Shown here: piece by piece, positions 1 through 32,000 of the stretch | Position numbering within the stretch: the first letter of the stretch is position 1 | How the letters are laid out: every line of letters starts with the position of its first letter | Assembly (NCBI RefSeq): GCF_000300075.1 | Contig: NC_018677.1 | Span: 270,001 to 302,000, forward strand | Source: Candidatus Saccharimonadota bacterium | Lineage (GTDB): Bacteria; Pseudomonadota; Gammaproteobacteria; Johnevansiales; Johnevansiaceae | DNA length: 32,000 bases | Direction of reading: 5' to 3' | The notes under the pieces: model-generated | What the model saw: the letters and a program-made list of their open reading frames with translations, nothing else | What the model was told of the DNA's origin: nothing | Databases searched by the model: none | Program-made: the position numbers and the translations under genes

Positions 1-221
1 AATAAATAATTAATAACAAACAATCAACGCAACCATTAACAACTTATCCTCTAACCATTTACACAACTATCCTCTAATTAATAACAACTAATAAAAGCAA
101 CCATTATCATCTTTTATATAACACTATTTTATCTAATTTAAGCTACTTCTAAACATTAACAACTTAACCTCTAACAAACTAACCTCTAATAACTAACAGA
201 TAACCATTTTATTTATTACAC

Positions 222-290
222 CATCTAACATCTAACATCTAACCTAACACCTAACACCTCTAACAACTAACAAACAACAAACAACAAACT
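222..290. repeat. Compound heptanucleotide microsatellite in C-strand orientation: (CATCTAA)3, (CCTAACA)2, then (CAAACAA)3
   Basis: Read directly: ccatctaacatctaacatctaacctaacacctaacacctctaacaactaacaaacaacaaacaacaaact. Confidence 0.85.
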
Positions 291-1175
291 AACCTCTTTA
301 ACATCTTTAAAGCAACCTCTAATAACTAAACCTCTTACCATCATCACATAACCTCTTAAAATACAAACTACAACCTTTATCTTCTACCAACATTCCTCTT
401 TTTAACAAACATCCTACAAACTCCAACATCTAATCTCTTAAACCACCAACTATTCCCTTTTCTTCTTTTTTTTTACAACACTAATTATAATTATGTACAA
501 CTTCTTTGTTATTAGTAAAATTTAACAACAATACAATTAAGAAACCATTATACAAAAAACAGTATTAATAGACAGAATACAACATCTAAAAAAAAAAATA
601 ATACAAATATGTAAAAAAAAAATATCTAACAGATAAAAAAAAAGAACAACAAATATACAACCTCTAACAAAGCAACCTCAAATCAAAGAAATAAAGATCT
701 AAAAAATATAAAAAAATACAACATATAATAAAAATATTTAAAACAAAAAATAAAGAGAATAACAATAATATAACAATTGAATAAAAAAAATAACAACATA
801 ACAGATAATGTTAAAACACAAAAAGCAATAACGAAGAAAGCAAAACATAAAAAGAAAAAGTTTTAAAATAAAAAAAAAAAACAACAAGTATCTAAAAACA
901 ACATAAAGAAACATTAAACAATAACGATTGTAGTTTAAGTAAAATAATAAAGAAAGAATATTATTCAAACAAAAAGTATTAACAAAACCAATAAATCAAA
1001 ACGAAACAAGAAATATAAATAAACACATTTTTAATAACTTGTACAACACATTTTAATAAATTACAAATATACATATCAGCAAACAGCTATAAAAAAAAAA
1101 CATATAAAACATAAAACACAATTTTAAAAAGCATAAAAAATATAAATAAAAAAACAAAGACAAAAATAACAAGAG

Positions 1176-2048
1176 GTGATTTCCAGTATGAGACATAAAC
1201 CTAGTTGGATAAAAATACGTGTTCCTCTATATAATGAAATTAATAATATAAAAAACAAAATAAGAAAAACATACTTACATACAGTTTGTGAAGAATCATC
1301 TTGCCCTAACATACTAAATTGTTTTAATGAAAAAATTGCAACCATTATGATCTTAGGAAATAAATGTACTAGAAAATGTCCTTTTTGTGATGTGTTGTAT
1401 GGAAAGACAATTAAGATAAACTATTATGAACCTTTTGATATAATTAAAATACTTATTAAGTTAAAAATAAACTATATAGTTATAACTTCAGTAAATCGCG
1501 ATGATTTAGAAGATGGAGGTGCTAACCACTTTTCAAAATGTATTGGTGCAATAAACCGTTTATATAAACATATAAAAATAGAAATTTTAATACCTGATTT
1601 TAGAGGTAAAAGTGATATTGCAATTAATATTTTAATTAAAAACAAACCTACTGTATTAAATCATAATATAGAGACTATACACAATTTATATTTGCAAGTA
1701 AAACCAGGTGCAACTTATGATATTTCACTTAATTTATTAAAACAAATAAAAAAATATTGTCCAAAAATAAAAACTAAATCAGGTTTAATGGTAGGAATTG
1801 GAGAAAACGATAAACAACTAATAAATGTTATTAAAGATATAAAAACAAATCAAGTAGATATTATAACTATAGGGCAATATATTGCACCATCGAATTTTCA
1901 CTTGCCAATTAAAAGATGGGTTCATCCAACAAGTTTTTATTTTTATGCAAAACTATGTTATATTTTAGGTTTTAATTATATTGCTTCAGGTCCGTTGATA
2001 AGATCTAGTTATAAAGCAAAAAATCAAAATTATGGAAAAAACATATAA
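1176..2048 (+). CDS. lipA: Lipoyl synthase
   Basis: 290-aa ORF. It carries the N-terminal cluster motif CEESSCPN and the radical-SAM motif CTRKCPFC, as in LipA (compare CEEASCPN...CTRRCPFC). AAGAGG lies at 1171-1176. The ORF track starts at GTG 1176, but the in-frame ATG at 1188 is the more likely start. Confidence 0.93.
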   Translation: MISSMRHKPSWIKIRVPLYNEINNIKNKIRKTYLHTVCEESSCPNILNCFNEKIATIMILGNKCTRKCPFCDVLYGKTIKINYYEPFDIIKILIKLKINYIVITSVNRDDLEDGGANHFSKCIGAINRLYKHIKIEILIPDFRGKSDIAINILIKNKPTVLNHNIETIHNLYLQVKPGATYDISLNLLKQIKKYCPKIKTKSGLMVGIGENDKQLINVIKDIKTNQVDIITIGQYIAPSNFHLPIKRWVHPTSFYFYAKLCYILGFNYIASGPLIRSSYKAKNQNYGKNI

Positions 2049-2281
2049 ACTTCAAATACTTTCAAAATAACTATAAACTATATATTTGTCATAACTTTAT
2101 TTATAACAACAAAACCTATAATTTATTTTTACAAGTTTAAAAACTAACAATATATATAAAAACTTTTACAAGTTCCTTTTTTTTTTATAAAATTTAACAA
2201 AACAAGTGTATTTTATTATTTGTTATTTGTTCTGATTTAGTAATTTTGGTTATCTTGTTCTGTTCTTTTTTTTTGATGTAG

Positions 2282-2352
2282 GTTTTTATTGAATTGTTGT
2301 TATTAAAAATATATGTTTTTAGCATTATGTTTTTATTGAATTGTTGTTATTT
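2282..2352. repeat. Direct repeat: two copies of gtttttattgaattgttgttatt, period about 47 nt
   Basis: Copies read at 2282-2305 and 2329-2352. Confidence 0.75.
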
Positions 2353-3042
2353 TTAACACTAATGTGTTTTTTTTATTTGAAAACCTAACCTTGCTTACTA
2401 TATGTTGTGTTCTTTCTTATCTCTCTATTTAACTCTTATTTATTTTTATTTGTTTTATATATAATATAACATCTTCTTTATTTTTATTTTTTTTTGATCT
2501 TTTATTTTACTCTTTTTTGTACTTAGAGGATACGTTATTAATACTTGTGTTATGTTTTCTAACTATTTTATGTTTTATCTTTATCTTTATGTTGTATAAT
2601 TAAAGTTATATAAAATTGTTAAGTTGTTTGATAGTATTCATTAGAGTTTATGCTTTTTTAGTATTTTGTTATCCGAAGTTGATGGCAATCGGCCTTATTA
2701 TTTGCTTAATTGTTGTTTATTGTGGTTTTAATAACTGGTGTATATTCAGATTTTGTATTTAAGAACAGTATAAAATTGTTTAGATGTATGGTATATGATT
2801 AATTTAAAATTGTTATTTCTTTCTGTATTATTTTGGTTAAAAAAATGTTTGCTTCGTTAAAGTTTTGTTGCTGCTTTAGATCTTGATATTTGCTTTATGG
2901 TGGATTGTTTTGTGGTTTATGTTTTTAAAAGATGTAGATGCTTAGTTATTGTTATTTGTGTTTTTTGTTTACTGTATATATTGTTAGAATTTGTATCAGT
3001 GTTGTTTGTATTAGTGATTTGTTGTTGTTATAACGAAAACAG

Positions 3043-3155
3043 TTATATAAGATAAAAAAATAGTTGTATTGGTGTATAATTGTTGTAAAGTTAATTACCG
3101 TCATATTATATAAGATAAAAAAATGTTGTATTGGTGTGTAATTGTTGTAAAGTTA
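3043..3155. repeat. Direct repeat of about 50 nt, two copies, period 63 nt
   Basis: ttatataagataaaaaaatagttgtattggtgtataattgttgtaaagtta at 3043-3093, against ttatataagataaaaaaatgttgtattggtgtgtaattgttgtaaagtta at 3106-3155. Confidence 0.85.
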
Positions 3156-3185
3156 TATCAAAAAGAGTAAAGAATTAGATTAATG

Positions 3186-3403
3186 GTTTGTTGTTTGTTG
3201 TTTGTTAAGGAAGTAAAAGAAATAGATTTGTGGTTTGTGGTTTGTGGTTTGTGGTTTGTTGTTTGTTGTTTGTTAGTTGTTAGTTGTTAGTTGTTAGTTG
3301 TTAAGGAAGTAAAAATGGAATTTGTGGTTTGTGGTTTGTGGTTTGTTCTTTGTTGTTTGTTGTTTGTTAGTTGTTAGTTGTTAGTTGTTAAGGAAGTAAA
3401 AGG
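3186..3403. repeat. Higher-order tandem repeat of three units (about 96 and 87 nt). Each unit is (GTGGTTT)n-(GTTGTTT)n-(GTTAGTT)n ending in GTTAAGGAAGTAAAA
   Basis: The terminator motif ttaaggaagtaaaa occurs at 3205, 3301 and 3388. The heptamer runs between them were read directly. There is only 1 C in nt 3181-3420. Confidence 0.9.
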
Positions 3404-3996
3404 ATAAAAAAAAAGAAAGGTGTGTAATGTTGTGAGAAAGGTTATTTGATAAAGTATAAAGGTTATGACAAAGGCTGTTGTGAGAGGTTTGTTAAAAAAA
3501 GAAAAGTTAGGTTATAAGGACGGACGGATATAGAATATGAGAAAAATTGTTTTGTTAAGCAAATAGGTTATAAGGTATTATACATGTTGTGAGATACTGG
3601 TTGTTAACAAAAAAAAAAAAGTACGTCATATGTTGAATTAGGGTGTTAAGTAAGAATTTGTTATTAATTTATTAATTAAACGTGTTGTAAGAAATATTAA
3701 ATAAAGTTGTGATTTGTGTTGTAAGATTTTGATTTTATCTTTATCTTTATTGTTATTGTTATTGTTAAGCGGATTTTATGAAATGTTGTTAAGCTATTAA
3801 GCTGAATTGTTGTAAATTATTATGTGGTATGATATTGTTAAAGTTTTTATTTTTAGCTGTTAGTTTCTTTGTGGGTAAGTATTTTGTTGTTAACTATTAG
3901 TTTTGTTTGTGTTTAATTTAGTTGTTAAATAGTAGTTTTTTTGTGCATTTGAAGTTTGTTGGTAAGTTGTGTGTATTGTTTGAAGTTAAATGTAAA

Positions 3997-4080
3997 TGGA
4001 GAGAGAGGGATTCGAACCCACGATAGTATAACTATACTCCTTTAGCAAAGGAGCGCCTTAAACCACTCGGCCACCTCTCC
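3997..4080 (-). tRNA. tRNA-Ser (anticodon GCU), class II with a long variable arm
   Basis: The reverse complement is GGAGAGGTGGCCGAGTGGTTTAAGGCGCTCCTTTGCTAAAGGAG...GGTTCGAATCCCTCTCTCTCCA. The anticodon loop is TTGCTAA between the CTCCT/AGGAG stem. The acceptor stem pairs GGAGAGG with TCTCTCC. It lies 11 nt downstream of the lysC stop. Confidence 0.9.
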
Positions 4081-4091
4081 TTATATAAAAT

Positions 4092-5345
4092 CTATTGAAC
4101 AATGTTATTTAGATTAAAAGTAGTATGCAAGACATGAAGTGCTAAATCCATATAGTCGTCAAAAACAAATATAGATAGTTTAAGCTCTGATGTAGATAAA
4201 AAAAGAATAATTATGCCGTGTTTTTCTAAGGTATACACAACGTTATGCAAAATACATTTATGAGAGTAGATCCCAACTCCAACAATAGAAATTATAACAG
4301 ATTTATTATCGGCTAGAATGTGTCCACAAAAGTAAATACAAATATATTTTTGTATTGTGTGAAATAATAAATTATAATCAGATTTAGATATAGTAAAAGT
4401 TATAATAAATTGAGTGGTTAAGTTTTTTATATTTTGAATACAAATATCTATTTTGTGATCTGAAAAACAAATCAAAATGTTATAGCAAACATAAGGAAAT
4501 ACTTCACAAGAAACAATTACAGTAATGTTTTCAATATTACAATTATATGTAACTCCTGAAATTAACGGGTTTTCCATTTTCTTTTCTAAAAATGACCTCT
4601 TTTGAATTAGTAATGTACCTGGATTATTATCAAAAATTGATAAAAGTCTAACAGGCATATTAGATTTAACTGCAAACTCAACAGAGCGTATTTGTAATAC
4701 TTTCGATCCTAAACTAGACAATTCTAACATATCTTCTACAGTAATATATGAAATTAAACTTGAGTTATTACATAGTCTAGGGTCTGTACTGTACACACCA
4801 GATACATCTGTATAAATTTGACATTCATCTGCGTTAATAGCAGTAGATATAGCCACAGCGGTAGTATCTGAACCGCCTCTTCCTAATGTTGTTATATTAC
4901 CATACTTATCTATTCCTTGAAATCCTGCAACTACCACAACAATATTATTATTTATATCCTTATTTATTACTGAAGTATCTATATGTTGTATACGAGCTTT
5001 TGTATACACACTATCGGTAAAGATCGATAATTGTGCTCCTGTATAAGATTTTGATTTTACCCCAACAAGATTTAAAGCAATTGATAATAACGACATAGTT
5101 ACTTGTTCACCTGTTGATAGCAAAACATCTAACTCTCGATGATTATATATATCGTTTATTGTTTTTTTTTTATACATTAGTTTTGCTAAACATAACAATC
5201 TATTTGTTTCTCCGCTCATTGCTGAGACTACAACAATAATTTTCTGTTGTTTTTTATAAAAGAAACTTATTTGTTTTGCAATGTTTTTTATATTTTTAAT
5301 TGATCCCACTGAAGTACCTCCAAACTTTTGTACAATAATTCCCAT
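4092..5345 (-). CDS. lysC: Aspartate kinase
   Basis: 417-aa ORF. The N-terminus IVQKFGGTSVGS is the aspartokinase signature, GRGGSDTTA is present, and the C-terminal region is ACT-like. The start ATG overlaps the stop of the upstream alaS fragment as TAATG. Confidence 0.92.
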   Translation of the reverse strand: MGIIVQKFGGTSVGSIKNIKNIAKQISFFYKKQQKIIVVVSAMSGETNRLLCLAKLMYKKKTINDIYNHRELDVLLSTGEQVTMSLLSIALNLVGVKSKSYTGAQLSIFTDSVYTKARIQHIDTSVINKDINNNIVVVVAGFQGIDKYGNITTLGRGGSDTTAVAISTAINADECQIYTDVSGVYSTDPRLCNNSSLISYITVEDMLELSSLGSKVLQIRSVEFAVKSNMPVRLLSIFDNNPGTLLIQKRSFLEKKMENPLISGVTYNCNIENITVIVSCEVFPYVCYNILICFSDHKIDICIQNIKNLTTQFIITFTISKSDYNLLFHTIQKYICIYFCGHILADNKSVIISIVGVGIYSHKCILHNVVYTLEKHGIIILFLSTSELKLSIFVFDDYMDLALHVLHTTFNLNNIVQ

Positions 5346-6646
5346 TATAAACCTCTTTTAAATAAAAAAGTTTTTATATTTGTTTTTAATGTTTTAGTAT
5401 ATAACATATTAAAATTGTTTATACTAGTCTTAAGATATGAAACATTTGTAGTTGCATTATAAAAAATTGTTTTATTTGTTTGTAAAACTTGTTTAAAAAA
5501 AACACTATATGGTCTAAATTTTAAACAGTCATTCGTTATTTTAATAAATACGTTTATATTATGTTTATTTAAAACATAAACAATTATTATACTTTTATTT
5601 ACTAATTTGTTTACGATGCTATGCAGTATTACAAACAAATCTTTTTTGTACTTACTTTTTATTTTGTATATTAAAAATTTATAACCAAAAAAATAAAACA
5701 TTTTACTAAGTAATTTGTTTATTTGTTTTTGTATAGTTATTTGTTTAAACAAGTTAAACTCATCAAGAAGCACTTTGTTTTTATTTTTAAGATGTTTAAT
5801 ATTTTTTTTAACATTATTTAAACATAGATTGCTAGCAAACGATAAATCTTTTAGAGTTAATTTGTTTTTTAAAATATAACGAACAGCATTTTTATTAGTT
5901 ACTGCCTCAATACGACGTATACCTTTAGATACACATTGTTCTGACATAATACAAAAACAACCAATATTTTTTGTGGTTTTGATGTGAGTTCCATTACATA
6001 CGTCTATGGAATAACCTCCCTCTTTTCCAATAACAACTACATTTTTATGTTTTATATTTTTTTTTTGTTTAGATAAAAGTTTAATTAAAATTATATGTTG
6101 TTTGGCTATTGCACGATTTATTAACAGTTCAATTATAAATAAAATTTTGTTTGTCAACGGTTTATAAGATTTATATTCAAATATTATTTTATTTTGATTA
6201 ATAAAAAATCCTTTTTTTATTAGTTTTTTTTTAGCCACTCTTTGTATTGTTACATTTAATAAATGTATAGCTGAATGAGCAACACTTATATTATAACGAA
6301 TAATTTTGTCTATATAACAATTAACGTGTGTTGTATTTGAAAAATAACCTTTCAATAAAGTTCCTACATGAAAAAACAAAGAATTATGTTTAATCACGTT
6401 ATATACTTTAAATTTTCCTAATTTATTATAAATATATCCTACGTCACTAATGACTTGCCCACCTTTTTCAAAAATAAAAGATGATATTTTTAAAATAATT
6501 GTTCCTTGTGTATTTTCGCTTATAAAGTTTATGTTTTTACCTTCTTTATTTAAGATTTTTTGTATTTTTGTTTTATAAAAATATATATTACTAAAAAAAA
6601 AGTTTTGAGTTATTATACTGTCCTTTATTGTATATAAATAAAACGA
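5345..6646 (-). CDS. alaS: Alanine--tRNA ligase, C-terminal part only (beta-barrel, editing and C-Ala regions). The aminoacylation domain is absent, so this is a truncated gene or possible pseudogene
   Basis: The ORF track calls 5345..6397 with a GTG start. My hand translation shows the frame stays open upstream to a TAA at 6647-6649. The extension still matches AlaRS: FIFEKGGQVISDVG against FYAESGGQVGDKG. The editing-site zinc motifs HSAIH (HxxxH) and CNGTH (CxxxH) and GIRRIEAVT are conserved. There is no ATG, GTG or TTG codon in the extension, and nothing resembling the N-terminal ~450 aa is present upstream. Confidence 0.8.
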   Translation of the reverse strand, partial: SFYLYTIKDSIITQNFFFSNIYFYKTKIQKILNKEGKNINFISENTQGTIILKISSFIFEKGGQVISDVGYIYNKLGKFKVYNVIKHNSLFFHVGTLLKGYFSNTTHVNCYIDKIIRYNISVAHSAIHLLNVTIQRVAKKKLIKKGFFINQNKIIFEYKSYKPLTNKILFIIELLINRAIAKQHIILIKLLSKQKKNIKHKNVVVIGKEGGYSIDVCNGTHIKTTKNIGCFCIMSEQCVSKGIRRIEAVTNKNAVRYILKNKLTLKDLSFASNLCLNNVKKNIKHLKNKNKVLLDEFNLFKQITIQKQINKLLSKMFYFFGYKFLIYKIKSKYKKDLFVILHSIVNKLVNKSIIIVYVLNKHNINVFIKITNDCLKFRPYSVFFKQVLQTNKTIFYNATTNVSYLKTSINNFNMLYTKTLKTNIKTFLFKRGL

Positions 6647-6989
6647 TTAAGTTGTAATAATTCTTTTATCTCTTGCATATTATAAAACAATGTTTACTTT
6701 TAAAACACTTAATTTATACTTTCTTTTAACTTTTCGATGTTTATTATTTACTATCAAAATACAACTTTATTTTTTTTTATAACAAACCTTTTTTGCAACT
6801 TAAATTGTGTAGATCTTTTTTTTTAAAGCAATACAAAAAATTTTTTTTATTTCTATTAATAATAGCTAGTATATACTAACTTTACCGTTTTCACCCTGTT
6901 ATATACTAACGTTCTTCTTCAAACTGCTTTACTACTATATAATAAACTATATATTTCAGCTAAGAGCTAAACTTTTTTATCTTTTAGCA

Positions 6990-7115
6990 TATAACAAGTT
7001 TTATTTTGTTTGAATAATATATTAACTTTCTTCATTTTTTCTATAACAACTTTTTTATTTTGTTTGAATAATACATTAACTATCTTTATATTTTCTATAA
7101 CAACTTTTCTAAAAC
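6990..7115. repeat. Tandem repeat, period about 53 nt, about 2.4 copies
   Basis: The unit tataacaa(g/c)tttt..attttgtttgaataata(t/c)attaact..ttttc was read at 6990, 7042 and 7096. Confidence 0.8.
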
Positions 7116-7640
7116 CTGATTAACTATTTTAATCTTTTTATACAACGTATTTTTTTTAACAACTAATTAATGTATTTATTATTACATTAAACAATTTACA
7201 TTTTTCCTTTAACGCTAATTGAAAACATTTAACAACAACTAGCTTTTAATTTAACCATAAACTTTTTTAAACCACCTAAGACTAAGAACCTAACTGTTTT
7301 TTATCTACAACGCATAACCTAAACAACCACAATACACCTACTGATTACAACTTTACACCTCTTATAATACAACATTGAAATATAGTAACTAAATACATAA
7401 AAAAATTACTGAATTATATTAAATTAATATAACAAAAAATTGATTTTACGCTAATAATAACACCAAAACAATACATAAAACACAAAAGTAAAGTATTGCT
7501 AACATCAAACAACTATTAACAAACACACCTTTTGCTTTTATTTTTATATATGTTTCTTACTATATACTAAATTGATTACAACAAACACACATATTTAGGT
7601 TGTTGTTTTATACAACTTTCATAATTTTTACTAAACTGTT

Positions 7641-7736
7641 AACAACAACTAACAACTAACAACTAACCACTAAACACTAACCACTAACCACTAACCACTA
7701 ACCAACAACCAACAACCAACAACCAACAACCAACAC
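7641..7736. repeat. Compound heptanucleotide microsatellite in C-strand orientation: (CAACTAA)3-(CCACTAA)5-(CCAACAA)5
   Basis: Read directly. There is no G in nt 7641-7740. The reverse complement (TTAGTTG, TTAGTGG and TTGTTGG units) is related to the array at 3186-3403. Confidence 0.9.
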
Positions 7737-7878
7737 AAAACTGATAACAACAAACGTATAAAAAATAACAAAACAAAAGTTTGTAAAAAAATAAACATAC
7801 AGCTAATAAAAACAAAAAAGATATATTCTAAAACATACTACTTTTGTAGTAAACATAAAAAATTAAGTTTAAATTGTG

Positions 7879-10470
7879 TTATAAGCTAACAACTATATTT
7901 ATTACTTTTGCATGTACGAAAATAAGTGTATGGATTTCTTTACAGTTCAGATAACCTTTTATAGATATAGAAGATAAAATAGTACTTGCAAACGTTTTTG
8001 TATGATAATTTAAAGGCAATTTAATTTCTTTACGTATTTTTCCATTAATCTGTGCTAACACAGTAAACAACTGACCTAACATGCAATGTTTATTATAACT
8101 AGGCCATTTTGCATCTATTACAGCATATGAGAACCCCAAAACTTTCCATAAAACATGGGTTATGTGAGGAACAATAGGGGCTAAAATTAGAATTATTGAT
8201 TTCAAAGCTTCCCTTGTTACTGCCAAGCCGATAATACTACTGTCTATATCTATAAAGTGTAATACTAAGTTAGTTAATTTCATAACAGTTGATATTACAG
8301 TATTAAAGACATGTCTTCCAATCATATCTGAAGTAGCTTTTTTTATAGTTTTCTGAAGTTGTCTATATAAATTAAATTGGTCTGGCCTTAATGATGAGAG
8401 TTTTATTATGGTATGCTCTGAGCCTGAGATATATATATATGTATGAACTATATTCCATAACCGCTTAATAAACCTGCTGGAACCAATGATGCCAGATTCA
8501 GACCATATAAGTACTTGTTCCGTTGGTGCAGAAAACATAACAAACAAACGTAGAGTATCAGCACCAAATCTATTAATTAGAACATTAGGATCAATGCCGT
8601 TGTTTTTAGATTTAGACATTTTTTCAATACCGTTTCTTATAACAATTCCACCATCTCTTTTAACCGTTGGTATTATATTTCCGTTTTTTTTATCTTTTAA
8701 CAAACAAACATCTAAAGGATTAAACCACTCTTTTATGCCAAAACTTTCTCTATAATATGTATAAGTTAAAACCATACCTTGAGTAATTAATTTTTTGAAA
8801 GGTTCATCACAATCAACCAATCCAAAGTCGCGCATTAATTTATGAAAAAAACGAGCATACATTAAATGCAAAATTGCATGTTCTATACCGCCTATATACA
8901 TATCTACTGGTAACCAATAATTTACCCTTGCATCAAGAATTGAGTTGTTATTATCAGTACAACAAAACCGTGCGTAATACCAAGATGATTCTATAAAAGT
9001 ATCAAAAGTTTCTGTGTCCCGCACCCATCCATTTCCTAACACGTAAAAAGACGGTATTTTTTTTAAATTAAATTTACTGTTCAAACAGCCATGTTTTGGT
9101 AAATATACAGGTATTTCTTCATCAGTAAGGGGCGTTTGTTTACCTGTTATACCGTATTTTACTGGTATAGGAGTACCCCAATATCTTTGCCTAGAAATGC
9201 CCCAATCACGTAACTTTAGTTTTTGTTTTACAACACCACTCTTATATTGTTTTATAAAATAAAAGATGTAATCAAAAGCTTCAAAACAAGTTATGTTGTT
9301 AAAAATACCTGAATTGATAATAAATCCAAAATCAGTATATGCATTTTTTGAAATATCAGGTACTTTACCATTTATATCAGAAACAACAGTCTTAAATGGC
9401 AATCCATAAGTGTTTGCAAAATCCCAATCTCTGTGACTGTGAGCCGGAACACCCATACTTGCCGTAGCACCATATTCAAAATATCTAAAACTAGAAACAT
9501 ATAAAGGCAAAATTTCATTTGTTATTGGATGTAAAACATTGTATCCAACATATAATCCAAGTTCTTTATTCTTTAATGTTGCCAATGAACATTTACCACA
9601 AAAAGTAAAAGTATTACAAAGTTTCTTTATTTGATAATTATATTGCGCAGCTAATTCAACTAAATGATGATCAGGTGCTAAAAGTATATAAGTAACGCCA
9701 AATAAAGTGTCTGGTCGTTGTGTAAATACTTTTAAGTAAGAGTAACAATTAGGTACAGAACCAATAACTTTAAATGACACTTCTATTCCTTTATATTTAC
9801 CAATCCAATTAACTTGCATTTTTTTTACAGACTCTGGCCAATCAATATTTGCTAAACATCTCAAAAGTTCATAAGCGTAATCTGTAATTTTTAAAAACCA
9901 ACTAGGAATTTTTCTGTGTTCTATTTTTGCACCAGACCGCCAACCAATACCGTTAATTACTTGCTCATTAGCTAAAATCGTCTTTTCTAGAGGATCCCAA
10001 TTAATAATTGCGTTATTTTTATAAATAACGCCGTGCTCGATCAATTTAATAAAAAACCATTGTTCCCAGCGATAAAAATCTATTTTACAAGTTGTTATTT
10101 TCCTATCCCAATTATAAGAAAATCCTAAGCTTTTAAGTTGATTATACATATAGTAAATGTTTGAATTAGTCCAGTCAGTAGGAGAAACAATATTTTTTTT
10201 TGCAGCGTTTTCTGCAGGCATACCAAAGGCGTCCCACCCTATAGGGTTTAATACATTTTTACCTAGCATACGTTGTGAACGAGAAATAACATCACCTATT
10301 GTGTAGTTACGAACGTGTCCTATATGTAGATTGCCGCTAGGATATGGAAACATACATAAACAATAAAACTTTTCCTTATTAGGTATTTCTACTATTTCAA
10401 AACAATTGTGATTGTACCAAAAATTTTGAGCTTCTAGTTCAATTTTTTTATAAGAAAAAGGATACATCAT
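7879..10470 (-). CDS. leuS: Leucine--tRNA ligase
   Basis: 863-aa ORF with the class I motifs PYPSGNLHIGH (HIGH) and KMSKSKNN (KMSKS). Length is close to that of bacterial LeuRS. Confidence 0.96.
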   Translation of the reverse strand: MMYPFSYKKIELEAQNFWYNHNCFEIVEIPNKEKFYCLCMFPYPSGNLHIGHVRNYTIGDVISRSQRMLGKNVLNPIGWDAFGMPAENAAKKNIVSPTDWTNSNIYYMYNQLKSLGFSYNWDRKITTCKIDFYRWEQWFFIKLIEHGVIYKNNAIINWDPLEKTILANEQVINGIGWRSGAKIEHRKIPSWFLKITDYAYELLRCLANIDWPESVKKMQVNWIGKYKGIEVSFKVIGSVPNCYSYLKVFTQRPDTLFGVTYILLAPDHHLVELAAQYNYQIKKLCNTFTFCGKCSLATLKNKELGLYVGYNVLHPITNEILPLYVSSFRYFEYGATASMGVPAHSHRDWDFANTYGLPFKTVVSDINGKVPDISKNAYTDFGFIINSGIFNNITCFEAFDYIFYFIKQYKSGVVKQKLKLRDWGISRQRYWGTPIPVKYGITGKQTPLTDEEIPVYLPKHGCLNSKFNLKKIPSFYVLGNGWVRDTETFDTFIESSWYYARFCCTDNNNSILDARVNYWLPVDMYIGGIEHAILHLMYARFFHKLMRDFGLVDCDEPFKKLITQGMVLTYTYYRESFGIKEWFNPLDVCLLKDKKNGNIIPTVKRDGGIVIRNGIEKMSKSKNNGIDPNVLINRFGADTLRLFVMFSAPTEQVLIWSESGIIGSSRFIKRLWNIVHTYIYISGSEHTIIKLSSLRPDQFNLYRQLQKTIKKATSDMIGRHVFNTVISTVMKLTNLVLHFIDIDSSIIGLAVTREALKSIILILAPIVPHITHVLWKVLGFSYAVIDAKWPSYNKHCMLGQLFTVLAQINGKIRKEIKLPLNYHTKTFASTILSSISIKGYLNCKEIHTLIFVHAKVINIVVSL

Positions 10471-10943
10471 AAATGTATATTTGTTTTGTTTAAATTTGAA
10501 TATTCAATATTTTCCATGTTATCAGCATCAGTTACATTCTTATGATTATACCCGATTAAGTGTAATAAACCATGAACTATTATATGAGCACAATGAGCAA
10601 TAAATGCTTTATTCTTTTTAAATGATTCATATAAAAGTAAAGTGGGAGTTATGACTAACTCACCTAATAATTGTATGTTAATTCTTTGCGAAAGAGCTTC
10701 ATATGAAAAAGAAATTATATTTGTTAAAGAATTAAAACCACGATAATAACTATTTAAGCCAATAATTTCCTTATATTCAACAAAACGAATATTAAAAACA
10801 ATATCTTTATAATGTTTATATTTTGGCTTTAAAAACGAACAAAACCAAGAACTTAGTAATGACTCATTTGGCACGATTTTTTTAATTGTATTATTTTTTA
10901 TAAACTGCATATGTACGTATACACATTTTATTTTCTTTTTCAT
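10467..10943 (-). CDS. ybeY: rRNA maturation endoribonuclease YbeY
   Basis: 158-aa ORF with the metal-binding motif HGLLHLIGYNH (HxxxHxxxxxH). It overlaps the leuS start by 4 nt (ATGA). The true start may be the internal Met (MQFIKN). Confidence 0.85.
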   Translation of the reverse strand: MKKKIKCVYVHMQFIKNNTIKKIVPNESLLSSWFCSFLKPKYKHYKDIVFNIRFVEYKEIIGLNSYYRGFNSLTNIISFSYEALSQRINIQLLGELVITPTLLLYESFKKNKAFIAHCAHIIVHGLLHLIGYNHKNVTDADNMENIEYSNLNKTNIHL

Positions 10944-11801
10944 TTTTTTACTTTTTGCTGTTAGTTTATTTGTGTTTGAGCTTATATTTGTTTTTTTTGT
11001 TCTTATTTCTTTTTTTTTTACTTTATTATTATTTTTATGTGTTTTTTATCTGTTATATTTTGTGTTTATTTTTATGTAGTTTAAAACAATTTATTTATCT
11101 TTTTTATGAATTATGTTTTCTGTGCAATCTATATATGTTTTGTTGTGTGCTTTATGTTTTTTTTCTATATTTCTTACTCTTATGCTTTTGTTGTTATTTT
11201 CTTTATTCCTTAGAGTTTTATTTCTTATCTGTTAGATGCTTTTTTTATGTTGTTAGAGTTTTGTTGCTTAAAACTGTTATTTTTTTGTTATTTTGAGGTT
11301 AGTTATTTGATATTAGATGTTTATTTCTTTGTTATTTAGATTTTGTTATATTTTGTTAAGAGTTATATAGTTTTAGATTATATAGTGTATGTTATATGTT
11401 ATTATTCAAAGTTTGTTATATGATAGCTGTTAGAATCTGATATTTGTTATTTAAATTAGCGGTTTGTTTAAAAGGAAATTCTCTTTAAGTTGTATTCTTT
11501 TATTATATTTGAATTAAGATTTTAGATGTTTATTCCTTCTATTTTTTTGTCTCTTTTAGTTTTTTATAGTTTTTGTTGTATTAATTTATGTTTTTAAGTA
11601 TATTTAGAGTTTGTAGGTTTATTTATTAGAGGTTAGAAGTTAGATTTTTGTTTGTTAGAGGTTGTTTATTTGTTAGAGTTTAGTTTATTTTAGCGGTTAT
11701 TTAGTAGAGGTTAGAGTTTTGGGTTTTAGAAGTTGTAGGTTAGCTTAAGTTGTTTGTTTATTAAAAGTGTTGTTGTTTTTGAATATAGTTCTTTCTTTAA
11801 A

Positions 11802-11841
11802 TTTATAGAGGGTTAAATGTTTACTTTATAGAGGGTTAAAT
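11802..11841. repeat. Direct repeat tttatagagggttaaat, two copies, period 23 nt
   Basis: Copies read at 11802-11818 and 11825-11841. Confidence 0.75.
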
Positions 11842-13972
11842 TGTTAGTTATTATTTGTTACTTGTTATTTGTCTCTTAAAATCATTTCTTTGCTTTATTT
11901 ATTTGTAGGTTTAAAAGGCAAAGTAAAGTGTAATTCTGTTTAGACTACTTGATAATGTATTAAAACTTAAAAAGTTGTGTCTAATTATGTTGTTATGTAG
12001 ATGGTTCAGCTGTTACGTTGTTAAATTTTAGATGTTTTGTCTAAATGCTATTATGTAAACTCTGATTGTGTTGTTATGTAGTTGTTCAGAAGTTGTTATA
12101 AAAAGGTGTATGTAGTTATGTATTGTATAATACAAAATATTATTATATTTACTTACTATTAATTTAAAATTGTTTGCTGTTGTGAACTTAGTGTCGTATA
12201 TTATTATTTAATTGAATTAGAATTAGTTATATAAAAATGAGTAATTAAGTAGGAATAGTGAGCTGTATTGTTAATTATATATTATGAATAAATGTTTTGT
12301 TGTTACAAGAAAACGAAATGTTAAAATTAGATGTATGTTTAATTGAAGTTATGTAGTTGTGAAATAAAAAAGTAGTGTAAATATGTTAAGCTATTATGAT
12401 GTTTAGATTGTATGAAGTTAAAACGTGTAGTAATAGGTTATGTGCTTATGAATTAAAGTTGTTATGTATTGTGTATATAGGTAAGTTGTAGTTAGTAGGA
12501 GTTGCAATGGATGCATGGTGTAAGTGAATTAATTTATATGATTTTTGTATAAAGTTTGTTGCTGTATAAAATAAAAAGTAAACAATAGGGGTATAATAAT
12601 GTAATATGCTTAATGTAGTAATATCGGTGTTTGTTAATATGCTTGTTTATTGTTTTGGTTAAGTTTATATTAATTGATGGTTGTTTAATATGTTGAATAA
12701 AATAGTTATTGTTAATATATAGTATTAATGTTTGATAAAAAAAGTTATTAGAAAAATGTGTTTATTTGTTAGTGTATTAAGTTTATTTATGTTATTGGTT
12801 AAAAGTATAAAAAGGTATTAAAATCATTTAAATTAGCTGTGTTGTTCGGTTTCTTTTATAGTTTGTTTTCTTTAAAATTAGAGGTTTGTTATTCTTTTTC
12901 TATTAATTGTGTATTAAAAACTTATACGTTATTAGTTAATGCAAATTTGTACTTTCTTTTTTTTTTTTTATATTAATTTAGCTTTCTAGTCTTTAAATGT
13001 TTTTAAGAAAGTTTGTTAACTGTTGTATTCTTTAAAAAGATAGTTTATATGTTGTTTTATTATTACATTATTTATCAGTTTTGTATTAGTTATATGTAAA
13101 ATATGTGCTTTATGTTTGTTTAAAGGATTGAAAATTTTTTTTGTTTATACATTTGTTATTTGTTGATGTTATCTTTTTTTATTTTGCTTTAGGTACTTTT
13201 CTGTTATGTGTTAAGTTTTTATTTTTAAACTTTTATGTGTATTTTTGATTAGTTTGTATGAGCTGTGTTATATGAACTTAATATAAGCTGTAAATTTATA
13301 AAGTTGTACTTTAAAGGATGGTTTGTATGTTGGTAAAACAAGAAAACGAAATATATAACAGAAGAGAGAAGATTGTATAAAAGAAAAATGTAATCTGTAT
13401 ATTTGTGTTCAGTTGTTAATGGTATGTGATAGGTAAGTATGAAATAATATGATATATCAAAGAGAGTTAAAGGAAAAAAGTAATATGTGGTAGTGGTTTT
13501 TATAAGGTTTATGGTCGTTGTTTGTTAAATGTGTTTATGTTCAATAAAAAGCTATATTAGCTTTAGTAAAAGTGCTGTGTATTAAAGTTAGAAAAAACTA
13601 AGGATGTCATACTAAGTAAAACAAAGACTAACAATATGTTAATGTTAGGAATTAGATGAAATTATGTTAGCTATTATTGTTTGTTAGAGATTTGTAGGTA
13701 AATTTTGTTTTGGTATATTGCTATTAAGTTCATTTTTGTATCATTCTTTTTAATGTTTGTTATTCATTTTTTATGATATTTGAAAACTGTTATATGAACA
13801 AAACAAGTACTTAAAATGTTATTGTGTTATAAAAAAAAGACTAAGAATCGGATGGTAAAAGGAAGAAGGTGTTATGTATGTTTAATGGTAAACTGTTTAA
13901 ACTAGTAAATTTTAGAAAAAAATAATAAAATAAGTAATTTAAATAAGGTAAAAAAAACAAGAAGGAAGAATC

Positions 13973-15154
13973 ATGAATATTATACCGAATCATAAAGGTT
14001 TATTTGGTAATTTCGGTGGACGTTTTGTGTCAGAAACATTAATACCGTTAATAATAGAGCTTGAAAAAACATACAAAACAGCTAAAAAAGATGAATCTTT
14101 CAGAAAGGAATTAGCATATTATCAGAAAACGTATATAGGCAGATCTAGTCCACTATATTTAGCAGATAGACTAACTCAAGCATTAGGTGGCGCTAAAATA
14201 TATTTTAAAAGAGAAGATTTAAACCACACAGGTGCTCACAAGATTAATAATTGCATAGGTCAAATTTTATTGGCAAAACGTTTAGGTAAAAACCGTATAA
14301 TTGCAGAAACAGGTGCAGGTATGCATGGAGTGGCTACTGCAACAGTAGCTGCAAGATTGGGTATGAAATGTGTAATTTATATGGGTAGTACTGATGTAAA
14401 AAGACAAAAAGAAAACGTTTATCGAATGAATTTGTTAGGTGCTAAGGTAGTACCTGTAAACTCAGGTAAAGGGACATTAAAGGATGCTATGAATGAAGCA
14501 TTAAGAGATTGGGTAAATAATATAGAAACTACATTTTATATTATAGGTACAGTTGCAGGACCTCATCCATATCCGTTAATAGTACGCGACTTTCAATCGG
14601 TAATTGGTAAGGAAGTACGAGAGCAAATTATAAAAATTGAAGGAAAACTGCCTGATATTTTAGTAGCGTGTATAGGTGGCGGGTCTAACGCAATGGGATT
14701 GTTTTTTCCAATGATAAAAGATAATACTGTACGGATGATAGGAGTAGAAGCAGGAGGGCATGGTATAGAAACAGGGAAACATGCAGCTAGCTTAAATGGA
14801 GGTGTGCCTGGAGTTATTCATGGAAATAGGACTTATATTTTACAAAATAAAGATGGACAGATAAAAGATGCGCATTCAATTTCTGCAGGTATGGACTATC
14901 CAGGCATAGGACCAGAGCATTCTTATTATTATAAATGCAAACGTATAGATTATGTTTCAGTTACAGATAAAGAAGCTATAGAAGCGTTTAAAAAATGTTG
15001 CTATTTAGAAGGTATAATACCCGCTCTAGAATCAGCTCATGCATTAGCATACGTAACTAAAATAGCTCATAGCTTGTCAAACAAAACAACTATAGTAATA
15101 AATATGAGTGGAAGAGGCGATAAAGATATATCTATAATACGGGAGCATAGTTAA
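13973..15154 (+). CDS. trpB: Tryptophan synthase beta chain
   Basis: 393-aa ORF with [10 protein letters not shown], the PLP-lysine region [11 protein letters not shown] and GGGSNAMG. The SD sequence AAGGAAG at 13962-13968 lies 4 nt before the ATG. Confidence 0.97.
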
Positions 15155-15159
15155 AAAAA

Positions 15160-15966
15160 ATGAAGCTTAATAAGCGTATAATAAATTGTTTTGAACAAAA
15201 AAAAAGAGCGGCTTTTGTAACGTTTATAACAGCAGGAGATCAAGATTACGAAAAATCTTTAACATTAATAAATAGTTTACCTAAAGCAGGAGCAGATATT
15301 ATCGAATTGGGTATGCCATTTACAGATCCTATCGCTGACGGTGAAATTATTCAGAAATCAACTCAAAGGTCATTAAAAACTGGTCAAAATCAAAAAAAAA
15401 CACTTGAATTGGTAAAAGCTTTTCGTTTGTTTAATAAAAAAACACCAATAATATTGATGGGGTATTACAATCCAATTTATAGATATGGAATAAAAAAGTT
15501 TATTAAAGATGCTAAGAATGCTCAAATTGATGGATTAATAATTGTGGACTTACCACCAGAACACGCTCAAGAAGTTAGTGTTCCAGCAAACAAACAGGGA
15601 ATTGATTTTATAAATATAATAACTCCTAACACTAACATTAAAAGAATACCTTTTATTGTAAAAAATTCATCAGGATACATTTATTATATATCAATAAATG
15701 GAGTTACGGGAGGAAGTGTTCCAATATTTTATGAAGTAGAAAAAGCGGTTAAATTAATACGTAAATACACAAATTTGCCAATTGCAGTTGGATTTGGTGT
15801 AAAAAACAGAAACTCAGTAAAAAAACTCGCAAACATAAGTGATGCGGTTGTAGTAGGATCTGCTTTATTAAAACAAATCGAAATACATTGTTATGACCAA
15901 AAAACAGCAATTAGTAATGTATTAAACTTAACAAGTAGATTATCTAGAGGATTAGTTAAAATTTAA
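15160..15966 (+). CDS. trpA: Tryptophan synthase alpha chain
   Basis: 268-aa ORF starting 5 nt after trpB. It contains ELGMPFTDPIADG and GFGV motifs typical of TrpA. Confidence 0.95.
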   Translation: MKLNKRIINCFEQKKRAAFVTFITAGDQDYEKSLTLINSLPKAGADIIELGMPFTDPIADGEIIQKSTQRSLKTGQNQKKTLELVKAFRLFNKKTPIILMGYYNPIYRYGIKKFIKDAKNAQIDGLIIVDLPPEHAQEVSVPANKQGIDFINIITPNTNIKRIPFIVKNSSGYIYYISINGVTGGSVPIFYEVEKAVKLIRKYTNLPIAVGFGVKNRNSVKKLANISDAVVVGSALLKQIEIHCYDQKTAISNVLNLTSRLSRGLVKI

Positions 15967-16151
15967 GGTTGCACTATACATGCAACTGGACAAACTTGTT
16001 GACATTGTGGATGAGGAAAAACACCTATGCATTCATTGCATAAATCATGATTAATTACATAAACTTCTTCACCTGGAAAAATGGCATTGTTTGGACAAAC
16101 AAGTTCACACATATCACAGTTTATACAATCAGTTGTTATAAGCAACGACAT
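15963..16151 (-). CDS. yfhL: Small 2x[4Fe-4S]-type ferredoxin, YfhL-like and C-terminally short
   Basis: 62-aa ORF. [22 protein letters not shown]...CNECIG...QCQQVCPV closely parallels E. coli YfhL ([22 protein letters not shown]...CTECVG...TCQKVCPI). Its stop codon overlaps the trpA stop within TTAA. Confidence 0.85.
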   Translation of the reverse strand: [62 protein letters not shown]

Positions 16152-16153
16152 AT

Positions 16154-16717
16154 CTAAAATTTCCCAACAAAATCTATGTTTTGTTTAAAGGTTTTTGATC
16201 CGTCTGTCCAGTTAGCTGGACAAACTTCATTTGGGTGGTTAGTTATATATTGTGCAGCTTGAATTTTTCTTATTAATTCTTTTGAATTTCTACCAATGCC
16301 TATAGCATTATATTCAGCTAGTTTTATTTTACATTCAGTATCAATCACAAAAGTACTCCGTTCAGCTAAACCGGTTTCGGCAACAAACACGTTAAAACTA
16401 CGTGATATATTTCCTGAAGGATCTCCAATCATTGGAAATTTAATTTTAGAAACCGTAAATGAACTATCATGCCATGCTTTATGTGTAAAGTGTGTATCTG
16501 TTGAAACACTATATATTTCAACACCTAAAGTTTTAAATGTTGAATAATTTTCAGATAAATCTAAAAGTTCAGTAGGGCATACAAAACTAAAATCAGCAGG
16601 ATAAAAAAATATAACAGACCACTTACCTTGCAAATCTTCATTTGAAATATTTATGAATTTTCCATTTAAATAAGCCGTAGCAGTAAAGGGACGTATTTTT
16701 TTATTTATGATAGCCAT
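16154..16717 (-). CDS. ahpC: Alkyl hydroperoxide reductase subunit C (typical 2-Cys peroxiredoxin)
   Basis: 187-aa ORF with WSVIFFYPADFSFVCPTEL, STDTHFTHKAWH and the resolving-Cys region EVCPANW. It is near-colinear with E. coli AhpC. Confidence 0.95.
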   Translation of the reverse strand: MAIINKKIRPFTATAYLNGKFINISNEDLQGKWSVIFFYPADFSFVCPTELLDLSENYSTFKTLGVEIYSVSTDTHFTHKAWHDSSFTVSKIKFPMIGDPSGNISRSFNVFVAETGLAERSTFVIDTECKIKLAEYNAIGIGRNSKELIRKIQAAQYITNHPNEVCPANWTDGSKTFKQNIDFVGKF

Positions 16718-17464
16718 TAAAATCCTTTTTATTAAAGTTTTTTATATCTGGTTTAATGTAAACAATATTGTTATGTATTTACTAAAGTTTATTAATGTAC
16801 TTTGTGGCTTTATGTAACTTTTATTTTTTGTTATTGATTTTTTATTAAAGTTCTTTGATAACAAATTTTAAGGCTTTATGTATGTTTTCATTTCTTTTAT
16901 ATGTTTATTTTTTGTATTTATGTTTAATTTTTGCAAATTACTTTATTTTTCTATAATTTTAAGTTGTATTATTAAGTGATTTGTTTTGCAGAATTTATAA
17001 AATAAGGTTTGCAGTACAAACAAATGTTTTATGTATTTCGGTAAAAGATAGTTTTATCTATTTTTAGTTACTAATTTTATTTTTTGTATTCTATAAGAAA
17101 TGTTAATAAGTATCAATTATTATTAGTTGTATTGAAAAAATAGTATATGTTTGTTATGAGAAATATATATGTATAAAATGAGAGAAAAAAGTAAGTAAAT
17201 GTAGTTGTTAAGTGTTGTTGTTAAAAAATATTAAGATTAGTTGTTACTTATTTTGGTTTATATTATTTAGCATTAACTTGAAAATTGTTTTGTTAAAAAG
17301 ATTTCTATATTCTTTTTATTATTTACAGAAAGTTGTTTTTGTAATCATCATTTAATTAAACGAAATAAAATAATGTATGATTTATTAAAGCTTTATTTGT
17401 GTTATATATAAATGCTAAATATATTTTGTTATTTCAAAAAAAATTGTCTGGTGCTTTTTATATA

Positions 17465-20113
17465 TTATTTTTTGTTAGTTGTTATTGCAGTAAAAGAAGT
17501 TTTAGTATTAAGTTTTAAATTTATTTTTAAACAGCTTAGCTTAAGTAATTGTTTTTTTTTTTGCAATTCTTCGACAAGATAATTTCTTTGACAAAAGCTA
17601 AGTAAAGGTATATGTAAAATAAAGAATTGTTGATTTTTTTTTGAAACACAATTAATACAGGGTTCACTATATTTTATTATATTAATATTAGCCAAATTGC
17701 ATATATAAATTTTATATTTGTTTATTAAAGATTTATAAAACAGTTTAACTTTTGAACAAAACACTGTTAGTTTTATTGATTTATTTAAGTATATTAAGGA
17801 ACGTATACAACGTAGTTTGGTAATAAATATATTTATAAAATTAACATCATAAATAGCATTGTCATCGAGTTTGTTTATGTCTATTTTTGGCAAATCTTGA
17901 TTTAAAATAGTTGTGGTTATATGTTTATTTTTATATTGTACTTGCATTATATTAATCCATATTTCATCAGTAATATAAGGAATAAAAGGATGTAATAATA
18001 ATAAAATTTCTTTAAATACATATAATAATGTATTAATTGTGCTAATTTTTACACCAATATAATTACTATTGAAAACAATCTTAGTAATTTCTAAATACAA
18101 ATCGCAAAAATCATACCAAAAAAACTCATAAATAGTTTGAGATGCCAGATCTAACCGATATTCGTCAAAATAAAGTAAAATTTTTCTTTTTGTGTTTTGT
18201 AAGCTTGAAATAATAAATTTATTGATTGATGTTACATTTTCCCAACAACAAAATTGATTGTATTCATTGTTATAAAACAACTCTATCTTAGATAGAACAA
18301 ATCTTGTTGCGTTCCATATTTTGTTACAAAAATTCATATAACCTTTAAATCTTCTTAAATCAAAATTTATGTTTTTGCCAGGTAAAGATATAGATAAAAA
18401 TGTAAATCTTAACGCATCTGCACCATAATTTATACCCTTTATTACATCAATAGGATCTATAACATTGCCTTTAGATTTAGACATTTTTTGTCCTTGTTTA
18501 TCTCTAATTAAACCATGAATAAAAATTCGTTTAAAAGGTAATTCATTTATAAGTTTAAGTGTCATCATTATTAACCGAGATACCCAAAACGGTATAATAT
18601 CAAAACCAGTAATTAAAACACTAGATGGATGAAATAAATTAAATGACTTTGTTCTTATTTGAGGCCAACCTATGGTAGTAAATGTCCATAATCCTGAACT
18701 AAACCAAGTATCTAGCACGTCTTGATCTTGATTTAATTTTGTTTTTAAGTTAATAGCATATTTACTTCTTATTTCTTCTTCATTACGTCCAACAAAAATT
18801 ATATTATTTTTATCATACCAAGCAGGTATTCTATGTCCCCACCATAACTGCCTAGAAATACACCAATCTTTTAAGTTATACATCCAATTTATATATATTT
18901 TTTCATAATTTTTTGGTATAAATGTTATATTCCCATTTTTGACTGCATTGATAGCTAAATTAGCTAATTTTTTTATAGAAACAAACCATTGATCTGTTAG
19001 TAAAGGTTCAATAATTGCACATGATCGATCTCCACACGGCAACATTAGAAGATGATTATCTACTTTTTTTTCCAAAAACTTATTTTTTAATAAATCTTTA
19101 ACTATATTCTTCCGTAAACTTTTTATAGACAATCCAACGTATACTTTAGGTAATTTAATTAAATTATACTTTAAAAGTATACCTGATTTTAAAATACATA
19201 CTTCTGCTTTTTGACGAACTTTAAACCTATTATTAAACATATTTATAAATAGACTATTTTGACGTTTACCAATTTTATAATCAATTAAATTATGTGCTGG
19301 TGTTATTTTTACACAACCAGTGCCAAACTTAATATCAACAACTTCCTCCGATATAATGGGTAATATACGACCTATTAATGGTAAAACAACACATTTACCT
19401 ATAAATGCTTTATAGCGCTTATCGAAAGGATGAACAGCAATGCAGGTATCGGCAAAAATAGTCTCTGGACGTGTTGTAGCAACGATTAAATAAGCTTTTT
19501 TTTGACAAAAAGCTTCAACCTTATGAATGTTTAATAAATGATAACGAATATACCATAGTTTACCAAGGTCTTGTAAGTTCTTTACTTCTATGTCAGACAA
19601 AGCTGTTAACAAGTTGGGATCCCAATTAATTAATCTTTTTCCTCTATAAATTAAACCTTCTTTGTAAAGTTTTATAAAAGCTTCCTGTACTGCTTGATAA
19701 AATCCATAATCCATAGTAAATCGTTCTTTTTTCCAATCAACACTCATACCTATACTCTTCATTTGTAATATTATTTTAGGTATAGTTTTATTACACCACT
19801 GTAGTGTTTTTTTTAAAAATAATTTTCGTCCCAAAAACATACGATTAACTTTATCATGAGATAGCTTTTTGTCCATTAGCAGTTGTGTTGCAATACCTGC
19901 ATGGTCAGTACCAAATTGCAACAATGTCTTATAGCCTTGCATACCTTTTTGACGTATTATTGTATCGATTAATGTGTATTCAAAAGCGTGACCAATATGT
20001 ATTTTTCCAGTTACATTAGGCGGAGGAATCATAATTGAAAAAGGTACACTAGTATACGTGTTTAGAAGCCGTTTAGTTGTTTCCCAATTTTTATGCCAAT
20101 TATTATATTTCAA
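17465..20113 (-). CDS. valS: Valine--tRNA ligase
   Basis: 882-aa ORF with PPPNVTGKIHIGH (HIGH) and KMSKSKGN (KMSKS). The start is TTG at 20111-20113, preceded by GGAG 9 nt upstream. Confidence 0.95.
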   Translation of the reverse strand: MKYNNWHKNWETTKRLLNTYTSVPFSIMIPPPNVTGKIHIGHAFEYTLIDTIIRQKGMQGYKTLLQFGTDHAGIATQLLMDKKLSHDKVNRMFLGRKLFLKKTLQWCNKTIPKIILQMKSIGMSVDWKKERFTMDYGFYQAVQEAFIKLYKEGLIYRGKRLINWDPNLLTALSDIEVKNLQDLGKLWYIRYHLLNIHKVEAFCQKKAYLIVATTRPETIFADTCIAVHPFDKRYKAFIGKCVVLPLIGRILPIISEEVVDIKFGTGCVKITPAHNLIDYKIGKRQNSLFINMFNNRFKVRQKAEVCILKSGILLKYNLIKLPKVYVGLSIKSLRKNIVKDLLKNKFLEKKVDNHLLMLPCGDRSCAIIEPLLTDQWFVSIKKLANLAINAVKNGNITFIPKNYEKIYINWMYNLKDWCISRQLWWGHRIPAWYDKNNIIFVGRNEEEIRSKYAINLKTKLNQDQDVLDTWFSSGLWTFTTIGWPQIRTKSFNLFHPSSVLITGFDIIPFWVSRLIMMTLKLINELPFKRIFIHGLIRDKQGQKMSKSKGNVIDPIDVIKGINYGADALRFTFLSISLPGKNINFDLRRFKGYMNFCNKIWNATRFVLSKIELFYNNEYNQFCCWENVTSINKFIISSLQNTKRKILLYFDEYRLDLASQTIYEFFWYDFCDLYLEITKIVFNSNYIGVKISTINTLLYVFKEILLLLHPFIPYITDEIWINIMQVQYKNKHITTTILNQDLPKIDINKLDDNAIYDVNFINIFITKLRCIRSLIYLNKSIKLTVFCSKVKLFYKSLINKYKIYICNLANINIIKYSEPCINCVSKKNQQFFILHIPLLSFCQRNYLVEELQKKKQLLKLSCLKINLKLNTKTSFTAITTNKK

Positions 20114-20284
20114 AAGATTTAAACTCCTTAATTACCATTTGTAGGCCATAAAAGCAATTGTATTTGTGGTTTTTGTTCTTTTGATGACGTGTGATATGTT
20201 ACAAAAACTTGTAAAGTGCTTTTATTTAATTTATTATTTAATTTTCTTAGTTTATTATTTTAACTCTAATATAAAAAGAATACT

Positions 20285-21526
20285 ATGAGCATTAACCCTA
20301 AAACTAAATTTAAAGATTTTTATAAATATATTTTACCACTTTATTCGCCTCAAAATAAAATTCCAGTTAAAGGGTATGGTAGTACAATCTGGGTACAAGA
20401 TGGCAGAGATTATATTGATTTTTCAGGTGGAATAGCTGTTAACGCATTAGGACATAGTAATCCTGTTTTACTAGAAGCATTAAAAGAACAATCAAAAAAA
20501 GTATGGCATGTATCGAATAGTTATACGAATGAACCGTCTTTGTGTTTAGCAAAAAAGTTAGTAAAAAACACTTTTGCTGACAAAGTTTTCTTTTGTTCTA
20601 GTGGTGCAGAAGCCAATGAAGCTGCCTTAAAACTATCTAGACGTTATGCTTATAATCACTTTGGGTCAAAAAAAAATATTATTATTTCGTTTAAAAAATC
20701 TTTTCATGGACGTACTTTTTTTACTGTAAATGTAGGAGGTAAAAATAACTATTCTCATGGTTTTGGACCGTCTCCTTTTTGTATAATACATGCTGAATTT
20801 AATAACATACATAATTTTCGTAAAGTAATAAACAATTATACTTGTGCTGTTATTATAGAGCCAATACAAGGTGAAGGCGGTATAAATGTAGCTAATTATT
20901 CCTTTTTTAAACAACTACGTAATTTATGTAAAATCTATAATGCATTACTTATATTTGATGAAGTTCAATGTGGAATGGGCCGTATCGGAAAACTTTTTAC
21001 ATATATGCATTTCAAAATTAAACCAGACATAATTACTTTAGCTAAATCTATAGGGTGTGGTTTTCCTTTAGCTGCTATGTTGACAACTAATAAAGTTGGT
21101 GAAGCTTTTAGTATAGGTGTACATGGCTCAACATATGGTGGAAATCCATTGGCATGTGCGGTAGGAAATATAGCGTTTGATGTTATTTCAAATAAAGAAG
21201 TATTAAGTGGAGTAAAAAGAAAAAATAAGTTATTAAAACAGCATATAAAAAGAATAAATTTAGAATTTAATATATTTAAAGAAGTTCGAGGACTAGGTTT
21301 GCTTATAGGCATAGAATTAAATAAAAATTATATAAACCTCGGTAGAAAAATATTAAAAGTAGCTTTTGAAAATGGATTAATGTTATTAAATGCGGGTCCT
21401 AATGTATTAAGATTAGCTCCTTCTTTACTAATCTCTATTGAAGAAATAGAGGAAGGTATGAGCCGTTTGTACACAACTATTAAGTGCATTAAACAAAATT
21501 TTAAATACTTAGAATACTTATGTTAA
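20285..21526 (+). CDS. argD: Acetylornithine (and possibly succinyldiaminopimelate) aminotransferase, class III
   Basis: 413-aa ORF. DFSGGIAVNALGH, FFCSSGAEANEAALKL and DEVQCGMGR are near-identical in pattern to E. coli ArgD. Confidence 0.9.
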   Translation: MSINPKTKFKDFYKYILPLYSPQNKIPVKGYGSTIWVQDGRDYIDFSGGIAVNALGHSNPVLLEALKEQSKKVWHVSNSYTNEPSLCLAKKLVKNTFADKVFFCSSGAEANEAALKLSRRYAYNHFGSKKNIIISFKKSFHGRTFFTVNVGGKNNYSHGFGPSPFCIIHAEFNNIHNFRKVINNYTCAVIIEPIQGEGGINVANYSFFKQLRNLCKIYNALLIFDEVQCGMGRIGKLFTYMHFKIKPDIITLAKSIGCGFPLAAMLTTNKVGEAFSIGVHGSTYGGNPLACAVGNIAFDVISNKEVLSGVKRKNKLLKQHIKRINLEFNIFKEVRGLGLLIGIELNKNYINLGRKILKVAFENGLMLLNAGPNVLRLAPSLLISIEEIEEGMSRLYTTIKCIKQNFKYLEYLC

Positions 21527-23346
21527 TAAATACAAAAAACATTCGTAATTTTGCAATTATAGCACATATAAATCATGGAAAGTCAACATTAGCTGATAGA
21601 TTAATTCAACTGTGTGGTGGTTTGTACAAACGAGATTTTAAAAATCAAGTTTTAGACTCTTTGGATATAGAACGTGAACGAGGAATTACAATTAAATCAC
21701 AAGCTGTAACATTGTTCTATAAAAGTAAACAAGGTAAAACCTATAGACTTAATTTAATAGATACTCCAGGACACGTTGATTTTATGTATGAAGTTTCCAG
21801 ATCTTTATATGCTTGTGAAGGTGCATTATTACTTATTGATGCTTCTCAAGGTATAGAATCTCAAACTATAACAAATTTTTATACAGCATTTAAACGTGAT
21901 TTAACAATTATTCCAGTTGTAAACAAAATAGATTTACCTCAAGCCAGTCCTAAATATACTATTTCAAATATAAAAAAAATATTCAATCTTCATTTTCAAT
22001 CTGTATGTTGTATATCTACTAAGTTAGGTTTAGGCATAAAAGTTTTGTTAGAAACATTAATTAAAACTATTCATAACCCTAAAGGTGATCCCTATAAAAA
22101 ATTACTAGCTTTAATTATTGATTCTTGGTTTTCAAAATATCTTGGGGTAATTTCTTTAGTTAGAATTTTTGATGGGAATTTAAAAAAAGGTGATCAAGTT
22201 ATTATAAATTCAACAGGACAAAGTTGGTATATTCAAACAGTAGGTTTTTATACTCCTAAACGTTGTTTAACTTTAAAATTAAGTGCTGGTCAAGTTGGTT
22301 TCTTTGTTGCTGGTATAAAAGACATTCATGGTGCCCCAGTAGGAGATACAATCACACATGCAAATGCTAATACTGATCATAGGATCTCAGGCTTTAAAAA
22401 AGTTAAATCAAAAATATTTGCTGGTTTATATCCAGAAAACGTAAAAGATTTTAAACATTTTAGTACCGTACTTGAAAGATTAGCATTAAATGATGCTTCT
22501 TTAATTTATACGCCAGAAAATTCTAATGTTTATGGATGTGGTTTTCGTATTGGTTTTCTTGGTTCTTTGCACTTAGAAATAATTAAAGAACGTATAGAAC
22601 GTGAACATGGTATAAAAATAATAATAACTTTGCCAAGCGTAAAATATAAAATAAAACTCAAAACTGGAAAAATAGAATATATTTATGACCCTTCTAAACT
22701 GCCAGAGAATTATAAATTATTTAAACTTTATGAACCTATAGTACTTGCTAGAATTATAGTTCCTAAAATTTACGTAGGTAATATTATTAAAGAATGTATA
22801 ACTTTTAGAGGTAAACAGCTTTGTGTTGTTTTTATCAATAATTTCATTAAAATGATATACGAATTGCCAATGGCAGAAGTAATAACAAACTTTTTTAATA
22901 GACTTAAATCTGTTTCTAAAGGTTATGCATCATTAGATTATGAATTTTATCGGTTTAAAAAATCAAACATGGTTCGTTTAGATATATTAATAAATAACAA
23001 TCGTATTGAAGCACTAACTATGATTGTTCCTTTTGATAAAGCATATAAACAAGGTCAATTTATTTTAAAAAGAATTAAACTATTATTATCTAAGCAGTTA
23101 TTTGATTTAAACATAAAAGCAGTTTCTTATAAAAAAACCTTAGCAAAAACACAAATAAAAGCAATAAGAAAGAATGTTACTGCAAAATGTTATGGGGGAG
23201 ATATTACTCGTAAAAAAAAGTTAATTGAAAAACAAAAAGAAGGTAAAAAACGTATGAAAAGCATTGGTAATATAGAAATTAAACTTAATAAAAATATATT
23301 TTTGTCTTTATTTAAAACCCCTAACCTATTTGACCAATTTAGCTAA
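21520..23346 (+). CDS. lepA: Elongation factor 4 (translational GTPase LepA)
   Basis: 608-aa ORF with NIRNFAIIAHINHGKSTLADR (G1), DTPGHVDF (G3) and NKID (G4). It overlaps the argD 3' end by 7 nt. Confidence 0.96.
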   Translation: MLINTKNIRNFAIIAHINHGKSTLADRLIQLCGGLYKRDFKNQVLDSLDIERERGITIKSQAVTLFYKSKQGKTYRLNLIDTPGHVDFMYEVSRSLYACEGALLLIDASQGIESQTITNFYTAFKRDLTIIPVVNKIDLPQASPKYTISNIKKIFNLHFQSVCCISTKLGLGIKVLLETLIKTIHNPKGDPYKKLLALIIDSWFSKYLGVISLVRIFDGNLKKGDQVIINSTGQSWYIQTVGFYTPKRCLTLKLSAGQVGFFVAGIKDIHGAPVGDTITHANANTDHRISGFKKVKSKIFAGLYPENVKDFKHFSTVLERLALNDASLIYTPENSNVYGCGFRIGFLGSLHLEIIKERIEREHGIKIIITLPSVKYKIKLKTGKIEYIYDPSKLPENYKLFKLYEPIVLARIIVPKIYVGNIIKECITFRGKQLCVVFINNFIKMIYELPMAEVITNFFNRLKSVSKGYASLDYEFYRFKKSNMVRLDILINNNRIEALTMIVPFDKAYKQGQFILKRIKLLLSKQLFDLNIKAVSYKKTLAKTQIKAIRKNVTAKCYGGDITRKKKLIEKQKEGKKRMKSIGNIEIKLNKNIFLSLFKTPNLFDQFS

Positions 23347-23480
23347 TGTTATTTCTTGTTTTCTTTGCTGTAATTATATAGACCCTATAAGTATTATTCT
23401 TCTTTTATTTTCTGACTTTAAACACTTTTTCTGCCCCTATTTTTTTAAACTTTTCTATAGTATATCTTTATTTACTGATT

Positions 23481-23572
23481 TTTTTTCGTTCATTATTCTT
23501 TTAACTTTTTTCTATTGCTTTGATCTATTTCGCTGTTACTAAATCTTTTTTTTCGTTCATTATTCTTTTAAC
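23481..23572. repeat. Direct repeat ttttttcgttcattattcttttaac, two copies, period about 66 nt
   Basis: Copies read at 23481-23505 and about 23546-23572. Confidence 0.8.
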
Positions 23573-23816
23573 CTTTATATTTTACCAATGACTACCTTTT
23601 TTTCCATCATTGTTGTCCTTTGTAGCGTGTTATTATAACCTTTTGTTTTCTTTGTAACCTACAATACAACCAATTTACTTTTATTATATATATACCTGAT
23701 TTTTTTTAACTTATACAAATATATTTATTAAAGAACATAGTATCTAAGTACCTTTTTAGCTTTTACCTCAAACATCTAAAAACTAACCTTACACCTTATA
23801 ACAAACTTACCTATAA

Positions 23817-23843
23817 TACAGTACAGTACAGACCAGACCAGAC
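23817..23843. repeat. Pentanucleotide microsatellite (TACAG)3(ACCAG)2
   Basis: Read directly: tacagtacagtacagaccagaccagac. Confidence 0.8.
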
Positions 23844-24198
23844 TTATTTTATGAAATAACCATCTATTATATATTGATCCATATAGTCTACTTTTTTCTT
23901 CTACCAGATCCTTTGATTGTGAAACCAGTTGCGAACCTTATAAGTGTAGTATTTTGTTTAAATATGTATTTTTTGATGTTTAGATATATTTTGCCACTAC
24001 TCTATTCATTCTTTTTAGTTTATAATCTGTCCTTGGTTTAATAGTTTTTGCAATACTACTTTTTTTCTTTTTTTACATCTAATATGTTATTACCTTATGT
24101 TTACTATTTAGTGTCTACCTGTTTCTTTTAACCTAACAAAAACCTAATCTTTTTTTTTAGTGCTAAACTACAAAACTTTTAGCTAAAGCACTAACTAA

Positions 24199-25842
<1,644 letters not shown>

Positions 25843-25865
25843 TTAATAAGTATTAATGATTTTAA

Positions 25866-26156
25866 TTACTCTAATATACCAAGAATATCAGATTCACTCA
25901 TGATTATTACTTCTTCATCTTCGATCTTTTGTTTTTCGACTCCAAAGCTTTCTTTAAAAATCACTGTATCACCAATTTTAACATCTAAAGGACGGATAGC
26001 ACCATTATTTAGTATTTTTCCTTTTCCAATAGCTACAACCTCACCGCGATTTTGTTTTTCTTGTGCATTTCCTGGCAAAACAATACCACCAGAAGTTTTT
26101 TGTTCAACTTCAATACAACGAACCACAACACGATCATGTAAAGGACGTATTTTCAT
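25866..26156 (-). CDS. groES: Co-chaperonin GroES (10 kDa)
   Basis: 96-aa ORF starting [12 protein letters not shown]..., located 35 nt upstream of groEL. The SD sequence AGGAGA precedes the ATG. Confidence 0.97.
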
Positions 26157-26199
26157 TTTACGTTCTCCTGAATTACTTTATATTTTATCCTTTAAAATT

Positions 26200-26227
26200 A
26201 TTTGTGGATAACTAAGTTGATTTCAAG
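26200..26227 (-). promoter_or_regulatory. Putative sigma-32 (heat-shock) promoter of groES-groEL
   Basis: The minus strand reads CTTGAA (26227-26222), then 14 nt, then CCACAAAT (26207-26200). The E. coli groE pattern is CTTGAA-N14-CCCCATTT. It lies about 44 nt upstream of the groES ATG. Confidence 0.45.
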
Positions 26228-26368
26228 TAGAAATAAAAGAGCATTTATATGTTGTTAAGTCGCTGCAATATTTTAACTGATTTATTTAAACTGTATTAAA
26301 CTATCTGATTCCTTTAATTTGTATATACCTTTGTTAAATTCACATGCTGCATAATATGATTTTAATAA

Positions 26369-27451
26369 CTATTGATCGGATTTTATGCCTATAATTACTA
26401 CATTTCCTTTGTATAATTTTATTCTCACAATTCCGTTTACATATTTTTGAGAAGTATCAATTAACGCTTTTAACATTTTTATTTCTTTTGTCCACAAATT
26501 TACAGTGTAAACTTTTTCTGCATATAACGGCATTAAAATATCTTTTATTTGTAAAATTTCATGGTCTAAAGTAAAAGATTCTATTGCTCTATGTGCATGA
26601 TATAAAATAGTTACACCTGGATTTTCATAACAGCATCTTGCCTTTAATCCAGATCCATAGTATCTTATTTTATTTACTCTACCAATCCCATGTTTACTAC
26701 CTAAATTATTTAGTTTAATCATTATTTCATGTGATTTTAAAACTTCACTATTTATTGAAGTTGGATTTCCTTGCTTAAAAGTTATGTCTATATATGTTGG
26801 TTTATCGGGAGTGTTCTTAAAAAAATTACTCAAAATACATCTTTTTTTTTTGGCTTCATTCCATGTGTTATCTAAACAACCACATTTAGAAAAAATATGT
26901 AAGAAATCATTATTCACTGAACAAGAAATTTTATGTTTTTGAACAAATTCATTACTGAATTTCTTTTTTTTAAAATAAGTTCTTAGTTTGTTTTGAGATA
27001 TAAAATTCAAATCACGCCACGGTGCAATTATTTTTATATATGGATTTAATGAATACGTACTTAAGTCTAATCTAATTAGATCTTTACTCTTCTTAGTTGT
27101 TCCATATGAAATATTAGTTGTTTTGTTTAATTTAGCAATTTCTATTAACCTTTTAATAATTAACGGCCGTACTATTGATGCACCTATTTTTTTTCCACAT
27201 TCATAAATTGTATTTGCTCTAAACCTATGACATATATACTTTGTTACAAAACTTTCTTTTAAATCTTCTATATACATTTTTTTTATTCCTAATACTTTTG
27301 CTTTTTTGTAAGCTAATTCAATCTTTTTTTTTTCTTGTCCTAAGTCAGCAGTAAATGTAATGATTTCATAACCATAATTGCATTGTAACCAGTTTGCAAT
27401 TACCGATTGTTTCTCCCCTCCCGAATAAGCAAGAATTACTTTTTTAGACAT
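26369..27451 (-). CDS. argG: Argininosuccinate synthase. Divergent, C-terminally short, with altered catalytic motifs
   Basis: 360-aa ORF colinear with short-form ArgG: VILAYSGG..., FTADLGQ, IIAPWRD, ENPGVTILYHAHRAIE and KLYKGN. The SD sequence AAGGAA lies upstream. Confidence 0.85.
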   Translation of the reverse strand: MSKKVILAYSGGEKQSVIANWLQCNYGYEIITFTADLGQEKKKIELAYKKAKVLGIKKMYIEDLKESFVTKYICHRFRANTIYECGKKIGASIVRPLIIKRLIEIAKLNKTTNISYGTTKKSKDLIRLDLSTYSLNPYIKIIAPWRDLNFISQNKLRTYFKKKKFSNEFVQKHKISCSVNNDFLHIFSKCGCLDNTWNEAKKKRCILSNFFKNTPDKPTYIDITFKQGNPTSINSEVLKSHEIMIKLNNLGSKHGIGRVNKIRYYGSGLKARCCYENPGVTILYHAHRAIESFTLDHEILQIKDILMPLYAEKVYTVNLWTKEIKMLKALIDTSQKYVNGIVRIKLYKGNVVIIGIKSDQ

Positions 27452-27464
27452 TTTTACAAATTCC

Positions 27465-27803
27465 TTATCTTTTTTTTATCAACCTTTTTAATTCCCCAGT
27501 TTTATACATTTCAAAGATAATGTCACTGCCTCCTATTAACTTGGAATTTATCCAAAGTTGAGGAAATGTTGGCCATTTAGACCATTTCGGTAATTCATGT
27601 CTAATGTGTACACTTTCTAATACATTTATATATTTAAAACGGTTTAAATATTTTTTTATAAACTTAACAGCTTGTGCAGAATATCCACATTGGGGTAAGT
27701 TCGGTGTTCCTTTCATATATAATATTATTTTGTTTTTTTTTATTTGGTTTTTTATTATTTCTATTGTTTTATTTTTCATCGTTTGTTTTGTGGAGCTTAC
27801 CAC
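27465..27803 (-). CDS. grxD: Monothiol glutaredoxin (Grx4 family)
   Basis: LYMKGTPNLPQCGYS (CGFS-type site) and WPTFPQLWINSKLIGGSDI match E. coli GrxD. The ORF track starts at GTG 27803. The ATG at 27777-27779 (MKNKTIEIIKNQ) aligns better with the GrxD N-terminus. Confidence 0.9.
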   Translation of the reverse strand: MVSSTKQTMKNKTIEIIKNQIKKNKIILYMKGTPNLPQCGYSAQAVKFIKKYLNRFKYINVLESVHIRHELPKWSKWPTFPQLWINSKLIGGSDIIFEMYKTGELKRLIKKR

Positions 27804-27899
27804 ATGACATCCTACATCCTACACTGCCAGTATTGAGCTTAAGCCCCCTATTTTGGTTTTTTTCTATACGTTCTTATTATATAATAAACTTATTGCTTT

Positions 27900-27970
27900 G
27901 GCTGGATGGCAGAATGGTTATGCAGCGGATTGCAAATCCGTTAAAATCGGTTCAATTCCGATTCCAGCCT
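27900..27970 (+). tRNA. tRNA-Cys (anticodon GCA)
   Basis: The acceptor stem pairs GGCTGGA with TCCAGCC. The anticodon stem-loop is GCGGA-TTGCAAA-TCCGT. The T-arm is ATCGG-TTCAATT-CCGAT. The discriminator is U, as expected for tRNA-Cys. Confidence 0.9.
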
Positions 27971-28015
27971 CTTAAAATCTTAAACAAACTAAACATTAAA
28001 ACATTGAAATCTTTA

Positions 28016-28099
28016 GCCCGAATGGCGAAAATGGTATACGCAGGGGACTTAAAATCCCCCGTCTTATAAGGCATGCTGGTTCAAGTCCGGCTTCGGGCA
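28016..28099 (+). tRNA. tRNA-Leu (anticodon UAA), class II
   Basis: The acceptor stem pairs GCCCGAA with TTCGGGC. The anticodon stem-loop is GGGGA-CTTAAAA-TCCCC. It has a long variable arm (GTCTTATAAGGCAT) and the T-arm GCTGG-TTCAAGT-CCGGC. Confidence 0.9.
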
Positions 28100-28272
28100 A
28101 ATTATATTTTTTTACTTTTTTAAAAATCAAAATCTAAAATAAATAAAACTAATATCTACTAATCTACTATCTAAATACATATTGTTTCATTAGTTCCATA
28201 ATAAGTAACCAATTTTATAGAAACCCTTTATCATAAACCATTACCTCATCAATTCTTTTATTCCATCTTTAT

Positions 28273-28385
28273 AGCAACAACAACACCCTATCTTTATACC
28301 CTTTTTAGCAACAACAACACCCTATCTTTATACCCTTTTTAGCAACAACAACACCCTTTTTAGCTTTTTCTCCAACAACAACAAG
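28273..28385. repeat. 34-nt tandem repeat, about 3 copies, with a 12-nt deletion in the third copy
   Basis: agcaacaacaacaccctatctttataccctttt starts at 28273 and 28307. The copy starting at 28341 lacks tatctttatacc. Confidence 0.9.
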
Positions 28386-28938
28386 CTATATCCTTCTTTG
28401 TTTAGTATGCCTTTTAACATCAAACATCAAACACATAACCTTTTATAATTAACATTTAAACATACAGCCCATCTACACAAATACACTGTATTAACACAAC
28501 CATAACAAAAAGTAAACTATTATCATAGTACGACATATCTTGTACACACAAAACAAAAAGATAACAAAGACAATAAAAACCGTACACACAACAAATAAAG
28601 AAAACAAATAAAATCACAAAAAAAAATACAGCATAATCACAAAAAAAAAAGAGAAAAATACAAAACTTTAAATAGAACTAAATACTAACACAACACATAA
28701 GTTACTTAAGACAAAAAGAAAGTACAAATAAAGGGAAAACAACAACGAAAATAACATCAAAAAGTATTAAACATTTAATCAAAAAATAATACAAATTCAT
28801 ATAAAAATATAACAAAAAAAAAGAAGCGAAAAAGTAGTAGATGTATATTATTAAAGAGTAATAAATACTAAGATTTTATTAGCTATCAGCTTTAAATTAG
28901 TAGAAAACTTTCTGTTTATAAAAACAAAAGGAAATTTT

Positions 28939-29703
28939 ATGATAAATATAAATTATATTATAGCTATAGCTTCTGGAAAAGGCGGAGTAGGGAAATCAAC
29001 AATAACAGCTAATTTAGCGTTAGCGATGAACGTAAAAGGATATAAAGTAGGTTTGTTAGATGCTGATATCTATGGGTATAGTCAATCAACAATATTAAAT
29101 GTAAAAAAAAAGATATTTATTAATAAAAAAAAAAGAATACAGCCAATTCCATATTACGGAATTAAAGCAATGTCTTTGGGTTTTATAGTTAAAAAACAAA
29201 CAAAAGCTATTATAGGGCGTGGCCCTATAATCTCTAAATTGTTAGTAGATTTATTTACAAATACAAATTGGGGTTATTTAGATTATTTATTTATAGATAT
29301 GCCTCCAGGAACTGGAGATATTATGTTATCTATATCAAAAAGTATAAGTGTATCTGGGGTAATTATCATCACAACACCTCAAGATGTTTCGTTATTAGGT
29401 GCATTTAAAGGAATAAATATGTTTAATAAAATTAAAATACCAATCATAGGTTTAATAGAAAATATGAGCTATTATACCTGTAAAAGCTGTGGTTATTCAA
29501 CATCTATTTTTAATAATAAGTATAACAACATTTTAAAAAAATATAAAATAAAAAAAATTGGTTGTTTTGCTTTACATAAAACCCTTTGTGACAAAAAACC
29601 TATTTTGATAGCAAAACCAAATTCTAAAATAAGTGTTTTTTTAAAAGTTATAGCTGATATTGTTGACATTAAACTAAAACCACAATTTCGTATAGGACTA
29701 TAG
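28939..29703 (+). CDS. mrp: Fe-S cluster carrier ATPase (Mrp/ApbC/NBP35 family), lacking the N-terminal extension
   Basis: 254-aa ORF with the deviant Walker A IASGKGGVGKST, DMPPGTGD and the CxxC motif CKSCG. AAAGGA lies upstream of the ATG. Confidence 0.9.
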   Translation: MININYIIAIASGKGGVGKSTITANLALAMNVKGYKVGLLDADIYGYSQSTILNVKKKIFINKKKRIQPIPYYGIKAMSLGFIVKKQTKAIIGRGPIISKLLVDLFTNTNWGYLDYLFIDMPPGTGDIMLSISKSISVSGVIIITTPQDVSLLGAFKGINMFNKIKIPIIGLIENMSYYTCKSCGYSTSIFNNKYNNILKKYKIKKIGCFALHKTLCDKKPILIAKPNSKISVFLKVIADIVDIKLKPQFRIGL

Positions 29704-29768
29704 CTCATATTGGTTAGAGCACCACGTTGACATCGTGGTGGTAAGTGGTTCGAATCCGCTTAGTCCTA
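29694..29768 (+). tRNA. tRNA-Val (anticodon GAC)
   Basis: The acceptor stem pairs AGGACTA with TAGTCCT. The D-arm is GCTC...GAGC. The anticodon stem-loop is CCACG-TTGACAT-CGTGG. The T-arm is AGTGG-TTCGAAT-CCGCT, and the discriminator is A. The first 10 nt overlap the last codons and the TAG stop of mrp. Confidence 0.88.
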
Positions 29769-30128
29769 AAATATGGTTTTTATATAGTTATAAAAGATAT
29801 AGTTAACTGAGTATAAAAGTATCTGAGCATCATAAAAAAACAAGTTATGTTAGGCTTAAGGAATAGTTCAAAAAATATACAAAAATTTATCTTAAATTAG
29901 CAAAAGAAAACATAGCTCAATAGTGAGTTATGAAGTGCAAATAGGAATATACTTGCATAAAGAATTGGATATCAACAAAATTCATGTAGAAAGAATAAAA
30001 GTAAAAGATAATAAAATTATTGTTGTTCCTATATTATGTGCATGTTTAAGTATGATGATGAATATTCAATAGTGCTCATATTTAGCTTAAAGGTAAAATG
30101 TCGTAACAAATTTTATTTTCTATTATTT

Positions 30129-30160
30129 TGTATCTTGTATCTTGTTTGTTGTTTGTTGTT
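30129..30160. repeat. Short compound heptamer array (GTATCTT)2(GTTTGTT)2-3
   Basis: Read directly: tgtatcttgtatcttgtttgttgtttgttgtt. It uses the same GTTGTTT unit as the array at 3186-3403. Confidence 0.7.
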
Positions 30161-30476
30161 AAATTTTTCTATTAGTTAAAGCTTTAGTCATAGGCTAGCA
30201 ACATGAGTTAATTTGATTTCTTTAACAATTATGCTTAAAGAACAAGTTAAGAAAGTTGTATTAATTGCTTAATTAGTTAGCTTAGGTATAACAACATTTT
30301 AAATAGCACTATTAATAGTAAAATAAATACAGGTTCAACAAAAAAGAAAGTAATAAAAGATTGTTATATAATAATATGTATCTGTGATGCTTAAGTTAAG
30401 AAGAAGTTTTGGCATTAGATAAAAACAATAAAGTATAGTGGTAAGAAAAAAAACAAAAGATATAATATGTTACTAT

Positions 30477-30548
30477 GGGTCGTTAGCTCAGTGGTAGAGC
30501 AGTTGGCTTTTAACCAATTGGTCGTAGGTTCAAATCCTACACGACCCA
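30477..30548 (+). tRNA. tRNA-Lys (anticodon UUU)
   Basis: The acceptor stem pairs GGGTCGT with ACGACCC. The D-arm is GCTC-AGTGGTA-GAGC. The anticodon stem-loop is GTTGG-CTTTTAA-CCAAT. The T-arm is GTAGG-TTCAAAT-CCTAC, and the discriminator is A. Confidence 0.93.
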
Positions 30549-30573
30549 TTTATATTCATAAAAAAATAATAAC

Positions 30574-32000
30574 ATGAAAAGAATTCTTATTTATAAAGAA
30601 ATCATATCAGATTTAGATACTCCTCTTTCTCTTTATATGAAAGTAGCAAATTATCATTGGACTTTTTTATTAGAATCGATAGAAGGAAAAAAGCAATGGT
30701 GTAGATATTCTATAATTGGTTTACGCTGTCATCAAAGAATAGAAATATATAATAATAAAATAAATTTATTTAAAGACAAAATAAAAATTGAAAAAACAAA
30801 AAAAATAGATACGTTAGTTTGGCTTTCAAAATATATAAAAACAATAAAAAAAACTATTCTTAAAAAAAATAAAAGCAAAACAATATTGGATGGAGGCTTA
30901 GTAGGATATTTGGGCTATGATATAATAAGATTAATTGAACCAACTATTAAAACGTATAAGCAATATAATCCCATTAATACACCTGACATATTTTTGTTAA
31001 GAGCTAATGAACTATTGATAATAGATAAGTATTCAGGCAGATTAACAATCTTAGTAAATGTTAATATATATGATTTAAAAAAAGGTTTAGAACGCATAAA
31101 AATAATATTAAAGAAACTAAGTCTATGTGCAAATTTTAATAAAACAGAATTAGTTACACATTCATTCCAAACACATATCAAACATAAATATACACTTAAA
31201 CCTATATTTTCTAGTTTTAATAAGTTTACTTTTCAAAATTATATTATTAACCTACAAAAATATATTAATTCTGGAGATGTAATGCAATGTGTACCTTCAC
31301 AACGCATTATTATACCGTTTTATTCTCAACCATTTAATCTTTTTCGCGCATTAAGAGTTTTAAACCCATCACCATATATGTTGTTTTTTAATTTTAACGA
31401 TCATTATGTTGTTGGTTCTTCTCCTGAGATTTTGGTAAGAGTAGATAATAAAACAATTACTTTAAGACCTATAGCTGGAACAATTCAAAAACGAAGTGGT
31501 ATACACAATGAAATATTAAAGGATTATAAAGAAGTTTCAGAACATATTATGTTAATTGATTTAGGCCGTAATGATGTAGGAAAAGTTAGTAGTACTGTAA
31601 GAGTTCAAAATCAATTTTTAATAGAAAGATACTCACATGTAAGACATATAGTTTCAACATTAATTGGTATATTAAAACATAAAATAGATCTGATTGATAT
31701 TGTACGCGCTACTTTTCCAGCTGGTACTATTGCTGGTGCACCAAAAATAAGAGCTTTAGAGATTATAAATACACTTGAACCTATTCGACGTGGTATATAT
31801 TCAGGAGCAATAGGTTTTTTATCTTGGAATGGTAATATGAATATAGCTATTGCAATTAGAACAGCAATAGTTAAAAATTATAAACTACATATTCAAGCTG
31901 GTGTAGGAATTATAGAAGAATCTCAATATAAGAAAGAATGGAATGAAATATTAAATAAAAGTAGCGTTATATTGAAAGCCGCACTTATTGCTATAGTTGA
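30574..32000 (+). CDS. trpE: Anthranilate synthase component I, 3'-partial (runs off the window)
   Basis: It is not in the ORF track because no stop lies inside the window. My hand translation from ATG 30574 stays open to nt 32000 (475 codons). It contains LLESIEG, GDVMQCVPSQR, LNPSPYMLFF, GSSPEILVRV, LRPIAGT, IDLGRNDVGKV, FPAGTIAGAPKIRA and RGIYSGAIGF. It starts 25 nt after tRNA-Lys. Confidence 0.93.
   Translation, partial: MKRILIYKEIISDLDTPLSLYMKVANYHWTFLLESIEGKKQWCRYSIIGLRCHQRIEIYNNKINLFKDKIKIEKTKKIDTLVWLSKYIKTIKKTILKKNKSKTILDGGLVGYLGYDIIRLIEPTIKTYKQYNPINTPDIFLLRANELLIIDKYSGRLTILVNVNIYDLKKGLERIKIILKKLSLCANFNKTELVTHSFQTHIKHKYTLKPIFSSFNKFTFQNYIINLQKYINSGDVMQCVPSQRIIIPFYSQPFNLFRALRVLNPSPYMLFFNFNDHYVVGSSPEILVRVDNKTITLRPIAGTIQKRSGIHNEILKDYKEVSEHIMLIDLGRNDVGKVSSTVRVQNQFLIERYSHVRHIVSTLIGILKHKIDLIDIVRATFPAGTIAGAPKIRALEIINTLEPIRRGIYSGAIGFLSWNGNMNIAIAIRTAIVKNYKLHIQAGVGIIEESQYKKEWNEILNKSSVILKAALIAIV

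Follow-up and report, generated by a model that had tools for sequence, protein, structure and literature searches.

The closest described system is the genome of Candidatus Portiera aleyrodidarum from Bemisia tabaci (Portiera BT), of which only 69% is coding and about 30% is intergenic (Sloan & Moran 2013, PMC3673631). The published account reports 'a dramatic spike at 7 bp' among the tandem repeats of this genome, 7-bp indels between Portiera BT strains, and the loss of dnaQ, dnaN, dnaX, holA, holB, mutL, ruvC and ssb (Sloan & Moran 2013, PMC3673631). Inversions are also known for the Portiera BT genome. The genome-wide GC-skew pattern is gone from B. tabaci Portiera (Santos-Garcia et al. 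2015, PMC5322561), and the long spacers of Portiera have been linked to the loss of dnaQ (Santos-Garcia et al. 2020, PMC7821994). Low coding density tied to the loss of replication and repair genes is likewise reported for Tremblaya princeps and for the Portiera of Singhiella simplex; these, however, have 0 and 3 tandem repeats, compared with 111 in Portiera BT (Table 1, PMC7821994).

The spacers studied here are from the same organism and reproduce all of the published features: long spacers, a 7-bp repeat spike, 7-bp strain indels, and absence from other Portiera lineages (PMC3673631, PMC5322561, PMC7821994). In particular, the G-free tract upstream of lipA is an example of the already described repeat-expanded spacer type of Portiera, a phenomenon published in 2013. 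What our analysis adds to the published Portiera BT accounts is that the repeats belong to a single AACAACT-type family and that the spacers contain kilobase-scale blocks free of G or free of C. Two details of this known phenomenon, its polarity between strands and its restriction to one heptamer family, appear to be undescribed, since repeat-unit sequences and spacer strand polarity are absent from the searchable text of PMC3673631, PMC5322561 and PMC7821994; the term 'skew' has 0 occurrences in that of PMC3673631 and PMC7821994, and PMC5322561 notes only the genome-wide loss of GC skew. A broad literature search on the motif or the polarity found no relevant Portiera paper.

Heptanucleotide tandem repeats in intergenic DNA, termed STRR, reportedly also occur in filamentous cyanobacteria. 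The likeness is confined to the length and type of the unit and implies no homology: the hosts are unrelated organisms whose replication and repair machinery is complete, and the STRR arrays are short and dispersed rather than building kilobase-scale spacers. Exact matches to three tandem copies of AACAHCT in GTDB genomes number at least 120, many of them in cyanobacteria and Bacteroidota, and no Portiera locus is among the roughly 80 of these matches that were listed. A second likeness is to the GC and AT skew of bacterial replication, in which one strand is G+T-rich and the other C+A-rich. Unlike replication skew, the absolute skew here reaches 0.9 over hundreds of bases, is found in spacers only, flips locally, and leaves neighbouring four-fold sites unskewed.

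The window, by which we mean the whole stretch of 32,000 nucleotides that was analysed, is from Candidatus Portiera aleyrodidarum of B. tabaci. Its LipA protein is residue-for-residue equal in five complete genomes (CP007563, CP016304, CP016327 and two JGI genomes; 351-357 kb) and is also carried by several metagenome contigs; the matching protein is named in its source as lipoyl synthase of Candidatus Portiera aleyrodidarum MED (Bemisia tabaci). In a comparison over 12,048 nt, no difference was found between the window and CP016304 (locus L003). Positions below are those of the window, on its plus strand, unless L003 is named, and equal the L003 coordinate minus 8813. The results relate to about 41 kb, only 11% of the genome.

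The lipA gene runs from its likely start, the ATG at 1188, to a stop at 2048, encodes the LIAS_N and Radical_SAM domains of a lipoyl synthase, and has a Shine-Dalgarno sequence, AGAGGTGAT, at 1172-1180 ahead of the ATG. The spacer upstream of it measures 3,773 bp in L003, from the end of the second tRNA-Ser (6227) to the lipA start (10001). Composition in 100-nt steps divides it into a C-poor, G+T-rich part (L003 6400-7700) and a mixed part (L003 7700-8190), both upstream of the window; a G-poor block of A, C and T (L003 ~7800/8190-9300, ending at window position 480), with 0-3 G per 100 nt over ~8200-9300; and an A-rich part adjoining lipA (L003 9300-10000, window 481-1187). An earlier note, made from the letters of the window, had described a G-scarce spacer beginning at position 1. 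The composition is as that note gave it, but the window opens inside the tract: the G-poor block is about 1.1-1.5 kb long and begins some 600-1000 nt ahead of the window, and positions 1-480 are its 3' end.

Positions 1-480 contain 197 A, 131 C, 147 T and only five G (at 29, 97, 142, 199 and 312), in agreement with the hand count of the earlier note, and the GC skew over 1-500 is -0.91. The A-richness and scarcity of G that the note reported for 481-1170 also hold, since positions 481-1175 contain 426 A, 81 C, 42 G and 146 T (A 61%, G 6%). The tract has no credible open reading frame, as the note had concluded; only minus-strand frames of at most 76 aa occur, all of low complexity. Rfam and tRNA scans of the spacer found nothing besides the flanking tRNAs. 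A promoter and terminator scan of 1-2600 gave 0 terminators and 21 promoter-like sites, compared with 22 in shuffled sequence.

The heptamer CCTCTAA occurs exactly at 48, 71, 168, 183, 257, 316 and 661, and CCTCTT at 293, 331 and 352, all as listed in the earlier note, with a further CCTCTT at 395. The excess that the note had roughly estimated is borne out: positions 1-480 hold 6 copies of CCTCTAA against a mean of 0.18 and a maximum of 3 in 2,000 dinucleotide-preserving shuffles, none of which reaches 6. When the choice of motif is allowed for, about 2% of shuffles contain some heptamer at 6 copies. In addition, 30 heptamers are seen at least three times in 1-480, compared with 5.7 in shuffles (maximum 14). 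The description of the spacer as built from CCTCTAA is nevertheless overstated, although the motif is indeed reiterated and enriched: it makes up only about 10% of 1-480, where it lies inside 15-25-nt units, and the true tandem arrays are of CATCTAA, CTAACAA and AACAAAC.

These arrays overlap at 222-293, where TRF finds CATCTAA (7.3 copies), CTAACAA (9.7 copies) and then AACAAAC, all with period 7. The 15-25-nt unit that carries CCTCTAA, AAC(C/A)ATTAACAACTTA(T/A)CCTCTAAC (repeat families D3 and D6), is found at 31-55, 151-175, 166-190, 314-338 and 659-683, and TRF also reports periods of 23 and 15 among its copies between 31 and 190. A 15-bp duplication, AACCTCTAATAACTA, at 314-328 (columns 335-349 of an eight-strain alignment) is present only in the strain of the window. 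A search for a large inverted duplication linking the G-rich half of the spacer to its C-rich half found only short arms of 73-89% identity and no real palindrome; such arms are expected from the shared motif families.

The repeated heptamers form one family. CCTCTAA is a rotation of AACCTCT, CATCTAA of AACATCT, and CTAACAA of AACAACT, and a single substitution separates AACCTCT from AACATCT and AACATCT from AACAACT. When coverage is counted over all rotations of four units (AACAACT, AACATCT, AACCTCT and AAACAAC), the family accounts for 43% of positions 1-480, compared with a mean of 7% and a maximum of 17% in shuffles. Its coverage is 28% in the whole G-poor block, 21% in a C-poor block at 2600-3996, 15% in the ybeY-trpB spacer, and 9-28% in most other long spacers, dropping to 5-7% in two spacers where lag 7 gives no signal. 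The family always lies on the G-poor strand, and covers 0-2% of the G-rich strand. Of the 17 heptamer units with at least two G/C bases, 15 contain only C or only G.

The commonest TRF period is 7 (24 of 133 arrays), and lag 7 is the top autocorrelation lag in six blocks, with z = 5.4, 7.7, 4.1, 6.3, 5.9 and 5.2; the first two values are for positions 1-480 and for the whole G-poor block. After all TRF arrays are masked, the same six blocks, in the same order, give z = 2.7, 4.4, 3.5, 1.5, 2.6 and 3.8. Since the signal remains after masking, much of the seemingly unique spacer sequence is decayed heptamer array. The lag-7 signal is absent from coding sequence, and also from the A-rich 481-1175 and from three other, shorter polarised spacers, to which a repeat origin is extended here by extrapolation.

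The lipA-upstream spacer shares this kind of composition with the other long spacers. The intergenic share of the 38.6 kb examined is 38%, and 47% of intergenic 100-nt segments have an absolute GC skew of at least 0.6, compared with 1% of coding segments and 5% at the ancestral-type locus of Aleurodicus Portiera (L009). Every spacer of at least 700 bp has an overall absolute GC skew of 0.36-0.56, except the lipA-upstream spacer, in which it is only -0.19 because its two opposed blocks cancel. Spacers shorter than 250 bp are unskewed. Runs of 100-188 nt that are free of G or of C occur in several spacers.

Downstream of lipA, the C-poor block at 2600-3996 has the opposite polarity and carries the heptamer family as its reverse complement (TTTGTGG, TTTGTTG and TTGTTAG); within it, TRF detects the reverse-complement units GTTTGTT, TTTGTGG, TTTGTTG and TTGTTAG at 3186-3390 and an 87-94-nt higher-order repeat at 3188-3401. 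A G-poor spacer at 6590-7878 contains 13.6 copies of AACAACT at 7644-7735. The ybeY-trpB spacer (10944-13972; 3,029 bp) is C-poor, and the spacer at 16718-17464 is also C-poor, with a GC skew of +0.41 and no clear lag-7 signal. Two further spacers are G-poor: 23347-24198 (GC skew -0.36) and 28100-28938 (GC skew -0.48), the latter also containing 2.7 copies of a 34-nt repeat and small arrays of period 7. The lipA-upstream spacer, G-rich and then C-rich, suggested a telomere-like head-to-head addition, which we rejected as the arrangement is found in only one of the eight long spacers.

Comparison of strains shows a 7n indel polymorphism in the spacers. Among eight aligned B. tabaci Portiera sequences (five complete genomes and three metagenome contigs), the tract is nearly invariant outside positions 160-340, where the strains differ by indels of 7, 14, 15 and 21 bp that are sited in the arrays; 222-293 is a hotspot of 7-, 14- and 21-bp changes. 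When the 20.9-kb loci of five genomes are aligned, indels of 1 bp are the most frequent and those of 7 bp come next (16 runs), with further runs of 14, 21, 28, 35 and 49 bp.

The growth of the spacers is specific to a lineage. In Aleurodicus Portiera (L009; LN734649) the gene order is aspS-ruvC-orf149-tRNASer-tRNASer-lipB-lipA-mutS, and the interval that is 3.77 kb here is 662 bp, or one sixth of the present spacer, even though it includes lipB; the lipB-lipA gap is 238 bp. Here ruvC, lipB and mutS are missing from these ancestral positions, and alaS-lysC-tRNASer is inverted relative to L009. The arrays detected in L009 are AT-only low-complexity sequence. A nearer comparison is with the relative L010, in which LipA is 90% identical and lipA 91.5% identical at the DNA level. 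Upstream of lipA its spacer measures 1.1 kb, with T/G-rich and A-rich parts but no C-rich, G-free block; its ybeY-trpB spacer is 56 bp, compared with 3,029 bp here. AAACAAC-type heptamers and polarised spacers are already present in L010. Because L010 has a segment of equal length and composition, 481-1175 is probably older than the G-free block.

Taken together, the tract is very probably non-coding filler that grew in Bemisia-lineage Portiera as short units were repeatedly multiplied by replication slippage and local duplication. Of the two origins that the earlier note had put forward, growth from a strand-polarised seed is the one favoured by the modal period of 7, the lag-7 signal that survives masking, the 7-, 14- and 21-bp strain indels and the far shorter spacer in related Portiera. 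The units would be mainly of 7 nt, drawn from one family (AACAACT, AACATCT, AACCTCT and AAACAAC), together with the 15-25-nt composites; all of these are written in A, C and T only. As such units contain no G, each round of expansion would add G-free DNA to the same strand; the missing G would be inherited from the repeat unit, so that no special mutation process is needed.

Ordinary strand-symmetric point substitution would later blur the arrays. G would return slowly, since only mutation at A, T or C sites can create it, and C meanwhile keeps decaying to T or A. Positions 1-480 may then be a young core, nearly G-free and with the motif plain, and 481-1175 an older part that is A-rich, aperiodic and has reached 6% G through this slow return during decay. 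Polarity is a property of each block, and the presence of both orientations would follow from the independent origin, or inversion, of the arrays; the inversions known for the Portiera BT genome help to explain this. A permissive background may be provided by the losses described in the literature, namely those of the proofreading subunit, the clamp, the clamp loader, SSB and MutL. That slippage is the mechanism at the molecular level, and that the DNA lacks a function, is what these patterns suggest. Slippage alone, moreover, does not account for the 7-nt length of the units or for their three-letter composition.

One alternative is that the three-letter composition was selected or filtered, either because only repeats that cannot fold expand and persist without SSB, or because the spacers are functional, for instance in buffering rearrangements or insulating transcription. 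The single strands of the polarised blocks are almost free of structure (-2.4 to -6 kcal/mol per 200 nt), compared with -11 to -13 for coding sequence of similar GC and -12 to -14 for controls of symmetrised composition, and the restriction of 15 of the 17 units to one type of G/C base points the same way. Selection for long spacers, giving resilience, has also been raised as a speculation (PMC7821994). Low structure, however, is an automatic result of the composition, and, as the units are connected by mutation into one family, the polarity that they share may go back to one historical accident; in addition, sequence is not conserved between lineages (L010 and BT), and promoter-like sites are no more frequent than in shuffles. 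Selection or filtering of the composition is on this evidence improbable, and low structure as a filter on which repeats can expand without SSB is a speculation to which we give about as little weight. A more specific form, in which the crippled replisome that has lost SSB, clamp, proofreading and MutL expands only units that cannot fold, and the 7-nt step reflects the geometry of bare DnaE, is unlikely.

The second alternative is that strand-specific mutation linked to replication or transcription, such as deamination of cytosine in single-stranded DNA without SSB, removed C from one strand and so G from the other. In each block one strand is indeed rich in G+T and the other in C+A, a classic mark of deamination in single strands; ssb is lost in Portiera BT (PMC3673631); and in three orthologous spacers the polarity is the same in BT and L010 despite sequences that cannot be aligned. 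The kept polarity would fit a persistent directional force, and it also fits a rapid local turnover in which new units would be made from neighbouring units. The sign of the skew, however, reverses inside the lipA spacer itself (C-poor in L003 6400-7700, G-poor in 7800-9300). Two other spacers, each with a minus-strand gene on either side, differ in sign (6590-7878 negative, 16718-17464 positive), and the direction of read-through matches the sign of the skew in only about four of seven spacers. The neutral sites next to the blocks are unskewed: four-fold sites have 2 C and 4 G in lipA, 20 C and 21 G in leuS, and 16 C and 17 G in valS, and the adjoining blocks have skews of +/-0.5 to 0.9. The skew is therefore not regional, and its sign is inconsistent with gene orientation. 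Finally, arrays that are young, as judged from their near-perfect repeats, are already fully polarised, for example 6.7 copies of TTTGTGG at 97% identity.

The differences between strains are also consistent with a symmetric spectrum. In the orientation of the G-poor strand, whose composition behind these counts is A 3,216, T 2,258, C 1,453 and G 258, there are 41 A<>T, 40 A<>C, 13 C<>T, 10 G<>T and 2 A<>G differences. The ratios of 40:10 (A<>C to G<>T) and 13:2 (C<>T to A<>G) are within the strand-symmetric range of 1.4-5.6, depending on the GC>AT bias. Substitutions polarised with L004 number only 15, with A>C 5 and T>G 1, a difference that is not significant in a sample too small to prove strand symmetry; L010 as an outgroup gave no polarity, as its spacers cannot be aligned. 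Given the sign flips, the unskewed four-fold sites and the strain differences, the strongly strand-specific mutation process that the earlier note had offered as its second possibility is not supported here, and we regard it as very improbable for this tract.

A further proposal is that the spacer is the decayed remnant of a lost gene, lipB or another. In its favour, ancestral-type Portiera have lipB directly upstream of lipA, ruvC farther upstream and mutS downstream, all three of which are gone here. A tblastn search with ancestral LipB, RuvC, ORF149 and MutS against the spacers (word size 2, E up to 10), however, recovered only overlaps with tRNA-Ser and otherwise nothing better than E ~0.4-1, so that lipB, ruvC and mutS have left no protein-level trace. 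The ancestral interval, at 662 bp, has only one sixth of the length of the present spacer, and the 3-kb ybeY-trpB spacer grew from one of 56 bp. Decay of a gene does not strip one base from one strand, as the earlier note had argued in setting this origin aside, nor does it create a 7-nt periodicity, and a dead gene is hardly credible as the source. An origin of the block from foreign or mobile DNA that entered upstream of lipA, or from faulty assembly, can practically be dismissed, since, although specific to the B. tabaci lineage and missing in L010, the block has no match in plasmid and phage collections (blastn, distant mode) and no open reading frames, and five complete genomes that are independent of one another, as well as three metagenome contigs, all carry it, differing in its length only by small multiples of 7.

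The G-free tract is thus neither a new element nor a new mutational process, and shows, at one locus, the genome instability already published for Portiera BT. The refinements added here are the single heptamer family, the kilobase-scale three-letter blocks in both orientations, and the lag-7 signal that extends beyond the visible arrays. One three-letter heptamer family makes all of the long spacers strand-polarised on the kilobase scale and nearly free of single-strand structure. In practical terms, an absolute GC skew of at least 0.6 per 100 nt is a simple marker of repeat-derived DNA, even where the repeats have decayed. The refinements also sharpen the question of why slippage goes in steps of 7 nt when the replisome lacks proofreading, clamp and SSB, and, if the physical filter were real, the spacers of Portiera would be a natural read-out of slippage by a minimal replisome.

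Comparison with the ancestral-type locus of Aleurodicus Portiera (LN734649) shows local gene losses and a rearrangement around lipA in the window. The ruvC, lipB and mutS genes are missing from their ancestral positions flanking lipA (window 1-4091, compared with 6206-15495 of the Aleurodicus locus), and the block comprising alaS, lysC and tRNA-Ser lies in inverted orientation relative to that genome. The alaS gene itself (window 5345-6589, minus strand) corresponds to the carboxy-terminal half only of the ancestral alanyl-tRNA synthetase (approximately residues 444-845 of 866), and tRNA_SAD is its sole domain. The catalytic amino-terminal half is absent at the alaS locus both in the window and in L010, a related Portiera lineage. 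At the 3' end of the window (29770-32000), the ORF list contains no annotated gene besides tRNA-Lys (30476-30549) and an 88-residue ORF on the minus strand.

The spacer between ybeY and trpB is 3,029 bp long and C-poor (window 10944-13972), compared with only 56 bp in L010 (19463-19519). It is a clean example of de novo spacer growth, without intervening gene loss.

Substitutions between B. tabaci Portiera strains, counted in an alignment of five loci (window 1-12048 plus 8.8 kb upstream), are overwhelmingly transversions, with 36 transversions to 2 transitions at third codon positions and 144 to 25 in spacers. Most are A:T<>T:A and A:T<>C:G changes, and spacers evolve at about 1.7 times the rate of third codon positions. 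The strains also differ by 5-bp indels at a pentamer array, (CAGTT)x4, which lies upstream of the window (7640-7660 in L003, the CP016304 locus) at the point where the C-poor half of the lipA-upstream spacer switches to the G-poor half.

Among the matches listed from GTDB genomes, many cyanobacteria (Stigonema, Calothrix, Microcoleus and others) and Bacteroidota carry exact (AACAHCT)x3 arrays. These arrays are reminiscent of STRRs, the heptamer repeats of cyanobacteria. Longer-period repeats occur in Portiera spacers other than the one upstream of lipA, namely a 34-nt unit, CTTTTTAGCAACAACAACACCCTATCTTTATACC (window 28267-28357; 2.7 copies, 98% identity), and a 54-nt unit (6970-7108; 2.2-2.6 copies). 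In addition, a higher-order repeat of 87-94 nt (3188-3401; about two copies, 89-96% identical) is itself built from heptamer arrays, so duplication affects entire arrays as well as single units.

Follow-up and report, generated by a model that had tools for sequence, protein, structure and literature searches.

The window, by which we mean the whole 32,000-nucleotide stretch analysed, carries on its reverse strand an open frame (5345..6646) that is probably alaXp as others have understood it: a remnant of alaS, still in place, that selection has kept as an AlaX-L-like trans-editing protein in a cell whose alanyl-tRNA charging comes from outside. A first-pass annotation made from the DNA letters had offered a retained free-standing AlaX-like protein, with charging obtained elsewhere, as one of two possibilities, and our analysis supports it. 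This is also the published reading of alaXp (PMC5322561).

The phenomenon is therefore already known, the stand-alone editing half of alaS having been published in 2015 as alaXp, and nothing essential differs here from the account in that paper. It reports alaXp alone in the Portiera of Bemisia and Trialeurodes, a gene fission into alaS and alaXp in the Portiera of A. dispersus, and a full-length alaS in that of A. floccissimus (Santos-Garcia et al. 2015, Genome Biol Evol 7:873; PMC5322561). The same paper places alaS loss among the losses common to the TV and BT strains, and in published genome comparisons alaS is counted among the genes lost from the Portiera of BT, TV, P. mori and S. simplex. 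Beyond the 2015 and 2020 papers, as far as their accessible text goes, our analysis adds the absence, in four lineages, of a canonical start codon together with a conserved AAGGA motif and AUA/AUC codons, a segment-wise dN/dS comparison, and a decayed catalytic relic in one further lineage (L012, run ERR13328196).

The protein translated from the frame is a 100% match to WP_320408503.1 and AFQ24177.1 of Candidatus Portiera aleyrodidarum BT, which sit on a 358,242-bp contig; the source of the window is this symbiont of the whitefly Bemisia tabaci. Earlier annotations called the product a hypothetical protein. RefSeq now names the BT product 'alanine--tRNA ligase-related protein', and the BT-QVLC protein appears in GenBank as 'Alanyl-tRNA editing protein'. 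The frame comprises 433 sense codons, where about 430 had been estimated, and closes with TAA at 5347..5345. The five other frames across 5345..6646 contain 18-61 stops each. From base composition, the chance of 433 stop-free codons is ~3e-21 (~1e-4 for the first 83 codons), which bears out the earlier argument that so long an open frame is unlikely by chance. A second, independent genome of B. tabaci Portiera (L007, CP016343) shows the layout leuS-spacer-alaXp-lysC again, as does a relative at 67% identity (L008, L009; ENA and Logan assemblies). Because of this recurrence the truncation is not an assembly artefact, an error that the annotation had named as its possible undoing.

The frame and its parts are as follows:
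5345..6646, reverse strand: alaXp, full open frame, an alaS remnant with beta-barrel, editing core, helical linker and C-Ala
6305..6583, reverse strand: frame residues 22-114, putative beta-barrel part of the editing domain (Pfam tRNA-synt_2c 457-550 and E. coli alignment)
6263..6277, reverse strand: HSAIH, first zinc/editing-site motif (HxxxH), aligned to E. coli HSATH
5984..5998, reverse strand: CNGTH, second zinc/editing-site motif (CxxxH), aligned to E. coli CGGTH, within the tRNA_SAD match at 5906..6031
5897..5923, reverse strand: GIRRIEAVT, conserved strand closing the editing core (sequence and alignments)
5348..5890, reverse strand: helical linker and degenerate C-Ala (DHHA1-like) domain (TIGR00344 alignment to 817/847 and structure model)

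As had been proposed, alaS survives in an intact frame only from the editing domain to the C-terminus: residues 22-378 match positions 457-817 of the 847 in NCBIfam TIGR00344 (alaS), scoring 163.9 bits where a full-length member needs 457. Pfam matches are limited to the end of tRNA-synt_2c (457-550 of 552) and tRNA_SAD (PF07973, E 4.6e-10). BLASTP against E. coli K-12 AlaRS (E 4e-35) pairs frame residue 35 with residue 476 and frame residue 373 with 821. By this alignment the frame opens near E. coli residue 442 and its probable start falls near 452, close to the ~455 first estimated. Compared with the E. coli enzyme, alaXp is collinear with residues ~442-876 and has the same genomic position, ahead of tRNA-Ser(GCU) and tRNA-Arg(ACG), but is without residues 1 to ~440, which hold the class II motifs 1-3 and the domain for tRNA recognition. 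Because these are absent, the product cannot activate alanine or charge tRNA. Judged as a member of the AlaRS class, it has the AlaRS-collinear editing domain with HxxxH and CxxxH and is missing the aminoacylation core and tRNA-recognition domain, the first ~450 residues.

HSAIH, CNGTH and GIRRIEAVT are intact, as first described. The zinc ligands H124, H128, C217 and H221 are invariant in 9/9 Portiera sequences, with KGxRRI nearly so, and CxGxH keeps its C, G and H in 16/16 sequences, distant AlaRS included. Within the beta-barrel, FEKGGQV aligns with E. coli YAESGGQV; this glycine motif reads EKGGQV in BT and ESCGQ in other Portiera lineages. The editing domain of P0007, from L012, has an internal 39-residue deletion. 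Pfam DHHA1 has no match in alaXp, and the glycine-rich C-Ala motif of the P0009 and P0010 AlaRS sequences is replaced.

An AlphaFold model of the product reached pLDDT 75-90 in the editing core and 65-82 in the C-terminal part, with low confidence (24-56) in the beta-barrel, the glycine motif included. Using Foldseek, the model was matched to full AlaRS (3wqy, 9a7x) over ~410 columns, to the AlaX-M structures 2e1b and 9iuw, and to the AlaX-S structure 1v7o (TMt 0.77), with E values of 1e-8 to 1e-12 against free-standing AlaX structures (P. horikoshii 1v7o/1wnu, 2e1b). Its C-terminus matched C-Ala 3g98 (TMt 0.68, 111 columns), as well as 2zvf and 6nly. The C-Ala-like domain that defines AlaX-L is thus present in the model, though the DHHA1 match and the glycine-rich motif are absent. 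Together these data show that the architecture of alaXp (putative beta-barrel, zinc-dependent editing core, linker and degenerate C-Ala) is that of the long free-standing AlaX, AlaX-L. Because the model matches the editing core, AlaX and C-Ala, we regard the protein as AlaX-L-like and derived in place from alaS.

Like the free-standing AlaX proteins (AlaX-S/M/L), alaXp stands alone without an aminoacylation domain and carries the zinc motifs HxxxH and CxxxH in the same editing fold. By sequence homology its N-terminal part would form a beta-barrel subdomain like that of AlaX-M, and the comparison with AlaX-L adds the C-Ala-like C-terminal domain. It is nevertheless no orthologue of the free-standing families, having arisen by in-place truncation of the resident alaS. 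Its best matches are AlaRS rather than AlaX, and with 46.1 bits, far short of the 300 required, it falls outside the NCBIfam family AlaXM (NF040865). Classical AlaX proteins also share their cell with a full AlaRS, whereas the Portiera BT genome, according to published comparisons, has none.

Among other Portiera lineages, alaXp without a catalytic domain lies directly before lysC in L005 (Trialeurodes-type), L008, L010, L011 and L012, and the Singhiella contig L001 ends inside alaXp. A scan of genome contigs contributed AD-CAI, the Singhiella contig and two unrelated bacteria, the full-length alaS of A. floccissimus being outside the comparison. For pairs with unsaturated dS, YN00 gave dN/dS of 0.22-0.50 for alaXp versus 0.09-0.22 for lysC, and 0.05-0.30 for the editing core alone, all rough values that come only from the pairs BT-L008, TV-L010 and L010-L011. 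The editing core had the lowest dN/dS of the three alaXp segments in 4/5 comparisons. The annotation had proposed dN/dS near 1, with frameshifts in sister strains, as the sign of a plain pseudogene, and the values lie below 1 apart from one sparse pair: L010 versus L011, with very few substitutions, gave 0.96 overall and 1.29 in the C-terminal part by NG86, a method that clearly underestimates dS in the AT-rich Portiera genome. The alaXp gene changes faster than its neighbours lysC and leuS. Its C-terminal segment is the most divergent in TV-L010, TV-L012 and BT-TV (BT versus TV, 44% versus 59% identity). The Trialeurodes-Bemisia split is dated to 86-90 Ma, and these comparisons show alaXp to have stayed intact, under what the substitution patterns mark as purifying selection, since before that split ~90 Ma.

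Where this selection falls bears on what the protein does. It is conceivable, though unlikely, that alaXp is a functional tRNA-Ala-binding factor that does not edit, serving as a docking or handover partner for an imported host AlaRS or protecting tRNA-Ala. Such a factor would act through its C-Ala and beta-barrel surfaces. The linker and C-Ala fold are kept in all lineages, and the tRNA-Ala of a symbiont that by published comparisons lacks AlaRS has to encounter an enzyme from elsewhere. According to Guo et al. 2009, as cited in PMC5322561, C-Ala is a module that binds tRNA and links aminoacylation with editing. The best-conserved residues, however, are those of the editing-site HxxxH/CxxxH and not those of C-Ala, which belongs to the segment that diverges most in the three comparisons named above.

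The surroundings of alaXp are as follows:
3997..4080, reverse strand: tRNA-Ser(GCU), conserved downstream neighbour of alaS/alaXp-lysC (tRNA scan)
4092..5345, reverse strand: lysC (aspartokinase), its ATG at 5345..5343 overlapping the alaXp stop (TAATG)
5352..5355, reverse strand: GAGG, Shine-Dalgarno sequence for lysC, within the last alaXp codons (K-R-G) (sequence)
6647..7878, no strand: non-coding leuS-alaXp spacer of 1.2 kb with tandem repeats, stop fraction 0.086 per codon
7879..10470, reverse strand: leuS, upstream neighbour in B. tabaci-type lineages only

Portiera lineages have the order alaS/alaXp-lysC-tRNA-Ser(GCU)-tRNA-Arg(ACG), and E. coli has alaS-csrA-serV-argV; judged by this gene order, alaXp is in the ancestral alaS position. 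In lineages other than the B. tabaci type, mutS takes the position of leuS on the opposite strand, and in L005 (TV-type) only 193 bp separate mutS from alaXp. A promoter and terminator scan of 3900..7900 returned 29 promoter-like sites where shuffles predicted 32, and no terminators. A search for tRNA-Ala, made to inspect the G3:U70 identity pair on which a host AlaRS would depend, found none in the window or in seven loci.

Translation of the fragment together with lysC had been suggested from the TAATG overlap. The overlap is there (TAA 5347..5345, ATG 5345..5343), and co-expression is plausible given the gap and the lysC Shine-Dalgarno sequence. In 8/8 loci the gap between the two genes is -1 to +24 nt, with a GAGG-type Shine-Dalgarno sequence inside or just past the alaXp 3' end (GAGGA in L010, L011 and L012). 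This tight junction in all lineages, with TAATG in BT, is what could be expected if the frame were held open mainly for lysC, whether for coupled initiation or as a carrier of the lysC promoter or Shine-Dalgarno sequence, and the fairly high dN/dS, chiefly in the C-terminal part, points the same way. We nonetheless think this improbable. Selection for read-through keeps a frame open but not its residues, and the zinc ligands, KGxRRI and others have been invariant for ~90-130 Myr, with the editing core evolving most slowly in all but one comparison; the alignment already suggests that constraint centres on the active site. The overlap itself is not conserved, the spacing being 24 nt in AD-CAI and 8 nt in L010, L011 and L012, and a 1.3-kb leader would be very costly under strong deletion bias.

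The history of the missing half speaks to whether the frame is simply a plain pseudogene, in which a recently truncated alaS has yet to decay. Queried with the N-terminal half from AD-CAI and with two further AlaRS, tblastn found no AlaRS catalytic relic in the window (best E 0.13-0.5), and with the AD-CAI half it found none in L005, L008, L010 or L011. The gene lacks a canonical start codon, has lost the C-Ala glycine-rich motif, encodes a protein that evolves faster than lysC and leuS, and in older annotations was a 'hypothetical protein', all of which would suit a pseudogene. Its age does not. The very recent truncation that the first-pass annotation entertained is contradicted by a truncated gene common to lineages that parted 86-90 Ma, by dN/dS below 1 (lowest in the editing core, with the zinc ligands invariant), and by an adjoining spacer without any trace of the N-terminal half, which implies ample time for decay in which 433 codons would not have stayed open by chance. 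These comparative data already refute the pseudogene reading, to which we give very little weight.

In AD-CAI (L002), alaS consists of two ORFs, an N-terminal half at 8709..9797 and alaXp at 9806..11272. The best match of that catalytic half in the protein collection has 45% identity; the query itself was not recovered, and Portiera catalytic halves are apparently absent there. A split AlaRS with its catalytic half encoded elsewhere in the BT genome has this two-ORF arrangement as its precedent (PMC5322561) but is scarcely credible. Neither the 32-kb window nor the flanks of five other lineages show catalytic-domain similarity, alaS loss in BT and TV is recorded by two comparative genome papers independently, and in TV the mutS-alaXp interval is just the 193 bp already given. 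L012, the nearest to AD-CAI among the compared loci, keeps a decayed catalytic relic, VDTGMGL*RIAS, which suggests a second, independent loss of the catalytic half. At least two losses are thereby suggested from the compared loci, one before the Bemisia/Trialeurodes split and one in the L012 lineage.

The 5' end of the frame contains the following candidates:
6626..6628, reverse strand: ATA, the NCBI PGAP start for a 427-aa product, 5' of the Shine-Dalgarno-like motif; ACT in L008
6621..6625, reverse strand: AAGGA, Shine-Dalgarno-like motif conserved in four lineages without a canonical start, with poorly conserved flanking residues
6611..6616, reverse strand: ATA ATA, candidate initiation site 4 and 7 nt after AAGGA (AAGGA spacing in four lineages)
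6395..6397, reverse strand: GTG, first canonical start codon in frame, used for older 350-aa annotations

The claim that no canonical start codon precedes GTG 6397 holds here and in three further lineages. GTG 6397 is the first ATG/GTG/TTG of the frame, and the 83 open codons 5' of it offer only ATA, ATT and ATC as possible near-cognate starts. In BT, L008, L010 and L011, 71-100 open, conserved codons come before the first canonical start, and their amino-acid identity (0.59-0.94) equals that of the editing core; the alaXp of TV-type (L005) and L012 has an ATG start of its own. Homology upstream of GTG 6397 thus extends for ~80 codons, as had been noticed, and we rejected this GTG as the true start, since these 80 codons are open and conserved like the editing core in four lineages; starting there would also cut off most of the beta-barrel subdomain. 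The PGAP start at ATA 6628 is less likely, as it precedes AAGGA and is ACT in L008.

AAGGA stands ahead of 5/13 canonical gene starts in the window versus 1.9% of random 22-nt windows, and in BT, L008, L010 and L011 alike an AUA or AUC lies 7 nt downstream of it. On this pattern, initiation of BT alaXp would most likely be at a non-canonical AUA, 6613..6611 or 6616..6614, giving a product of ~422-423 aa. A second conserved AAGGA, at frame offset 139, precedes ATT ATT and may mark an alternative internal start. It falls on conserved (Q/E)-G codons, however, and coding constraint explains why it is conserved. As current annotations span 336 to 427 aa, the improved start-site proposal has practical value.

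These data allow us to propose how alaXp came about and what it does. A normal gammaproteobacterial alaS would have lost its first ~440-450 codons, encoding the class II catalytic core and the tRNA-recognition domain, and the remainder, still at the ancestral locus before lysC and tRNA-Ser(GCU), would be alaXp. Presumably co-transcribed with lysC and, in BT, translated from an AUA 4-7 nt past the conserved AAGGA, AlaXp would bind tRNA-Ala and hydrolyse Ser-tRNA-Ala and Gly-tRNA-Ala in trans. Alanylation would come from beyond the symbiont genome, an imported host AlaRS being the most plausible source. More tentatively, symbiont genome reduction may repeatedly lead to this loss, the charging half having gone at least twice in Portiera while proofreading was kept. 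If so, the system would be chimeric: imported host AlaRS would charge the symbiont tRNA-Ala, and AlaXp, made in four lineages from a conserved AUA/AUC start 7 nt past AAGGA, would clear Ser- and Gly-tRNA-Ala.

Both the literature and database annotation have covered the phenomenon since 2015, so its confirmation here adds little; the added lineage L012 shows an intermediate stage of decay. For Portiera, an essential synthetase activity appears to have been dispensed with while its proofreading and tRNA-binding module was kept under selection for ~90 Myr. This supports the view that the need to clear mischarged tRNA-Ala is separate from the need to charge it, and that Portiera relies on imported proteins for tRNA charging, which bears on the transition from symbiont to organelle.

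The alaS remnant of the window, alaXp, lies at 5345..6646 on the minus strand, where a frame of 433 sense codons runs open from 6646 to a TAA at 5347..5345. The coding strand is locally 45% A and 35% T, giving a stop probability of ~0.10 per codon, so the chance of openness is ~3e-21 for the whole frame and ~1e-4 for its first 83 codons; the remaining five frames hold 18-61 stops. Frame residues 22-378 matched positions 457-817 of 847 in NCBIfam TIGR00344 (alaS) at 163.9 bits, far under the 457-bit cut-off for the full-length enzyme, and in Pfam we found tRNA_SAD, the tail of tRNA-synt_2c (457-550 of 552, its last 95 positions) and nothing else. BLASTP against E. coli K-12 AlaRS (E 4e-35) paired residues 35 and 373 with E. 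coli 476 and 821, respectively; the frame thus starts around E. coli residue 442, not far from the ~455 of the first-pass annotation. These comparisons agree with its reading of an intact ORF for the editing and C-terminal half of alaS, and all its factual statements were confirmed, including the three intact motifs. These, aligned with E. coli AlaRS, and the start-region elements of alaXp discussed below lie as follows:

6277..6263, minus strand: HSAIH, aligned with E. coli HSATH
5998..5984, minus strand: CNGTH, aligned with E. coli CGGTH
5923..5897, minus strand: GIRRIEAVT, aligned with E. coli GVRRIEAVT
6625..6621, minus strand: AAGGA of alaXp
6616..6611, minus strand: ATA ATA of alaXp, 3' of AAGGA

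The alaXp protein matches WP_320408503.1 (427 aa, annotated 'alanine--tRNA ligase-related protein') exactly; AFQ24177.1 (350 aa) is the same protein counted from GTG 6397. Both are from Candidatus Portiera aleyrodidarum of Bemisia tabaci (BT). Public records give four lengths (336, 350, 413 and 427 aa) and the names hypothetical protein, alanyl-tRNA synthetase, alanyl-tRNA editing protein and alanine--tRNA ligase-related protein; GenBank already uses 'Alanyl-tRNA editing protein' for the BT-QVLC entry. In keeping with this source, the window (G+C ~25%) carries lipA, tRNA-Ser, lysC, alaXp, leuS, ybeY, trpB, trpA and ahpC, together with a class I synthetase, argD, lepA, groEL and argG. An independent B. 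tabaci Portiera genome (L007, CP016343) shares this layout, as do the ENA and Logan assemblies of a relative with 67% identity (L008, L009), which rules out an assembly artefact.

Kilobase-sized, repeat-rich gene-free spacers occupy window positions 1-1000, 2200-3990, 6647-7878, 10950-13970 and 27700-28900. Their GC and AT skew is extreme and they hold numerous tandem repeats, among them TTTGTGG/TTGTTAG heptamers (3188-3401), AACAACT x13.6 (7644-7735), a 54-bp unit (6970-7108) and a 34-bp unit of 98% identity (28267-28357). The ybeY-trpB spacer measures ~3 kb here and ~55 bp in L008; this expansion, at least, therefore belongs to the B. tabaci lineage alone.

We modelled alaXp with AlphaFold2 from a 16-sequence alignment (mean pLDDT 66.7, with 75-90 in the editing core, 65-82 over the C-terminal 140 residues and 24-56 in the N-terminal beta-barrel). 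A Foldseek search of the PDB matched full-length AlaRS over ~410 columns (9a7x_B, E 5e-25; A. fulgidus 3wqy, E 4e-20), AlaX-M (2e1b, 9iuw), AlaX-S (1v7o, TMt 0.77) and isolated C-Ala (3g98, TMt 0.68; 2zvf; 6nly). A profile search over PDB sequences was consistent with these matches, and together they point to a probable beta-barrel, an editing core, a helical linker and C-Ala, as in the long type of free-standing AlaX. Its descent is different: alaXp is a truncated AlaS that falls outside the classical AlaX families, scoring 46 bits with NCBIfam AlaXM (cut-off 300) and giving AlaRS as best match in every case. The C-Ala part is degenerate; a Pfam search of alaXp found no DHHA1 domain, and the glycine-rich C-Ala motif of two AlaRS sequences (P0009, P0010) is replaced.

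As the first-pass annotation had stated, no canonical start precedes GTG 6397, the first ATG, GTG or TTG of the frame; near-cognate starts among the 83 codons before it are ATA, ATT and ATC only. In BT, L008 and two further Portiera lineages (L010, L011), 71-100 open codons precede the first canonical start. These are conserved like the editing core, with protein identities of 71% vs 67% between BT and L008 and 84% vs 84% between the Trialeurodes-type lineage (TV, L005) and L010, so the beta-barrel segment is part of the protein and translation is unlikely to start at GTG 6397. All four lineages carry AAGGA near the frame beginning, amid a poorly conserved stretch, with AUA or AUC exactly 7 nt 3' of it. 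AAGGA, found before 5 of 13 canonical gene starts in the window and in 1.9% of random 22-nt windows, is the Shine-Dalgarno form of the BT genome. Given this and the spacing, we infer from sequence that BT alaXp initiates at AUA 6616..6614 or 6613..6611. The RefSeq start, ATA 6628..6626, lies upstream of AAGGA, and L008 has ACT at that position; alaXp begins with an ordinary ATG in the TV-type lineage and in L012 (another Portiera lineage). More broadly, AGGA, GGAG, GAGG or AAGG occurs within 25 nt of 8/13 starts (including 13973, 16717, 20113, 27451 and 28939; background 10%), and Shine-Dalgarno-like motifs are still used despite extreme genome reduction.

Orthologues without the catalytic domain lie directly upstream of lysC in L005, L008 (a Bemisia-like relative), L010, L011 and L012. 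The Singhiella simplex contig (L001) also has alaXp but is cut within the gene, leaving its flanks outside. In L005 a normal ATG opens the gene only 193 bp past mutS, which is divergently oriented; the first ~1.3 kb of alaS has therefore been lost. The four zinc and editing-site ligands (H124, H128, C217, H221) do not vary across nine aligned Portiera sequences, and K-G-x-R-R-I is nearly invariant. YN00 dN/dS for alaXp and lysC was 0.22 and 0.22 (BT-L008), 0.33 and 0.18 (TV-L010) and 0.50 and 0.09 (L010-L011), and 0.05-0.30 for the editing core alone; these figures are rough, given extreme AT bias, dS near saturation in deep pairs and few substitutions in the closest pair. By these estimates alaXp is more relaxed than its neighbours, yet clearly constrained. 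Tblastn with the catalytic half of AlaRS from A. dispersus Portiera (AD-CAI) and two other AlaRS proteins gave a best E of 0.13-0.5 and no catalytic-domain relic, either in the 1.2-kb spacer at 6647..7878 or elsewhere in the window. Since orthologues span the Trialeurodes-Bemisia split, dated to 86-90 Ma by Santos-Garcia et al., under constraint and with a relic-free window, we reject the very recent truncation offered in the first-pass annotation. The age of the truncation, the conserved ligands and the dN/dS constraint support its other option, a retained AlaX-like protein.

The residue-conservation pattern also bears on what alaXp does. It counts in part against a tRNA-Ala adaptor devoid of hydrolytic activity, which we regard as unlikely, and against a frame held open solely for lysC expression, which is less likely again. 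A decaying pseudogene is very improbable on the same pattern, and one half of a split enzyme is scarcely credible. Together these data show that alaXp encodes a free-standing protein of editing and C-Ala parts, conserved and under selection, whose zinc site is intact.

Fission of alaS was confirmed directly in AD-CAI, where the N-terminal half (L002 8709..9797, 362 aa) is followed, in another reading frame, by alaXp (9806..11272, 488 aa, TTG start) and then lysC. In the published fission the reading frame shifts: the N-terminal half terminates in ...LLDKGMI* at 9797, with the alaXp frame open from 9785, and ~20 residues usual between LDKG and FKLYDTYG appear missing. A homology search did not recover this 362-aa half from a large protein collection; it may be annotated as a pseudogene. 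L012 (Logan assembly, run ERR13328196), nearest to AD-CAI (lysC 89% amino-acid identity), has an intact, ATG-initiated alaXp and, upstream, catalytic-domain fragments only, of which 'LLSNTFVDTGMGL*RIASISNYEIDIF' is 69% identical to its AD-CAI counterpart (E 8e-10). Decayed pieces at L012:457-702 include SCQNCIILGGK, VDTGMGL*RIAS (with an in-frame stop), LISEGLLPN and TYGLP in differing frames, and L012 AlaXp (P0007) has a 39-residue deletion within the editing domain. If placement beside AD-CAI holds, the L012 sequence suggests a second, independent loss of the catalytic half, with the editing half again kept.

The alaXp stop overlaps the lysC start, as first noted from the sequence: in TAATG (5347..5343) the last A of TAA is the first base of the lysC ATG. 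This gap of -1 nt in BT is 1-2 nt in TV and L008, 8 nt in L010, L011 and L012, and 24 nt in AD-CAI, with GAGG(A) for lysC within or just past the last alaXp codons. Co-transcription is plausible, as is translational coupling in BT; a promoter scan around alaXp/lysC was uninformative (29 sites vs 32 expected). LysC has AA_kinase and ACT domains. BT LysC ends ...HTTFNLNNIVQ and is only 67-79% identical to other lineages, which end ...KKYIKEEI or close variants (L005, L008, L010, L011, L012, L002); PMC5322561 reports dapB, dapF and lysA as lost in BT. The Portiera order alaS/alaXp, lysC, tRNA-Ser(GCU), tRNA-Arg(ACG) mirrors alaS-csrA-serV-argV of E. coli, and the locus position is ancestral. The tRNA-Arg(ACG) directly follows tRNA-Ser(GCU) in most lineages (L002, L005, L010, L011, L012) and E. 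coli; in B. tabaci-type loci (window 3000-4080, L007, L008) it is not adjacent and must have been moved or lost.

The gene was already known: Santos-Garcia et al. 2015 (PMC5322561) describe alaXp by itself in Bemisia and Trialeurodes Portiera, a split alaS in A. dispersus Portiera and an undivided alaS in A. floccissimus Portiera, and Santos-Garcia et al. 2020 (PMC7821994) describe alaS loss in P. mori and S. simplex Portiera. This work adds the ancestral locus with its E. coli-like order, the absence of a canonical start in four lineages with AAGGA followed at 7 nt by AUA/AUC, and the L012 lineage with its decayed catalytic fragments. PMC5322561 and PMC7821994 report alaS, argS, thrS, asnS, metG and trpS as absent from the BT genome, and the authors of PMC5322561 suggest, in general terms, import of nuclear-encoded proteins. 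Judging from the established behaviour of AlaRS editing domains and AlaX proteins, AlaXp would bind tRNA-Ala and hydrolyse Ser-tRNA-Ala and Gly-tRNA-Ala in trans, and alanylation itself would come from outside the genome, most plausibly from an imported host enzyme.

Follow-up and report, generated by a model that had tools for sequence, protein, structure and literature searches.

Non-coding DNA in the Portiera endosymbiont of Bemisia tabaci has probably grown in place through slippage on a single heptamer family present in both orientations

The window analyzed here, the whole stretch of 32,000 nucleotides, matches CP016304.1 ("Candidatus Portiera aleyrodidarum" of Bemisia tabaci) with 100% identity (compared over 20.3 kb), and its YbeY protein is found unchanged in four Portiera/B. 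tabaci genomes (CP007563.1, CP003867.1, CP016304.1, and CM014390.1). On this sequence identity, the source is Portiera of the B. tabaci complex. Spacers constitute 34% of the 48.5 kb examined, and those that concern us are listed below, beginning with the one between ybeY and trpB (lipA is taken here as 1188-2048, from which its annotated start differs by four codons).

10944-13972, + strand: ybeY-trpB intergenic spacer of 3,029 bp, G/T-rich on the + strand, which holds the TTAGAGG motifs under study
11540-11880, + strand: most repeat-like and most indel-active part of that spacer, with units TTAGAGG, TTAGAAG, TTAGAGT, and TTGTTAT; it spans 11600-11750
13896-13972, + strand: what is left of the ancestral short spacer, immediately 5' of trpB
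1-1187, - strand: right part of the ~4-kb spacer upstream of lipA, C/A-rich on the + strand and G/T-rich on the - strand
222-293, - strand: heptamer arrays CATCTAA (7.3 copies) and CTAACAA (9.7 copies), which read TTAGATG and TTAGTTG on the G-rich strand
260-289, no strand assigned: one arm of an inverted repeat (30 nt, perfect) around lipA, the other arm being 3254-3283
2649-3996, + strand: G-rich part of the lipA-tRNA-Ser spacer, with arrays at 3186-3403
6587-7878, - strand: alaS-leuS spacer, C-rich on the + strand, with an array of AACAACT (13.6 copies) at 7644-7735
16718-17464, + strand: ahpC-ileS spacer, G-rich on the + strand and lacking 7-nt periodicity
23347-24198, - strand: lepA-groEL spacer, C-rich on the + strand, at a rearrangement boundary (so identified because Portiera of Pealius mori has lepA followed by lepB and era)
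28100-28938, - strand: tRNA-Leu-mrp spacer, rich in C and A on the + strand and carrying a tandem repeat of 34 nt at 28267-28357
30124-30160, + strand: small arrays of TATCTTG (3.1 copies) and TTGTTTG (2.7 copies) in the tRNA-Val-tRNA-Lys spacer

The ybeY-trpB spacer (A914 C146 G519 T1450 on the + strand) has a counterpart of 2,981 bp in another Bemisia lineage, but the same adjacency is bridged by 81 bp in the Portiera of P. mori and by 70 bp in that of Singhiella simplex. It has thus been enlarged approximately 40-fold, from ~75 bp to 3,029 bp, with its neighbors unchanged and no gene lost, and is greatly enlarged relative to the stable Portiera lineages. Because no gene was lost at this junction, the spacer DNA grew in place, in agreement with the original prediction that such tracts do not arise by independent decay at each locus. 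Pseudogene decay was considered as an origin of the spacer and was rejected, as the ancestral gene adjacency is intact. The old junction is still recognizable at the trpB end, where positions 13896-13955 match the P. mori spacer (L089:9439-9493) with 82% identity over 60 nt (blastn E value of 2e-7). This remnant and low-complexity matches were all that tblastx and blastn returned when the 3-kb spacer was compared with its flanking genes and with relatives, and the spacer ORFs tested had zero matches in Pfam or NCBIfam. Similarly, no remnant of the AlaS N terminus was found in the alaS-leuS spacer beyond position 6607, the gene's own 5' extension being the only match.

Growth of this kind could reflect a function, such that the tracts are regulatory sites, protein-binding iterons, a long trpB leader, or a non-coding RNA, and it is true that the ~3-kb length is similar in the two lineages (3,029 versus 2,981 bp) and that the G-rich strand is the sense strand of trpB. 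We regard this as very improbable, given that there is no Rfam match up to an E value of 1 on either strand, that promoter-like sites are not enriched (21 versus 23.1 ± 4.7) and terminator-like sites are absent, and that the single strands are unstructured both ways (minimum free energy of 0 kcal/mol, z 0.3 to 0.5). In addition, no part of the spacer is more prone to indels than the focal 150 bp (13, 17, and 10 bp long relative to lineage L088, at 11599, 11673, and 11739), the spacer's divergence of 1.6% is at or above the 0.2 to 1.5% of the flanking genes, and 70 to 81 bp suffice in the sister lineages. Spacer polarity does not track the direction of flanking transcription, with four agreements and three disagreements among co-oriented cases. 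The spacer DNA is without detectable function, and the likely significance of its arrays is as a substrate for rearrangement.

The motifs that drew attention to this region are distributed largely as originally reported. TTAGAGG is present at 11626, 11655, and 12878, with further copies at 1600, 2523, and 22805; the shorter TAGAGG lies at 11705 and 11806, and a third site placed at 11830 is actually at 11829. Its reverse complement, CCTCTAA, occurs at 48, 71, 168, 183, 257, 316, and 661, a density (7 copies in 614 nt) for which "saturates" was too strong a word. TTAGATG is found at 11232, 11313, 11522, and 12028 and its reverse complement, CATCTAA, at 222, 229, and 236. GTTGTTT and GTTAGTT fall within 3190-3380 (GTTGTTT also at 30148), and their complements were located as expected, AAACAAC at 272 and 279 and AACTAAC at 265, 287, and 7647-7661.

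These motifs are enriched over strand-specific, composition-matched controls, the comparison on which the original prediction had staked its validity. With 1000 dinucleotide-preserving shuffles per spacer, each spacer being read on its G-rich strand, the counts for TTAGAGG (10 observed, 0.62 expected), TTAGATG (14 and 1.39), TTAGA (53 and 19.8), and TTGTTAG (21 and 5.5) were each reached by 0 of 1000 shuffles, and GTTGTTT was weakly enriched (19 versus 10.7, P = 0.015). Strand-kept dinucleotide shuffles of single regions gave the same picture for TTAGAGG, with 7 copies against 0.2 expected in the reverse complement of positions 1-700 and 3 against 0.18 in the ybeY-trpB spacer. Distinct 8-mers common to spacers are mostly accounted for by composition. 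Count-weighted 7-mer D2 between G-oriented spacers was 1944 for the pair S1-S4 (the spacers upstream of lipA and between ybeY and trpB) versus 1294 ± 85 in shuffles (z 7.7), with z 9.9, the highest value, for S1-S2 and z 7.5 for S2-S3, and it dropped to the shuffle level in a reversed, non-complemented control. Spacers thus do share a vocabulary, and it has a direction.

The repeat units themselves form one family. TRF detected period-7 tandem arrays in six spacers, and a lag-7 autocorrelation peak is present in four, as well as in the pooled 15.4 kb of spacers (0.399 versus ~0.355); three spacers have no 7-nt period. The units (TTAGTTG, TTTGTTG, TTTGTGG, TTAGATG, TTAGAGG, TTAGAAG, TTAGGTG, TTAGTGG, and TTGGTTG) make up a one-substitution network centered on TTAGTTG, and the distance between units of different spacers is smaller than that between letter-permuted units (2.34 versus 2.60 ± 0.05, P < 0.0005). 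In the arrays at 3186-3403, (TTTGTGG)n, (TTTGTTG)n, and (TTAGTTG)n lie within an 87/94-nt higher-order repeat, and on its G-rich strand, the array at 7644-7735 consists of TTAGTTG, TTAGTGG, and TTGGTTG. A few arrays are mixed, containing both G and C (TGTGGAC, TTGCAGT, and AGCTT in the trpC-rplY spacer, and TATCTTG). Strains differ by the gain and loss of whole array units. The 21 indel events include some of 7, 14, and 35 bp in arrays, others of 10, 13, and 17 bp in the focal region, none of these three being a multiple of 7, and 12 of a single base. The alaS-leuS spacer carries between-lineage indels of 35 and 14 bp, and the array at 3186-3403 has a different length in each of three strains (255, 311, and 360 nt), its new variants remaining confined to A, T, and G.

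Enrichment, D2, and the unit network agree that the vocabulary is the same on whichever strand is G-rich, as had been proposed; what fails is the further idea of an inserted repeat family, since similarity between spacers ends at words or arrays of ~20 to 40 nt. A dispersed element family (MITE-, REP-, or insertion-like), inserted either way around the chromosome, could place identical words in several spacers on either strand, and two alignments point that way, namely a 24-nt, 96% inverted match between 648-671 and 11651-11674 and a 270-nt alignment of the reverse complement of 4-282 with 11609-11871 (79% identity, z 7.1 against dinucleotide shuffles). The latter alignment, between S1 and S4, is no better than that obtained with block shuffles, which keep 10- to 40-nt words (P values of 0.06, 0.14, and 0.23), and nhmmer searches with either of the two segments recovered only the segment itself in 48.5 kb; several collinear copies with defined ends were thus not found by either approach. 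Ends and terminal inverted repeats were not recognizable, since a discrete copy in which to seek them, or target-site duplications, could not be delimited; the tested ORFs match no Pfam or NCBIfam family, array length varies freely between strains, and mobile elements are absent from ancient obligate endosymbionts, according to literature cited in PMC3673631. We consider an element family scarcely credible. Some similarities do link spacers in opposite orientation. One is the 30-nt inverted repeat around lipA, which the Q strain does not conserve; its arm at 260-289 also matches 3349-3377 (29 nt, 100%). Another is a 77-nt, 74% inverted match of 3227-3303, in the second spacer, to 7650-7726 in the third (alaS-leuS). 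In the Portiera of S. simplex, a 1.4-kb stretch switches back and forth between G-only and C-only segments, which are inverted homologues of one another (60 nt, 80%).

The compositional polarity of the spacers is extreme in places, with 8 G and 138 C at 1-540, 59 G and 1 C at 3249-3448, and 46 G and 3 C at 11544-11743. The description of the spacers as G-only or C-only is true of the arrays, although not of every part of each spacer, as whole-spacer skews are 0.41 to 0.64. The most periodic tracts are also the most skewed (periodicity versus skew, rho 0.25, P 0.003; periodicity versus major-base fraction, rho 0.32, P 1e-4). Fourfold-degenerate sites contain 7 to 8% G and 5 to 6% C, whereas the major base of spacers is at 16 to 21% and the minor base at 4 to 6%, such that the skew is an excess of G rather than a loss of C. 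In 8 of 11 spacer segments, T too is in excess on the G-rich strand. Orientation changes ~6 times over 48.5 kb, and one of these changes falls within a spacer: in extended sequence, the spacer upstream of lipA switches from G-rich to C-rich at about position -1150 in the frame of the window. No long palindrome was detected across this switch, where only composition-driven alignments of 57 to 60% were obtained.

Such tracts could in principle be ordinary sequence in which C was converted to T on one strand, through deamination of exposed single-stranded DNA or by a deaminase (a process that may be likened to bisulfite conversion, kataegis, or RIP). Long non-repetitive stretches of spacer that are nearly all A, T, and G, the excess of T over A on most G-rich strands, and the loss of ssb and several repair genes reported in PMC3673631 are in keeping with this possibility, but we find it highly unlikely, and an origin by C-to-T deamination is largely refuted. 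The four B. tabaci strains differ by merely ~0.3% and are too close for polarizing substitutions; lineage L088, which diverges by 1.6% in spacers, yields 15 polarized and 67 unpolarized spacer differences, adequate to reject a transition-driven model but too few to measure strand asymmetry. Transversions make up nearly all of these differences (A↔T, 33; G↔T, 21; A↔C, 6; against C↔T, 3, and A↔G, 3), with transitions accounting for 6 of 67, and the spectrum is not dominated by C:G-to-T:A changes. On the rich strand, G stands at 16 to 30%, two to four times its neutral level at fourfold sites (7 to 8%), and C is approximately neutral; G was therefore gained rather than C removed. When C-to-T-converted spacers were aligned with converted genes (~48 kb of the Portiera genome and 36 kb of relatives), no score exceeded that of the reversed control, and the ancestral trpB|ybeY adjacency leaves no source sequence for conversion.

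Taken together, these results support the view that the non-coding DNA of this Portiera has grown in place by slippage on one heptamer family, copied both ways, to which we assign a probability of about 0.75. The original prediction had offered a single generative process or an element family, and it is the process, best fitted by short-unit replication slippage, that survives. Short AT-rich seeds containing G but not C would have been amplified into arrays by slippage during replication, in a lineage stripped, according to Sloan and Moran (2013, PMC3673631), of dnaQ, dnaN, dnaX, holA, holB, mutL, ssb, and ruvC. Amplification of such units would raise G on one strand to 20 to 30% and leave C near zero, and later point mutations and odd-sized indels would wipe out the period and relax the composition, leaving the remainder of the spacer aperiodic yet with an approximately 3:1 ratio of G to C. 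Arrays, or pieces of them, would also have been moved and copied in both orientations, perhaps through the genome's many inversions, inverted duplication, or ectopic gene conversion, which would give the same vocabulary on either strand. The units held in common may reflect common descent with copying between spacers or the convergent emergence of the same easy-to-slip units.

Seeding and amplification alone do not account for the T-richness of the G-rich strand in most segments (the 8 of 11 noted above), nor do they explain how a 3-kb spacer of many different units keeps one polarity throughout. Strand-symmetric mutation would produce C from A about as readily as G from T, and an additional strand bias in slippage or mutation may therefore be involved. 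One source of bias would be replication itself, with slippage or mutation making the leading strand G/T-rich, such that each spacer would have started with its G on that strand, and later inversions with breakpoints in spacers scrambling the orientations. This proposal, which is possible if somewhat doubtful, adds a cause of polarity to slippage on the heptamer family and does not replace it. Only one block, leuS to lepA (15.5 kb), keeps the ancestral gene order, and its two large spacers have their excess of G on one and the same strand. In P. mori, fourfold sites are G-rich on that strand too, which is presumably the leading one (skew of -0.27 on the L089 + strand), and the spacers at both edges of the block have the opposite polarity. 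The association of G with T is the classical leading-strand signature, and the ~6 flips per 48.5 kb are of the same order as ~34 breakpoints per 357 kb, a rough estimate from the at least 17 inversions reported in PMC3673631. Against this, the ancestral orientation is known for only two spacers; the fourfold skew in B. tabaci Portiera genes is weak and tied to the sense strand (0.17 to 0.23 in both gene orientations), with per-block counts too small to assign strands; and in S. simplex, polarity flips each 100 to 300 nt within one spacer, which would need local inverted copying rather than replication. Moreover, a GC-skew pattern of any appreciable strength is lacking in B. tabaci Portiera (PMC5322561). 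A constant sign along a replichore, matched by skew at neutral sites, was not observed, given the ~6 sign changes in 48.5 kb and the sense-strand character of the fourfold skew.

Returning to slippage on the heptamer family, the trpB|ybeY locus offers a clean case, in which a ~75-bp junction became 3 kb of sequence, built from one small heptamer family and continuing to change from strain to strain. A deletion bias ordinarily keeps bacterial genomes compact, and B. tabaci Portiera is a rare exception with expanded spacer DNA. A broader generalization, which we put forward as speculative and rather unlikely, is that in endosymbionts that have lost certain DNA polymerase III subunits, slippage could make non-coding DNA de novo with a lineage-specific register and an intrinsic strand polarity. 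The register proposed is 7 nt for the Portiera of Bemisia and 5 nt for that of Singhiella, polarity refers to the three-letter tracts (A, T, and G on one strand), and the lost subunits comprise those for proofreading, the clamp, and the clamp loader. If this is true, the length and strand polarity of the units would be informative about primer-template handling by a reduced replisome, and a 40-fold growth of bacterial spacer DNA would be possible in the absence of mobile elements. The new details pose testable questions about the register and polarity of slippage in a replisome without clamp, proofreading, and SSB and about mirrored arrays as drivers of genome inversions. Their practical value is modest: such arrays break short-read assemblies and serve as hypervariable strain markers.

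The heptamer arrays are the 7-bp microsatellite proliferation of Sloan and Moran (2013, Genome Biol Evol 5:783, PMC3673631), whose instability is already known. That report describes a 7-bp spike in the sizes of tandem repeats and indels, with repeats mainly intergenic, and thus the same organism and regions, long spacers, and 7-bp tandem repeats between genes as seen here; there as here, the repeats go along with rearrangements and with the absence of dnaQ and further genes of replication and repair. The text searched gives no unit sequences and does not mention three-letter (G-only or C-only) arrays, a single unit family in both orientations across spacers, or a specific spacer growing from ~75 bp with its adjacency intact. 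Large intergenic regions with direct and inverted repeats have been described in the Portiera of S. simplex and B. tabaci (2020, PMC7821994; 2015, PMC5322561), with only three tandem repeats listed for S. simplex, whereas one 1.4-kb S. simplex spacer has a strong 5-nt period (lag-5 identity of 0.567 versus ~0.35). The G-only/C-only composition, the single unit family, and the 5-nt counterpart in Singhiella seem undescribed in the literature searched.

Beyond Portiera, replication strand asymmetry, by which the leading strand of bacteria is G+T-rich, resembles the present case in pairing G with T and C with A. It differs in that the skew here reaches 0.9 locally, is confined to spacers, is nearly absent at fourfold sites, and changes sign approximately every 8 kb, even within a spacer. 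The simple-sequence contingency loci of Haemophilus, Neisseria, and Mycoplasma are repeats subject to slipped-strand mispairing that lie in promoters or reading frames and switch genes. Like these loci, the Portiera arrays are tandem arrays of short units whose copy number is changed by slippage, but unlike them, they occupy kilobases of spacer that seems to have no function, where they decay.

The genes of the window are lipA, tRNA-Ser, lysC, a shortened alaS, leuS, ybeY, trpB, trpA, a ferredoxin gene, ahpC, ileS, argD, lepA, groEL/ES, argG, grxD, mrp, and several tRNAs, with unusually long spacers between them. This gene set, together with the Halomonadaceae affinity of LeuS, whose homologues NCBI names Portiera, identifies the source as "Candidatus Portiera aleyrodidarum," the symbiont of the whitefly Bemisia tabaci. 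YbeY is residue-for-residue identical in four complete genomes of ~351 to 376 kb, and the window is identical to CP016304.1 across 20.3 kb. The alaS gene (5345-6586, minus strand) codes for only the C-terminal 350 to 413 residues (the end of the catalytic-domain model, the editing domain, and the C-terminal part), with no detectable remnant of the N-terminal aminoacylation domain upstream, and its called product varies by strain (350, 413, or 427 aa). In CM014390.1 (loci L084 and L093), lysC is split into calls of 62 + 343 aa and argG into calls of 154 + 206 aa, both genes being intact in the other strains, and these split calls are either real recent pseudogenizations or assembly errors. The best 80 genome matches listed for TrpB (trpB, 13973-15154) are all alphaproteobacteria at 63 to 68% identity (Acetobacter, Thalassospira, and Brucella included), without Halomonadaceae, which may be a scan artifact or a hint of unusual trpB ancestry.

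The original prediction was that TTAGAGG, TTAGATG, and related words at and around 11600-11750 recur as reverse complements in other spacers through a single generative process or a repeat or element family inserted in either direction. All of its motif coordinates are right except that of one TAGAGG, at 11829 instead of 11830. Against 1,000 strand-specific, dinucleotide-preserving shuffles of each spacer in its G-rich orientation, the motifs are enriched, 0/1000 shuffles reaching the observed counts: TTAGAGG occurs 7 times in the reverse complement of 1-700 (0.2 expected) and 3 times in 10944-13972 (0.18 expected), and the pooled spacers hold 14 TTAGATG (1.4 expected), 53 TTAGA (19.8), and 21 TTGTTAG (5.5). 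Because these motifs had been picked after inspection of the sequence, unbiased word tests were added. The distinct 8-mers common to spacer pairs are mostly accounted for by composition; the count-weighted D2 statistic for 7-mers is 1944 for the spacers upstream of lipA and between ybeY and trpB (shuffles, 1294 ± 85), with z scores of 9.9 and 7.5 when the lipA-tRNA-Ser spacer is paired with the one upstream of lipA and with alaS-leuS, respectively, and falls to shuffle level when one partner is reversed but not complemented. The common vocabulary is therefore real and directional, with the same reading on the G-rich strand, be that plus or minus, and the original observation is confirmed. The description of spacers as "G-only" or "C-only" fits the arrays (G 8/C 138 in 1-540, G 59/C 1 in 3249-3448, and G 46/C 3 in 11544-11743) but not whole spacers, whose skews are 0.41 to 0.64.

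Tandem Repeats Finder (TRF) locates period-7 arrays in six spacers, and a lag-7 identity peak is present in four spacers and in the 15.4 kb of pooled spacer sequence. Single substitutions join the units into one network, as follows.

Network units (G-rich strand, rotated): TTAGTTG, TTTGTTG, TTTGTGG, TTAGATG, TTAGAGG, TTAGAAG, TTAGGTG, TTAGTGG, TTGGTTG

Across spacers, the units are closer to each other (mean distance, 2.34) than letter-permuted units (2.60 ± 0.05, P < 0.0005), and this single network, together with the directional shared words, bears out the proposal of a common generative process. The arrays are still active: indels of 35, 14, and 7 bp separate lineages, and the array at 3186-3403 measures 255, 311, or 360 nt in three strains, with new variants (TTTATGG and TTGGTGG) that keep to the A/T/G alphabet. 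Positions 11600-11750 are the most indel-prone part of the ybeY-trpB spacer (13, 17, and 10 bp, none a multiple of 7). Duplication in spacers goes beyond heptamers, as evident from longer-unit repeats at 28267-28357 (34 nt × 2.7, 98% identity), 3006-3155 (62 nt × 2.5), and 6970-7108 (54 nt × 2.6). The trpC-rplY spacer (frame 34443-34700; L092:15505-15760) starts with a sequence that is tRNA-like by eye, with an (AGCTT)4 pentamer array after it; deeper in, heptamer arrays with both G and C (TGTGGAC × 4 and TTGCAGT × 2) are exceptions to the one-letter rule.

The spacer that holds the predicted motifs spans 3,029 bp between ybeY and trpB, which are divergently oriented, and we compared this region with its counterparts in Singhiella simplex Portiera and in Pealius mori Portiera, the latter having a stable, ancestral-like genome. 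Both keep the order argD/ileS-(ahpC)-fdx/trpA-trpB/ybeY-leuS, with trpB-ybeY spacers of 81 bp in P. mori and 70 bp in S. simplex, and a remnant of the ancestral short spacer is recognizable beside trpB at 13896-13955 (82% over 60 nt). Kept adjacency, short spacers in relatives, and the remnant together indicate that ~2.95 kb of new DNA arose at this junction without gene loss or rearrangement. Another Bemisia lineage, represented by a Logan contig with 98% identical LeuS, has this spacer at 2,981 bp and 98.4% identity. Among independent Logan short-read contigs, L085 and L087 stop 326 bp upstream of ybeY, within the repeat-rich spacer, and L086 stops at 239 bp; the arrays therefore break assemblies, and these contigs also independently support the spacer as real and not an artifact of one assembly. 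The spacer's open reading frames have no Pfam or NCBIfam match, no Rfam match is found at E values as high as 1, promoter-like sites are no commoner than in shuffles, terminator-like sites were searched for and none found, and both strands, each taken single-stranded, are unstructured.

Adjoining loci from this genome widen the region to 48.5 kb, in which each of the 11 spacer segments is skewed (absolute skew, 0.31 to 0.64) and the sign flips about six times, once within the 4-kb spacer upstream of lipA. Polarity does not follow flanking transcription (4 co-oriented cases match it, and 3 do not). The gene lipA lies between the arms of a perfect 30-nt inverted repeat, a 77-nt inverted match (74%) brackets tRNA-Ser-lysC-alaS, and in a 1.4-kb spacer of Singhiella Portiera, G-only and C-only segments alternate every 100 to 300 nt, with inverted homology between the two kinds (60 nt, 80%). 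These mirrored arrays and inverted homologues suggest that array DNA has been copied or moved in both orientations, probably as a feature of these unstable Portiera lineages. Similarity between spacers is confined to words and arrays of ~20 to 40 nt; the best long alignment (reverse complement of 4-282 with 11609-11871, 79% identity) scores above dinucleotide shuffles yet not above block shuffles (P = 0.06 to 0.23), and nhmmer gives no cross-match between these two segments. Thus, the evidence speaks against a discrete inserted element, and the predicted element family is mistaken or, at the least, unsupported. The window starts inside the lipA-upstream spacer (L097:5989-10000, frame -2824 to 1187), which follows a weak Pal/OmpA-like open reading frame (147 aa, under NCBIfam cutoffs); its plus strand changes from G-rich to C-rich near frame -1150, possibly an old inversion breakpoint.

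At 4-fold degenerate sites of the window genes, G is 7 to 8% and C 5 to 6%, a mild sense-strand skew. In spacers, the minor base is at this neutral level (4 to 6%) and the major base is raised to 16 to 21%, and up to 30% in arrays, such that the anomaly lies in extra G on one strand rather than in lost C. Skew (rho = 0.25) and major-base fraction (rho = 0.32) both correlate with periodicity, and absolute skew is 0.65 in the most periodic quartile of windows versus ~0.46 in the rest. This agrees with a process in which young arrays would be amplified from units with G and without C and would later lose their period as composition relaxes. A bisulfite-like C-to-T origin was rejected: the 67 spacer differences between lineages (3500-21000 versus L081 and L088, the latter from the other Bemisia lineage) include 33 A<->T, 21 G<->T, 6 A<->C, and only 6 transitions, and three-letter alignment to genes, over about 48 kb of this genome and 36 kb of relatives, scores no higher than the reversed control. 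Coding differences in the same comparison (33 G<->T/A<->C, 21 A<->T, and 9 transitions) are likewise overwhelmingly transversions, an unusual spectrum plausibly tied to lost proofreading and 8-oxoG handling.

Amplification leaves unexplained why G is paired with T in 8/11 spacer segments and why a 3-kb spacer of many units keeps one polarity throughout; a possible added cause is strand-biased slippage or strand-biased A:T-to-C:G mutation. A possible alternative is that the leading strand set polarity and inversions later scrambled it. Its prediction, agreement within a block and opposition at its edges, is seen at leuS-lepA, the only block whose gene order still matches that of the ancestor: there, the G-rich strand of the two large spacers is the one richer in G at P. 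mori 4-fold sites, presumably the leading strand, and the spacers at both block edges have the opposite sign. This support, however, comes from two spacers, codon counts per block being too small to extend it, and the 2015 paper (PMC5322561) reports that an appreciable GC-skew pattern is no longer present in B. tabaci Portiera.

Repeat amplification has a counterpart in S. simplex Portiera, in which the above 1.4-kb spacer of alternating segments (ileS-fdx, L090:5324-6720) has a very strong 5-nt period (identity of 0.567, 0.512, and 0.488 at lags 5, 10, and 15), with units including TGTAA, ACATA, TTTTG, and CAAAA; the 2020 paper (PMC7821994) lists only 3 tandem repeats in that genome. In term searches of the 2013, 2015, and 2020 papers and of the 2026 paper on B. 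afer, we found no description of the three-letter composition of the tracts, of a single heptamer family in both orientations across spacers, of a specific junction grown ~40-fold with its neighbors intact, or of this 5-nt counterpart. The feature itself is already known, being the same phenomenon as that described by Sloan and Moran (2013) and taken up again by Santos-Garcia et al. (2015, 2020). According to the 2013 study (PMC3673631), B. tabaci Portiera has a 7-bp spike in tandem repeats and indels, concentrated in enlarged intergenic regions and following the loss of dnaQ, dnaN, dnaX, holA, holB, mutL, ssb, and ruvC, and the arrays and indels seen here match that description.
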